Shown in pieces: positions 1 through 64,000 of a DNA stretch of 64,000 nucleotides. Under the pieces are notes generated by a model, which saw only the letters and a list, made by a program, of their open reading frames with translations, searched no databases and was not told where the DNA came from. Origin of the DNA: Thermodesulfobacteriota bacterium (lineage in GTDB: Bacteria; Desulfobacterota; Desulfarculia; JACQYL01). Position 1 is the first letter of the stretch. Every line of letters begins with the position of its first letter. The stretch covers positions 512,001-576,000 of the forward strand of contig CAXXLZ010000002.1 of NCBI GenBank assembly GCA_963675595.2, read 5' to 3'. The translations under genes were made by a program, and so were the position numbers.

Positions 1-297
1 TACGAGTTGGCCGCAAGAATGGAACAGGCGGGCGCCGCCGCGGTAATCTTTACGGACATCAACCGGGACGGAATGCGCACGGGCCCCAACATTGAGAGCA
101 CATTGCGCATGTGCCGAACGGTGAAGATTCCGGTGATCTGCGCGGGAGGCGTCACTCGCCTCGACGATATCAAGGCCTTGCTTCCTTTGGCCTCCGAAGG
201 GCTTGCGGGCGCCATCACGGGCCGAGCAATCTACGAGGGCACTTTGAATTTGGCGGAAGCCGCTGCGCTGTTGCGAGGAGAATCTGGTTCCGTTTGA
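1..297 (+). CDS. hisA: ProFAR isomerase HisA, 3' part (cut by window edge)
   Basis: IIFTDI-like 'VIFTDINRDGM', 'IPVICAGGV' and 'GAITGRAIYEG' motifs. Confidence 0.9.
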   Translation, partial: YELAARMEQAGAAAVIFTDINRDGMRTGPNIESTLRMCRTVKIPVICAGGVTRLDDIKALLPLASEGLAGAITGRAIYEGTLNLAEAAALLRGESGSV

Positions 298-350
298 GGG
301 AAGGGCAGCCGGCGCCCGGCGAACATGTCGGCATTTTTGAGAAGTATAGC

Positions 351-379
351 TTGACATGCAATCGGGAATATCGTAATAA
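351..379 (+). promoter_or_regulatory. Putative sigma70 promoter of rpsU operon
   Basis: TTGACA (351-356), 17-nt spacer, TAATAA (374-379); -10 box is imperfect. Confidence 0.5.
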
Positions 380-426
380 TCTCTATTTCCGATGCTTACA
401 CCTTATTGGGAGGGAGTGATTTTTTC

Positions 427-624
427 ATGCCGGGCGTCCGGGTAAAGGAAGGCGAACCTTTTGAACTCGCCATGAGGCGCTTCAAGAAACAGTGCGAAAA
501 AGCGGGGATTCTCTCGGAGATCAGAAAGCGCGAGCACTACGAGAAGCCCAGTATCAAGAAGAAGCGCAAAGCGCTCGCGGCCAAGAAACGCGCCATGAAG
601 CGTATGAGACGAATGCACGGGTAA
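427..624 (+). CDS. rpsU: 30S ribosomal protein S21
   Basis: [42 protein letters not shown]; GGAG-rich RBS upstream of ATG 427. Confidence 0.97.
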
Positions 625-631
625 TTATCCC

Positions 632-1078
632 ATGAGCCTCTCGCAAACCCTGGATACGGCCTTCAAGGAATCCATGAAATCAAAGGATTCCCTGAAGGTT
701 TCCGTTCTCAGGATGATTCGCACCGCCGTCAAGAACAAAGAGGTGGAACTTCGGCGGTCACTCGACGACGATGAAATACTGAAGGTTCTTTCCACCCAGG
801 CGAAGCAACGAAAAGAAGCCATTGAGCAGTTTCTGGCGGGGAACCGCCATGATTTGGCCGAGAAAGAACAAGCCGAGCTGAAGATTCTCCATGAGTTTTT
901 GCCGCAGGCCCTCTCCAGGGAGGAAATGGAACGGGAGCTGGACGACCTCATTTCCGCTCTGGCGCCCGTGGGCCCCAAGGACATGGGGAAAGTGATGAAG
1001 GAGGCCATGCGCCGTTTCGCCGGACGAGCCGACGGCAAGGAAGTGAACGAACTGGTGCGGTCAAAGCTCGCCGGTTAA
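632..1078 (+). CDS. GatB/YqeY domain protein
   Basis: KQRKEAIEQF...FLPQ...KDMGKVMK...GRADGK motifs; usual position after rpsU. Confidence 0.93.
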   Translation: MSLSQTLDTAFKESMKSKDSLKVSVLRMIRTAVKNKEVELRRSLDDDEILKVLSTQAKQRKEAIEQFLAGNRHDLAEKEQAELKILHEFLPQALSREEMERELDDLISALAPVGPKDMGKVMKEAMRRFAGRADGKEVNELVRSKLAG

Positions 1079-1388
1079 CCTATTTTGCTCTCGAAGCCCG
1101 GGAATCAAGTGTCTGATTCATCGCTCATGACAATCGGGACCTTCGATCCGTCAGACTATTCCCCCATCCGCGATCCCTTCGGTGAAAACCGTCACCGGAC
1201 GCACCATACCGTTTCGTTCCGAGCGATTCATCAAAACCCGTCCAATCCGGCAGGAGGGTGAGTGCGTTTTTCCCGGGCAATGGATATGTTGTTCATATTC
1301 GCAGCGAAACCGGGTGATCCCCGCCCGAGCATTCCCAGCTTGAAGGAGGACGCTTCCCGGGTCGAATCGTGTCGACCGGGGGCTTTCT

Positions 1389-3761
1389 ATGGATGATCAA
1401 ACCCTGGAGGTCCTTGAATACACCGCCCTGTTGAGGCACCTTGCCTCATTTGCCTCCACAGAGGTGGGACGGGAACGTTGTCTGGACCTCAAACCCTCTT
1501 CCGACGCCGAAAAGATTCGGCTTCTCCTCAGAGAAGTCACTGAAGCCGGCGATCTCATGGACCGGGGATCATCGTCTCCTCTGAGTTCTTTCGAAGAGGT
1601 GCGTCCGTTGCTCGAATACGCGGCGGTCCAGGGAACGATTCTCGAAGGAACCGAACTCACGGACTTGTTGTCCTTTCTCCGAGTCTCCGAATCCGCCCGC
1701 GCCTTCTTCTCCGATCAGGACATACGATACCCCCTGCTCTGTTCCCACGCGTATCGTCTGACACCCCAGGATGAGCTTCTGAATCGTATCGTCAAAGCCG
1801 TGGCGCCCGATGGGACGCTTCGAGACGACGCCAGTCCCGAGCTCTTACGAATCCGACGCAGGCTTCAACAGGAAAAGCGCACCGTGCTCCAACGCATGGA
1901 AGGGCTCCTGGGAAGAAACGATCTCAAGGAAGTCTGGCAGGACAAGGTCATCACTTTCCGCAACGACCGTTTTGTTGTTGCGGTCAAGTCCGGAGCGAGG
2001 CACGCTCTCCCGGGAATCATTCACGACATCTCCCAAAGTAAGGCCACGTGTTTCGTCGAGCCGGCGGAAGTGGTGGACCTGAACAACGAGCTCAGTCTTT
2101 TGGGGCGGATGGAGAAGGACGAAGTACGGCGGATCCTTGCGGAGCTCACCTCCGTGGTAAGGGAGGAACTCCCTCTTCTTCATGAAAACCTTGAGGTGGT
2201 GGCCGACATTGATCTCATTTGGTCCAAGGCCCGCATGAGTCGCTTCTTGGACGCCGTCGAGCCGGAGCTCGGAGAGGAAGGCCCCACATTTCACGATGCG
2301 GTCCACCCCCTGCTCTACTTTCGCTGGAAAAAGGGTAAAGGTCCCACGCCGAAACCCATTTATCTTTCTTTTCCGGACGACACCCGCGTCCTGGTGATCT
2401 CGGGTGCCAACATGGGCGGAAAAACTGCGGCCCTCAAGACGCTGGGGCTGCTCAGCCTCATGGCTCAGTCCGGCATGCACGTTCCCTGTCGAGAACCCGC
2501 CCGAGCGGTGGTCTTCGACCGAATTTTCGCGGTAATCGGCGATGAACAGGACCTGGTTCACGACCTGAGCACCTTTTCGTCCCAGATGAAAAGAATTATG
2601 ACCATCTTCAGCCGGGTGAACGAGCGTTCCCTGGTTCTTCTGGACGAGGTGTGCACCAATACGGACCCTGTGGAAGGCGGAGCCTTGGCCCTGGCCTTCC
2701 TGGACCGGCTGGGTCGAATGAAATGCAGGACCGTTGTGACGACGCATTACGGAAGTCTCAAGGCGTACGCCGTCACCAACGATCAGGCAATGAATGTTTC
2801 CGTGGAAACGGATGCCGAGACGCATCACCCCGCGTACACACTGAAATACGGGGTCCCGGGCGTAAGCAACGCGCTCGCCGTGGCGAGCCTTCTGGGCATG
2901 GACCGGGAGTTGATTCGAAAAGCCGAGGGGTTCTTGTCCCCGGCCGATCGGGAGGCTCTTAATCTGATTCAGGACCTGGATCGAACTCACAGCCGCCTGA
3001 AGGAAGAGGAGCGACGCGCCGCTCGAACGGCGGAGGAGCTGGAGCGGGCCAAGGCGGCCTACGAAGGGATGAATCGAGAGCTCCAGGCCGAAAGACAAAG
3101 AATTTTGGACGAGGAACGGCGGTCGGCCCAAGAGGTGGTCCGAAGGGCGGAGCAGAACTTCAGGAGGATTCTCCGTGAGGCCCGGAAACTTCGTCAAACG
3201 CCCAAACCGCAGGAAGAGCATCGACTGCATGCGGAAATAAAAGAAATCCGCAGAGAGGTCATCGGTAAGCTCACCCCTCCGGCGCCGAGATCGTACACAC
3301 CGCCGCCGGCGACGGCGAAACCCGGAGACCTGGTGCGATTGCGCGGATCGAACCAAGTCGGCGTGTTGATGAGTCTGGGAGGCAACGGCGAAGACGCCCA
3401 GGTCATGGTTAAAGGTATCAAGGTCAAGACTCGCAGCGATAAGCTCGAGTTCGTCCAAGCCGTCGTGGCGCCGGCTTCCGCGGAACATCGCGTGGACCTT
3501 CGTCCCTTCCCTCACCCTTCCCGCGAAGTCAAGGTCGTGGGCATGAGGGTGGAAGATGCGCTGGACGTTGTGGACAAGAGCATTGATGAGGCCGTCCTGT
3601 CCGGAGTGGGAGAAATCGAACTCGTACACGGCATTGGCACGGGGCGGTTGAAAGCCGCAATCAGCGGCTTTTTGAAAGATCATAGTGCGGTGAGGGGATT
3701 TCATCACAAAGACCCTCACAAGGGCGGTCAGGGAGTCACGGTGGTCGAGTTGTCGGCCTGA
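1389..3761 (+). CDS. mutS2: Endonuclease MutS2 (RqcU-like)
   Basis: Walker A ISGANMGGKT, IGDEQ, STFS, LLDE motifs; C-terminal Smr domain HGIGTGRLK...GGQGVT. Confidence 0.95.
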   Translation: MDDQTLEVLEYTALLRHLASFASTEVGRERCLDLKPSSDAEKIRLLLREVTEAGDLMDRGSSSPLSSFEEVRPLLEYAAVQGTILEGTELTDLLSFLRVSESARAFFSDQDIRYPLLCSHAYRLTPQDELLNRIVKAVAPDGTLRDDASPELLRIRRRLQQEKRTVLQRMEGLLGRNDLKEVWQDKVITFRNDRFVVAVKSGARHALPGIIHDISQSKATCFVEPAEVVDLNNELSLLGRMEKDEVRRILAELTSVVREELPLLHENLEVVADIDLIWSKARMSRFLDAVEPELGEEGPTFHDAVHPLLYFRWKKGKGPTPKPIYLSFPDDTRVLVISGANMGGKTAALKTLGLLSLMAQSGMHVPCREPARAVVFDRIFAVIGDEQDLVHDLSTFSSQMKRIMTIFSRVNERSLVLLDEVCTNTDPVEGGALALAFLDRLGRMKCRTVVTTHYGSLKAYAVTNDQAMNVSVETDAETHHPAYTLKYGVPGVSNALAVASLLGMDRELIRKAEGFLSPADREALNLIQDLDRTHSRLKEEERRAARTAEELERAKAAYEGMNRELQAERQRILDEERRSAQEVVRRAEQNFRRILREARKLRQTPKPQEEHRLHAEIKEIRREVIGKLTPPAPRSYTPPPATAKPGDLVRLRGSNQVGVLMSLGGNGEDAQVMVKGIKVKTRSDKLEFVQAVVAPASAEHRVDLRPFPHPSREVKVVGMRVEDALDVVDKSIDEAVLSGVGEIELVHGIGTGRLKAAISGFLKDHSAVRGFHHKDPHKGGQGVTVVELSA

Positions 3762-3780
3762 ACAAGGAGTCCGGCGCAGG

Positions 3781-5544
3781 ATGAGTTCGGAAGCGGCTTT
3801 GGAACAGATCAGGCGGGCGGCGGACATCGTGGAGGTTATCTCCTCCGTGGTTCCCCTGAAAAAATTGGGGGCTTACTTCCGCGCGCCATGTCCCTTCCAT
3901 AAGGACTCGAACCCGTCCTTCACGGTGAATCCCACGACCCAGACCTTCTATTGCTTCGGCTGCCAGGAGGGGGGAGACGTCTTTTCCTTCTACATGAAGT
4001 ATCATAACCTGGGATTTCCGGAAACCGTCCGGGAACTGGCGGCGAAATTCGGCGTGAGCCTGTCCCGGGATTGGGGAGCAAGAAGCCGTGACCCCAAAGA
4101 GGACGCCCTGAAGGAGCGACTTTACGAACTGAACGAACAGGCCGCCGCTTATTACCATCGGACACTGCTCCATCCCGAAAGAGGCGGAAAGGCCCTCGAA
4201 TACCTGAAGCGGAGAGGAATCGACACCGAGATCATCCGAAAATTCAGGCTCGGGTATGCCCCGGCAGGCTGGACGAATTTGATAAACTTTTTCAGGGGAA
4301 AACGAGTCTCAGTCAAAGATTGCGAAACGGCGGGTTTGGTGATTCCCGGAAAGAACGGGAGCCACTACGATCGGTTCCGTGATCGAATCATCTTCCCCAT
4401 TATGGATACTCGGCATCGGGTGATGGGCCTGGGGGGGAGAGTGCTTGACCAAAGCCTTCCCAAGTATCTGAATTCGCCGGAAACTCCCATCTATCATAAA
4501 GGACGGGTCCTGTACGGGCTCCATACGGGGCTCGACGAGGGACGGCGAGCGGGCAAGACCCTTCTGGTCGAAGGATACATGGACTTGTTGGCTCTTTACG
4601 CCCACGGCGTCGGGAACGTGTTGGCCTCGTTGGGCACGGCGCTCACCCGAGATCAGGTCCGTCTCATGAAGCGCACGGGCGGGGCCGTGGTGGTGGCTTT
4701 TGATTCGGATGAGGCGGGCAGGAAAGCCGCCTTCAAAGCCGCGCCGCTGCTTCTCGAAGAAGGCGTGGCGTCCTACGCCGTCCAATTTGCCTCAGGCGAG
4801 GATCCCGACGACTACGTGCGCCGTGAGGGCGGGGATGCGGTGCGCACCCTGTTGGATGAGGCTCCCCCACTGGTGGACTTCTGTCTGGACTGGATATTGC
4901 GGAAACCCGTGCGGACCGCTTCCGACAAAGAATCCGCCCTGACCGAAGCCGCCCCTCTCGTTCGGGCGATTCCAAGCGAAATCGTCCGGCTCGAGGCCGT
5001 GCGTAAACTCTCCTCCGCTCTCCATCTGGACGAGGGGATCGTTTCGAGGACGGTCCAATCGTCGAGCAAGGCTTCGCTCAAGGAGCTTCCCAAGGGGCTG
5101 GTGCACGACGTCACCGTGAGAATGGAGGAACACCTGCTGGGTTTCCTGCTTCGGAACCCCGGCTTCATTCCAACTTTCATCAAAGACGAGTGCGTCGCCG
5201 AATTTGAGAGTGAGCACATAAAATCACTCGCCGTTTCTCTATTTGAGATTTTTGAGGATTCCGGGACTTCGGACACCGCCGTGCTCTTTTCCAGGTGCTC
5301 CGAGCCCCGAATGCAGAGTTTCATCGCCCGCCTCCTTACTGAGGAGCATCCGGAGGAAGCCGAAAACGCAGAAAAGATCGCCTTGGACTTCAGCAGAACG
5401 TATCGACGCCGAAGACTCCGAAGGCGGGAAGAGCGGCTGACCCAGCGAATCCAGGAAGCGGAGCAAACCAATAACATCGATCTCTTGCGTTCCCTGCTGA
5501 GGGAGCAACAAGAGCTGGTGTCACTAAGAACCCAAACGATTTAG
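3781..5544 (+). CDS. dnaG: DNA primase
   Basis: CPFH..CFGC zinc finger, [31 protein letters not shown] motifs. Confidence 0.97.
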
Positions 5545-5558
5545 CCGGGGTACCGTGT

Positions 5559-7364
5559 ATGTCCAAGACAAACATGGATGAACTCAAGCGTTTGATTTCC
5601 ATGGGCAAAGAGAAGGGCTACATTACCTACGAGGAATTGAACGATTCCTTGCCCGAACACATCGTCTCGTCCGATCAAATCGACGACATGCTGATGATGT
5701 TCGACGAACTCGACATCCAGGTAGTGGACAATCCTCAACATTTCAAAGTCAAAACCACCAAGAAGGATGAGCCGCAGGAGCAGGAGGTCGAAGAACCATC
5801 CGAACCCAAGAGCTCGACCGATTTGTTGGAACCCGCAGGCAAGGTGTCCGACCCGGTAAAGATGTATCTCCGGGAAATGGGCATGGTTTCCCTGCTCACC
5901 CGCGAAGGCGAAGTGGAAATCGCCAAACGGATTGAAAAGGGACAGAAGATGGTTCTTGAGACCATCTTCACCAGTTGGCTTGGTTTGAACGAGCTCCGAG
6001 TCACCCGTGACCAGCTTCTTAGGGAAGAAATCAAGCCCAAAGAAGTCATTACGGGTATTGACGACGACGAAGACCCATACTCGGAAGCGGAAACCAAGCT
6101 GCGCCAGGACCTTCTGGAACGTCTCGACCGGGTGATGGCCATCGCTTCGGAGTACGAACAGCTCTACACCAAGCAGGACTTCCCGGATCCTTTGGGTTAT
6201 CTGAAATCCGACGATGCCTCCTGCGTGGAACCGGAAACGGACGACGACGATTTCTCCTGCGAAGAACTCGAGGCGTGTAATCAAAGGATATTGGAAGCGC
6301 TGGCCGACCTTAAATTCGACAATAAGCCCGTGCAACGTATTTCCGATGTATTCCGGGCGGAGGTGGAAAAGCTGAGAAAAGCGGAACGCGGGGTTCGAGG
6401 TTGCTGCGAACGATCCGGACGTTCCATCAGCAGCCTCGAAGAAAACGCTCCGGGCAACGGCGATAAGCTGGTCAACTATTGTGAATCCATGGGGATTTCC
6501 CAAACCGAGTTGCGGGAGGTGTGCGAGATTTTCTCGACTCATCGAGAAGTCATCGAAGAAATCCAGTCCCGGTGTCGAACCAGCGCGACGGAACTGAAAC
6601 AGAACTACCGGAGAATCCTGCGAGGCCAGGAGATCGCCAACAACGCCAAGCGCGAGTTGGTGGAAGCGAACCTCAGGCTGGTGGTCAGCATTGCCAAGAA
6701 ATATACCAACCGCGGTCTTCAGTTTCTGGACTTGATCCAGGAAGGCAATATCGGACTCATGAAGGCCGTGGACAAATTCGAATATCAGCGGGGCTACAAG
6801 TTCAGCACCTATGCCACTTGGTGGATACGTCAGGCCATTACCCGGGCCATTGCCGACCAGGCCCGGACCATTCGTATTCCGGTGCACATGATCGAAACCA
6901 TCAACAAGTTGGTGCGGACTTCCAGATACCTGGTCCAGGAATACGGCAGAGAACCTTCTCCTGAGGAGATTGCCGAGAAGATGGAGTTCTCTTTGGATAA
7001 GGTTCGAAAGGTTCTGAAAATCGCCAAGGAACCCATCAGCCTGGAGACTCCCATCGGGGAGGAGGAAGACAGCCATCTCGGCGACTTCATCGAAGACAAG
7101 AAAGTCATGTCCCCGTCGGAAGCGGTGATCAACCTCGACCTCAGCGAACAAACCCGTAAGGTACTGGCAACATTGACGCCGAGGGAGGAAAAGGTGCTGA
7201 GAAAGCGTTTCGGCATCGGCGAAAAGGCGGATCATACCTTGGAAGAGGTGGGCAAGGTCTTCGATGTCACGAGAGAGCGCATTCGTCAGATCGAGGCCAA
7301 GGCGTTACGCAAGCTCAGGCACCCCAGCCGGGCGCGTAAGCTCAAGGCGTTTGTTGAGAGCTGA
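5559..7364 (+). CDS. rpoD: RNA polymerase primary sigma factor
   Basis: Region 1.1, [53 protein letters not shown]. Confidence 0.98.
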
Positions 7365-7401
7365 GGATACGGCGCCGCTTTGCGGCCGGCCGTACATCAC
7401 A

Positions 7402-7426
7402 GGGGCCGAACGGCCCCGTATTCTTT
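7402..7426 (+). terminator. Intrinsic terminator after rpoD
   Basis: GGGGCCG-AA-CGGCCCC stem followed by GTATTCTTT. Confidence 0.6.
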
Positions 7427-7507
7427 AACCGGGATCATACATGGTCGGTTTGTCCTGCACCGACCCCGGCGAACGGATCGACCGGCCGGATTCTTCCGGC
7501 TTTGGGC

Positions 7508-7537
7508 TTGACAGCGTTCGAGGACAGATCCTATGGT
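7508..7537 (+). promoter_or_regulatory. sigma70 promoter for tRNA
   Basis: TTGACA-N18-TATGGT ending 16 nt before the tRNA. Confidence 0.6.
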
Positions 7538-7553
7538 TTGGACAAGCAAGTCA

Positions 7554-7626
7554 GGGCCCATAGCTCAGTTGGCAGAGCCACCGGCTCATAACCGGAAGGT
7601 CCCAGGTTCGACCCCTGGTGGGCCCA
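7554..7626 (+). tRNA. tRNA with CAT anticodon, most likely tRNA-Ile2 (lysidine); CCA not encoded
   Basis: GGGCCCA/TGGGCCC acceptor stem, TAGCTCAGTTGGCAGAGC D arm, CCGG-CTCATAA-CCGG anticodon arm, GGTTCGACCC T loop; downstream of rpoD like E. coli ileX. Confidence 0.92.
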
Positions 7627-7734
7627 TTAGTAGTCGAAACGCTTTGGAAAACGACATTGTTCATACAACGATCCCGAACCCATGAGGGCGCCCGAACCAG
7701 GTTTCGCCCTCATGGTCATTTCTGACAGGGAGAA

Positions 7735-8850
7735 ATGGTCCGCATACGGGACATAGTAAATTTCTTCGAGGAATGGGCGCCGGCCCATACCGCGGAGGAG
7801 TGGGACTCTGTGGGTCTGCACATCGGAGATCCGGAATGGGAGGTGAGCTCGGTGTTGCTGGCCCTCGATCCCACCGGCGACGCCCTCCAAAAAGCGGTCG
7901 AAACCCGTTCCGGCCTTCTCTTCACCCACCACCCCCTCTTTTTCAAACCGATCAAAAACCTCGTCTTCGGTAATCCCGCAACCACCCTCGTGGAAACAGC
8001 CCTGAGGCACCAAGTGGCGGTTTACTGCGCCCACACCAACCTCGATGCCGCCATGGGGGGTGTAAACGATGTATTGGCCTCTCTCCTGGACATCCGTGTG
8101 GAAGGAGATCTCTCCGAAAGTCCTCCGGATCGCATGTGCAAGGTCGTGGTGTTCGTTCCCCCGGATCATCTGGAAAAGGTTCGTTCCGCGATCTTTGAGG
8201 CCGGTGGCGGGGTGATCGGAAAGTATTCCGGATGCTCATTCAATCTGCAGGGCACGGGCACTTACCTGCCCGAGGAAGGAACACGGCCCTACTCCGGTCG
8301 TGTGGGCCGTCGGGAAGAAACGGACGAAGTTCGGGTGGAGGTCGTGGCGCCTCGGGACCGGGTGGAAGGGATCATCCGGAAGACCCGCGAGGTGCATCCT
8401 TATGAGGAACCGGCGTATGATGTCTATCCATTGATGAATCCCACTCACCGAGGAGGAATGGGACGGATCGGCCGCCTCCCCGAGCCCATGGCCATGAAAA
8501 GTTTTGCGGAGAAAGTGCGTGGGCGGTTGGGGCTGAATCGGATCAAGGTCGCAGGCGACCCGGAAAAACGAATCGAAAAAGTCGCCGTCTGTGGAGGTTC
8601 CGGAGGATCGCTTCTGGGCCACGCCTTTCGACATCAAGCGGATGCATTCATCAGTGGAGAGTTCGGATATCACCAGGCCCTGGACGCGGTGGCGCAGGGA
8701 CTGACATTGATCGATACGGGACACTTCCCTTCGGAGAAACCGGTGCTGGAAGAGGTAAAGCGCCGTCTGGAAAGCCGTTTTTCCGGTAACGACGGGAATT
8801 TGGCCGTTCAGGTGTTTCACGAAGAAAAGGACGTGTTTTACTTTGCTTAG
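7735..8850 (+). CDS. Nif3-like dinuclear metal centre hexameric protein (YqfO type with PII-like insert)
   Basis: WDSVGL, THHPLFF, AHTNLD, HPYEEPAYD, AVCGGSG, GHFPSE motifs. Confidence 0.93.
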   Translation: MVRIRDIVNFFEEWAPAHTAEEWDSVGLHIGDPEWEVSSVLLALDPTGDALQKAVETRSGLLFTHHPLFFKPIKNLVFGNPATTLVETALRHQVAVYCAHTNLDAAMGGVNDVLASLLDIRVEGDLSESPPDRMCKVVVFVPPDHLEKVRSAIFEAGGGVIGKYSGCSFNLQGTGTYLPEEGTRPYSGRVGRREETDEVRVEVVAPRDRVEGIIRKTREVHPYEEPAYDVYPLMNPTHRGGMGRIGRLPEPMAMKSFAEKVRGRLGLNRIKVAGDPEKRIEKVAVCGGSGGSLLGHAFRHQADAFISGEFGYHQALDAVAQGLTLIDTGHFPSEKPVLEEVKRRLESRFSGNDGNLAVQVFHEEKDVFYFA

Positions 8851-8859
8851 GGGGTAGTT

Positions 8860-9618
8860 TTGATAGAATCAATCAAACGACTGATCGAACTGGCAGGAGA
8901 AGATGAGCAGATCCGGAAGCTGGAAGCCAGGCACGCCTCAATTCCCGCGAAGCTCCAGGAGATGGAGCAGAAGTCGGAAACCTTGAGGCAGGAGCTTACG
9001 GAGAATGAACAACGACTCCAGGAATGCCGGACCCGCAAGTCTCAGTTGGAAAAGGAAGTCGAAGAAATTCGTTCCAACATTTCGAAGTCCAACTCCAAGA
9101 GGTCGAAAATCAAGACCAACCGGGAATACTGGGCCATGATGAAGGAGGTGGAAGACCTCAAAGTCCTGCTGAAAACCAAGGAGGACGAGATCATCGCGGC
9201 CATGGAGGAGTTGGAAGGCATCGAGAAGACCTGCGACTCTCTCAGACATAATATCGAGTCCGTTCTGAAGGAGTCTGAAGGCGAGGCTCAACAGCTGAAA
9301 GGAGAGCTGAAAGAGGCGGAAACGGACCTTGAGCGCCATAGAACGGTCCGCCTCGATATTGTCGCCCCCATCGACGAGGACCTGCTTTACCAATATAATC
9401 GCCTCCTCAAGGTCCGGGGTGGTGAAGCCATCGCCGGTGTCCGCGACGGGGTATGTATGGCCTGCAACATGATGATTCCGCCGCAGCAGTATAACGAGCT
9501 CCAACGCAGCGACCGGCTGATGAAATGTCCTCATTGCCAACGCATCATTTACTGGCTGGACCATAAGGAACTTCAGGACTATATTCCTCAGCAGTTTGTT
9601 CGAGCGGAGGAAGAATGA
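8860..9618 (+). CDS. Coiled-coil C4 zinc-ribbon protein (CT398-like)
   Basis: Long coiled coil then CMACNM...CPHCQRI; usual partner of Nif3. Confidence 0.9.
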   Translation: MIESIKRLIELAGEDEQIRKLEARHASIPAKLQEMEQKSETLRQELTENEQRLQECRTRKSQLEKEVEEIRSNISKSNSKRSKIKTNREYWAMMKEVEDLKVLLKTKEDEIIAAMEELEGIEKTCDSLRHNIESVLKESEGEAQQLKGELKEAETDLERHRTVRLDIVAPIDEDLLYQYNRLLKVRGGEAIAGVRDGVCMACNMMIPPQQYNELQRSDRLMKCPHCQRIIYWLDHKELQDYIPQQFVRAEEE

Positions 9619-9726
9619 CTTCTCCGCGTCCGTTTTCGAAGCTCTTCGAGAAAATACCTTGGGCGCCCGGGTTGACTCGTTGAGTTATTGATCCAACCAT
9701 TAAACACAAACCGACTTCGAATGGTC

Positions 9727-10107
9727 GTGTTGGAGTAGTCCGGGTGATCGCCGGCTCCTTTTGTGAGCGGGAGGAAAGTCCGAGCTCCTCAGGGCAGGGT
9801 GGTCCGTAACGCGGACTGGGGGTGACCCCAAGGAAAGTGCCACAGAAAGTAAACCGCCTCCTTTATAAGGAGGTAAGGGTGAAACGGTGAGGTAAGAGCT
9901 CACCAGGTCCGGCGGCGACGCCGGATGCTCGGTAAACCCCACCCGGAGCAAGACCAAATAGGAGGGGAGTATTGAGGCGGCTCGTCTCTGACCCTCGGGT
10001 AGGTCGCTTGAGGTTCCGGGCAACCGGAGCCCTAGATGAATGATCACCGTCCCTCCCGGGGTGACCCGGGAAGGAAACAGAACTCGGCTTACGGACTGCT
10101 CCAACAC
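9727..10107 (+). ncRNA. rnpB: RNase P RNA, bacterial type A
   Basis: GAGGAAAGTCCGAGC, GGAAAGTGCCACAGAAA, GGGTGAAACGG, GGTAAACCCC, GGAGCAAG, ACAGAACTCGGCTTAC motifs; ends pair (GTGTTGGAGTAGTCC/GGACTGCTCCAACAC) and are followed by a T run. Confidence 0.97.
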
Positions 10108-10401
10108 TTTTTTTATTCTTTGTGGGAGGCTCATCAACAAACCCCTGAAAAATCCCGTCGCTTCAAGCCGGTGAGCAGGCACGACTCGTAACGCTCGCGA
10201 ATCCCGGGGAACGGCCGGCACACAAAGCGAGCCCCGGTGGAGGAAAGTGAAGCTCGGTCCCCGGCTTGCAGACGGAGGGTTTGTCAGGGAGCCCCACGCG
10301 GCGACACGTTCTCGGGCCCACGGGTTTTTCCCTCCCGAAGAAAAAGGCGTTTTCAACGGAGGCACGGCCGCCAAGCGGTTCTGTGCCTCGACTTTTGCGG
10401 T

Positions 10402-11121
10402 ATGGACATGACTTCCCCTGTTTCGACCACGGCCTGCTGTTTCGCGGTGATCCCCGCTGCGGGACAGGGAATCCGCATGGGTACCGAACTCCAGAAGCAG
10501 TTTCTGGACCTTCGAGGAAGACCCATCCTCGCCGTGACCCTCGGTGTCTTCCAGCGATGTGATCAAATCGAGGGGGTGGTGCTTGTGGTCCCGGAGGACC
10601 GTATCGGTTTTTGCCGTCGGGAAATCGTTGAAAGATACGGTTTCTCCAAAGTAGCCTCCGTAGTGGCCGGGGGCCCCGAGCGACAGGATTCCGTATATAA
10701 CGGTCTGATGATGGTGCCGGAATCCGTTGAACTGGTGGCGATTCATGATGGGGTTCGCCCTCTGGTGTCTCCGGAAATCATTCGTCGAACCGTTGAGGCC
10801 GCAACGGTTTCCGGGGCGGCTCTCCCGGTTCTCCCTGTCCATGAAACCGTGAAGATGACGGAGGACGGCGTCACGGTCAGCCGCACCCTGGATCGACGGC
10901 GCGTCTTTCTGGCTCAGACGCCTCAGACGTTCCGGCGAGAACTCATCATTCAGGCCCACGAATGGGCACGAAAAAAGGGAATTCTGGGAACGGACGACGC
11001 CATGCTCGTGGAACAGACGGGCAAGAAGGTACACATGGTGCCCGGTTCCGGTGAAAACATCAAGATCACAACACCGGCCGACCTCGCCGTGGCCCAGTTG
11101 TCGGCGCGAGGCGGGTCATAA
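10402..11121 (+). CDS. ispD: 2-C-methyl-D-erythritol 4-phosphate cytidylyltransferase
   Basis: VIPAAGQGIRMG, KQF, GGPERQDSV, IHDGVRP, AQTPQ, TDDA, NIKITTP; start moved to ATG 10402 (or 10408). Confidence 0.95.
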   Translation: MDMTSPVSTTACCFAVIPAAGQGIRMGTELQKQFLDLRGRPILAVTLGVFQRCDQIEGVVLVVPEDRIGFCRREIVERYGFSKVASVVAGGPERQDSVYNGLMMVPESVELVAIHDGVRPLVSPEIIRRTVEAATVSGAALPVLPVHETVKMTEDGVTVSRTLDRRRVFLAQTPQTFRRELIIQAHEWARKKGILGTDDAMLVEQTGKKVHMVPGSGENIKITTPADLAVAQLSARGGS

Positions 11122-11192
11122 GCCGACCCCCCCGTGGGACCGGCGGTCCGACGGGCGGAGCGGGTCGGACGACATACGAAGGAGCCTTGCCT

Positions 11193-11666
11193 ATGCGAAT
11201 CGGGATGGGATACGATAGCCACAGATTCGCAGACAATCGGAAGCTCGTTCTGGGCGGGGTGGAGATTCCCCATTCTCTCGGTCTGGCGGGCCACTCCGAT
11301 GCGGATGTTCTGATACATGCTCTTTGTGACGCGCTTCTCGGAGCGGCCGGATTGGACGATATCGGTACTCAATTCCCGGACACGGACCCGGTTCATCGGG
11401 ACCGGCCCAGCATCGAGTTCTTGAGGGCCGTTGCGGCAATGATCGAGAAGGCCGGGCTGAGAACCGTCAACGTGGACATGACGGTGGTCACCGAAGCCCC
11501 GAAACTCAGACCCCATGTGGCGGAAATAAAAAAAAACCTGGCCGAAGCCTTGGGGATCGCCCCCCAATACGTGGGCCTCAAAGCCAAGACCAATGAAAAG
11601 ATGGGATTCATCGGACGAGGAGAAGGCATGGCGGCTATGGCGGTCGCCTTGGTGGAACCTTTATAG
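11193..11666 (+). CDS. ispF: 2-C-methyl-D-erythritol 2,4-cyclodiphosphate synthase
   Basis: MRIGMGYDSH, GHSDADVLIHALCDALLGA, DIGTQFPDTD, GRGEG. Confidence 0.96.
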   Translation: MRIGMGYDSHRFADNRKLVLGGVEIPHSLGLAGHSDADVLIHALCDALLGAAGLDDIGTQFPDTDPVHRDRPSIEFLRAVAAMIEKAGLRTVNVDMTVVTEAPKLRPHVAEIKKNLAEALGIAPQYVGLKAKTNEKMGFIGRGEGMAAMAVALVEPL

Positions 11667-11755
11667 TCCTGACGCCCGACGATTGAACGGCGTTTTTAGG
11701 GAAGGATCCCCCCGAGCATTCTTCCCGCCCGGCTCAAGGAAATGAGGATGTCGCA

Positions 11756-13252
11756 ATGAAATCCGACGAAGTGCGGGTAAGATTCGCGCCCAGTCCCACG
11801 GGACTACTCCACATCGGAAATGCCCGCACGGCCCTTTTCAACCTGCTGTTCGCACGCGGACACGGCGGTAGACTGGTTTTGCGCATCGAGGATACCGATT
11901 TGGACCGCTCCGCCCAACGGTTCGCGGACGCCCAGATGGAAGACTTAAGATGGCTTGGAATCCATTGGGACGAGGGGCCGGACACTGGTGGCCCGCACGC
12001 CCCCTACCGGCAGACCGAGCGCCTGGACCTGTATCATGAGTTCCTCGATCGTTTGAAAGACTCCGACTTGGCTTATCCCTGCTACTGTTCTCCGGAGGAG
12101 CTGGAACGGGAACGAAAGGAGCAACTCTCCAGGGGTTTGCCGCCGAGATACTCGGGCAGATGTCGACGCCTTTCCGCCACGGAACGGTCCAATTTGGAGA
12201 AACGAGGCATTGTGCCGACGCTTCGATTTCGCGTGGACGAACAGTCGGTCACCTTCGACGACGCGATTCACGGACCCATCACCACGCCTCCCCATACGCT
12301 GGGTGACTTCATCGTGGTCCGGTCCACCGGGATTCCCGCTTACAATTTCGCCGTGGTGGTGGACGACATCCTCATGAGGATATCCCACGTGATACGGGGC
12401 GAAGACCACGTAAGCAACACACCGCGCCAAATTCTGCTTTACCGTTTCTTCGGAAAAGAGCCGCCCGTGTTCGCTCACCATCCGTTGATTGTGGGTAAGG
12501 ATCGCGCAAAGCTGAGCAAACGTCACGGCGCCGTTTCCGTCACCGCGTTCCGGGAGATCGGCATTCTCCCGCAAGCTTTGGCCAATTATCTGGCCTACCT
12601 GGGAGGCCATTTCCCCGATTCGAGGGAAATCTATTCCCTGGAAGAACTGGCGCGGATTTTCGATCTAGGCATGCTGGGGAGGAAAAGCGCCGCCTTTGAT
12701 CCGGACAAGCTCCACTGGTTCAACGCCCAGTACTTGCGGGACATGAGCCCTTCGGACGCCCTGGAGGCTGTGAAGCCGTTTATTGATTCGGATGTTTGTT
12801 CCATGGAGCACCAGTCCCGGGAACAACTTGAAGCCGCGGTAGCCGCCGTGCTTCCCAACGCCGCGACCTTAAAGGAACTGGCCCAATTCCTCGAACCGTT
12901 TTTGGCGCTCCGCGTGGCCTTCACGTCTGAAGCCACCGCCGCACTGGCGGAAACGGGTTCCGAAGCGGCATTGTCCGCCGTGGCGGAGGCTCTCCAAGAG
13001 ATCGAGGTTCTGGACGAAGGAAATCTGAAAAGTCTGATGAAGAACGCCCAAAAAAAATCCGGACTTAAAGGCCCTGCGTTTTATCATCCATTGAGGGCAG
13101 CCCTAACAGGCTCCATGCGGGGTCCGGAACTGGACAAGGCCTTTCTCCTTTTGGGAAAGGAGAGAATCCTGGATCGAGTCCGTGAGGGGAGAGAGTTCAT
13201 CGCGCACGGCCCTTCTCACGAAGGAGAGAAGGCCGAACAAGTCTCGGAATGA
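11756..13252 (+). CDS. gltX: Glutamate--tRNA ligase
   Basis: RFAPSPTG.LHIGN, LRIEDTD, CYC, HVIRGEDH, KLSKR, anticodon-binding domain. Confidence 0.95.
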   Translation: MKSDEVRVRFAPSPTGLLHIGNARTALFNLLFARGHGGRLVLRIEDTDLDRSAQRFADAQMEDLRWLGIHWDEGPDTGGPHAPYRQTERLDLYHEFLDRLKDSDLAYPCYCSPEELERERKEQLSRGLPPRYSGRCRRLSATERSNLEKRGIVPTLRFRVDEQSVTFDDAIHGPITTPPHTLGDFIVVRSTGIPAYNFAVVVDDILMRISHVIRGEDHVSNTPRQILLYRFFGKEPPVFAHHPLIVGKDRAKLSKRHGAVSVTAFREIGILPQALANYLAYLGGHFPDSREIYSLEELARIFDLGMLGRKSAAFDPDKLHWFNAQYLRDMSPSDALEAVKPFIDSDVCSMEHQSREQLEAAVAAVLPNAATLKELAQFLEPFLALRVAFTSEATAALAETGSEAALSAVAEALQEIEVLDEGNLKSLMKNAQKKSGLKGPAFYHPLRAALTGSMRGPELDKAFLLLGKERILDRVREGREFIAHGPSHEGEKAEQVSE

Positions 13253-13386
13253 CCTTTCCCGTATCCCGGGCGAAGACCCGGGTTTCGGCCGGGGGAAACC
13301 CTGTCCGACGGGGTTCGAGTCGCACTATCCGCGGACGATTTAAAAACGATTCCCGGTGAGAGACGACGTTCTCCCCGGGCAAGGGA

Positions 13387-14874
13387 ATGCAGATCATGCC
13401 ATTGGTCGTATACAACTCCGCATCTCGGAAAAAAGAAGTCTTCACACCCTTGCACGATAACGTGGTCAACGCCTACGTGTGCGGCATTACCGCATACGAT
13501 TACTGCCACATCGGCCACGCGCGTTCGGCGGTGGTCTTCGACGCCATTGTTCGGACGTTGCGCCATCTGGGCTTCCAGGTTCGCTACATTCGCAATTTCA
13601 CCGACGTGGACGACAAGATCATCCAGCGCGCCGATCGGGAAAACAGCACCTGCCGGGAAATTTCCCTGAAATTTATCGAAGAGTTCCGGAAGGACATGCA
13701 CGCCTTGGGAGTCCTGGACCCTGATGCGGAGCCTCTGGCCACCGAATACGTGCCCACCATGGTCGAAACGATTCGACGGTTGGAAGAAAAGGGGTTCGCG
13801 TACGAGGTGGGCGGCACCGTCTACTTCGCCGTCGATAGTTTTCCCGGCTACGGAAAGCTCTCAGGTCGCGATACGGAGGAGATGATCGCCGGTGCCCGAG
13901 TGGAAGTGGATGAGCACAAGCGGAATCCTTTAGACTTCGCCCTCTGGAAAGCGGCCAAGCCGGGAGAACCTCACTGGTCGAGTCCCTGGGGGGAAGGCAG
14001 ACCGGGCTGGCACATCGAGTGTTCCGTAATGAGTACCACAATTCTGGGTGATACCCTGGACATCCACGGCGGGGGCAAAGACCTTATCTTCCCCCACCAT
14101 GAAAACGAGGTGGCTCAGGCGGAAGCGGCCACGGGCAAGCCCTTCGTCCGATACTGGCTCCACAACGGCTTCGTGAACATCAACAAGGAAAAGATGTCCA
14201 AATCTCTGGGCAACTTCGTCATGATCCGGGAGCTTCTGGAGCGCTACCATCCCGAAACCCTTCGTCTATTCCTGCTGTCCAAACACTACCGGAGCCCACT
14301 GGACTTCACCGATGAAAACATGGCGGACGCTCAGGCCGGCCTCGAACGCATATACGGGGCGTTGCAGCGAGTTGAAGAGGCGTGCGACACCGCCGGAGAC
14401 GACAGTACCGGAGAAGCCGACCTTTCCGAAGCCGCATCGGAACTGATCGAGAGGACGGAATCCCTCGAGGCCCGATTCATGGAGGCCATGCAGGACGACT
14501 TCAACACGGCCAAAGCCGTTGGTTTCCTGTTCGACATGACCCGCGCCATGAACCGGTTGCTGGACTCCGTTCCGCTTCCTCTACCCTTCCGCGAGGCTTC
14601 CGTTCTGAGGAAAAGCGCCGAGGAAACCCTTCGTATGGCGGCAATCCTGGGACTGCTCCTCACGGGCTGGAGGACTTTTTTCCGCTTTCGGACGGACCAG
14701 GCATTAAAGGAAAAAGGATTGTCCGGAGAGGAAATCGAACGGTTGATCATCGAGCGTACCGAAGCCCGCAAGACGAAGAACTGGGCCCGCGCAGATGAAA
14801 TTCGGGACTACCTCAAGGACCGGGGAATCCTTTTGAAAGACTCGGCGGAAGGAACCAGTTGGGGAGTCGCCTGA
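13387..14874 (+). CDS. cysS: Cysteine--tRNA ligase
   Basis: [31 protein letters not shown]. Confidence 0.97.
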
Positions 14875-15005
14875 TCACCGCGGCGGCCGCTTAGAGGCAC
14901 GCTTGGAATTTACGTTGTTGGAGACCGCTGAAAACCGACGAAGCGTAACCCGCCCTCGGCGGACGGATCAAGTCTTTCCGCAGTGCGTGAAGGAACCTCT
15001 CCGGA

Positions 15006-17021
15006 TTGGATAAACGCCTTTTCCGCATTCATTCCGACTTCACATTGAAGGGAGACCAGCCCCGGGCCGTGGAGCAATTGGTACGTGGTCTGGAAATAGG
15101 TCTTCCGCACCAGGTATTGCTCGGCGTCACGGGATCGGGCAAGACCTTCACCATGGCCAAAGTGGTGGAAACGGTTCAGCGCCCCACGGTGGTCGTCGCC
15201 CCCAACAAGACGCTGGCGGCCCAACTGTTCGGAGAATTCAAGGAGCTGTTCCCGGAAAACGCGGTCGAATATTTCATCTCCTACTACGATTATTACCAGC
15301 CCGAAGCCTACATTCCTTCCTCCGACACCTACATCGAGAAGGACAGTCACATCAATGAGCACATCGATAAGATGCGCCATTCAGCCACCCGGTCCTTGCT
15401 GGACCGGCGGGATGTCCTTATCGTCGCCTCCGTGTCGTGCATCTACGGATTGGGCTCCCCGGAAGCCTACTACGGCATGCTGCTGCTCCTGGAACCCGGG
15501 CTGGAAATTTCCAGAGACGCGGCCATCCGCAAACTCGTGGAAATCCATTACGAACGCAACGACTACGACTTTCACCGCGGCACATTCCGAGTCCGGGGAG
15601 ACGTGGTCGAAATATTCCCCGCGTACGAAGAAGACCGGGCGCTGCGCGTGGAGTTCTTCGGCGATGAAGTAGATTCCATGAAGCTGTTCGATCCTCTCAC
15701 CGGGAGAGTGATTTCTCCGGTGGAACGAGCGGCGGTGTACCCGGCCAGCCACTATGTGACCACTCGAGATCGGCTGCTGCAGGCCATCAAGAACATCCGC
15801 GAAGAAATGAAGGAGCGTGTCGAATATTTTCGTGAGAACCACCGCCTCATCGAAGCGCAGCGCATCGAGGAGCGAACCATGTTCGACATGGAAATGATGC
15901 AGGAGCTCGGCTTCTGCCACGGCATCGAAAACTACTCCCGACATCTCACGGGTCGGAAGCCGGGCGAACCCCCTCCCACGCTGCTGGACTTCTTTCCCCG
16001 GGATTTACTGGTCATTTTGGACGAAAGCCACATCACCGTCCCTCAACTGGCCGCCATGTACCGAGGCGACCGATCCAGGAAGGAAACTCTGGTGGAGTAC
16101 GGCTTTCGATTGCCTTCCGCTCTGGACAACCGCCCCCTGAACTTCGAAGAATTTGAGGGCTTGGTTCCTCAAGTCATCCACGCCTCCGCCACTCCGGGCC
16201 CCTATGAACTTCGCAAGGCCGAAGGGCGTGTGGTGGAACAGATCATTCGACCCACGGGACTCATCGACCCGGCCATTTCGGTGCGGCCCGCACAGAACCA
16301 GGTGGACGACCTGTACGGGGAAATCCGTAAACGTGTGGAACGCAACGAACGGGTTCTGGTCACCACCCTGACCAAACGCATGGCCGAAGACCTCACCGAA
16401 TACCTCGCCAATATGGGCGTTCGAGTGAACTACATGCATTCGGACATCAACACCCTGGAGCGAATCAATTTGATCCGGGACCTACGCCTGGGGAACTTCG
16501 ACGTGCTCGTGGGAATCAACCTGCTGAGGGAAGGACTCGATCTGCCGGAAGTCACCCTGGTCGCCGTTCTGGATGCGGATAAGGAAGGATTCCTGCGCTC
16601 GGAACGCTCCCTCATTCAGACCATCGGGCGCGCCGCCCGCAACGTGGACGGGCAAGTCATCCTCTACGCGGACAGGATCACGGACTCGGTACGGCGGGCT
16701 GTGGACGAAACCGAACGCAGACGAAGTCTGCAAACCTCCTACAACGCCGAACATCACATCACGCCGGAAACCGTGCGCAAGAAGATTTCCGACGTTCTTT
16801 CCACGGTGTACGAAGCGGATTACTATACGGTCCCCGTAACCCCCGCGGCCGGGATTTCCGAAGAACAGGCCGAGTATGCCTCCCGCAGGGACCTGGAAGC
16901 CCTCATGAAGGGTCTGGAGAAGAAAATGAAGGAAGCGGCGCGTGAATTGCGATTCGAAGAGGCCGCCCAGTACCGGGACCGGCTCAAAGAGCTTCAGCGC
17001 ATGGAGCTGGACGGCCTGTGA
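15006..17021 (+). CDS. uvrB: Excinuclease ABC subunit B
   Basis: [45 protein letters not shown]-terminal UVR motif. Confidence 0.98.
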
Positions 17022-17365
17022 ACGACCGTGTATATCTTGCCATACCGTTGAAAAATGCGATCTACGGCGTTGCGCTTCGCCCCTCGTCACTGTTGCGGTA
17101 GAGAAAACCTCCTCGATTCCCTTCCCAAGGAGTGTCCGGAGGGGAAATCGTAAGAAGACCTAAAGGGCGTTAGAACCTTTCTTGTGGTATCAAAATGAGG
17201 CGCTTGAAAGGTCCGTGAGTAGCCTCGAGTTTTGGGAGGTAATCCGGCCGCCCGACGGACTGCGATCCGCACCTGGGAATACTCAGCGGAGTTTGGGAGC
17301 CCTAAAGGAGGCGGGAGGCGGGAAACAGTCCATGGATGATATTCCGGAAAGAGCGAAAATCTCCG

Positions 17366-17671
17366 ATGACCACGGACATCCATATCCCCAAAAAGAAGAT
17401 TGCCGGGTTTTGCATAAAACGTCACATCCGGACCCTCGCAATCTTCGGATCGGCGCTGCGTTCCGATTTTCATGCCGACAGCGATATCGATGTACTGGTC
17501 GAGTTTGAGCCGGACCACATTCCCGGTCTCTTTGGAATAGCGCGCATGGAGAGGGCGCTTTCCGGTTTGTTCGGCGGCAGAAAGGTCGACCTGCGAACGC
17601 CGGAGGATTTGAGCCCCTATTTTCGCCGGAGAGTGCTCCAACAGGCGAAGGTGCAGTATGCAAAAGGATGA
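17366..17671 (+). CDS. Minimal nucleotidyltransferase (MNT) antitoxin
   Basis: [21 protein letters not shown] (GSx10DxD) and RKVDL; overlaps the start of a HEPN gene. Confidence 0.9.
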
Positions 17672-17902
17672 CGTCATCCGCCTGCGTCATATGAGGGACG
17701 CAGCCGTTGAAGCCGTGACTTTCGCTCGGGGCCGCACGCGCTCGGACCCGACTTCGGACCGGATGTTGGTCTTGGCCCTGATCAAGGATATTGAAATCGT
17801 GGGCGAGGCCGCCTACCGTGTCTCCGAAACCACACGGAGCCGACTGTCGGACATTCGTACCTGTTCACAGGGTTGCCGGGGGACCCCTGTTCCCCCGGAC
17901 CC

Positions 17903-19287
17903 CATAAGCGCTAACTTAAGCCTTTTGTTTTGGTGAGGTTTATGGTACCGTTGCCGCCAAAGGAGGTGGCAATGGAGCGTCTCGTTTTTTCCGAGGAAAT
18001 GGAAGACTGGGAAGTTCTCCAGGGTTTTCTTCCCGATGGCTGGCAATCCAAAGCAAGGGAACTTGGTGCCGTTGTCAGATACCGTAAGTTCGTGGACGCC
18101 GAAGGTCTGTTGCGAACGCTTCTGATCCATCTGGCGGAAGGTTGCTCACTTCGGCTGACGGCGGCCAAAGCCAGGTTCGGCAACATTACGTCGATTTCCG
18201 ACGTAGCTCTCCTAAAACGACTGAATAAATGCGGAGAGTGGTTTCGGTGGATGGCCTTAGGGGTCATGGAGAAATGGTTTCGAAAGCTGCCCGCCGTTGT
18301 TTTTGGAGAGAATTCACGCATCAGGTTGATCGATGCCTCCACCATTCAAGAACCTGGAAGTACCGGAACGACTTGGAGGGTCCATTATTCCATACAATTG
18401 CCTTCGCTGCGCTGCGACGAAGTCTATGTAACAGACCCCAAGATCGGAGAATCCTTCACCAATTTCAAAGTCCATGGCGGTGAACTTCTTGTAGCGGATA
18501 GAGCCTATTGCACACCAAGAGGAATTCACCATGTCATAGACAACGGCGGCGACGTCCTGGTTCGAATGAAACACCGTGTCGCCATGGTGGACAAGCAAGG
18601 GGAACGATTCCAATTACTCCCTCATCTAAGGACGTTACGTGTAAATAAGCTTGGCGACTGGGATGCATTCGTTCCATTTGAACAACGCTTGGTTGCAGGT
18701 AGAATCTGTGCCATCAAGAAGAGCAAAGACGCCACTGAAAAAGCTCGTAAAGCGATAGAAAAAGAGGCGAGGAAAAAAGGTCGCCAAGTTACTCCGGACA
18801 CCCTCGAAGCGGCGGCCTACATATTTGTTTTCACAACATTGGGCCGTGAAATCTCGCCCTCTCAGGTCCTCGAGATGTACCGAGGTCGATGGCAAATTGA
18901 ACTCGCTTTCAAGCGTCTAAAGTCCATTCTCGGTTTAGGCCATCTTAGAAAGACCGACATCGAAGGAGCCAAGGCCTGGATCCATGGGAAACTACTGGTG
19001 GCTTTCTTAGTGGAGGCCATGATCGCCGCAGGCGAATCTTTTTTTCCCTGGGGATACCCACTCCAAAAAGAACCACCGTAGAAATCGATGCTTCTGGAGA
19101 GAGACCATGTTTATGTTACACCTGCTGAAACAAGCCGTGAACCCTAAACTCGGCTTGGCCGAATGCATTGCCGGCTGGGATAACATATCTTTTTATTTGC
19201 GAGAACCGCCAAGGAAACGAGCACTTCAGCGGCTGATTCCTCAGACGGAAAGAAGCATAGCAAACAATGCTTAAGTTAGCGCTTATG
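17903..19287 (+). mobile_element. IS4-family insertion sequence, copy 1 (1385 bp)
   Basis: Perfect 19-bp TIR CATAAGCGCTAACTTAAGC; 11-bp direct repeat CCCCCGGACCC at 17892-17902 and 19288-19298. Confidence 0.95.
17972..19081 (+). CDS. IS4-family DDE transposase (probable +1 extension to 19274)
   Basis: LIDAS, VADRAY, YRGRWQIELAFKRLK (YREK motif); AAGGAGGT RBS before ATG 17972. Confidence 0.93.
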   Translation: MERLVFSEEMEDWEVLQGFLPDGWQSKARELGAVVRYRKFVDAEGLLRTLLIHLAEGCSLRLTAAKARFGNITSISDVALLKRLNKCGEWFRWMALGVMEKWFRKLPAVVFGENSRIRLIDASTIQEPGSTGTTWRVHYSIQLPSLRCDEVYVTDPKIGESFTNFKVHGGELLVADRAYCTPRGIHHVIDNGGDVLVRMKHRVAMVDKQGERFQLLPHLRTLRVNKLGDWDAFVPFEQRLVAGRICAIKKSKDATEKARKAIEKEARKKGRQVTPDTLEAAAYIFVFTTLGREISPSQVLEMYRGRWQIELAFKRLKSILGLGHLRKTDIEGAKAWIHGKLLVAFLVEAMIAAGESFFPWGYPLQKEPP

Positions 19288-19719
19288 CCCCCGGACCCCC
19301 TTGTGCGGGCTTCGTCCCGCTGAAGCGTGACGAAGCCGAACCAGGGAATTCCTTTTCCGATTCAGGAGATGGGGGGATCGTTGGAGTTACGCGAGGAGAC
19401 CTATTTCCGCCTCAGCCTCTCCGCCGAAGGCGGCGAGGCCTGTTTGAGGAGCTTTGGATAGGGGTACGGGGGAAGACTTACTCGAAAGTCTTCCCCCGTG
19501 AATGCAAGCGAATGTTTCATAAGACGACATCATCGGCATGCGCCACCGACTTGTCCACGCCTATTTCGGCATCAATTTGGACGTCCTTTGGATGACCGTG
19601 CAACACGATCTTCCCGCCTTGGCGGTGCTTTTGGAGCCTGCCATCCCACCCGATGAAGTCCTGTGACTGCGGCCGCGACCGACCAAGATGGATTCCACGG
19701 AGCCTTCGCAGCAATTCCG

Positions 19720-20268
19720 CTATGCGGCGCCCTTCTGCAGCAGCTTTTCCACACCCCTGGGCCATTGGGCTTCTTCCACGCGCTGCATGAACGGCGAATC
19801 GTCGGCGTATCGCAAGCAACTGTTCTTCAAATCGGGACGGGCGAAAGTCCAGATCTTGAATAGCTGTTCCTCCGTAATACCCGGAAACATGCCGGTCAAC
19901 TCCGCGCGGGAAACGTGGTACTGAGCCTGGATCAACATGGTGAGTACGGTGCGGAACAGGTCTTTGAGCAGGAGGCAGGTGCCGTTCCTGCCTTCCCGAC
20001 TCAACTGGATTCCGGAAACGGCGTTTTGTCCCAACAGAGATTCTGCCAGTTCACGGGCTTCCGTGCAGAGGGGATCCGGTACGCCCGGCATTTCCAGCTC
20101 CACCTCTTTGATCTTGAGAGACGGATGATTGACCGTCATCCGGATGCGCATGTGGTGCACTTCGTCCTGCATCTCCGCTTCCACCTGAAAATGTCTGCCG
20201 CTCGGCAGCAAATAAACGGCCACATCCTGCTTTCTGTTGGTCACCAACCGACGTTCGGATCCGAGCAT
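19720..20268 (-). CDS. DUF2889-like protein
   Basis: EMQDEVHHMRIRMTV...PDPLC...GTCLLL...KNSC pattern; GGAGAAAGAGG RBS before ATG 20268. Confidence 0.65.
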   Translation of the reverse strand: MLGSERRLVTNRKQDVAVYLLPSGRHFQVEAEMQDEVHHMRIRMTVNHPSLKIKEVELEMPGVPDPLCTEARELAESLLGQNAVSGIQLSREGRNGTCLLLKDLFRTVLTMLIQAQYHVSRAELTGMFPGITEEQLFKIWTFARPDLKNSCLRYADDSPFMQRVEEAQWPRGVEKLLQKGAA

Positions 20269-20420
20269 TCCTCTTTCTCCTCTGTCATAGTCGTTCAGGA
20301 AACAAAAACTGCGCATGTGTTTACGGGACGAGAGCCGCCTTGGGCGGCTCTTTCATTCACCCGACGAAAGCGTGAAAAAAGCCTCTTCCGAGGCGCGGCG
20401 TACGTGCGGCACGACCCTTT

Positions 20421-21578
20421 TCAGGATTGCGTTTTTTTCGCTCTCTTGCAGAACTCCAGATATTGGGCCTTCAGTTCCGGGATTTTGGGCGGGCATCCGC
20501 GGATAAACGAAAAGCCGTTCTTCTTGGCCAGCTTGGCCGTGCAGTCTCCGATACCGAGGACTTGTCCCGCGCCTTCGGGCACACCCGGGAGCGCGCCCAT
20601 AACCACGTCCTTGCGGACGGACAGACCGCCGATCTTCATCACCTTCAACATGAACGGCAGATTGGACAGTGTCGGCGCATAGGCGATGGATGCGGATACC
20701 GCACACAAAGAACAGACCGTTTCGTCGAAATGAGAATAGACGTTGTTCTTGATCCACGGAGAAGGGTCGGGCCTCTTGAACGGCGTCACACATTGTTCGA
20801 TATTTTCGCCGACCACCGTGTAGTCCCCGAACTCCGGCAGATGAGGAATTTCCGATGGGGAAAATCCCATGATGCGGGCGGCGGCGTTGTCTATCGCATA
20901 GATATTCCGGGATCCGAGGATCAGATTCGTTCCCTTCTTGGTGATGCCCGGGGGAATGGGGCCGTTTCCTTCCACGGAAAGAATGCCGTCGATGAGGTTG
21001 AGGTCCGGCCGCACCGTCTCCGACAGGGCCCGGATGCAATCGTGCAGGTCCATCCTGCGATGGAAATCCTGCTTGACCTTTTTCCGGAGCAGACCCTTCT
21101 GGTTCTTGATGCACAGGGTCACCGTGGCCTGGGCGTGGGTTTTGAGCTTGGCGACGTTGATGTATTCATGGGTTTCCAGCAACTCGGGGAGATCGAGTTC
21201 GCCGTGCGCCCAGGAAAACTTTTTCCTGGGCAACTCGTCCAAACTCACCAACCGTACGCCGTAACGATCGGCAAACGAGCGGTATTTGGATTTTTCGAGC
21301 ACGTTTTCCCAGTGATCATGAACCGCGCAACCGTCTCCCACCACGATTTCGCTTCGCGGATAACGCTCTCTGAAGATGCGGACCAGGGCTTCCACAAAAG
21401 AAGGATGCGTAATATATCCGGTATTGGGGGCATAACTTCCCACCAGATTCGGCTTGATGAAAATGTTTTCTTTTTTCGGAGCGTATTCAAGATACTCCAG
21501 AATCTTGTTCAACCGATCATAGACATTCTTGTACGTGCTTCGCACCAGGGCAACCCGCGTTTCTCCGTCGTTGGACAT
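20421..21578 (-). CDS. DUF362 family protein with C-terminal Cys cluster
   Basis: IFIKPNLV, ITHPSFV, INVAKLKTH, TLCIKNQKG, IDGILSVEGNGP, AIDN; C-terminal CSLC..GDC..GCPP. Confidence 0.85.
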   Translation of the reverse strand: MSNDGETRVALVRSTYKNVYDRLNKILEYLEYAPKKENIFIKPNLVGSYAPNTGYITHPSFVEALVRIFRERYPRSEIVVGDGCAVHDHWENVLEKSKYRSFADRYGVRLVSLDELPRKKFSWAHGELDLPELLETHEYINVAKLKTHAQATVTLCIKNQKGLLRKKVKQDFHRRMDLHDCIRALSETVRPDLNLIDGILSVEGNGPIPPGITKKGTNLILGSRNIYAIDNAAARIMGFSPSEIPHLPEFGDYTVVGENIEQCVTPFKRPDPSPWIKNNVYSHFDETVCSLCAVSASIAYAPTLSNLPFMLKVMKIGGLSVRKDVVMGALPGVPEGAGQVLGIGDCTAKLAKKNGFSFIRGCPPKIPELKAQYLEFCKRAKKTQS

Positions 21579-21752
21579 GTCCTCTCCCACTCAAAACTTT
21601 CCGGATGTGATTGGGGCAAACCGAGTCGAAGCCTCGGTTGTGACGAATCGGCCATTCCACGAGTGCCTATAGTACGGCTTGCGCTGAATGAATAAAAGAG
21701 GCATTAATGACATAAAGAATGCGGAAACGGCCATACCGAAACGGAGGCATCC

Positions 21753-22766
21753 ATGACTCGAATCACCCTGCTGGCGGAACCTGATTGCGTGTTCTCCGGG
21801 TTGTCCGCCGCCGTCGAATTCTTCAAACTCTGCAATCTCTATTTGTCCTACCCGAACATCGAAACGCCCCAAACCCACTTTCGTGCCGAAATCGTGACTT
21901 CCAAGGGACGGGAGGTGCCGTCGTTCGGGGGCATTCCCATTCCGGCTTCCGGGTCCATCCAAGACGTGCGACAAACGGATCTCATTCTGATCCCGTCCTT
22001 TCAACCGACCCTGGAGCTTCTGTATGAGATATCCCGGGACGTGTTGGAATGGATTCGATACCACTACGAACGTGGAGCCAGGATCGGGGCCGTGAGCGCC
22101 GGCGCCTTCCTGCTGGCGGAGACGGGCCTGCTCAACGGAAGGATCGCCACCACCAACTGGCTCTTTCTCAGACAATTCAAGACCCGGTATCCGGAGATCA
22201 AGCTGAAACCACAGCGAATCATCACGGAAGACAAAGGGTTGATCTGCACCTCGTCCAACAACTATACCGCCGACCTCTGCGCCTATTTTCTCCGGAACGT
22301 CGGCTATCAGGAGTTGGCCGCACAATTTTCCAAGGGTATGATGCTCCACCCCAACTGGGATCAGGAGTCTCCATGGACCATTTTCGAGGTCCAGAAAAAA
22401 CACCATGATCACAAGATCCTTGAGGCTCAGCAATGGATGGAGGACAACTATTCCCGAATCCGATCCATCGACGCCGTTGCCGACCGTTGTTCCATAAGTC
22501 CGCGTCACTTCAAACGGCGCTTCAAAGAAGCCACAGGGGATTCTCCTCTGAACTATCTGCAACGGCTTCGTCTGGAAGTCGCCAAATACAGGCTCGAAAC
22601 CACGAGGGACGCCTTTCACGACATCACCTGGCTCGTCGGGTACGAGGACATGAACTCTTTCCGAAGGTTGTTCAGGAAACATACCGGTTTGTCGCCCAAA
22701 GAATACCGAATGAGGTTTTCCAACATTATCGACAGCCCCCCTTTCGGATCGGGGGACTCATGGTGA
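21753..22766 (+). CDS. GlxA/FtrA-type AraC regulator (DJ-1-like + HTH)
   Basis: GAFLLAETGLLNGRIATT, SPRHFKRRFK, VGYEDMNSFRRLF; divergent from the DUF362 gene. Confidence 0.9.
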   Translation: MTRITLLAEPDCVFSGLSAAVEFFKLCNLYLSYPNIETPQTHFRAEIVTSKGREVPSFGGIPIPASGSIQDVRQTDLILIPSFQPTLELLYEISRDVLEWIRYHYERGARIGAVSAGAFLLAETGLLNGRIATTNWLFLRQFKTRYPEIKLKPQRIITEDKGLICTSSNNYTADLCAYFLRNVGYQELAAQFSKGMMLHPNWDQESPWTIFEVQKKHHDHKILEAQQWMEDNYSRIRSIDAVADRCSISPRHFKRRFKEATGDSPLNYLQRLRLEVAKYRLETTRDAFHDITWLVGYEDMNSFRRLFRKHTGLSPKEYRMRFSNIIDSPPFGSGDSW

Positions 22767-23079
22767 GCATTCAGAGGGTATCCGAGGGATACCCTCCAAA
22801 CTTCTTGCGGTATTTTGATGAGTTGTACGGTACATACTGCGCGTCTCGCGAATTCCGTAGGCGATTCGCAGGAGCGAAACGGGGTCCGTCCCTTTCGGGG
22901 GGAGGCCGAACTTGGGAGCTTCCTTGCCGGTTCAGCGGATGTAAAGACCGTTGGGAATGAGCGAGGAATCCTGATTCTTCCTCAGCCTCTTCGCCGAAGG
23001 CGGTGAGGCCCGTCCAACGTGCTTTGGGAGGGAGTTCCGGGGAGGACTTTCGGGAAAGCCCTCCCCCGTGAATGCTTAC
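22763..23079. repeat. Family A MITE-like element, apparently complete (317 bp)
   Basis: Ends GTGAGCATTCA / TGAATGCTTAC (10 of 11 inverted match); colinear with the reverse complement of 33997-34300. Confidence 0.8.
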
Positions 23080-23269
23080 GACTTGTGAGCAAACTACCGG
23101 GAACGGTCGATCCCGGCCGGAGATTCCGCGCCCGCGCGTCCGATTCCACAATCGAGTACGAGACCCATTGCGCTTGGGCGCACTTCGTGCGAGAATTTTC
23201 CAGCGCCTTAATGACGCCTTTGCTCAAGAACCGTCCCCACCGAATCATCCAATGGAAGGAGTAAACGTT

Positions 23270-23896
23270 ATGCGAATGAAACCATGGTATCCGTGCCTGA
23301 TCCTCCTTGTAGCCCTGGCCTTTGTATCCTGTGCCGCCGCCCCACCCAAGCTCCCCGTGGACAAGCATTCGGTGCCGGCCGGTTCCCAGGTCACCTTCAA
23401 GGGGAAAACCTTTCGCCTGCTTGGAGACCCCGTCTCCGTGGGAGACCCCCTACCCTCCTCCTTGCTCGTGGAATCCAAGGATATGAGTTCCGTGGACCTG
23501 TCCAAGATAAGGGACCGGGTGCTCTTTCTCAGCATCGTCCCTTCCATCGACACCAAGGTGTGTGAAGCTCAGACCCATGTGCTCGCGGAAGAAGGGGACG
23601 AAATGTCGAATATCGTGGAGCGCATTACCGTCAGCCGGGATACCCCCTTCGCTCAAATGCGGTTTGCCGAAGCGGCCGGTCTGGATGATGTTCGATACCT
23701 CTCGGACTACAAACAAGGGACTTTCGGCCGTTCCCTGGGCCTTCTGACCGACGATCTGATGCTGCTCGCACGCGCCGTAGTGCTTGTGGACAAATGGGGC
23801 ATTGTCCGCTACATTCAGGTAGTGCCCGAAATGACCCACCTTCCCGACATGGACGCCGCATTTAAGAAAGCCGCCGAGCTGGCCGTGGAGAAATAG
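23270..23896 (+). CDS. Tpx-like thiol peroxidase, predicted lipoprotein
   Basis: VTFKG, VPSIDTKVC, SRDTPFAQ, LARAV, IQVVPE..HLPD; signal ending AFVSC; AAGGAG RBS. Confidence 0.85.
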   Translation: MRMKPWYPCLILLVALAFVSCAAAPPKLPVDKHSVPAGSQVTFKGKTFRLLGDPVSVGDPLPSSLLVESKDMSSVDLSKIRDRVLFLSIVPSIDTKVCEAQTHVLAEEGDEMSNIVERITVSRDTPFAQMRFAEAAGLDDVRYLSDYKQGTFGRSLGLLTDDLMLLARAVVLVDKWGIVRYIQVVPEMTHLPDMDAAFKKAAELAVEK

Positions 23897-24022
23897 TCGT
23901 TATTCGGGCTCAACGGGGAAATCCTTCCGACGAAGGGTTTCCCGAGCCTTCCCCAAATTGGGGACCCCCGCCTGCGCTCTTCCGCAGTCGTGCCTGGAAC
24001 CTTTCACCGAGGGAGGTTTCTC

Positions 24023-24856
24023 GTGAGACAACACCTCATGCGACTCGCGCTTCTATCCCTGGTCTTAGCGGCGGCGGCATGCGCCCGCCCCGATCACAAT
24101 TCCCTGAACAGCACATTGTGGGTGCAGACTTCCGCCGAATACCGGGCCGTTGCCTTTGAAACCTATCAAACGGCCTGCGACAAGTTGGATGCGGCACTCC
24201 AGGACCGCACACGGACCGCGGCCGTCGAGCAGACGAACGACTATGAAACCCTGCCTCCGGCGGTGGTTCTGGATATCGATGAAACCGTACTGGACAATTC
24301 CGCCTATGAGGCCCGCCTCATCCTGAATCACACGGAATGGAACCCCCGCACTTGGGATGCCTGGATCGCACGCGCGGAGGCTTCCGCCGTTCCGGGCGCG
24401 CTCGAGTTCATCCGGGCGGCCAAGGAAAAAGGCGTCTCCGTGGTGTATATCACCAACAGGGAATGTTCCGAGCGACCGGAGGATTCCTCCCCGTGCCCGC
24501 AGGAGCGAGATACCCTGGAGAACCTGCGCAAGCTGGGGTTTCCCGAACCGGGTCCCGACGACGATATGCTTCTGCAAAACGAACGGGCCGAATGGACCTC
24601 GGAGAAGCAGTCAAGACGCGCCTATGCGGCTGAGACGCATCGGATCCTCATGCTTCTCGGCGACGACCTCGGCGATTTCCTGCCCAACGTCAAAAAGAAC
24701 GTCACCATGGAACAGCGAGCCCGATTGGTGGACGAGTACCGCGCATACTGGGGAGACCGATGGTTCATCCTGCCCAACCCCATGTACGGCTCCTGGGACA
24801 AGATATTGACCGGCTGCAAGGCCCGATATCTTCGAGGATACGATCAACCTGAATAA
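24023..24856 (+). CDS. Class C acid phosphatase / e(P4)-type 5'-nucleotidase lipoprotein
   Basis: LAAAAC lipobox, WVQTSAEY, DIDETVLDNS, ITNR, GDDLGDF, LPNPMYGSW. Confidence 0.9.
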   Translation: MRQHLMRLALLSLVLAAAACARPDHNSLNSTLWVQTSAEYRAVAFETYQTACDKLDAALQDRTRTAAVEQTNDYETLPPAVVLDIDETVLDNSAYEARLILNHTEWNPRTWDAWIARAEASAVPGALEFIRAAKEKGVSVVYITNRECSERPEDSSPCPQERDTLENLRKLGFPEPGPDDDMLLQNERAEWTSEKQSRRAYAAETHRILMLLGDDLGDFLPNVKKNVTMEQRARLVDEYRAYWGDRWFILPNPMYGSWDKILTGCKARYLRGYDQPE

Positions 24857-24900
24857 CATGGGCGGACCTTAGGAACCCTTTGAAAAAATTGGATGATTGC

Positions 24901-25020
24901 AGACCGTTGAAAAGCGATGACATGCAGGGCGGACAAGTCCCGACGAAGGGCGTACCTATAGACACTTTGCAGTGACGAGAAATGAAGCGCAACGCCGCGG
25001 TTCGCGTTTTTCAGCGGTCT
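24901..25020 (-). repeat. Family B ~120-bp MITE-like element
   Basis: AGACCGTTGAAAA.../...TTTTTCAGCGGTCT ends; reverse-complement similarity to 32342-32465. Confidence 0.75.
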
Positions 25021-25063
25021 GTTGGGAACCGCGGAAACGAAACAAAGCTAGGGCGGGGGTACC

Positions 25064-28000
25064 ATGCGATCGTCCGGGAAGACCGTTGCGGCGCTTGCCG
25101 CCGCCGTTTGGATCGGAATCACGGCCGTGTCCGGGGATTTGACCAAAGGGTGGGCCAAAGGGCCCCCAAAGCCTCCGTCAATGAGCCGTGCTCCTTCCGA
25201 CCCTCGGCATGAGGCAATCCGTCCCGAACGCGACACCATCCCGTGGCCGGCGGACCGTCATTTCCCCAACGCCTCCGCGCTCCCATCGGCCCACTCGACG
25301 CTTTCGCCCCCCACTGCAAGCGCAACGCTCCACGATCCACGGAACGCCTGCTTCGTCTTTATCAGCTTCATCCCTCCCCCGAAAGCCCCCGGAAGCCCGT
25401 CAACTCGCACATTGCGTTCCATCGAGGCGGAAATCGCACCCACAGCCCGCATCCAAACGCTCTTCTCGAACCTGATCTCTTCCCGGAAAAAGCCGCTCAT
25501 CACCGTACTCGGCCCCATCGGCCCGCAAGACGCCAAGGGCGCCCCTGCGGAAGGGGCTCCGGCCCACTTCAGCCTTGATGATCCCGGCAAGCGCTCCCGC
25601 CGGCACGGATCACCTTTGCGCCCGGTCCATCTTCTGATCGTCCTTCTGGAATTCCTGGGATTGGGCGCGGGATACCGACTCGCAGGCTCGATCCTGGACA
25701 AAAAGGAGACATTGAACACCCTGAATAGCCTGCTCGAAACCTTGCCGATCCCCATGTTCTACAAAGACACGCAAGGCAGATATCTCGGGTGCAATCGGGC
25801 CTTCGAAACCTTCACAGGCAGGTCGAGGGAAGAAATCGTCGGGAAAACCGTATTCGAGGTAGCGCCGCCCGAGCTGGCCAAAAAATACCGCGCCATGGAT
25901 TTGGCCCTGCTTCAAGAGCCCGGAACACAGGCGTATGAAACCCAATTGCAGGACGCCCGCGGCGAATTCCACCAGGTGATTTTCCACAAAGCCGGTCTGT
26001 TGGACGCCCAGGGCAACATCATGGGACTCATCGGCGCGGTTTTCGACATCACCCAACGCAAGGAGGCCGAGGAAAAGCTCAGAGCCTCGCATCACAGGCT
26101 TCATCAGATCATCGAATTTCTGCCGGACCCCACGTTCGTCATCGACAAAGAGGGCCGCGTGGTGGCTTGGAATCGAGCCATTGAAGAGCTGACCGGTGTC
26201 AGGGCCGAGGACATGCTGGGCAAGGGAAATTACGAGTACGCCATCCCGTTTTACAGAAGACGCCGACCCGTCATGATCGATCTGGTAATATCCGACGACC
26301 ACTCCCTGGACCACATGTATGCCTATGTGACACGGGACGAGGGGCATTATGAATCCGAATCCTTCATTCCTCATCTGAGACCCGGGGGCGCTTATCTCTA
26401 TAATACGGCCAGGGCCCTCTATGACGCCGAGGGGAACCTGATGGGGGCCATCGAATCGATCCGGGACATCACCGAACAGAAAAGAGCCCATGCGGCCTTG
26501 GAGGAATCCCGAAGACAACTTGCCGAAATCATAGACGCCTTGCCGGATCCCTGTTTCGTCATCGATGCGGGGGGGCGGGTTGCCGCCTGGAACCGCGCCA
26601 TGGAAGACCTCACCGGCATCGGCGCCGAATCCATGATCGGAAAAGGCGACTACGAATACAGTCTTCCTTTCTACGGCGAACGGAGGCCCATCCTCATTGA
26701 TCTGGCCTTATCGCGTCACGAAGACTATCAAGACAAATACATCTCAATTACCAGGAGAGAGGATGGGGTGCTGGCCTCCGAGTCTTTTCATCCCAACCTT
26801 AAAGGGGGCATCTACCTGGCGGGCACGGCCCGAGTACTCCGGAACGCCCGTGGACAGACTCAATGGGCCATTGAAAGCCTCCGGGACATCACCTCGGTCA
26901 AGCAGGCCGAAATCGCCACGGAGGCTGCGCGAAAGGCGGCGGAGGAGGCCGACCGCGCCAAAGGTGATTTCCTGGCCAACATGAGCCACGAGATTCGCAC
27001 GCCCCTCAACGGGGTCATCGGCATGACAACGCTTCTCCTGGATTCGGATCTCACCGACCGTCAACGGCGTTGCGCCGAGATTGTGCGTAACAGCGGGGAA
27101 AGCCTCCTCCACATCATCAACGACATCCTGGATTTTTCCAAAATCGAAGCCGGCAAGCTGGAATTCGAGAAAATCGATTTCGATCTTTACAGCCTCATGG
27201 ACGATTTCGGCGCTACCTTCTCGGTCCGCGCCCACGAGAAAAATCTGGAACTGATCTGCGGCATCGACCCCGATGTACCGGCGCTGCTTCGAGGAGATCC
27301 CGGACGCCTCCGACAGATACTGACCAACCTCACCGGCAACGCCGTCAAATTCACCGAAAAAGGCGAGGTAGCCCTACAGGTTTCAGTTGAAAGAGACCGC
27401 GGCGAATCCCTCGTCTTGGGTTTCACGGTTCAAGACACCGGAATCGGCATTCCGAAAGACAGGGTGGTGTCGATTTTCGAGAAGTTCACTCAGGCCGATG
27501 CCGGCACCACGCGCCGGTACGGGGGTACGGGTCTGGGGCTCTCCATTGTCAAGCAACTGGTGGAACACATGGGAGGGCGAATCTGGGTGGAAAGCGAGGA
27601 GGGTCGTGGATCCATTTTCCGCTTCACCCTGCCTTTTTCCAGGCAACCCGAAGAAACCGGATTCACCCTGTTTCCCTCGGCGGATATCCGAGAACTCCGG
27701 GTTCTGGTCGTGGACGATAATGCCACCAATCGTGAAATCCTCACACGGCGCTTGGCCGCATGGGGGATGCGCCCCTCGGGAGCGATGGACGGCCCTACCG
27801 GTCTCGAAGCCCTTTCGCGTGCTCACGAAGAAGGAGACCCGTTCCACATCGTTCTGGTGGATATGCAAATGCCGGGTATGGACGGAGCGGACTTCTGCCG
27901 GGCCGCGAAGGCTCGCCCCCACCTACGAGAGATTCCTCTGGTTCTTCTGGCTTCTCTTGGCGTACGGGGCGAGGCGCGCAAGGTCCGGGAATTGGGTTTC

Positions 28001-28951
28001 GCGGCCTATCTGACCAAACCGGTAAGCCACTCCGACCTTTTTGAAGTGTTGAGTCAACTCCTCAGCGGCAAAGACTTCACAGCCGAATCCTTGATCACAC
28101 GCCACACGGTGCGGGAACTCAGGCGTTTGAAGAAGGCGGTGGGGGCACGCATCCTCGTGGTGGAGGACAACGCCACCAACAGGGAAGTGGTCCTGGGCAT
28201 CCTCGAAAAACTGGGACTCTCGGTTGACGCCGCGGAAAACGGCCTGGAAGCTCTGGAACATGTCAAATCCGCGCCTTATGATCTCGTCCTGATGGACGTA
28301 CAAATGCCCCTTATGGACGGACTCACGGCCACGCGCAAAATTCGGGAATCGGATTTCGATCAAAAAGACCTGCCCATCATCGCCATGACCGCACACGCCT
28401 TTTCCGCCGATCGCGAAAAATGCCTGGAAGCGGGAATGACCGATTATATCTCCAAACCGGTTTCGCCGCGGGGGTTGGCGGAGGTTCTGAGCCGTTGGCT
28501 GCCGGGCGGCCCCGATGTCGAAGCGCCGGATCCGGGCCCGACGCCGAGCGACACGACCCGAACGCTTGATTCATCCCCCGACCCTGCGATTTTCGATCCG
28601 ACCACTTTCATGGAACGGGTGCTGGATGATGAAACCCTCGGAAGGCGGGTCATCGACGCGTTTCTGGACGATATGCCTCGACGGATGGAAGCTCTGAAAG
28701 AATCCATCGAGAAGAAAGACGCCGAGGAAACGGCAAGGCGAGCCCATACCATCAAAGGGGCCGCATCCAACGTTTGTGCTGAAACCGCGGTCTCCCCGGC
28801 CGCAAGGATTGAACAGGCCGCAGAGGCTGAAGACTGGCCGTCGGTGGAATCCCTTGTTGTTCGTCTGGAAGCCGCTCATAAAACCGTTAGGGAAGCCTTG
28901 GAAGCCTTTCTCAGGGAACTGGAAGACCAACCAAAGGGAAAAGATTCATGA
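25064..28951 (+). CDS. Hybrid sensor histidine kinase (3 PAS, HisKA, HATPase, 2 REC, Hpt)
   Basis: [42 protein letters not shown], two receivers, AHTIKGAA; start uncertain. Confidence 0.92.
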
Positions 28952-29559
28952 GAGTGCTGATCGCCGAAGATGATTCGACTTCCCGGGTCCTGCTCAGCGG
29001 GGCATTGGAGAAATGGGGATACGATCCCCTGGAAACCGCCGACGGCAACACGGCCTGGAGCATCTTGTGCCGGCCGGACGCTCCTTCCCTGGCTATCCTG
29101 GATTGGATCATGCCCAGGATGGACGGCATGGAGGTGTTACGCCGCGTCCGGGAGCTCGATACGGAGAACCCTCCTTATATCGTAATCCTGACCAGCAAGA
29201 AGGGGAAGAAAGATATTATCGCCGCGCTGGACGCCGGAGCCAACGATTACCTGATCAAACCCTTCGATCCTGATGAGCTTCGCGCCCGTGTCCAGGTGGG
29301 GCGCAGGATGATCGAGCTGCAAGAGGCCCTTACCGCCAAGATTACGGAACTGCGCCGAGCCCTCGATCAAATCAGAACCCTCCGAGGCATCGTGCCCATC
29401 TGTATGAGCTGCAAGAAGATTCGCGACGATCAGGGCTATTGGAAGCAGGTGGAAGCCTACGTGCGGGACCACACGGAGGCCGAGTTCAGCCACGGCCTCT
29501 GTCCGGAGTGCATGAAAAACATGTATCCCGATTTTGATCCGAACCGCTCCAAAGAATAG
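28948..29559 (+). CDS. Response regulator with C-terminal Cys/His-rich domain
   Basis: LIAEDD, ILDWIMP, KPF; C-terminal PICMSCKKIRDD...FSHGLCPEC; ATGA overlap with the kinase. Confidence 0.9.
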   Translation: MRVLIAEDDSTSRVLLSGALEKWGYDPLETADGNTAWSILCRPDAPSLAILDWIMPRMDGMEVLRRVRELDTENPPYIVILTSKKGKKDIIAALDAGANDYLIKPFDPDELRARVQVGRRMIELQEALTAKITELRRALDQIRTLRGIVPICMSCKKIRDDQGYWKQVEAYVRDHTEAEFSHGLCPECMKNMYPDFDPNRSKE

Positions 29560-29887
29560 CCCAAACCCAAGTCCGGAAGGCCCCTTCCGTTCCCCTTCCG
29601 CCTGGGAGAAGCGAAGCGCACCCCGAATCCACCGCAGGACGAACATCACCGTAACCGATCCAACCCTCTGATTCCGCATCGTTATTTCCCATTTGACATG
29701 CCCGTACATCCGGGAGATAAACGCGTTTTGATAAACCAAATCCGCCCAGAGGCATTTATGATCGACGTCTTCGGCTTTATCTGACGCCTGTTACTTGGCC
29801 GACCGGGTTTGTCGGTCGAAACTCACAAGCCGAAATCCCGCACAACCCGCCTTCGACCCTTCAGTACCAGGCAGGAACAACCCTAGT

Positions 29888-30019
29888 AGACCGTTGAAGG
29901 ACGCCGCTTGCGTCGCTGTGACGTACTTTTTCCAAGTACGCCTCAGTTTTCGGAATTTGTGGGCCTCGCATATCGTCGTTTTTCGATAATCCGCCGGCAT
30001 CCGATCTTTTCAACGGCCT
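29888..30019 (+). repeat. Family B MITE-like element, degenerate
   Basis: AGACCGTTGAA...TTCAACGGCCT ends; internal CGTACTT...AAGTACGCCTCA core. Confidence 0.65.
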
Positions 30020-30169
30020 GAGAGGCGTTCGGATTCCTCTCGCGAGGAGACGGGTACTCGAACGCGGCCCGCCGGGAACCGCTTCGGCGCAGACCGTCGG
30101 GAGCGACGCTGCCGTCCGGCAATGCGCCGGCGGTGCGCCCCGATCCATACACCAATTGAGGAGAACATC

Positions 30170-31447
30170 ATGAGTGAAGACTATCGTTCCATGTGGGCGG
30201 ACCTGGGTTTGGACCTCGCGGCCCACGACGCCTTGCTGGGCGTGTTGGGACAAGCCTACGGGGACCTCTATCTGTCGCAAAAAGACCGCCCGGAAGGAAT
30301 GGGCTACTTCGACTTCGTCATGAGTGAAGTCCACGGCCTCCGCATCAAGGAACTTCTGGATGAGAAGAAAGCGGGCCGCAAGATCATCGGCTCCTACTGC
30401 GTGTTCGTACCCGAAGAAATCGTGCTGGCGGCCAACGCCACCCTGGTGGGACTTTGTTCCGGCGCCGATTTCGCCATGGAGGAAGTGGAAAAGCTGCTCC
30501 CCCGCAACACCTGCGCCCTGATCAAGTCGTCCTTCGGTTTCAAACTCGGCAAGGTCTGTCCCTACTTGGAAAGCGCGGACATGATCGTGGGCGAGAACAC
30601 CTGCGACGGAAAAAAGAAAGCCTACGAATCCCTGGGCAAACTGGTGGATCATCTGTACGTCATGGACCTGCCCCAGGTAAAATCCGACCAGGGTCGCGCC
30701 CTGTTGAAGGCTGAATATCAACGCTTCAAAGCGGCCGCGGAAGCCCTCACCGGCTCCCCCATCACCACGGAATCCCTGAAGGAGGGGATTCGCACGGTGA
30801 ACGCCAAGCGGGCGGCCGTACATCGCCTTTCCACTCTGCGCAAGGCGGACCCGGCCCCCATTTCGGGTCTGGACGCCCTCCTGGTCAACCAGGTGTTCTT
30901 CTACGACAATCCGGCTCGATTCACCGAATCCGTGAACAAGATCTGCGATGAACTGGAAAAGCGCATCGCAGACAAAAAGGGCGTCTTCCCGGAAAAGACG
31001 CCCCGACTCCTGGTTTCGGGCTGCCCCCAAGCGGTGCCCAATTGGAAACTCCCCTATATCGTGGAAACCTCGGGCGCGGTCATCGTGGGTGAAGAATCCT
31101 GTGTGGGGGAACGCGGTACCCGCAACCTCACCGACGAATCAGGCGAAACCGTGGAAGACATGATGGAAGCCATTGTGGACCGTTACTACAAAGTGGATTG
31201 CGCCATCTTCACCCCCAATCCGGACCGCCTGGAACACATCCGGGAAATGTTCTCCGAATACAAGGCCGACGGAGTGATCCACTACGGCCTCCAGTTCTGC
31301 CAACCCTATCTCATGGAATCCATCCCGGTGGAAAACGCCCTGGAAGACGGCAACATCCCCACGCTGCGCCTGGAAACCGACTACAGCATGGAAGACGTGG
31401 GCCAACTCAAAACCCGAATCGAAGCCTTTATCGAGCAATTACGGTAG
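30170..31447 (+). CDS. Double-cubane cluster protein-like reductase (2-hydroxyacyl-CoA dehydratase fold), paralog 1
   Basis: GSYCVFVPEE, GLC, PRNTCALIKS, VCPY, GENTCDGKKK, EESCVGER, DCA, QFC, ETDYS..DVGQLKTRIEAF. Confidence 0.88.
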   Translation: MSEDYRSMWADLGLDLAAHDALLGVLGQAYGDLYLSQKDRPEGMGYFDFVMSEVHGLRIKELLDEKKAGRKIIGSYCVFVPEEIVLAANATLVGLCSGADFAMEEVEKLLPRNTCALIKSSFGFKLGKVCPYLESADMIVGENTCDGKKKAYESLGKLVDHLYVMDLPQVKSDQGRALLKAEYQRFKAAAEALTGSPITTESLKEGIRTVNAKRAAVHRLSTLRKADPAPISGLDALLVNQVFFYDNPARFTESVNKICDELEKRIADKKGVFPEKTPRLLVSGCPQAVPNWKLPYIVETSGAVIVGEESCVGERGTRNLTDESGETVEDMMEAIVDRYYKVDCAIFTPNPDRLEHIREMFSEYKADGVIHYGLQFCQPYLMESIPVENALEDGNIPTLRLETDYSMEDVGQLKTRIEAFIEQLR

Positions 31448-31459
31448 GGACTGCAGAGA

Positions 31460-31550
31460 CTCCGGGGTCCTCCGCCGAAGGCGGGCGACCCCGCTCAAAA
31501 AGTTTGGGGAGGGGCTTGGGGAACCCTTTTTCAAAAGGGTTCCCCAACAA
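31460..31550. repeat. Family A hairpin modules
   Basis: CTCCGCCGAAGGCGG and TTGGGGAACCCTTTTTCAAAAGGGTTCCCCAA. Confidence 0.65.
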
Positions 31551-31579
31551 ACGATAACGAAGCATCTCTTCAGGAGTGC

Positions 31580-32341
31580 ATGTTGACCACACGTTTTGCC
31601 GGAATCGACATCGGTTCGCGCACCATCGAACTGGTGGTGGTGGACGAAGCGGGAACAATCCTCGAAGGCCGCCGGGCGGACACGGGGTTCGACCCGGTGT
31701 CGGAGGCGGAAAACCTGGTCCGTGAGACGTCTTTCGACCGCATCATGGCCACCGGGTACGGCCGCAGTCTTTTCGAAATCTCTTTCGACGCGCCCACGGT
31801 CACGGAGATCAAGGCGCACGCCAGAGGCGCACGCGCCTACTTTCCCGAGGCGCGAACCGTGCTGGACATCGGGGGCCAGGACAGCAAGGCCATCGCCCTG
31901 TTTGACACGGGCAAGGTCAGGAAATTCGAAATGAACGACCGCTGCGCCGCCGGCACGGGAAAATTCCTGGAAATCATGGCCCGCACCCTGGGTTATGACA
32001 TCGAGGAATTCGGTCGGGAAGCCCTGAAGGCGGAACAGGAACTCAATATCTCGAGTATGTGCACGGTGTTCGCCGAATCCGAAGTGGTGTCCCTCATCGC
32101 CAAAGGCCGCAGCCGCCGCGAAATCGCCCTTGGACTGCACGCGAGTGTGCTCCGCCGGGTGGCCGCCATGATTCGAAGGGTTTCCTCGGGCGGAGACATC
32201 GTATTCACCGGAGGCGTGGCTCAAAACCCCTGCATGCGCGCCCTGCTGGCGGAAAAAATGGAATGCGAAGTGCTTCTGCCGCAAGAACCTCAGTTCGTCG
32301 GGGCTTTCGGCGCGGCTTTGCTCGCCATGGAAGCAGCATGA
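31580..32341 (+). CDS. ASKHA ATPase [4Fe-4S] activator (HgdC/BadFG/DCCP-R type)
   Basis: GIDIGSRT, ATGYGR, DIGGQDSK, MNDRCAAGTG, SSMCTVFAESE, FTGGVA. Confidence 0.93.
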   Translation: MLTTRFAGIDIGSRTIELVVVDEAGTILEGRRADTGFDPVSEAENLVRETSFDRIMATGYGRSLFEISFDAPTVTEIKAHARGARAYFPEARTVLDIGGQDSKAIALFDTGKVRKFEMNDRCAAGTGKFLEIMARTLGYDIEEFGREALKAEQELNISSMCTVFAESEVVSLIAKGRSRREIALGLHASVLRRVAAMIRRVSSGGDIVFTGGVAQNPCMRALLAEKMECEVLLPQEPQFVGAFGAALLAMEAA

Positions 32342-32465
32342 AAGACTGGTGAAAAACGCGATCTGCGGTGTTGCGCTTCCTCCCTCGTCACTGCGGCGTA
32401 CTTCTATGTACGCCTCACTCCTCGGGACTCGCGCGCCTTGCATCTCATCGTTTTTCACCAGTCTT
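32342..32465 (+). repeat. Family B MITE-like element, best-preserved copy (124 bp)
   Basis: Perfect 17-bp TIR AAGACTGGTGAAAAACG; internal GGCGTAC-TTCTAT-GTACGCC hairpin. Confidence 0.85.
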
Positions 32466-32524
32466 CCGCAATCGGACTATTTTAACGGACCGGCGAAAAG
32501 ATACGAGAAACAGTACGGTTTAAC

Positions 32525-32770
32525 GGAGGAAAACTTTCGAGGAAGTTTTCCGGACCTCCTTTCAAAGCTTCTTGAGCGGGCCTCACCGCCTGCGGCGGAG
32601 AGGCGAAGTGGAGACCGGGAATTGCCTCGCTTTTAAGCAATGAGCGGACAAACGACCTTTGCGCTTCCCAACGATTTCCCACCGGAGACGCTCCGCCGAA
32701 GGCGATGCGGCCATGCCTGAAGTTTTCCGGGGGGTGTGGGGGGCGCTTTTTCAAAAGCGTCCCCCACGAC
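32525..32770. repeat. Family A hairpin modules
   Basis: GAAAACTTTCGAGGAAGTTTTC, GGCCTCACCGCCTGCGGCGGAGAGGC, GGGGGCGCTTTTTCAAAAGCGTCCCCC. Confidence 0.65.
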
Positions 32771-32829
32771 TGCGGAAGCCGAACGAATAATAGTTTCCCA
32801 ATGCATTACTTGAAGCGGGAGAAGACTTC

Positions 32830-33981
32830 ATGAATATCACACCATTGATGAACGACGGCCTGGACGGCGAACCCGGAAAGCGGGTGTTGAAATACGTGGA
32901 GGGACGCAAGGCCCAGGGCGACCCCATTGTGGGGATCTACTGCGGATACGCACCCATCGAAGTGATACAGGCCATGGGCATCGTGCCGGCGGTGTTGTGC
33001 GCCTTTTCCAGGGTGCCCATTCCGTCGGCGGAAACCATGCTGCCGGCCAATCTGTGTCCTTTGATCAAGTCGAGCTACGGGTTCATCATCGAAGGCACCT
33101 GCCCCTTTTTCAGCCTGTCCGGCGCGGTCATCGCGGAAACCACCTGCGACGGCAAGAAGAAGATGTTCGAGCTCATCGCGGACATCAAACCCACTTTTGT
33201 CATGGACCTGCCCCAATTGCCGGACGAGGCCGAGGCCAAGCAGAACTGGAAAAACATGATCCTCAAGCTGTACGCGTTCCTGGAAGACACCTTCCAACGC
33301 TCGGCCACGGAGGATCAGATCGAGGCGTCCCTGCGGTCCGCCAACCGAAAGAACGAGCTCATGCGCAGGTTCTTCGACTATGCGGCGCTCAAGCCGCCGG
33401 TGCTTCATTGGAAGGAAATGTACGACCTGGGTTTCCTGGCCCTGCCGGCCACGGGCGACGAGATGGTCCCTCTGATCGAGACTCTGCTCGAAAGACTGGA
33501 AACCCGGGTGAAGGAAGGCATTTCCTTCGGAAAACCCGATGCGCCCCGCGTTCTGGTGACGGGTTGTCCGGTGGGAGGCGACGCCGCCAAGATTTTTAAC
33601 GTCATCGAAGCCGCCGGGGGCGTGGTGGTGGCTCCCGACGCCTGCACGGGCATGAAGGCTTTTATGGGCCGGTTTGAAGAAGGCACGGGGGACCCCGTGG
33701 GGGCCATCGCCGACCGCTACCTCAAGATTCCCTGCGCCTGCATGACCCCCAACCAGCGACGCCTGACCGAACTGTCGGCCCTGATCGAACGATTCCAACC
33801 CGACGCGGTGATCGACCTGATCCTGCAGGCCTGTCATTCCTACAATGTGGAATCCTATCGCGTGGGTCAACACGTGACCGAACAACACGGCCTGCCGTTC
33901 TTGAAGGTGGTGACGGACTATTCCGATTCGGACACGGGCCAGCTCAAGACCCGCATCGAGGCTCTTTTCGAAAGCATTTAA
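32830..33981 (+). CDS. Double-cubane cluster protein-like reductase, paralog 2
   Basis: GIYCGY, VLC, NLCPLIKSSYG, TCPF, ETTCDGKKK, DACTG, PCAC, QACH, TDYS..DTGQLKTRIEA. Confidence 0.85.
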   Translation: MNITPLMNDGLDGEPGKRVLKYVEGRKAQGDPIVGIYCGYAPIEVIQAMGIVPAVLCAFSRVPIPSAETMLPANLCPLIKSSYGFIIEGTCPFFSLSGAVIAETTCDGKKKMFELIADIKPTFVMDLPQLPDEAEAKQNWKNMILKLYAFLEDTFQRSATEDQIEASLRSANRKNELMRRFFDYAALKPPVLHWKEMYDLGFLALPATGDEMVPLIETLLERLETRVKEGISFGKPDAPRVLVTGCPVGGDAAKIFNVIEAAGGVVVAPDACTGMKAFMGRFEEGTGDPVGAIADRYLKIPCACMTPNQRRLTELSALIERFQPDAVIDLILQACHSYNVESYRVGQHVTEQHGLPFLKVVTDYSDSDTGQLKTRIEALFESI

Positions 33982-33996
33982 ATAGATGTCTCACAT

Positions 33997-34300
33997 GTAA
34001 CCGGGGAAGACTTTCGAGCAGGCCTCACCGCCTCCGGCGGAGAGGCTGCGGATGAATTCAGGCTTCTCACTCCTTCCCAACGTTCCTTACATCTGCTGAG
34101 TCGGCAAAGAAGCCCTCAAGTTCGGCTTCGTTCCGGGAGGGACGGGCCTCCGTTTCGCCCTTGCGAATCGCCTACGGAATTCGCAAAACGAGCCAGCATG
34201 TACCGTTCAACGTATTAAAATACTTAAAGTTTTTTGGAGGGAGCCCGAGGGAACCCTTTTTTCAAAAAGGGTTCCCTCGGATACTCCTCTGAATGCTCAC
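33997..34300 (-). repeat. Family A MITE-like element (inverted relative to 22763-23079)
   Basis: TGAATGCTCAC end at 34290-34300; shared internal GCGAATTCCGTAGGCGATTCGCA segment. Confidence 0.8.
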
Positions 34301-34714
34301 AAAAAATGGCGACTTTTGCCTATTTACGTCCCCCTCTTCCCTGAATACACTAAGAACAGCGTTGTCTTCTTTTTCGTCCCTCGACAGTCGGGGCCACCTT
34401 CATACGCAGGAATTCATGCGGAGTGGGAGGCAGGGATGTAAAAAACACTCACCATACACCGCCGGTTCCTCGCGATTCCGCCGCAGCCGTGGTTTCCGAC
34501 TTCCCGGATGTCCCGCTCTCCCGCCCTTTTCCCGGTGCTTCCGCTTCCGCTTCGAGCCGTCCCCCAAAACTGGTCAAGTCTCACCATGAGCGCCTGTACC
34601 AAGGCGGTGTCCCCCCGGTCCCGTTCTGTGAAAAGGCCCGATAGGGTGTGCGAACGGACGTCGAACCCGCGACGTCCCCGCCGACGGTAAAAACCTGGAT
34701 GGAGGAAAACGGAC

Positions 34715-37700
34715 ATGGCGGAAGAAAAGGGAGGCGGCGGGAGTTCGCTGCCTGTGTCGGCGTTGATTCTGGCCCTGGCCGCCTTGGGCATCCTGGTGGC
34801 GCCCAAGTCGCCTCTGAGAAGCGATCGGCCCGTGCTTTCGCGCCTGCACGAAGCGGCTCCGCAGGAGGACGTGCGGGCCCGCCTGTGGGAGGACCCCTTC
34901 GAGGCCGTGCTCAAGGACGCTCGGGAAAGACGCTCTCGCTCGGGCGCCCGGGCGGGCGCCCATGGCTCCGTGCCGCTAAAGGCCGAAATTCCCCCGCTTC
35001 TCAAAGAGCAACTCGCGGAGGAGGGCCCCACTATTCTGGGCGTGATGACCAACGGGGGTCCCTATGCGGAGGACGGCGAGTGGCGGCTGAGACATCGCTA
35101 CGCCGTGGTTTCGGCCCTGCTGCGTGCCGGTTTTCTCCCTTGGGACGAACGGCACATCGGGAGCTTCTATTACGACTACGGCTCTTCCCGGAGTCCCGGA
35201 AGCAAGGCGCCCCCCACCATGGAACCCCCGTGTCCCAGTGGGGAGCCCAACATGTGCTGTATCGTTCCCTACGAGGTTTTCTGGAAACAGCGAACCGTTC
35301 CCCAAAAGTGCAAGGAAGTGGTCCTGCTGGTTTGGATCAACGACCATGCGAGCCTGCTCGACGGCCGGCCCCTGGCGCGGGTCCTGGAGGTGATTCGCCT
35401 GGCCGATCCCATCGTTGGAACCCAAGCCTCGAACCCTGGACCTTCAGAGTCCCCTCCTCCGCGCCTCAAGATCATCGGGCCCGTGGGGTCCACTCCCCTG
35501 GCCGCGATCTGGCGGGAGCTCATGGCGGCGGAAGCCGAATTGGGCAACCGGAACGATTCCGGAGAGCAGGCGCGGGGCGTTGCATCGACTCCCACCCAAG
35601 AATCGGACGGCGGATCCGACGCCTACGCGATCCACCTCTCCCGAGGCGAGGTGCAATTCTTCTCCCCTACGGCCACGGCCGCCGAACACGACCTGAGGGA
35701 ATGGAGCGATCTCAAGAACGATCCGGACTCGGGCTCCTCCGCAGCCCCGAGTTTGCAGGAAGAGTTCGAGGAGTTCGGAATCCGATTTTACCGCACCATC
35801 CTTACGGACGAGGAATTGGCCGGAGCCTTGGTAGATGAGGTGGCCTTGAGGGCCCACACCGGCAAGAAAAAGATGCATGTGGTTCTGGTGGGAGAGAAGG
35901 ATACCATCTATGCCCGGTCCCTTGCCGATTCCTTCAAGAAAGCCTTTGAAGACCATTCCAACGGGCAACAGGCGTCGGACTCCAAGGATCCGGCTCCCGA
36001 ATTCCAGACAGTGTACTTTTCCTATCTGCGAGGGTTGGACGGCAGACTTCCCGGCGACCCCCAAGACGAAGGCGCGGAATCCGAGGGGAATCAGGAAGAG
36101 TCCAAGACCGATCGATCGAGGGAGGACCGTCCGGTGGGATTCGGCCGTTTCGATTATCTGGAACGCCTCGCCGATCAAATCGCCTTATACGAAAAGGACG
36201 CGAAGGAGAATCGAGACTCCGCGGGAGTGTTGGCCATCGGAATTCTGGGCAACGACGTATACGATAAGCTGCTGGTCATCCAGGCTCTCAGACAGCGTTT
36301 TCCCTTGAAGCTGCTCTTCACCACGGATGTGGACACACGCCTTCTGTATCGGGACTATCGGAAATGGACCCGAAACACCCTGGCGGTTTCCAGCTTCGGG
36401 TTGTCCCTGCATCCCCGCATACAAGGAAGCGTGCCCCCCTTTCGTGATTCCTACCAGACTTCCCTGTTCTTCACCACCCTGGCGGCCCTGGGCACCATCG
36501 GCATTGAAAACGGCCGTCTGATCTACGCAGAGCAAACCGACGTAGACGAACCGCCGGAATCGGCTGTGCGTTTCAAGACCGACCGATCCTGCAATGCGGT
36601 TTCCGCCGCGTATGCGGGAAATGCCTTGTCCGCCCTGCAACCGCAGGTATATGAAATCGGAAGAAGCAGCCTGGTGTATCTCAGCTCAAAGGCCGGTGCC
36701 GGATCACCCGATTCCGGAAAACAAGGCGTTTCCATCTACGGCGAGACCGGTCGCGGCAACCGGGTGTTGGTGGATTTCATCGTGGAATACCTGTTGGTTC
36801 TGCTTCCTCTGGCGTTCGTTCTTTTCTGCGCACTCAGCTATCAGGTTCAGAACGTGCTCTTTCAACTGGGAAACTCCAAAAAAATCTACCTCCCGGCCGT
36901 TGCTCTGGGCGCGGTTCTCCTCGTATCCGCCGCATGGCTTACCAATCACGTCTCCGGTATTCCCCGGGAGGAGCCTATTTCCTTCACCGAAGGGATCAGC
37001 GCCTGGACCACCATCTGGATTCACTGGATCGCCTTCGCCCTGTCCCTGGTCTACTTGGGAATTCATTACCGCAGAATGAACGTAAATCGGGAGGCCATCG
37101 AAACGGAAGAAGGCATGGAGGCGTCTTTCCCGGGAAAGCGCGCCGATTCCGTGCGGAAAAGATCATTCGACTGGAAGATTTTCACGGGGTACTTGTGGCA
37201 GCCGACATCGAACGAAAAATCAGTGGAACCCGAACCAACGGAACCATCGACATCGGGCAAGCCCTCTCCTTCTCCTCCCATTGAAGAGCCCACCGCCGGA
37301 CGCGAGGCAATCTGGTCCGCCTATGTGCGTGCGTCCGAATCATGGCTCAGCCTCATCCGGGCCGTGCTGTTGACCGCCGTGTATTACCTGTTCATGGGGA
37401 TTCTCTTCAGGGAGTTCCATGCCGACAACCTCCTCATTCGAGGAGACCTGACCTATACCGTCTATGAATGGACCGGGCATGTCACTCGATTCCTCTTCTT
37501 CGTGCTCCTGTTCTTCGCTTTCGATCAGGCGCAGAACTGCGCCCGCATGGTGCAGCTATATACCGATCTGGTTCGGGAGCGTTCCGTTCAAGCCCTGCGC
37601 TCCGAAACCGCACCCGCCGATAACCTGGACAGAGACGCCCTGGACCTTGCACATCTCATCGCCAAACGCACGGAATGCGTTTCCCGACTGGTGTTGGCTC

Positions 37701-38074
37701 CCTTTTTCATCTGGTTTTTGCTCATTCTTTCCAGGCTCCGCTTCTTCGAAGGATGGGACACGGGACTCCTCCAGACCTTGGCCCGCATCATCGCGGGTTT
37801 GATCTGCGTCATGGCCGCCGTTACCCTGCGCCGGTCCGCCAAGCGGTTCCAGCAGACCCTGTCGGACGCCCTGGACATCCACCGGAGAAAGGCGGCGCGT
37901 CACGGCAATGAGGAACAGGCGCAACGCATCGCCTCGATTCGGGAGGAAGTAATGCAACTCCGTCGAGGCGCTTTTTCATCGCTCCTTCATCTTCCCATTG
38001 TCCAGGCCGTGCTCTGGCCCTTCACCGGCATCGGCAGCCTGTATCTCATCGACTACCTGGGGGAGTTTTTTTAA
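34715..38074 (+). CDS. Large membrane protein: putative type I periplasmic-binding (Venus flytrap) domain plus ~8 C-terminal TM helices
   Basis: 1119-aa ORF with GGAGG RBS; N-terminal hydrophobic segment; IIGPVGS, FSPTATA, FYRTILTD, VVLVGEKDTIYARSL motifs; hydrophobic helices from ~36770. Confidence 0.7.
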   Translation: MAEEKGGGGSSLPVSALILALAALGILVAPKSPLRSDRPVLSRLHEAAPQEDVRARLWEDPFEAVLKDARERRSRSGARAGAHGSVPLKAEIPPLLKEQLAEEGPTILGVMTNGGPYAEDGEWRLRHRYAVVSALLRAGFLPWDERHIGSFYYDYGSSRSPGSKAPPTMEPPCPSGEPNMCCIVPYEVFWKQRTVPQKCKEVVLLVWINDHASLLDGRPLARVLEVIRLADPIVGTQASNPGPSESPPPRLKIIGPVGSTPLAAIWRELMAAEAELGNRNDSGEQARGVASTPTQESDGGSDAYAIHLSRGEVQFFSPTATAAEHDLREWSDLKNDPDSGSSAAPSLQEEFEEFGIRFYRTILTDEELAGALVDEVALRAHTGKKKMHVVLVGEKDTIYARSLADSFKKAFEDHSNGQQASDSKDPAPEFQTVYFSYLRGLDGRLPGDPQDEGAESEGNQEESKTDRSREDRPVGFGRFDYLERLADQIALYEKDAKENRDSAGVLAIGILGNDVYDKLLVIQALRQRFPLKLLFTTDVDTRLLYRDYRKWTRNTLAVSSFGLSLHPRIQGSVPPFRDSYQTSLFFTTLAALGTIGIENGRLIYAEQTDVDEPPESAVRFKTDRSCNAVSAAYAGNALSALQPQVYEIGRSSLVYLSSKAGAGSPDSGKQGVSIYGETGRGNRVLVDFIVEYLLVLLPLAFVLFCALSYQVQNVLFQLGNSKKIYLPAVALGAVLLVSAAWLTNHVSGIPREEPISFTEGISAWTTIWIHWIAFALSLVYLGIHYRRMNVNREAIETEEGMEASFPGKRADSVRKRSFDWKIFTGYLWQPTSNEKSVEPEPTEPSTSGKPSPSPPIEEPTAGREAIWSAYVRASESWLSLIRAVLLTAVYYLFMGILFREFHADNLLIRGDLTYTVYEWTGHVTRFLFFVLLFFAFDQAQNCARMVQLYTDLVRERSVQALRSETAPADNLDRDALDLAHLIAKRTECVSRLVLAPFFIWFLLILSRLRFFEGWDTGLLQTLARIIAGLICVMAAVTLRRSAKRFQQTLSDALDIHRRKAARHGNEEQAQRIASIREEVMQLRRGAFSSLLHLPIVQAVLWPFTGIGSLYLIDYLGEFF

Positions 38075-38223
38075 TGCGGAATTCCGCCATCAGACTCCGG
38101 TTGTTTTTTCATACGGGCTCACGGCATCATTAGGATGCTCTTCGCCGGGTTTTTGGTTTCCATGTTTTTGGTAACCTTTCCGGCCGGGGGGGAACTTTTA
38201 AAAAAGTTCACCCCCCGGACCCC

Positions 38224-39608
38224 CATAAGCGCTAACTTAAGCCTTTTGTTTTGGTGAGGTTTATGGTACCGTTGCCGCCAAAGGAGGTGGCAATGGAGCG
38301 TCTCGTTTTTTCCGAGGAAATGGAAGACTGGGAAGTTCTCCAGGGTTTTCTTCCCGATGGCTGGCAATCCAAAGCAAGGGAACTTGGTGCCGTTGTCAGA
38401 TACCGTAAGTTCGTGGACGCCGAAGGTCTGTTGCGAACGCTTCTGATCCATCTGGCGGAAGGTTGCTCACTTCGGCTGACGGCGGCCAAAGCCAGGTTCG
38501 GCAACATTACGTCGATTTCCGACGTAGCTCTCCTAAAACGACTGAATAAATGCGGAGAGTGGTTTCGGTGGATGGCCTTAGGGGTCATGGAGAAATGGTT
38601 TCGAAAGCTGCCCGCCGTTGTTTTTGGAGAGAATTCACGCATCAGGTTGATCGATGCCTCCACCATTCAAGAACCTGGAAGTACCGGAACGACTTGGAGG
38701 GTCCATTATTCCATACAATTGCCTTCGCTGCGCTGCGACGAAGTCTATGTAACAGACCCCAAGATCGGAGAATCCTTCACCAATTTCAAAGTCCATGGCG
38801 GTGAACTTCTTGTAGCGGATAGAGCCTATTGCACACCAAGAGGAATTCACCATGTCATAGACAACGGCGGCGACGTCCTGGTTCGAATGAAACACCGTGT
38901 CGCCATGGTGGACAAGCAAGGGGAACGATTCCAATTACTCCCTCATCTAAGGACGTTACGTGTAAATAAGCTTGGCGACTGGGATGCATTCGTTCCATTT
39001 GAACAACGCTTGGTTGCAGGTAGAATCTGTGCCATCAAGAAGAGCAAAGACGCCACTGAAAAAGCTCGTAAAGCGATAGAAAAAGAGGCGAGGAAAAAAG
39101 GTCGCCAAGTTACTCCGGACACCCTCGAAGCGGCGGCCTACATATTTGTTTTCACAACATTGGGCCGTGAAATCTCGCCCTCTCAGGTCCTCGAGATGTA
39201 CCGAGGTCGATGGCAAATTGAACTCGCTTTCAAGCGTCTAAAGTCCATTCTCGGTTTAGGCCATCTTAGAAAGACCGACATCGAAGGAGCCAAGGCCTGG
39301 ATCCATGGGAAACTACTGGTGGCTTTCTTAGTGGAGGCCATGATCGCCGCAGGCGAATCTTTTTTTCCCTGGGGATACCCACTCCAAAAAGAACCACCGT
39401 AGAAATCGATGCTTCTGGAGAGAGACCATGTTTATGTTACACCTGCTGAAACAAGCCGTGAACCCTAAACTCGGCTTGGCCGAATGCATTGCCGGCTGGG
39501 ATAACATATCTTTTTATTTGCGAGAACCGCCAAGGAAACGAGCACTTCAGCGGCTGATTCCTCAGACGGAAAGAAGCATAGCAAACAATGCTTAAGTTAG
39601 CGCTTATG
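38224..39608 (+). mobile_element. IS4-family insertion sequence, copy 2
   Basis: Same 19-bp TIRs, same length and identical ORF translations as copy 1; 11-bp direct repeat CCCCGGACCCC at 38213-38223 and 39609-39619. Confidence 0.95.
38293..39402 (+). CDS. IS4-family DDE transposase (probable +1 extension to 39595)
   Basis: Identical translation to 17972-19081. Confidence 0.93.
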   Translation: MERLVFSEEMEDWEVLQGFLPDGWQSKARELGAVVRYRKFVDAEGLLRTLLIHLAEGCSLRLTAAKARFGNITSISDVALLKRLNKCGEWFRWMALGVMEKWFRKLPAVVFGENSRIRLIDASTIQEPGSTGTTWRVHYSIQLPSLRCDEVYVTDPKIGESFTNFKVHGGELLVADRAYCTPRGIHHVIDNGGDVLVRMKHRVAMVDKQGERFQLLPHLRTLRVNKLGDWDAFVPFEQRLVAGRICAIKKSKDATEKARKAIEKEARKKGRQVTPDTLEAAAYIFVFTTLGREISPSQVLEMYRGRWQIELAFKRLKSILGLGHLRKTDIEGAKAWIHGKLLVAFLVEAMIAAGESFFPWGYPLQKEPP

Positions 39609-39910
39609 CCCCGGACCCCCCTTCAAAAATCCCCAAGCAGGCCTCACCGCCTCCGGCGGAGAGCCTGAGGGAGAAATAGGGTTGCTCACTAATTTCCAAC
39701 GTTCCTTACATCTCATAAATCGGTAAAGGAATTCCCTTCTCAATAAATGCAGTTTTTAGCCCGAGCCGGATGTCACCCCCCCCTCTCCGCCGAAGGCGGT
39801 GAGGCACTCTTGAAATGCTTTGAAGGGAGCCCGAGGGAAACTTTCTCGAAAGTTTCCCTCGGTGAATGGATGCTTCTGCCCTTCACCAACCTCTCATGGA
39901 GATTCCGACC

Positions 39911-41293
39911 ATGCTTCTTCAACGGATTTTCACACTCGTGCTTCTTTCTGTTTTCATTTGGATTTCGCCCGGGTCTTCCCAGGCCGGGGAGTTGAATGTG
40001 GGCATCATCGGAGATCAGACCGGCAGTCTTGATTTGGACGCTTCGTACGAGGCTTTGAGCAAAGGCGTGGAGATCCTCAAGGCGCGGGAAGTGCAACTGG
40101 TGCTGCACGTGGGGGACCTCATAGAAAGCACGCGGTCGGACGAGGAATGCAAGAGGGATTACCAAAAGGCCGCGGGCATTTTGGACGGTCTCGGGGTGCC
40201 CTGGTATCTCACTCCCGGGGATCATGACGTGAATCCGGTTGCCTGGGAGGCGGGATCGGACGACCGGTCCAAGGAGACGTTGTTCCGCGGGCTCTACGCG
40301 GAAAAGGTGCCGGAGTTCAAGGACCGGATGTATTACAGCTTCGATTTCGGGGGAGTTCATTTCATCGCTCTGTACACGCACGAGACGTTGCGGGTGGACC
40401 CCAGGTGGGGCAACGTGTTTTTGGCGAAAATATCCGACGCCCAATTGGACTGGTTGGAACAGGACCTGGAACGCAACAAGGCGTGCGCCGGCGTGGTGGT
40501 GTTCCTGCATCAACCCCTTTGGTATCACTGGGCCGGGTGGGCGCGGGTCCATCGGCTCCTGGCCTGTTATCCCGTGCGTGCGGTCATTGCGGGGCATTTT
40601 CATTACGACCAGGACGAAGGCACCCTGGACGGGATCCGGTACGTGATCGTGGGAGCCACGGGAGGCGGGGTGAAGGACGCGAGTCGAGACGCGGGCAACG
40701 CCTGGCACGTAACCACCCTACGGCTTTCCGGGGAGTCGGTGAAGTTCACGCTTTCGCCCCTGGAGGGCGAAGAGCCGTTGGAACTCACCCCCAGAACGCA
40801 AATGGACCGGGTTCAGGCCGTGGAATCCATGATGGACGGTCTGTACGGTTTCGGTTCTCGCAATCCGGTGTTCCTGAAAGACCGGCGGCTCTGTTCGAGC
40901 TGCGATACGGACGCACCGGCCGTATTGACGTTGACGCGCGTGGGCAACCCCATCGACCTGCCCTTGACCGTGACCATACAGCCGTTGTCCAGCCACACGG
41001 CCCTGCGAGAGGCCGCGTTTGTGGTCGAAGCCTGCGCGTCGTCTCCAAGCGACTCCTCGTGCGTGCTGCCTCCGGGTGAACGCGTGGTCCTGTCCAACAC
41101 GTCCTTCGTGAGACTGACCTACGACGGTTCCGACCCCGAACCCCTGTGGTCCGCCCGTCCCGTGCCCAAGGACGGGGCAACCATCGAGCCGGGAACCCCG
41201 CTCCAACTTCAAATTCGCGCGGAATTCCAGGGCGAGGATAGGACTTACTGGGTGGATCGCGTTGTGTCCGTTGCGGTCAAGGGGTGTCCTTGA
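39911..41293 (+). CDS. Secreted calcineurin-like metallophosphoesterase with C-terminal extension
   Basis: Signal peptide; IIGD, HVGDL, TPGDHD, FLHQP, AGHFH motifs. Confidence 0.85.
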   Translation: MLLQRIFTLVLLSVFIWISPGSSQAGELNVGIIGDQTGSLDLDASYEALSKGVEILKAREVQLVLHVGDLIESTRSDEECKRDYQKAAGILDGLGVPWYLTPGDHDVNPVAWEAGSDDRSKETLFRGLYAEKVPEFKDRMYYSFDFGGVHFIALYTHETLRVDPRWGNVFLAKISDAQLDWLEQDLERNKACAGVVVFLHQPLWYHWAGWARVHRLLACYPVRAVIAGHFHYDQDEGTLDGIRYVIVGATGGGVKDASRDAGNAWHVTTLRLSGESVKFTLSPLEGEEPLELTPRTQMDRVQAVESMMDGLYGFGSRNPVFLKDRRLCSSCDTDAPAVLTLTRVGNPIDLPLTVTIQPLSSHTALREAAFVVEACASSPSDSSCVLPPGERVVLSNTSFVRLTYDGSDPEPLWSARPVPKDGATIEPGTPLQLQIRAEFQGEDRTYWVDRVVSVAVKGCP

Positions 41294-42153
41294 GGGGGTG
41301 GCACACCGGGGAGGGTGGAGGGAAGAAGTGCACGGGGGGGGCGGCGGGTTTCGGGTCCCCCTGCCGTTGTATTGGCCTAACTTTTATCTATCGTCACGTC
41401 CTACCCATTTTCCGGCAACAAAAAAGTGCGCTGTGCGGCCAAAACTGACGGGAATTACCAATTTACAGGCTATTGCAGCTGGGGTAGACTAATATAATCT
41501 AAGAGTCAGGTTCTCCTTCGTCCTCAAGGATTCCACCAAATGGAAAGTGAAGTCCTCGGGAGTGCTGCCTCGCTATGAATCCCGCAGTGGTTTATGGTGA
41601 CCGCCCTTGCCGATGACAAGGGTGACCATTACTGCCGACGCCGCCGTCATCGTTACGAAATTCTTTCTGGCCTTGTAAGCGGAGCGCCGGAACGATACAG
41701 ATAACGTAAATGCACAGACAGTGCAACACGCAATAATAAATTATATATTTTATATTGAACTATATGGTAGGGATGCCATTATCCCTATCTATTATAACAG
41801 TTTTCATCATCTATATCGGATCAGTATTGCTGATAGCAATAGATAATGATACATAGCATAACACCAAACTATTTCAAAATCTAGGATGTAAAACATAAAG
41901 GAGGAGAATATAATGAAAAAAAATCTTTCAGCCATAATAATACTTATAACCATCGCCTTGACCACAGGATGCGCCAAGACAATATGGGTTTACAAAAACA
42001 AAGATGATAATAAAAGTTTGACTTATAAGACAGAAAAACTCAAGGGAATCCCATTTTACAGAAAATGCGGCATATGCCGACAAACTATCTCTTTTCTTGA
42101 TCCTTGGTATGACATAAAGCTGGTTATTTACTATAAAAACCATGTTACGTCCG

Positions 42154-42193
42154 ACGCCGACAACGAAGCCAACGCCGACAACGAAGCCAACGC
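42154..42193 (+). repeat. 18-bp tandem duplication encoding (ADNEAN)2
   Basis: ACGCCGACAACGAAGCCA x2. Confidence 0.85.
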
Positions 42194-42675
42194 TATAACT
42201 CTTGTGAAGCTTAGAGATATAACCGTTAGAGCGCAAAAAAACAAGGCAACAGATGACATACTGAAGGAAATGAAATTTATTTTAATGGAAAATAGAAAAT
42301 GTGATTCAGACTGTTTCAACAATATTATGAACCATATTAATAGACTACGCGAAGTCAAAAATGAAGAACCAATTATGATATCTAACACTATAAAAATAGA
42401 TACGTACGTAGACTATTCACATCCCCTATACATTAATTCTCCGTTACCGTGGTTTGGCAGCTCATCTTTAGTTGCAACACTAGCTTCTGATGGCACACTG
42501 ACTGAGGTTACTAGTTCACCTGTGTCTCCTAAAGCGGATGAGATTGCAAATATGCTTCCAATAAAAGAGTATTTTATGAAAAGCCTTTCTTTGCCTTCAG
42601 GGGGGGAGACTTCCGGAGCAGAACCCGGAGCCCAACGCGATGGCAAGGCCGAATATGTTGATCGTATATTGGACT

Positions 42676-44225
42676 CTAGAGTTTAGAGCCATGCGGGGCA
42701 GCCAAGTTTGTATAGAAGAGCATAGTTCTCCAAGACGGGTTGAATACCGTTGACGTAAGGCTTTGAGATGATTGACTGAACACGGATATCAGGCAGCGCG
42801 CCCCAAGTCTTCCGGAGAATCGGTGAATTCCGGTTGGAATTTTTTGGATTTCCGGTTCCACATGGCTCGCACGTTTAAGTTGCCGAAAAGACGACCGATG
42901 GCTGCGGCCATCCAGCCGGCGGTGGCGGGCCTGTTCTTTCTCCAAGGGATTGGAAACATCGTATAGGCCGCGTTGGGACCCAGGCAGAGCGCCAAGAGCC
43001 GTGGCAAGCCGTAGGCCAGGCACAAGATCATGCTCCATCGAGCCAATGTCTGCCGTGTCTGCTGCCAAGCATTTTTCAGTCCGAACAGGTGCTTGATCTC
43101 GTTGAACATGGGCTCGGTCCACCATCGTCGTGCATAGCGTGTAATCACTTCCGCGCCGTCCATGTCGGGATCGGTACTGATCAGAAGATGCCAATCGGAC
43201 CAAGAGGGGTTGTCGGACATAAACCGGCACCACACGATCTTGCACAACCGGCCGTCCAGGAAGCGGACTTTGGCTTTGGTTTGGTAGAACTGGAAAACTC
43301 GTTCCGAGCCGTAGGCAAAGAGGGTTTTCTCCACCGGACGACAGAATCGTCCGATGTTTTCCAACGTGAGTTTTTCCCCATACTTTCTGGGTCTGCCCCG
43401 TTTCTTCCGAGGCGGATTGTCCGGAGGCAAAAACAGGGCGGTATCTTTGCGGACTTGGCCGATGACCGTCACACCATCGCGAATCAGGGGAACCACCAGG
43501 GAGCTTTTCATATACCAGGCATCGAGCAGCAGAATAATGAGAAAGCGATCCGGCAGCCAAGTCATGAGAACGGACATCAAGAGCCGCGCCGCGTCCAGTT
43601 TGGTGGTGTTCCCTTTTTTGCGGATGAGCCGAAACAAGAGGGGAAACGCGGCTACCCGGCCCTTGTGGCGGCAGATGACAGCCAGAGAAACCCGAAGCTG
43701 TCCCCACAGGAATTTGGGGCGGTTGGGCCGGTGCGCGTGATCGTAATGCCAACCGGCGCAGGGAGCTTTCTTGGACGATCTGGGCAAAGGGAAGTCGTCT
43801 ATGGCGAACTCGATGGATCGGTTTGGAATCCGTTTCAGGATCAGGCGCATCCATTGCCGGGCTAGCGCAAGCCATTGGAATCGGCCCTTTTCGATGGCCT
43901 TGTAATAGGCGGTCCAGGACAACTGGGGCCGAACGGCCAGAAGCGCGGAAGAAATATGGCCGCCGCGGCAGACCATACATCCCATCAGGAGTTCCAGAAG
44001 AGTCGGAGCTATTCTGCACGGAACGGCCTGAAATAGAAAGGAAATCCACTGCGATAGGAGCATAAGTGCTTGAGCCGTCGAATCCATTGGTTGACCCCCA
44101 AGGAAAGGTTTCTTTCCTTAAAGGGCCGCCAAAGGCGGCCGCGCATCCGCGCGGCAATGTCAAGTACTTTGTTGTCTTTATTCGCATTTTTCCTATACCA
44201 AGGGTCGCCAGACTCTAAACTCTAG
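42676..44225 (-). mobile_element. IS701-family insertion sequence (1550 bp)
   Basis: 13-bp perfect TIR CTAGAGTTTAGAG; 7-bp TSD TTGGACT at 42669-42675 and 44226-44232. Confidence 0.9.
42789..44087 (-). CDS. IS701-family DDE transposase
   Basis: AIDD, LLDAWY, YARRWWTEPMFNEIKH motifs. Confidence 0.88.
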   Translation of the reverse strand: MDSTAQALMLLSQWISFLFQAVPCRIAPTLLELLMGCMVCRGGHISSALLAVRPQLSWTAYYKAIEKGRFQWLALARQWMRLILKRIPNRSIEFAIDDFPLPRSSKKAPCAGWHYDHAHRPNRPKFLWGQLRVSLAVICRHKGRVAAFPLLFRLIRKKGNTTKLDAARLLMSVLMTWLPDRFLIILLLDAWYMKSSLVVPLIRDGVTVIGQVRKDTALFLPPDNPPRKKRGRPRKYGEKLTLENIGRFCRPVEKTLFAYGSERVFQFYQTKAKVRFLDGRLCKIVWCRFMSDNPSWSDWHLLISTDPDMDGAEVITRYARRWWTEPMFNEIKHLFGLKNAWQQTRQTLARWSMILCLAYGLPRLLALCLGPNAAYTMFPIPWRKNRPATAGWMAAAIGRLFGNLNVRAMWNRKSKKFQPEFTDSPEDLGRAA

Positions 44226-44695
<470 letters not shown>

Positions 44696-45276
44696 TAAAT
44701 TTCGCAAATACGCTATAAACAACGACAGACCAAGGCATTCTTCTATTCATCAACATACGATTGATTTATTGACGTGCCCCTGGCATCTACAAGGATAGCA
44801 CCTGCGTGTCTTCCGATTCACCTTACTGCTTCGCCATTGCTCCGGTGTCGATGACCCGCGGTACAGGGTCGTCGACGCCTTCCTCCCTCCCTCACTTATG
44901 TTTCACCCGCCTCTCCCACGGCTTCTTTTCCTTCTTGAGCTTCAACTTCTCGTCTAGCAGGGGACCCACGATCAGGGGTTTGGCGACGTATTGAATCAGC
45001 ATGCGGAACCACCATGATTTCACCTGGTCGTTCACGGCCCGGCTCAGGGAGGCCAGGGCTTTGTTCTTGAGGCGTCTGCGTTTGTCCTCGCTGAGCTGTT
45101 CGATATCGATCTTGGCCAAGGATTCATCTCGGTTCGGCACGTCCTCGTTGTATTCAAACTCATCTTTGACAGTTGGAGGGTGAAAAAGTGGGCCTCTCCC
45201 GCCTAACTTACCGAAATGATTAGGCTGGCCTTTTTCCGAGGCTCCAAACGTAGTGCCAATATGTCCGATTTTTTCC

Positions 45277-45306
45277 TTGACTCCGCCGACCTGTATTCCG
45301 TACAAT
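45277..45306 (+). promoter_or_regulatory. sigma70 promoter, probably leaderless transposase transcript
   Basis: TTGACT-N18-TACAAT, 7 nt before ATG 45314, no RBS. Confidence 0.65.
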
Positions 45307-45313
45307 TTGTTTC

Positions 45314-46924
45314 ATGTTTGCACGCGTCAAAAAGGTCAAAAGCGGCGGATCCGAGCATGAATATCTTCAGATCGTGGAGAACTATCGCCAGGATAAGAAG
45401 GTAAAACAGAAAGTTATATGTACACTGGGTCGTCTCGACAAGCTCCGTGAATCGGGTGCCTTGGACGGGGTTCTTACCAGTCTCGCCAAGTTCTCCACCC
45501 GGAATCAAGTCATCAATCTTTATAAGGAAGGTAGTGTCAAGGCAGACTGGGCCAAGTCCTGGGGAACCGTTCTGGTGATCGAGAAACTCTGGAAGACCTT
45601 GGGGCTCGATGTGGTACTCCGATCTCTCGCTTCTCGCTCCGATTATCGCTTCGATCTAGAGCGCGCGGTCTTTGCCTGCGTCTGCCAACGCTTGGTCCGT
45701 CCGGGATCCGATCTCGCCGCGAGCCGTTGGATTCAGAACGTCCACGGTGAAGGCTTCGACGACCTGGAGCTTCAGCACCTTTATCGATCCATGGACTTCC
45801 TGGCCGAGTATCAGCCCGAAATCGAAAAGGAACTTTTCCGTCGGGGCCGCGACCTCTTCGATTACGGGGTGGATCTCGTTTTCTTCGACACCACCTCGGT
45901 CTACTTCGAGGGCCGGGGGCCGGCCGAGTTGGCTCGATACGGGTTCTCCAAGGACCATCGTCCCGATCGGAAACAGGTGTTGGTGGGCGTCGTCATGTCC
46001 CGAAAGGGATATCCCCTTTCCTGTCAATTTTGGGAGGGCAACACGGCGGACGTTACCACCATCAAGCGCATCATCGCCCTGGTCAAGCGTCGGTTCTCCC
46101 TGAACAACGTGGTCCTGGTCTCCGACCGCGGTATGGTCGGCGTCGACAATCTGGTGGAACTGGAGCGTGCCGGTATCGACTACATCGTGGGCATCCCCAT
46201 GCGCCGTTACCAGGATGTCCGAGGCCAAGTGGTGGACACTCCGGGCTACTACCAAGCGCTCACTCCCACCTTGTGGTTCAAGGAGATTCATGTGAACGGA
46301 TGCCGTTACGTCCTCTGCTACAACCAAGACCAAGCAGCCAAAGACGAGGCCACCCGATCGGCCCTTGTGGAAAAGTTGAAAACCACCCTGAAAAAACAGG
46401 GGCCCCAGTCTCTGGTGGGAAACAAGGGCTTCAGGAAATTCATCAAACTCGACCGGGAAACCGTGCGCATCGATCCCGCCAAGGTCAAGGACGACGCCCG
46501 CTTCGACGGCAAGTATGTTCTCCTCACCAGTACCGACATTCCCGCCGATGAAGTGGCCGTTACCTACAAACGCTTGTGGCAGGTGGAAAGAGCCTTCCGG
46601 GACCTCAAATCGGCCCTGGAAGTCAGGCCCGTGTTCCACCAACGGTGTCAACGCGTTCAAGGTCACATCTTCTGCAATTTCCTGGCCCTATACCTGAAGA
46701 TCGCGCTGCAGAAACAGCTCAAAACCAAGGAAATCGACATCCCCTGGGACCAAGTTCTCCTGGACCTCGAAGCCTTCAAAGCCATCCATCTACAGGTCAC
46801 GGAGAAGTCCTACCTCCTCAGAACGGAATTCCAGGGCCGCGCCTACCACATCTTCCAAGCCGTCGGCCTCAAACCGCCGCCCACTTTGCAGACTCTCCAG
46901 GAGCACCAAAACGTAGTGCCATAA
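45314..46924 (+). CDS. IS1634-family transposase A
   Basis: MFARVKK...YLQIVENYR, FFDTTSVYFEG, GFSKDHRPD, VSDRGM, YKRLWQVERAFRDLK, PVFH. Confidence 0.92.
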   Translation: MFARVKKVKSGGSEHEYLQIVENYRQDKKVKQKVICTLGRLDKLRESGALDGVLTSLAKFSTRNQVINLYKEGSVKADWAKSWGTVLVIEKLWKTLGLDVVLRSLASRSDYRFDLERAVFACVCQRLVRPGSDLAASRWIQNVHGEGFDDLELQHLYRSMDFLAEYQPEIEKELFRRGRDLFDYGVDLVFFDTTSVYFEGRGPAELARYGFSKDHRPDRKQVLVGVVMSRKGYPLSCQFWEGNTADVTTIKRIIALVKRRFSLNNVVLVSDRGMVGVDNLVELERAGIDYIVGIPMRRYQDVRGQVVDTPGYYQALTPTLWFKEIHVNGCRYVLCYNQDQAAKDEATRSALVEKLKTTLKKQGPQSLVGNKGFRKFIKLDRETVRIDPAKVKDDARFDGKYVLLTSTDIPADEVAVTYKRLWQVERAFRDLKSALEVRPVFHQRCQRVQGHIFCNFLALYLKIALQKQLKTKEIDIPWDQVLLDLEAFKAIHLQVTEKSYLLRTEFQGRAYHIFQAVGLKPPPTLQTLQEHQNVVP

Positions 46925-47128
46925 ACCTTTCTTTTTCGTATAAGCAGCTGAAATTACTGCATTAGTTTTTTTGAACTGTCAAACAGGAGTTTCAGAGATA
47001 ATGTTTTGCAACGACAAATTCAATAATAGTTTCGGGTAGTTACCTCTCGATGATACGTAGAACCTACCTTCCCGCCCCTAATATCCAGACCTAAGCCCCT
47101 TATTTTTCAACGACAATCGATTTTCTTC

Positions 47129-47156
47129 TTGACATGTAGAACCTATTAGGCATAAT
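47129..47156 (+). promoter_or_regulatory. sigma70 promoter, probably leaderless transposase transcript
   Basis: TTGACA-N16-CATAAT, 6 nt before ATG 47163, no RBS. Confidence 0.65.
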
Positions 47157-47162
47157 TCGATT

Positions 47163-48881
47163 ATGCCCCATTTGTACAAAAAGACCTTCAAGGGTAGAAC
47201 CTACTGGTATCTTCGTGAGGTCCACCGCGTCGGCGGAAAGGTCCAACTGAAGTGGCAGAAGTACCTCGGAACCCCGGAAACCATCCTCGCCAAACTCCAA
47301 GAAGCCGAGACTTCGGGCAAGCCGTCCAGACTTAAAACAGAGTCCTTTGGGGCCCTCTTCGTGGCTCATGCCCTGGAACAAGAACTGGATACGATCGGCA
47401 TCATCGACAGTGTTGTCCCAAGAGGGCGTAACGAAACCGGCCCCACGGTGGGCGAGTATTTCTACTACGCCTGGGCCAACCGGATGATCGCTCCCAAGAG
47501 CAAGCGCTCCCTTGAGGAATGGTACCGAAAGACCGCCATCCAACAGATTCGTCCAGTGGATTTGACTCAACTGACCTCCGAGCGCTACTGGGAGAAGTGG
47601 GATCGCGTTTCCAGGGAACAGGTTGAGAAGGCCGGTCGGCTTTTCCTCCAAAGGCTCTGGACGGGTCGCCGGCAGAACCCCGACACCGTGCTGTTCGACA
47701 CCACCAACTATTTCACCTACATGGCCACCAAGACCGGTTCCGATTTGGCGGCAAGGGGTTACAACAAGAGCGGAAAACACCACCTGCGGCAAGTCGGCCT
47801 CGGATTATTGACGGATCGCACTACCTCATTGCCGATCCATTACAAGGTCTATCCCGGCAACCTCCATGATTCCAAGCTGTTCGAGCGGATTCTCGACGAG
47901 CTGTTCGGCGTGATCCTCGGCTTTGCGGACGGAAACAAAACCCTTACCGTCGTCTTTGACAAGGGCATGAATTCAAAAGAAAACATGGCCCGCATCGATG
48001 CCCAAAGCCGAATCTATTTCATTACGACCTATTCCACCTATTTCGCCGACCATCTGGCCGCCCTGAATCCCGAGCACTTCCTGGTTCTCGATATCCCCAA
48101 AAACCATCGGCTCGAAGCCGAAGAACGCCCCGAGGACAGACTCACCGCCTACCGGACCAAGCTGACCCTATGGGGTCGGGAGCGCACCGTGGTGGTCACC
48201 TTCAACCCGGTTACCAAACGCAAAAAACTTCACGATATGAGCCGGAAACTGGATCAACTGAAAACGGAACTCGTCCAATTCCGGCAAAAGTTCCGCGACC
48301 GGGAACCTCAATGGCGAAACCCTAAAGCCATCACCACCCGTTATCACAAGGTCTGTGAACAGCTTCATATCAGTCACAAATTCTATCGCTTGGCTTTCAC
48401 GGAAGAGATCATGAGCTTCCGAAGGGACTATGCGGAGATCGAGGCGGCGAAGGCCGTCGTGGGGAAGAATCTCATCGTCACCGACCATCATGATTGGGAT
48501 ACCGAGGCCATCGTCCAGGCTTCCCTTGACAGATACCGCATCGAGCAGCAGTTTCGGGTGAGCAAGGCTCCATGCCACGTCAGGATCAACCCGATGTTTC
48601 ACTGGACCGACAGCAAAATCCGCTGTCATCTTTTGACGTGTATCATCGCCCTCTCATGTCTGAGACTCCTCGAACTCAAGGTCGGTGGGTCCGAAACCGC
48701 AAAAACGCTCATCGAAGAAATGGCAAGCCTCAACTCCATCTTGAGCTGGCAGAAGGGCGCCACACAACCGTCCGTCCAAATCGAGGAGCCCAACGACATC
48801 CAAACCAAGGTGCTGAACGCCCTTGGATACACAATAAACGACGGTTCGGTTCTACAACTTCAAAGCTCATTTATGTCTTGA
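47163..48881 (+). CDS. IS1634-family transposase B
   Basis: KGRTYWYLRE...QKYLG, LFDTTNYFTY, YPGNLHD, VFDKGMNS, IEQQFRVSK, PMFHWTDSKIRCH. Confidence 0.92.
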   Translation: MPHLYKKTFKGRTYWYLREVHRVGGKVQLKWQKYLGTPETILAKLQEAETSGKPSRLKTESFGALFVAHALEQELDTIGIIDSVVPRGRNETGPTVGEYFYYAWANRMIAPKSKRSLEEWYRKTAIQQIRPVDLTQLTSERYWEKWDRVSREQVEKAGRLFLQRLWTGRRQNPDTVLFDTTNYFTYMATKTGSDLAARGYNKSGKHHLRQVGLGLLTDRTTSLPIHYKVYPGNLHDSKLFERILDELFGVILGFADGNKTLTVVFDKGMNSKENMARIDAQSRIYFITTYSTYFADHLAALNPEHFLVLDIPKNHRLEAEERPEDRLTAYRTKLTLWGRERTVVVTFNPVTKRKKLHDMSRKLDQLKTELVQFRQKFRDREPQWRNPKAITTRYHKVCEQLHISHKFYRLAFTEEIMSFRRDYAEIEAAKAVVGKNLIVTDHHDWDTEAIVQASLDRYRIEQQFRVSKAPCHVRINPMFHWTDSKIRCHLLTCIIALSCLRLLELKVGGSETAKTLIEEMASLNSILSWQKGATQPSVQIEEPNDIQTKVLNALGYTINDGSVLQLQSSFMS

Positions 48882-49532
48882 TTTCAGCTAATTGAGTACT
48901 GTCTTCTTCGACAACTCTGAAACTCCTGTCAAAGATCAGTCAAAGCGGTTCAGGGGCAGGTGGTCGGGTCCCAAACCGCCCTTTTTGAGCACGTCGAGAA
49001 ATTCTTTCCGAGCCTTTTCCCGGCCCACGATGTAGTCGAAACGGCGGTATCGCCTCTTGTATGGTTGGTTTCCGTTCCACGAAGATTTACCGGTTCGTAT
49101 GGCAGTTTTTGGCCCAGGATCGCGACGGTCATGCCTCCCGCCGAAGCACCGCTGATCACGTCGATTTCGATGCGATGGTCGGAATCCGACGGCAGGCTGA
49201 GATTGTGCTGCCCCAAGGCCTGGACCACCACGGCCGGCTGGTGCCGGCCCATGACGGATACCTCCTGCGACGGTTGGGTTGGGTTTCGGGTTTGGAAAAA
49301 GATTGTCGGGGATAGGTCTTCGTGTCCGTTTGTTTCAGGGCGGCCACTAGGGGTAGGCCATAGTGCCTACTCGAAACTACGGCCGCAGGCCGACTTTTCG
49401 TGCTTCGGTCCGGGGCAGGAGGATTGGCGAGGCCGCTCCGGAGGTGCGGCCATGCTTGGAAGTTTTGCGGGGGGTCCGGGAGGTGCTTTTCCAAAAGCAT
49501 CCCCCGGTAGGGCGGATCGATGCCTTCGACCG

Positions 49533-50039
49533 CTAATACACCGGCACCAGGGCATAGCCGTTGGTTTCATACCCGATGAGGGAAATCCAGCCGTTGTCCA
49601 CTTTTGTGAGTTCCGGCATGATGGACGCCGGATCCAGGTTCATGACCTGCACCGCCACCAGGCACACTTCCAGTTTGATTCCGTCCTTGCCCATTTGGGT
49701 GATGATGGTGGAGATACCGTCCAGCAGGGCCCGGTCGTCCACCGAAAGCCCGTCCCGGTTGGTGTTGAGCAGATTCACCGACGCGCCCATGAAAATCACC
49801 ACGAAATCCGGCTGGTCCGAGATTTTGCGGATGGCGGCGTCGTGAAAGGTATCCAGAATCAGTTTAAGATGAATCGCCGCGGTTTTCAGGTTCGCATCGC
49901 GCATGTCGAAAACCACCTTCATGGTGTCCACGCCCTTGAGGCTCTCGTAATCACCGGCGGACGCGGTAGGAATCCCCGCAAACGCCGCACACAAGGCAAA
50001 CACCAAACCCAGGGCCAATACCTTCCCTCTTTTGTTCAT
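49533..50039 (-). CDS. Exported DsrE-like protein
   Basis: Signal peptide, KVVFD, VVIFMGASV, KLEVC, VDNGWISLIGYETNGYALVP. Confidence 0.8.
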   Translation of the reverse strand: MNKRGKVLALGLVFALCAAFAGIPTASAGDYESLKGVDTMKVVFDMRDANLKTAAIHLKLILDTFHDAAIRKISDQPDFVVIFMGASVNLLNTNRDGLSVDDRALLDGISTIITQMGKDGIKLEVCLVAVQVMNLDPASIMPELTKVDNGWISLIGYETNGYALVPVY

Positions 50040-50175
50040 GATGATTCTCCTTTGCTTTACAGCCGTTTTGGGGAAAACCCCGTGCACGTCTTCACAGGAT
50101 CGCCGGGGGACCCATGTTCCCTCGGCCCCCTTATCCGCCGGTTTGTGGGATCGGAGCACTTAAGCCGCGACGCCC

Positions 50176-51108
50176 TCAAATCAAGCGTCCCAAAGCCCCG
50201 CTCAGCCGTTCCAGTTGCCGGTCCGTCACCAGACTGCGCAGAAGGGACTGAAAACGAGGATGCTCCACGCCGGAAAAGATGTATTGCCTTCGATAAGCCT
50301 GCAAGAAAACGGTTTCCGCCCGCTGTGCCTCATCCTCGGTGAAAGGTCGCCCGCAGGACTTGATCAGGTATTCGGCGTCGGACTTGCTCTGCGCCTGCAA
50401 AATACCGTCCACCGCTCCCACCAGCTCGATGGTTTCGTCCACGGCCAGGTCCCGTTCCACGGGCGACAGCCTTTTGTCCTCCCGAGGCCATTCCAGGGCG
50501 TCCAGGTAGGCGTGATGGGCCTCCTCCTTCCAATGATACAGGAACACGTCCTTGTAGAGTTCGGACAGGTTTTCGTCCGGTTCGATGCTTTGCTTGTAGT
50601 GTTCCTGGGTGAACAGCTCGATCGCGTACATGAGGGCCAACACCGCCCAGGTGGACTTCTCGAGAACCGCGCCGGCAACCACGTTGGGGTTCCAATGGAA
50701 CGTGTAGCCCGGGGGCATGCCTTCGGCCATTATGAGTTCGATCCTGCGGAACAGCTCCTGGTGCTTCAGTTCCTCGTCGCAGAACCGAATGAGCGCTTCC
50801 AGGGCCGTCTGGTCCCCCAGTCGATGGTCGCGGGCCAGGTCCAGGACTTTGCCCACAATGAAGCGTTCCACGAACCCGAACATATTGGCGTAGGTCCTGC
50901 CCTGGATTTGGGCGGCCGTCGTCTTTTCGGAATCGGTGAGAAAGTCCAGCATGGGAACTTTGGAAAGACCGTCGGGCAGGAACTTTTTCGAGAAATCGAA
51001 GGAGCGCCCCCGAAGGACATCACGGTCGATGTCCCATCGAATGCGCTTGGACCCTTCCACGGCCCGGGCATAGAGTTCCGTATCCACGGAATCAACGTAG
51101 GTTTCCAT
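50176..51108 (-). CDS. Ferritin-like diiron protein (AurF-like)
   Basis: FVERF, DEELKH, AIELF, KEEAHH: two E...ExxH sets. Confidence 0.7.
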   Translation of the reverse strand: METYVDSVDTELYARAVEGSKRIRWDIDRDVLRGRSFDFSKKFLPDGLSKVPMLDFLTDSEKTTAAQIQGRTYANMFGFVERFIVGKVLDLARDHRLGDQTALEALIRFCDEELKHQELFRRIELIMAEGMPPGYTFHWNPNVVAGAVLEKSTWAVLALMYAIELFTQEHYKQSIEPDENLSELYKDVFLYHWKEEAHHAYLDALEWPREDKRLSPVERDLAVDETIELVGAVDGILQAQSKSDAEYLIKSCGRPFTEDEAQRAETVFLQAYRRQYIFSGVEHPRFQSLLRSLVTDRQLERLSGALGRLI

Positions 51109-51346
51109 GTCCGCCTCGGCTCCTCTTCGGTAAGGGGAAGGTTCCGGAGGGTGTCCCGCAATCCGGGTCGGTAGGATTCGGGTTTATACTAAATATATGC
51201 CGGCCGCGAAGAGGGGTATATTGGGGATTCGCTGTATTTGGATTTCGGTTTCAGGGTATTCGGGAGGAGCTTTTCAGGATATGGGAAGGTTGCCGTGAGC
51301 GGCCGCCCTTGCCGGCCCCTGCGGAAGCCCGGTTGTCGCGGGCCGG

Positions 51347-51721
51347 TTACGCCTCTTCGTCCACCATGAGGCCTTCCCCCGCTTCGAGGCGGGCCACCCA
51401 CGTGTAGAATCGGTCCGGATCCATCTTCTGCTTCAGGTTCTGTTTGACGCGCCCGGCCGCATCCAGGACCACCAGGTCGATGAACACGTCCCCGCCTTCG
51501 CGGTAGACACAGAAACGATAGGGAGAACCCGACTTTTCCAGGATTTGGTGGGAACGCTCGGCCGCTTCGAGGAGTTCTTCGAACGACCCCGGCGTCTCGC
51601 GGCGCTCCTCTTCCTTGTGCCGTCCTCGCCTTCGGTCGGGCAATTCGGAATGGGTTCGAGGATGCACGGGATCGGATTCCATCACCCGATCCACGGGCGG
51701 AGTGAGTTCGTCGTCCATCAT
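51347..51721 (-). CDS. Hypothetical protein, weakly FlaG-like
   Basis: GGAGG RBS; helix, then YRFCVY..VFIDLVVLD, ending GLMVDEEA. Confidence 0.55.
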   Translation of the reverse strand: MMDDELTPPVDRVMESDPVHPRTHSELPDRRRGRHKEEERRETPGSFEELLEAAERSHQILEKSGSPYRFCVYREGGDVFIDLVVLDAAGRVKQNLKQKMDPDRFYTWVARLEAGEGLMVDEEA

Positions 51722-51764
51722 GAAATTTCCTCCGGTGTGGGCCGCCGGCGATTTTAGGTAATCC

Positions 51765-51870
51765 TTCACGGGGGACCTTTGTATTGAGTCACAACGTCTC
51801 CGGGGGAACACTGTTCCCCCGGCCCCCCTGACGCGGGCTCCGTCCCTGACGGGACGAAGCCGACCCGGGT
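51765..51870. repeat. Family A left-arm homolog without IS
   Basis: CCGGGGGAACACTGTTCCCCCGGCCCCCC...GCGGGCTCCGTCCC...GGGACGAAGCCGA matches the joined flanks of IS4 copy 1; a shorter homolog lies at ~50091-50135. Confidence 0.75.
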
Positions 51871-51974
51871 GTTCTTGAGGTGCAACGCTTTCGTCGAAAG
51901 ATCCCACGATTGCGGACCTGAAAAGTCGTGCGGAGAGAGCTCTTGAACCCGTAATCGCGTACGATGTCGGAATC

Positions 51975-53042
51975 CTAATCGCTCGTGGATCCTTCCAGAA
52001 GCATAGGAAGCACTCCCGACATTCCCTGGAAGTTCCCCGCCCCGGAACTCCGAACCTGGCCCGAATCGGCTTGCACCATGAGGGATGAGCAGTCCACGGC
52101 TTCGAAATTCGACCCCTCGACCTGCTTCAACTCCCGGAGCACGTCGTTGTCCCAGCGCTCGTCGGGAACCCCTGAAATGTACCATGAGGAGCCGTTGTCC
52201 GCCAGGATGATGCCGTATTGCTTGAAGGCCCGAAGAATGGTCTGCACGATGGGAGAAAAACCCGATTCGTCAAAACCCGATTTGAGGCGGAAGCGTTGGC
52301 CCATGGGAGGATAAGCGGGTCCCGTGAGGCCGGACGCGTCGTGACGGGCCGGCCAGACGTGGGCTTTTCGGGTTTGAGGAGCGGTGAACCGGACGGCATG
52401 CCGGATTTCGCCCGAGGCGGCTTCGTCGTAGCGCACCAAGCCGGGGAGAATGGGGAGGCCGGCGGCATCGGCCGACGTCCAGGTATCCGGGCGCAGGGCG
52501 TGGGATTTCAGATCGAACACGGCTCCCGAACCCGCGGTCCAGGAACCGTCGGGCTGGGGATAGGCGTAGTAGAGTTCATACAGCGCGCAGGCGTCCCGAT
52601 CCAGAATCAGCACGTGGCGGTCGCCGTCGCTGTCCGAACCTCCTTCGATGGGAGGATCGGGGGGGACGGGATAGGGTCCGGGATCGCTTTCGTCGGCGTA
52701 ATCGAAGGTCACGTCCACGCGGGTCTGGTCCCCGGGAACGCTCACATAAGGGATGCCGATGGGACCTCCGTCCCAGGTCCCGGAACCGAAATCCGGATGC
52801 AGGGTCGTGTCCGCGCCGATGGTCTGGATGTAGAGGTCCGAAGAAGCATCGAGGGGCAGGTTGTCCACCCGCGTGTTCCAGATGTTGTCGGAGGGAAAGA
52901 CCGCGCATCCTTCGATGTCCGGAGGGGAATCGGCGCAGGCCGTCATGGGGAAGATGAGCAGGGCAAGGAACAGCCCGATGAGACGGCCGAAACGGGACCG
53001 CCGGCATGGAAGCCGAGAAGAAGCATTGCTGATCCGATACAT
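51975..53042 (-). CDS. Hypothetical exported protein
   Basis: Signal-like N terminus; FPSDNIWNT, GIPY, IEGG..GDRH, WTSADAAGLPILPGL segments look like a conserved fold. Confidence 0.7.
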   Translation of the reverse strand: MYRISNASSRLPCRRSRFGRLIGLFLALLIFPMTACADSPPDIEGCAVFPSDNIWNTRVDNLPLDASSDLYIQTIGADTTLHPDFGSGTWDGGPIGIPYVSVPGDQTRVDVTFDYADESDPGPYPVPPDPPIEGGSDSDGDRHVLILDRDACALYELYYAYPQPDGSWTAGSGAVFDLKSHALRPDTWTSADAAGLPILPGLVRYDEAASGEIRHAVRFTAPQTRKAHVWPARHDASGLTGPAYPPMGQRFRLKSGFDESGFSPIVQTILRAFKQYGIILADNGSSWYISGVPDERWDNDVLRELKQVEGSNFEAVDCSSLMVQADSGQVRSSGAGNFQGMSGVLPMLLEGSTSD

Positions 53043-53155
53043 GGATGGCTCCGCTTTTGGTGATTACTTTTTAATATTCTGTATTATGTTATGTTTCTTT
53101 CGGGGGTGTTTGCAACCGGTTCGGGGAGCGTCGGATGCACGGAATCCATCACGGC

Positions 53156-53385
53156 GGGGCGGTTCGCGAACCGCCCCTACGGAGGGAATGATATCGCGAT
53201 GGGGGCAATGACCAAACACCCCCATGGATCGAACGTCTATCGTTGAACCCTGAATACGCGCGTCGGGGTGAAAAAATTCCATGTAGGGATAGGCCACAGT
53301 GCCTACCCGAATGCACGGCCGCAGGCCGACCTGGTTGTTTCTGCGAGGCGTAGCCGTGGCGGAGCGGTTCGCGAACCGCCCCTAC
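53156..53385 (-). repeat. GTAG-headed REP-like palindromes
   Basis: GTAGGGGCGGTTCGCGAACCGC(C/T)CC at 53156-53180 and 53361-53385 (minus strand). Confidence 0.8.
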
Positions 53386-53713
53386 AATGCCTCCATATCC
53401 GGGCCCGGGGGAAAACCGTCGTCCACTGGGAATCGACCTAAGGGTCGGCAACGCCGGCCCCGTTCCGGAATGTCGCCGGCGGGAGAACACCCCGGAACAC
53501 TATCTTTTTTTAGGAAGATGGTTATAATCCTCCATCACCTCGCTTCGGAGATTGGGCGGGTAGCGGGAGCACATGCGATCCGTCACGAAAATGCGCCTTG
53601 CCAACGCGACGATTCTCGAGTATCCATTCCAATCCCTGATTGAAGACTACCGCTCAAACCGTCGAAGGACGCCGACGGCGGGCGAAGAAATTTAGAAAAA
53701 TCCCGAGGACCCT

Positions 53714-55504
53714 ATGGAACTTAGAAAAGACCTGAGAAACATCGCCATCATCGCCCACGTGGATCACGGCAAGACCACCCTGGTGGACGCCATGCTCTGG
53801 CAAAGCGGGATTTTCCGCGACAATGAAAAAATCATGGAACGAGTGATGGACAACCTGGACCTGGAACGGGAAAAGGGCATCACCATTATGGCCAAGAACA
53901 CGGCGGTGATTTACCGGAATACCAAGATCAACATCGTGGATACTCCGGGACACGCCGACTTCGGCGGGGAAGTGGAGCGAGCGTTGAGCATGGTGGACGG
54001 GGTGATGCTGCTGGTGGACGCCACCGAGGGACCCCTGCCCCAGACCCGGTTCGTGCTGGGCAAGTCCTTGTCCCGCAACCTTCCCGTGGTGGTGGTCATC
54101 AACAAGATCGACCGGCCCGACCGTCGCATCGATTCCGTGCTGGACGAAATCTACGATCTGTTCATCGATCTGGGCGCCGCCGAGGAGCAACTGGAATTTC
54201 CGGTGCTGTACACCAACGCTCGAGCGGGCATCGCTCTCCTCGACCCGGAGGACGAAGGCAAGGACCTGCAACCGCTTTTCGACACCATCCTGAAGCATGT
54301 ACCACCGCCCGCCTTCAATCCGGACCTCCCCTTGCAGTTCCTGGTGGCCAACCTGGCCTATTCGGACTACGTGGGGCGCATCGCCGTGGGGAAGATCGTC
54401 AACGGCGTTTTGCGACAGGGAGATCAGGTCGCCCTCATCAAGAAGGGCGAAGTCAAAGGCAAGGTGACGCTGAGCCAAGTCTACTCCTACGACGGACTCG
54501 AGCGGGTCTATACGCAGGAGGTGCGCGCCGGAGACATCGCCGCCGTGGCCGGAGCGGAAGAGGCCTTCATCGGGGACACCCTCGCCGACCTCGAGAATCC
54601 CAAAGCCCTTCCCGCCATCAGCGTCGAAGAACCCACCATGTCCATGGAGTTTTCCGTCAACACCTCTCCCCTGGCCGGTAAGGAAGGAAGGTTGCTGACT
54701 TCCAGGCAAATCAAGGAGCGCCTGGAAAAGGAAACTCTGTACAACGTGGCCATCCGGGTGCAGCAGGGAGAAAACCGGGACAGCTTCATCGTGGGCGCCA
54801 GAGGGGAACTCCAGCTGGCCGTGCTTGTGGAAACCATGCGCAGGGAGGGCTTCGAGCTCGCCATCTCCCGGCCCAAAATCATCTCTCGGGAAGTCAACGG
54901 AGAGAAGTTCGAGCCTTTGGAGTTGGCCGTGGTGGATGTCCCCGAAGAATACATGGGCGTGGTCACGGAAAAACTGTCCTCACGCCGCGGGCGCCTGATG
55001 AAAATGGTGAATCACGGCTCCGGCCGCGTGCGCCTCGAATTCGAAATCCCCACCCGCGGTCTTATCGGATATCGGTCCCAGTTCCTCACGGATACGCGGG
55101 GAACGGGCGTACTCACCACCCTAATCGTGGGTCAAACGCCTTACGGAGGGGAAATCGCCGCCCGCCCCAACGGGGTGTTGGTTTCAGACCGGACCGGCAA
55201 GGCCGTGGCCTTCGCGGTGTTCCACCTGCAGCCCAGGGGCACGATTTTCGTGGAACCCGGAGACCCGGCCTATGAAGGCATGATCGTGGGCGAGAACTCC
55301 CGCTCCAACGATATCTGGGTGAACATCACCAAGGAGAAGAAGCTCACCAACCTCCGCGCGTCCGGGGCGGACGAAGCTCTCCGCTTGATTCCTCCGCGTC
55401 GGTTCACCCTTGAACAGGCCATGGAATACATCAACAACGACGAACTGGTGGAAATCACTCCCAAGTCCATCCGACTCAGAAAGAAAGCGCTGAAGAAGCC
55501 CTGA
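53714..55504 (+). CDS. typA: Translational GTPase TypA/BipA
   Basis: [58 protein letters not shown]. Confidence 0.97.
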
Positions 55505-55626
55505 CGGCTCCGCTTCGAAACCGGGGGGCGGGCAAGCCGGTCCCCTGGTGATGACTCCGTGGGTCCGTATGATATTGCGGCGAGGACGAAGCGGGAAAGA
55601 AGAAGCCCGCGCGACCGGATATGGGG

Positions 55627-56613
55627 TCAGAAATCGGGATAAAGCTTCTTACGGCATTCGGGACAAATGCCGTGGGAAAAACTGGCCTCGGACCGCTCCA
55701 ACAAGTATTCCTCGAAGTCCTCCCAATCGCCCTTATCGTTGCGGATGCGCTTGCAGGAGCAACAGATGGGCAGGAGTCCCCTGAGCCGCTTGACGCGGTT
55801 CAGCGCCTCTTGGAGTTCGGCCACGAGCGCTTCCCGCTCCCGCTCCTTCTTCTTGGCCTCAGTGACGTCCAGAAGCGTTCCCAATAGGCGGGAAGGTCTT
55901 TCGTTCGAGTTGCGAACGACATGTCCTCTGGAGGATAACCAGCGGTAGCCGCCGTCTTTGTTCCGGACCCGGTACTCCGACTCGTAAGCGGGTGAGAGCC
56001 CTTCCACATGGGCGAGAATCTCGTTCAGCACCCGATCCGTGTCCTCCGGGTGCACCCACTGAAGCCATTCATCGAGCCTCTTCACGGCGTCTTCGGAGTC
56101 ATATCCCAGATACGCGAACAAATTGGCGTCCAGGTGAATCTCCTCGGTCCGCAGGTTCCATTCCCATACCCAGACGTTGGCCGCCTGAACGGCCAAGGCG
56201 TATCTGCGCTCGCTCTCCCGAAGTTTCCGTTCCATCTCCTTGCGGTGCATGGCCACTTCTATGGCCGTTTTAATCTGGGCCGACTGGAACGGCTTGAGAA
56301 TATAAGCCAAAGGTTGCACGGCCTTGGCCCGCTCAAGAAAGGCTTCATCATCAAAAGCGGTGACGAAGATCACCGGGATTTCCGACTCCTTGGTGATCAC
56401 TTCGGCTGCTTGAATGCCGTCCATGGACCCCGGCATGACGATGTCCATAAGGATCAGGTCGGGCACCAGCCTCCGCGCCATGGACACCGCTTCCACGCCC
56501 GAAGAAGCGATGCCGACGACCTCGTATCCCAGGTGTCGCAACCGCTCCTCAAGCTGCATGGCGATGATGAACTCATCTTCGGCGATGAGCAGATGAAAAG
56601 GGCTTTCGCTCAA
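55627..56613 (-). CDS. Response regulator REC-PAS with C-terminal Cys/His-rich domain
   Basis: IAEDE, LMDIVMP, KPF, PAS_3-like VHPED, PICCSCKRIRN...FSHGICPEC. Confidence 0.88.
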   Translation of the reverse strand: MSESPFHLLIAEDEFIIAMQLEERLRHLGYEVVGIASSGVEAVSMARRLVPDLILMDIVMPGSMDGIQAAEVITKESEIPVIFVTAFDDEAFLERAKAVQPLAYILKPFQSAQIKTAIEVAMHRKEMERKLRESERRYALAVQAANVWVWEWNLRTEEIHLDANLFAYLGYDSEDAVKRLDEWLQWVHPEDTDRVLNEILAHVEGLSPAYESEYRVRNKDGGYRWLSSRGHVVRNSNERPSRLLGTLLDVTEAKKKEREREALVAELQEALNRVKRLRGLLPICCSCKRIRNDKGDWEDFEEYLLERSEASFSHGICPECRKKLYPDF

Positions 56614-56968
56614 ATGACTCTCCGTTTCTCCAAGTGAAACAATCGTCGGGAGGGACCGTGTTTGGAGACATTCGGCAGGGATAGGCGTTGTGTACGATCA
56701 CGGGCGAGGATCGAACCGTGCTTCCCTGAAAAAACTTAAAGTTGGAGTTCATTTTAGAGCTTTTATGCGGTAACGTAAATAGGGTAATTCATGATATTCT
56801 ATGCACGAAATCATGATTCTAACGCTGAAATCACCTGATATGACGTAATGCCTAGTATATTGTAATGCACCGGATCGGTCAACCGGAACCCACCCGGAAA
56901 GATCCGTGCCCCCATTCGGAGACGGAAAACGCTTCTCACGACCAATGCCGCTGTGTAAGGAGTACGAA

Positions 56969-57481
56969 ATGGAACGGATAACCTACGCGCGCTACGGGTT
57001 GCTGATGGAAGGCGAATCCCTGGAGATTCAAACAGCGGGTGACGGATACTGCGAACCCGGCTACTTCATGGGAACTCTTTTCGAAGGTCGACAAGATCGA
57101 CCGCTCCCCATCGGAGTGGTTCACTACCCCGTGGCCCTCACGGAGCCTCCGAAATATCGAGTTCGCTGCGAGCTTTGTCGGTATCTGGTTCAAGACGCCG
57201 ACGCCTTTTGGCAGAGATTGTATCAATCGGAAATGATCTATCCTCACCTTTCGCCCGAGTTCTCTCTCATGCAGGTAAGACACACCACGGTCTTCACCTT
57301 GGACGGTGCGGCCACGGCGGCCCCGTTGTTCGTGCTGAATCCGTTGTTCTACCTGTTCTGGAGAGAGCGTTACGACATGCGTCTAACGGAAATCGCCCCG
57401 GACGCCGAGGGCTTCGTCGGCTGGCGAGCCGTGCCCCCCTGGAAGCCGGACGAAGACATCGCGCCGGTCGAGCGATGCTGA
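56969..57481 (+). CDS. Hypothetical protein
   Basis: TAAGGAG RBS before ATG 56969; protein-like composition; one CELC. Confidence 0.6.
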   Translation: MERITYARYGLLMEGESLEIQTAGDGYCEPGYFMGTLFEGRQDRPLPIGVVHYPVALTEPPKYRVRCELCRYLVQDADAFWQRLYQSEMIYPHLSPEFSLMQVRHTTVFTLDGAATAAPLFVLNPLFYLFWRERYDMRLTEIAPDAEGFVGWRAVPPWKPDEDIAPVERC

Positions 57482-57572
57482 GGAAAGCGAAACGGAACGG
57501 TTTGCAGTACCTGACGGCAAAGGTTGAGAGTCGGGGAACCCGCGACAAACGGATTCCCCTGAAAAAGCATTC

Positions 57573-59012
<1,440 letters not shown>

Positions 59013-59365
59013 CTATACCACAGCGGAAGCCGGTTTGCCATGCGGGAATCCCGTCCTCTTCCTTTCCACCTCGATTTTCAGCAAAAGGAAGGGAACCGCA
59101 TCCACGACCTGCCGCGCCAAAATTCCGGACCGCTCGTAAACGAAACAAGATTTCACATGGTCTTCTCTTGATCCGGGAGTAATTTTAGTAGAAAGTAGGT
59201 AGTGAAAGGATCTACATAATTCTGAGGACAGCCCTCCTCGACCCTGCGGATCCCAATCAAAGCCGACCTCCGTATCTCCCATGGAAGTACCTGGATTCGG
59301 GCGACACCCGTGAGGTGCGAAAAACCGACGGAACTCGAACGCGCCGGCTGTTGGAGTATTTTCCC

Positions 59366-62300
59366 ATGACGAACCGTGACAATCCCCAAGAACGCGAGCA
59401 TCCCGCCATGGATGCGCCCCGTGAAACCCGCGATGGTCGGGCGCGGCCGCCCGCATCGGACGCCCCCGCCCCGCCCCTTGATGCTTCGGACGTCTACGAA
59501 CGCATCGTACAGACCATGAATTCCATTGTTCTCCTGAGGGATTTCGAGGGGAAAATTCTTTTCATGAACCGAGCCGGACAGGAGTTTTTCGGTTTCCGGG
59601 AAGATGAAATCGTCGGAGCGAACGTAGTGGGCACCATTGTGCCGGAGCGTTCCCTGAACGGCAAGGACCTGTCCGCCATGATTCGGGACATCGGAAGGAA
59701 TCCCGACGACTTCATTTATAATGAAAACGAGAACATGCGCCGGAACGGAGAACGTGTCTGGATGTCTTGGGCCAACCGCCTCTTCCTCGACGAACAGGGC
59801 CGACCCGTGGGAATCCTCGCAGTGGGCAGAGATCTTTCCAATCGGAAACGCATGGAGGAAACCCTTCGTGCGAGCGAAGCGCGTTACCGGACGTTGGCGG
59901 AAAACATCCCCAACGGTGTCGCGGCTTTGCTCGACCGTGATCTGAAAATCGTCTTGGCCGACGGCAGAGCCGTGGAGCAAGTGGGACTCACACAAAAGGA
60001 CTTCATCGGAAAGACTCCCACGGAAGTCTTTCCTAAAGAAATAATCGATCCCGTTCTGCCTTTGCTCAAGGTCGCTTTGGAGGGAATCCCCGTCACGTTT
60101 CAGGCGAATTACGCCGGACGGAATTTTGAACTGAGCGCGGCCCCCATCGTCGACTCCTCCGGAGAAATCAGCCGGTGTATGGTCCTTGGACTGGACGTGT
60201 CCAGACAGGTAGAAGTGGAGCGGGCTTATAGGGAATCGAAGCAAATGGTAACGGATATTCTCGAGAGCACCACTGAATCCTTCGTCTCCCTGGACGAAGA
60301 TCTCACGGTGACCTACATCAACCGAGCGGCGGAAGAAGTTCTGGGATGGAACCGTCGACAGGTGGTCGGCCGGAAATTCGACGAAATCATCCCCGAAGCT
60401 CGTGGAGGAATCCTGGAAGAGAAATTCCGGGAAGTCCTGGCTCGCAGGCAACCCGTCGCTTTCGAAAGATTTTTCGACCGGGAACCCTATCGAAACTGGT
60501 ACGACATTCATTTGTACCCCGAACCCAGGGGCGTCTTGGCTTTCTTCCAGGTCACCACCCAACGAAGGGAAGCGGAGGAGCGGCTCCGCGCCAATGAGGA
60601 ACGATTTCGCCAATTGGCCGAAAACATCCGTCAGGTGTTCTGGTTGACCAGGCTGGATTCGAATGAATTCCTCTACGTGTCGCCCGTCTTCAAAGAGGTC
60701 TGGGGGCGTGATCCCGAAACCATGTATCAAAATCCGTCCGTTTGGTTGGATGCCGTGTATCCCGAGGACGTGAAAGAAGTAAAAAGATACCTTCGAGCAC
60801 TATCTCGAAATGAAGAAGCCGAGACCCAATACCGCATCGTGCGTCCCGACAAATCCATTCGATGGATACAGAATCGGGGATTTCCGGTCAGGGACTCTTC
60901 CGGCCAACCCTACCGTCTGGCCGGAATCGCGGAAGACATCACGCACCGTAAGCGGGTGGAACGAGAGTTGAGAGAAAGCGAATCCCGTTACCGCAGTCTC
61001 GTGGAAGACAGTTTCGACGGCATTTTCGTTCAAAAAGGGTCTCGCATCGTTTTTGTGAATCAGCGACTGATGGAAATGCTCGGCTATGACGAAGAAGAAC
61101 TTCTGTGCTTGGAGCACTGGCAAATCTACCATCCCGATTTCCGGGACTTGACCCGCAAGCGGGCCTCGGCGCGAATGATGGGTGAGCAGGTGCCGACCCG
61201 CTACGAGGTGCGATGCCTCCGCAAAGACGGAAACTCATTTTTCGCCGAAGTGAGCGCCCGGGCCATCACCCTGGACGCGGAGCCGGGAATACAGGTCTGG
61301 ATTCACGACATCAGCGAACGCAAACTGGCCGAAGCCACCCAAAACCGATTGGAGGCCGAACTCCGCCAATCTCAGAAGATGGAAGCCATCGGCACGCTGG
61401 CCGGAGGAATCGCCCATGAATTCAACAATATTCTGGCTGCCATTCTGGGATACACCGAACTGGCTTTCTTCGGCCTTCCCGAAGACCACCCGTCTCGAAC
61501 ACACCTCGAACGAGTCGTCTCCTCCAGCCACCGGGCCAAAGACATCATTCAGCAGATTCTGAGTTTCAGCAGACGGAACGATCAGGATAAAAAACCGCTT
61601 CGCATCGGGCACGTAGTGCAGGAAGCCATGAATCTGGTCCGGGCCACGCTGCCTTCAAATATCGAGATTCGCGAGAAAACGGCCTTCCTTCCGGGGACCG
61701 TCCTGGCCAATCCCACACAGATTCACCAGATCATTTTCAACTTGTGTTCCAACGCGGCTCACGCCATGCGCGATCGGGGCGGAATGCTTGAAGTCCGGCT
61801 TTCCGAGAAGCGACTGGACGGTGTCCCGCCCGCAAGCCCCATGGGCGTACCTCCGGGCAGATACGTAGAATTGGAGGTGAGGGATAGTGGAGAGGGAATG
61901 AGTCGCGAGGTCCTGGAAAGAATCTTTGAGCCCTTCTTCACCACCAAGAGCCCCGGAGAAGGAACCGGCATGGGGCTTTCCGTGGTCCACGGCATCGTCC
62001 AGAGCCACAGGGGTTCCATCGATGTCTCAAGCAAACCGGGGCAAGGGTCTTCATTCCGCGTCCTTTTGCCCGTCCTCGACGATCAGATGGCCGGGGAAAC
62101 GCCCTGTGCGAGATTTCGAACGCCGGGGGGCAGTGAACGGATATTGTTTGTGGACGATGACAAAGACATCGCCGACCTTGGACGAAATATGCTTTCCATC
62201 CTGGGTTACCATGTCACCACGGCCGCATCCGGCAGCGAAGCGCTGCAAATTTTTCGAGACCGACAGCGGAAGTTCGATCTGATCATTACGGACCAGAGCA

Positions 62301-62491
62301 TGCCGGGAATTACCGGACTGGAGCTGGCGGAGGCGGTTTGCCTGATTCAACGAACCACGCCCGTGATCCTGTGTTCCGGCTCGGCCGAGATTCCCCCTTG
62401 CGGAGACAACATCCGGGAATTTCTCGTCAAGCCCATCACCATGACGCAACTCGCTCTGATCGTCAGGAAAGTGCTGGATTCGCAGGACTGA
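59366..62491 (+). CDS. Cytoplasmic multi-PAS hybrid histidine kinase (CckA-like, 5 PAS + REC)
   Basis: QKMEAIGTLAGGIAHEFNN, NLCSNAAHAM, FEPFFTTK, GTGMGL, C-terminal receiver. Confidence 0.92.
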   Translation: MTNRDNPQEREHPAMDAPRETRDGRARPPASDAPAPPLDASDVYERIVQTMNSIVLLRDFEGKILFMNRAGQEFFGFREDEIVGANVVGTIVPERSLNGKDLSAMIRDIGRNPDDFIYNENENMRRNGERVWMSWANRLFLDEQGRPVGILAVGRDLSNRKRMEETLRASEARYRTLAENIPNGVAALLDRDLKIVLADGRAVEQVGLTQKDFIGKTPTEVFPKEIIDPVLPLLKVALEGIPVTFQANYAGRNFELSAAPIVDSSGEISRCMVLGLDVSRQVEVERAYRESKQMVTDILESTTESFVSLDEDLTVTYINRAAEEVLGWNRRQVVGRKFDEIIPEARGGILEEKFREVLARRQPVAFERFFDREPYRNWYDIHLYPEPRGVLAFFQVTTQRREAEERLRANEERFRQLAENIRQVFWLTRLDSNEFLYVSPVFKEVWGRDPETMYQNPSVWLDAVYPEDVKEVKRYLRALSRNEEAETQYRIVRPDKSIRWIQNRGFPVRDSSGQPYRLAGIAEDITHRKRVERELRESESRYRSLVEDSFDGIFVQKGSRIVFVNQRLMEMLGYDEEELLCLEHWQIYHPDFRDLTRKRASARMMGEQVPTRYEVRCLRKDGNSFFAEVSARAITLDAEPGIQVWIHDISERKLAEATQNRLEAELRQSQKMEAIGTLAGGIAHEFNNILAAILGYTELAFFGLPEDHPSRTHLERVVSSSHRAKDIIQQILSFSRRNDQDKKPLRIGHVVQEAMNLVRATLPSNIEIREKTAFLPGTVLANPTQIHQIIFNLCSNAAHAMRDRGGMLEVRLSEKRLDGVPPASPMGVPPGRYVELEVRDSGEGMSREVLERIFEPFFTTKSPGEGTGMGLSVVHGIVQSHRGSIDVSSKPGQGSSFRVLLPVLDDQMAGETPCARFRTPGGSERILFVDDDKDIADLGRNMLSILGYHVTTAASGSEALQIFRDRQRKFDLIITDQSMPGITGLELAEAVCLIQRTTPVILCSGSAEIPPCGDNIREFLVKPITMTQLALIVRKVLDSQD

Positions 62492-62499
62492 AAAAGTTT

Positions 62500-62527
62500 G
62501 TGGAACCCGCGTCAAAGCGGGTTCCAC
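62500..62527. terminator. Hairpin between convergent genes
   Basis: GTGGAACCCGC-GTCAAA-GCGGGTTCCAC with an A run on the left. Confidence 0.65.
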
Positions 62528-62537
62528 CTCCGGCCTT

Positions 62538-62738
62538 TCAATCTTGATCGACCGTTTTACCTTCCCGGGACTTCTCCTTCATCAGCTCATTGATCACGCA
62601 TTCCGTCCTGAACTTGCAGTAAAGATGAGGGTCCAGGCATTCGGGATTGTTCTCGACACACTCCCCGCATAGGCCAGAGTTATGTTTTCGGCAGGGAAGA
62701 AAGGCTTCCCTGTCCGGGTGATTCCTGCATGCGGGCAC
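62538..62738 (-). CDS. Small Cys/His-rich protein (B-box-like)
   Basis: CRNH...CRKH...CGEC...C..CKFRTEC; GTG immediately after the upstream stop. Confidence 0.7.
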   Translation of the reverse strand: MPACRNHPDREAFLPCRKHNSGLCGECVENNPECLDPHLYCKFRTECVINELMKEKSREGKTVDQD

Positions 62739-64000
62739 TTACATCCCCCTTCGGTATTGGCCGCCCACTTCGTTCAGGGCATGTGAGATTTGCCCCATGG
62801 AGCAGACGCGCACGGTTTCCATGAGTTCCGCGAAGATGTTTCCCCCGGAAAGCGCCGTCTTCTTCAGACGCTCAAGGGCCTCCGGCGCCTCGTCGGCATG
62901 TTCTTCGTGAAACCGCCGAAGCCGCTCCAACTGACCCTGCTTCTCTTCTTCTGTGGCGCGGGTGAGTTCCACCAGGCAGAACTCCTCTTCTTCTTCCATG
63001 TCGTGGGGGTTCAGGAAAGTGTTCACCCCGACGATGGGCAGTTCGCCGGAATGCTTGCGAGCCTCGTATACCAGAGACTCTTCCTGAATCCGGCTTCTCT
63101 GGTAACCGGTCTCCATGGCCCCCATGGCTCCTCCCCGCTCGGTGAGCCGATCGAACTCCTCAAGAACCGCCTCTTCGACCAGGCGCGTCAGTTCCTCCAC
63201 GATGAAGCTGCCCTGATAGGGATTCTCGTTCTTGGCCAGTCCCCACTCCCGGTTGATGATGAGCTGGATGGCCAGAGCGCGGCGCACCGATTCTTCCGAC
63301 GGGGTGGTGATCGCCTCGTCATAAGCATTGGTATGGAGGGAATTGCAGTTGTCGTAGATGGCACAAAGCGCCTGCAGGGTCGTTCGAATGTCGTTGAAGT
63401 TCACTTCCACGGAGTGCAGGGAACGACCCGAGGTTTGGATGTGATATTTGAGCATCTGGGAACGCTCCGCCCCTCCGTACAAGTTCTTCATGGCGATGGC
63501 CCAGATTCTCCGGGCCACGCGTCCGATGACCGTGTATTCCGGGTCCATGCCGTTGGAGAAGAAAAAGGAGAGGTTGGGAGCGAATGCATCGATATTCATG
63601 CCCCGGCTCAGGTAGTATTCCACGTAGGTGAAGCCGTTGGCCAAAGTGAAGGCTAGTTGCGAGATGGGATTCGCGCCGGCTTCGGCGATATGGTACCCCG
63701 AAATGGAGACCGAATAGTAGTTTCGTACCTGATTGTCGATAAAGAACTGCTGCACGTCTCCCATCATGCGCAAAGCGAACTCAATGGAGAAGATGCAGGT
63801 GTTCTGGCCCTGGTCTTCTTTGAGGACGTCCGCCTGAATCGTGCCCCGAATGTTCCTCAACACATCCGCCCTGATCTTTGCGCGCTCTTCGTCACTCGGC
63901 CCTCGACCGTTTTCTTCATGGAATTTTTCCATCTGTCGATCTATGGCCGTATTGAAGAACATGGCCAGCATGATGGGCGCCGGTCCGTTGATGGTCATGG
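62739..64000 (-). CDS. icmF: Acyl-CoA mutase, C-terminal part of IcmF-type fused isobutyryl-CoA mutase (cut by window edge)
   Basis: [64 protein letters not shown] end. Confidence 0.85.

Follow-up and report, generated by a model that had tools for sequence, protein, structure and literature searches.

Which function can be assigned to a large bacterial membrane protein that joins a Venus-flytrap domain to a helical membrane domain and belongs to no named family? The gene in question lies at positions 34715 to 38074 on the forward strand of the window, i.e., the whole 64,000-nucleotide stretch of DNA that was analyzed. An initial annotation, made from the sequence alone, had inferred a ligand-sensing membrane receptor or a gated transporter or channel of unknown type. 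This inference was supported. Our main reading, to which we assign a probability of roughly 0.45, is a chemoreceptor located in the cytoplasmic membrane and complete in a single polypeptide, with a flytrap that would gate a channel core of the 7TM ion channel (7TMIC) type; ion conduction, oligomeric state, and coupling are inferred.

An intact gene of a widespread, unnamed family

The open reading frame (ORF) at 34715-38074 (+) starts with ATG and encodes 1,119 amino acids (aa) without internal stops; the gene is intact and conserved.

34701..34706, +, Shine-Dalgarno sequence GGAGGA, 8 nt 5' of the ATG (direct sequence reading)
34715..38074, +, whole gene, 1119 codons plus stop (homologs aligned across residues 1-1119)

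A scan of positions 33900-38400 revealed no sigma-70-like promoter sites, and no more terminator-like matches than expected from shuffled sequence. The genome carries a single copy of the gene. Six sequencing runs, from 2 studies, carry its DNA, and no RNA run was listed.

The ORF family is more than a product of chance, since 79 other proteins matched at E <= 1e-3 (mostly full-length), relatives were encoded in 475 of 510 candidate stretches (185,579 species genomes), and a membrane-domain profile matched 3766 cluster representatives (50% identity clusters) at E <= 1e-3. In this exhaustive profile search, architectures were covered for the best 150 matches only. The fusion of flytrap and membrane domain is fixed in the family. 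A word-based search for shorter proteins, i.e., stand-alone or differently fused membrane domains, returned P0227 (332 aa, 52% identity) as its sole match; this candidate was rejected as probably a split or frameshifted copy, since its contig matches that of the 760-aa P0002 in length. Seven long members (1315-1606 aa) showed no Pfam domains, and no extra module was identified in them.

Members are chromosomal, and the family is widespread. Among ammonia and nitrite oxidizers it is common: about half of the Nitrospiraceae and Nitrosomonadaceae genomes sampled have a copy, and often 2-3. Homologous loci occur, for example, in the cultured nitrifiers Nitrospira moscoviensis, Nitrosospira briensis, and Nitrosovibrio tenuis. 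The family has neither a Pfam entry nor a name. In its own genome the gene is accessory and adjoins insertion sequences. The claim that no ABC permease or kinase is adjacent held for the immediate neighbors; genes for a hybrid histidine kinase and for a response regulator are found farther away, 5-9 kb upstream, with three dehydratase/activator genes between. Across 80 loci no neighboring gene was conserved: a conserved partner gene is lacking. An apparent downstream paralogue in ~8 Nitrospira loci proved to be an artefact of single-linkage clustering, i.e., a 287-aa ORF without similarity to the protein and with weak TPR matches.

The only Pfam match of the protein was SLATT_1 (PF18181; E 0.018, 15.5 bits, residues 1001-1080), which, together with the adjoining insertion sequences, might suggest a SLATT-like, membrane-disrupting effector of a conflict system. 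However, the match falls short of the 26.3-bit cut-off, and PF18181 was matched by only 1 of 72 family members, which effectively refutes this explanation. Moreover, there was no PADLOC match and no nucleotide-signaling gene nearby, and the family's chromosomal, widespread occurrence in half of two nitrifier families speaks against it as well. We regard this alternative as all but excluded.

A predicted type I flytrap behind an N-terminal anchor

Transmembrane (TM) segments were assigned by Kyte-Doolittle hydropathy with a 19-residue window, and helices also from AF2 models and DSSP.

34748..34804, +, TM1, N-terminal membrane anchor, residues ~12-30 (hydropathy peak 2.4; model helix 14-27)
34805..35011, +, conserved juxtamembrane linker, residues 31-99 (family alignment)
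35012..36700, +, Venus-flytrap/periplasmic-binding-protein (PBP) type I domain, residues ~100-662
from 35465, +, motif LKIIGPVGS, residues 251-259
from 35651, +, motif VQFFSPTATA, residues 313-322
from 35783, +, motif RFYRTILTDEELAGALVDEV, residues 357-376
from 35876, +, motif HVVLVGEKDTIYARSLADSF, residues 388-407

The linker carries the family motif ARLWEDPF (54-61 here), and R38, R56, W58, D60, and P61 are near-invariant. Modeling of residues ~100-662 predicted a flytrap fold, with two alpha/beta lobes and a hinge, superposable on LivJ/LivK-type structures. The initial annotation had noted an N-terminal hydrophobic segment, found at residues ~12-30 by hydropathy, and four motifs in the series typical of LIVBP/ANF-receptor/mGluR domains. 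All four motif positions were confirmed, as was, by the model, the type I PBP fold deduced from them; absence of a bilobed fold would have refuted the proposal, and a bilobed fold was predicted. The low-complexity loops said to separate the motifs also held, being of low complexity and low pLDDT (<70 around residues 150-180, 280-300, 445-475, and 600-625); such disordered insertions make up ~200 residues of the domain. Family alignments gave a consensus for all four motifs (GPxxS, YSxxATA, RxIxTDxxLA, and IxLIxEWDTxYGR).

By sequence the flytrap was elusive. No PBP family in Pfam matched the protein at E <= 1, no Pfam or NCBIfam model detected the domain, and a six-frame search of the whole genome with PF13458 (Peripla_BP_6) matched 17 places, none inside the gene. 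Using hhalign, 61 family flytraps aligned with 12 Peripla_BP_6 domains of the same genome over 95 columns (E 0.0018) with the four motifs in correct register, at a probability of 14.8%. Searches of PDB sequences with the protein and with both profiles (flytrap and membrane domain) returned nothing significant; the membrane-domain profile gave one chance match only (E 0.66).

The nearest flytrap structures were solute-binding proteins of ABC transporters for amino acids, aromatic acids, amides, and urea. These neighbors bind Leu/Ile/Val, aromatic acids, amides, or urea, and their Z scores were indistinguishable; no ligand is proposed. The same neighbors could argue for a solute transporter with a tethered binding protein, in which the flytrap hands its ligand to a translocating membrane domain. 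Fused binding proteins occur in some binding-protein-dependent uptake systems, and many bacterial hits of a published 7TMIC screen are annotated as ABC transporters, an annotation its authors call errant (Himmel et al., bioRxiv 10.1101/2023.08.30.555482). However, an ATPase or permease gene is neither adjacent here nor conserved in 80 loci, no transporter family was matched by sequence, and no transporter with a long alignment was among the 50 rows shown of a wide fold search. We therefore consider a transporter very unlikely.

Nine predicted helices and a seven-helix core

Hydropathy revealed seven segments after TM1 (686-712, 725-745, 762-783, 878-899, 990-1010, 1018-1038, and 1094-1112), and an eighth post-flytrap helix (911-962) was visible in the AF2 models, resulting in nine helices in total. 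The initial count of about eight hydrophobic helices after the soluble domain thus held, as did the claim that no enzymatic output domain is present: none was recognizable in our searches.

36755..36868, +, TM2, residues 681-718 (hydropathy and both models; mean conservation 0.27)
36887..38071, +, seven-helix core of predicted 7TMIC architecture, residues 725-1119, comprising core TM1 (725-745), TM2 (761-799), TM3 (876-901), TM4 (911-962), TM5 (970-1005), TM6 (1018-1062), TM7a (1066-1080), and TM7b (1094-1118)
36968..37012, +, outer loop 1 and start of core TM2, motif GEPFxxxEGISxWPT, residues 752-766 (family conservation)
37112..37291, +, disordered cytoplasmic loop rich in K/R/E/P/S, residues 800-859 (pLDDT 46-56; conservation 0.11)
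37418..37444, +, outer loop 2, motif GxPxxPxRG, residues 902-910 (mean conservation 0.61)
37445..37900, +, three long helices reaching into the cytoplasm, of 52, 36, and 45 residues (DSSP, both models)
37733..37762, +, outer loop 3, motif RxxYFDxWDxP, residues 1007-1016 (conservation 0.67 over 1006-1017)
37910..38068, +, split last helix: cytoplasmic TM7a, junction, membrane TM7b (domain model and alignment)

Topology was computed from positive-inside loop charges in 76 sequences; it is a prediction without reporter data, and the flanks of TM1 were uninformative. The flytrap was placed outside the cytoplasm, so that a predicted cytoplasmic location, which would have refuted the receptor proposal, did not result. 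Ahead of core TM1, the loop carries a surplus of positive charge (K+R 2.3, D+E 0.7), K+R is 0.4 for the C-terminal tail, and the full TM4-TM5 loop (residues 784-877, whole-protein numbering) has K+R 13. Median loop lengths in the core were 18, 19, and 12 residues outside versus 70, 51, and 56 inside. TM2 is a poorly conserved extra helix, through which the chain passes from the flytrap in the periplasm to the point in the cytoplasm where the core begins.

Within the core, the three outer loops are strongly conserved. Invariant residues are G760, S762, and W764 in outer loop 1, R909 and G910 in outer loop 2, and R1007 in outer loop 3, which is conserved more strongly than any other part of the membrane domain. 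The 13-residue TM7a-TM7b junction (1081-1094; motif GAFxPFxQHP) reaches 0.59, and TM7b, with a conserved P1102 and a Gly-rich stretch, 0.57.

This pattern bears on a second alternative, a non-conducting sensor in which flytrap closure rearranges the bundle and the long helices and thereby acts on an unlinked cytoplasmic partner or on the oligomeric state, without ion flow. Both the three long helices and the disordered loop (60 residues, rich in K/R/E) reach into the cytoplasm and could serve as a docking surface. Many bacterial flytrap-fused receptors are signal transducers, not channels (BvgS-type kinases, chemoreceptors); this precedent favors the alternative, and ion conduction by the protein is inferred only. 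Against it, no output domain is recognizable and no neighbor is conserved in 80 loci. Moreover, conservation is lowest in the cytoplasmic loop, whereas the last membrane helix and the junction before it rank among the best-conserved parts, a pattern more in keeping with a pore than with a docking site. A non-conducting sensor appears unlikely.

The modeled core resembles 7TM ion channels

The only natural structural look-alikes of the membrane domain were insect taste and smell receptor channels. Closest to the core were Gr43a (8jm9/8zdz), BmGr9 (8vc1/8vc2), and Gr64a, and among odorant receptors and Orco 6c70, 8z9z, 8v00, and 8v3d. ESM Atlas look-alikes were unnamed clusters only (scores 0.75-0.80) and uninformative. 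Measured against the 7TMIC criteria of Himmel, Moi and Benton 2023 (bioRxiv 10.1101/2023.08.30.555482), the core (725-1118) has seven helices, compared to nine in the whole protein, and outer loops shorter than the inner ones; its loop charges match the inverted topology (N-in, C-out), again as a prediction. In the domain model, the long helices 911-962, 970-1005, and 1018-1062 (pLDDT 85-97) are the counterpart of the cytoplasmic "anchor" formed by TM4 to TM6, and TM7 is split into cytoplasmic 7a and membrane 7b.

Fold resemblance of the core to 7TMICs is thus shown at the level of predicted models; homology is inferred. Sequence similarity to 7TMICs was undetectable in a comparison that did not include bacterial 7TMIC sequences; 7tm_7 was matched by 1 of 72 family members (E 0.044) and not by the protein at 34715-38074. 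A third alternative is that the likeness is generic helix packing, with the flytrap anchored to a novel polytopic fold whose function cannot be read from structure. We rate it as improbable. Homo-oligomer prediction (4 copies, residues 905-1119, family alignment) scored 0.00 without controls and is neutral on a tetramer. A tetramer whose TM7b lines a pore, with ligand-gated cation conductance, is a further mark of the superfamily, and the 7TMIC study reports a four-fold assembly of this type for 83 of 85 modeled tetramers.

Proposed mechanism and implications

In the chemoreceptor reading, TM1 and TM2 would hold the periplasmic flytrap above the seven-helix core, and binding of a small solute would close it. 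This movement might reach the core via the three short, strongly conserved periplasmic loops, possibly also via the ARLWEDPF linker. A pore lined by TM7b would then open in an oligomer joined by the long cytoplasmic helices, comparable to insect receptor tetramers, such that ligand binding is converted into ion flux. Oligomerization, channel function, and loop coupling are all inferred. A bolder reading, toward which we remain more skeptical, sees the family as bacterial ionotropic chemoreceptors, a class both ancient and widespread, with the flytrap gating a pore of the insect odorant/gustatory-receptor type.

The combination of flytrap and 7TMIC-like core appeared in none of the literature searched; both modules are already known singly. 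Bacterial 7TMICs of unknown function were reported in 2023, together with archaeal members (bioRxiv 10.1101/2023.08.30.555482). Because that screen retained only predictions with exactly 7 helices, a nine-helix fusion would have dropped out; the words "periplasmic" and "fusion" are absent from its main text.

If the main reading holds, prokaryotic 7TMICs gain a member with a biochemically findable stimulus: ligand screens can be run on the soluble flytrap, and whether prokaryotic 7TMICs are ligand-gated channels becomes directly testable. It would also represent a third independent union of a binding-protein fold with a membrane signaling module, after class C GPCRs and ionotropic glutamate receptors (iGluRs), a point of relevance to the evolutionary assembly of chemoreceptors. 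Under the bolder reading, the protein would be the first 7TMIC to have an ectodomain dedicated to ligand binding and, among prokaryotic members, the first to offer an obvious experimental handle; the prevalence of the family would then suggest that a small solute important to nitrifiers is sensed ionotropically. Nitrifiers, in which this large unnamed family is common, matter to the environment and to wastewater treatment, and their chemical sensing is poorly known.

Comparison with known systems

Compared to the PBPs of the LivJ/LivK/AmiC/UrtA group (Peripla_BP_6) and to mGluR/ANF ligand domains, the flytrap carries ~200 additional residues of disordered insertions. It is covalently tied to membrane helices on both sides and has its own invariant set, e.g., E394, D396, D442, D480, Y481, D514, D517, D540, and R577.

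Class C GPCRs (mGluR, CaSR, GABA-B, taste T1R) likewise place an N-terminal extracellular flytrap before a helical membrane domain in one chain, and the first Foldseek matches of the whole model were full-length mGlu structures, through the flytrap (whole-chain alignment rmsd ~32 A). The initial annotation described this resemblance as architectural only; helix count, predicted orientation, and linker all differ. Eight helices follow the flytrap here, in contrast to seven in class C GPCRs (N-out/C-in), so that the C terminus is predicted outside; the core is oppositely oriented, and the cysteine-rich linker is absent. No GPCR was among the top 50 rows of either fold-search list for the membrane-domain model, and profile matches to fusion constructs of GPCRs were weak (best E 0.008) and seem to reflect composition.

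In iGluRs and bacterial GluR0, clamshell closure of a PBP-fold domain opens an attached tetrameric pore, the same gating logic as proposed here. Their ligand-binding domains, however, are type II and interrupted by a potassium-channel-like pore module, whereas the present protein has a type I domain followed by an unrelated seven-helix core; neither chain was seen in the fold lists (50 rows shown each).

Insect receptors bind ligands within the helical bundle, in contrast to the separate flytrap found here, and lack the two added helices and the ~560-residue periplasmic flytrap ahead of the core. TM4 and TM5 are long in this protein, compared to the shorter helices described for most prokaryotic 7TMICs.

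Gene integrity and sequence-based identification

The protein is encoded in one uninterrupted frame of 1119 codons (34715-38074, + strand) that starts with ATG, with a ribosome-binding site (GGAGGA) 8 nt ahead of it. Only one copy is present in its genome, and no RNA run carrying it was identified. Searches recovered 79 other proteins at E <= 1e-3, many of them aligned across 97-100% of the studied protein, and when 510 candidate stretches from 185,579 species genomes were compared, 475 encoded a relative. This is a genuine gene under selection. The initial annotation had described this frame, four motifs and several hydrophobic segments, and these observations were confirmed as a whole. All four motifs lay where it had placed them (residues 251-259, 313-322, 357-376 and 388-407), the N-terminal hydrophobic segment was recovered by hydropathy scan (residues ~12-30), and the ~8 helices claimed to follow the soluble part corresponded to a hydrophobic block from residue 681 to the C-terminus, resolved into eight helices in structure models.

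No Pfam, NCBIfam or PADLOC family matched the protein, nor did any PDB chain by sequence; Pfam domains were also absent from seven unusually long family members (1315-1606 aa). Relatives, where the sources showed a name, were listed as "hypothetical protein" or "Uncharacterized protein." The only weak Pfam match, SLATT_1 (E 0.018, under the cut-off), was dismissed as chance because just 1 of 72 family members gave it.

Structure models give the soluble domain a Venus-flytrap fold

An AlphaFold2 model built on an alignment of 70 family sequences reached a mean pLDDT of 80.3 and a pTM of 0.84. Foldseek comparison of this model with the PDB returned 236 matches at E <= 1e-3, headed by ligand-binding domains of metabotropic glutamate receptors (E 1.3e-7). 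By this model, the soluble domain has a Venus-flytrap fold, and ~200 of its 560 residues are low-confidence loop insertions. At the sequence level, the link to periplasmic binding protein (PBP) families is faint: a six-frame genome search with Peripla_BP_6 matched 17 other places, the studied gene not among them, and when a profile of 61 family flytraps was aligned to one of 12 Peripla_BP_6 domains of the same genome, the probability was 14.8% (E 0.0018, 95 columns). Weak as it is, this alignment puts GPxxS, YSxxATA, RTIxTD and EWDTxYGR onto the corresponding PBP motifs, in the same register as the correspondence proposed by the initial annotation.

Predicted topology and membrane domain fold

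Loop charges were averaged across an alignment of 76 family sequences. The loop following the first post-flytrap helix was positive (K+R 2.3, D+E 0.7) and the second negative (K+R 0.5, D+E 2.8); the three long loops all fell on the positive side (K+R 11.5, 8.4 and 9.2), with short loops on the opposite side (K+R 0.5-1.6). Under the positive-inside rule, these charges predict a periplasmic flytrap, tethered by the N-terminal anchor (TM1) and an extra helix (TM2), with the C-terminus outside. This topology rests on loop charges without any measurement, and the flanks of TM1 gave no orientation signal (2.4 versus 2.5).

The membrane domain (residues 672-1119) was also modeled separately on 72 C-terminal domains from genome loci (pLDDT 79.4, pTM 0.80), and its helices agreed with those of the full-length model.

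Helices of the membrane domain in the models (residues)
681-718: TM2, the extra helix preceding the seven membrane helices
725-745: core TM1
761-799: core TM2
876-901: core TM3
911-962, 970-1005, 1018-1062: three long helices
1066-1080: short cytoplasmic helix
1094-1118: final membrane helix

When this model was aligned to each of 48,161 PDB cluster representatives, the natural long matches were insect chemoreceptors. We consider it likely, as a model-based prediction, that the core adopts the fold of the 7TM ion-channel superfamily (7TMIC), which includes insect gustatory and odorant receptors. Caution is warranted: designed bundles reach equally high scores, the alignments leave out core TM1, and no sequence link to 7TMICs was found by Pfam searches of the protein and family members or by comparing the membrane-domain profile with PDB sequences. 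A novel fold whose likeness to insect receptors is merely generic remains possible.

Conservation and proposed mechanism

The best-conserved segments of the membrane domain are its three short periplasmic loops: EL3 (0.67, RxxYFDxWDxP), EL2 (0.61, GxPxxPxRG) and EL1 (0.49, GEPFxxxEGISxWPT, with G760, S762 and W764 invariant). The junction between the two halves of the split last helix (7a/7b) scored 0.59 (GAFxPFxQHP), TM7b 0.57 and TM5 0.53; conservation was lowest in TM2 (0.27), core TM1 (0.29) and a disordered inner loop (0.11). Inferred from conservation only, the outer loops facing the flytrap might form a coupling interface, and the last helix might contribute to a pore.

The best-supported mechanism, to which we assign a probability of ~0.45, is a flytrap-gated channel, in which the flytrap would gate the pore of an insect-receptor-type 7TM core. 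Both channel function and gating are inferred, and a sensor that does not conduct is a possible alternative. A transporter with a tethered binding protein is unlikely and ranks below both this sensor and the novel fold.

Family distribution

The membrane-domain profile, scored against 1.84 billion cluster representatives, matched 3766 at E <= 1e-3, of which 2452 also passed E <= 1e-30. Among the best 150 matches, 116 were at least 900 aa long, and the membrane domain stopped no more than ~12 residues from the C-terminus in all but one row, which had two stretches; the shorter proteins began within the membrane domain, like contig-end fragments. From these lengths and domain ends, fusion of flytrap and membrane domain is constant among the closest members (the best 150 of 3766; weaker matches are not covered). 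The closest relative (51-52% identity) consists of two frames on one 283,976-bp contig, P0002 (760 aa) and P0227 (332 aa), which jointly span the full length; this is either a gene copy that has been split or frameshifted, or an artifact of assembly.

Judged by record titles, the best 80 genome loci comprised 33 from Nitrospira/Nitrospirota, 11 from Nitrosomonas/Nitrosospira/Nitrosovibrio, 1 each from Nitrococcus and Scalindua, 12 from Desulfobacterota or "delta proteobacteria," and 22 others. Of the genomes sampled from the family to which Nitrospira moscoviensis belongs, 44 of 81 carried the membrane domain; for the family containing Nitrosospira briensis the figure was 31 of 61. Carriers often had 2-3 copies each. 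No neighbor gene was conserved across the 80 loci, the commonest neighbor cluster being found in 14. At several Nitrospira loci (L019, at 13013-13876, and the corresponding place in L024, L035, L049, L056 and L072), the family gene is followed within 10-120 nt, on the same strand, by a ~280-aa frame that matches TPR weakly; this synteny is lineage specific, not family-wide.

Genomic surroundings

Features flanking the gene
25064-33981 (upstream): hybrid histidine kinase (3 PAS, HisKA, HATPase, 2 receiver, Hpt) and response regulator, then two HGD-D subunits and a BcrAD/BadFG-type activator ATPase
38224-39608 (downstream): insertion sequence that begins 150 nt past the stop codon and is bounded by 22-nt terminal inverted repeats (95% complementary)
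38251-39402: IS4-type DDE transposase frame inside the insertion sequence
39866-44187: calcineurin-like metallophosphoesterase (475 aa) and two frames (257 aa, +; 503 aa, -), flanked by the two transposases
45314-46924 (downstream): second DDE transposase frame

The HGD-D and activator genes putatively form a 2-hydroxyacyl-CoA dehydratase or benzoyl-CoA-reductase-like set, an inference from sequence alone. The 257-aa and 503-aa frames had no Pfam match, and 39866-44187 may be a cargo island of unassigned function. None of 40 relatives of this genome carried the membrane domain. This absence and the gene's surroundings together mark it as accessory here and likely acquired.

Several other features were observed in this region. 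In two intervals of the window, 38-40 kb and 42-44 kb, GC content falls to 0.50-0.51. An intergenic repeat of ~250 bp lies immediately upstream of the gene (34007-34258), and a second copy (39619-39844; 81-82% identity), holding a 45-nt inverted repeat, precedes the metallophosphoesterase gene. Its 46 matches over all three contigs, often as ~125-nt halves, mark it as a dispersed MITE/REP-like element. A tandem array of ~25 copies of the 9-nt unit GGCGCTACA, with one 8-nt slip (44307-44533), occupies the spacer between the unknown frame at 42676-44187 (-) and the second transposase.

Comparison with known 7TM proteins

Himmel, Moi and Benton (bioRxiv 10.1101/2023.08.30.555482) report thousands of 7TMICs from bacteria and archaea, whose function is unknown. 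For prokaryotes, their screen admitted only sequences predicted to have exactly seven helices and would have excluded a nine-helix flytrap fusion. Neither "periplasmic" nor "fusion" appears in its text (supplements were outside this check), and no paper describing a fusion of a flytrap with a 7TMIC-like core was found in the literature searched.

The same study defines 7TMICs by five features: seven helices; an N-terminus inside the cell and a C-terminus outside it; outer loops that are shorter than the inner ones; a long TM4-6 anchor domain; and a split TM7. All five are present in the core studied here (topology from loop charges, helices from models), which also satisfies the authors' Z criterion. 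A further reason for caution about the fold is that TM4 and TM5 are described as shorter in most prokaryotic 7TMICs, whereas those of this protein are long. The initial interpretation of an orphan flytrap receptor with class C GPCR-like architecture stands in refined form: in its predicted fold, the membrane part likely resembles a 7TM ion channel of the insect-receptor type, extended by two helices, rather than a GPCR.
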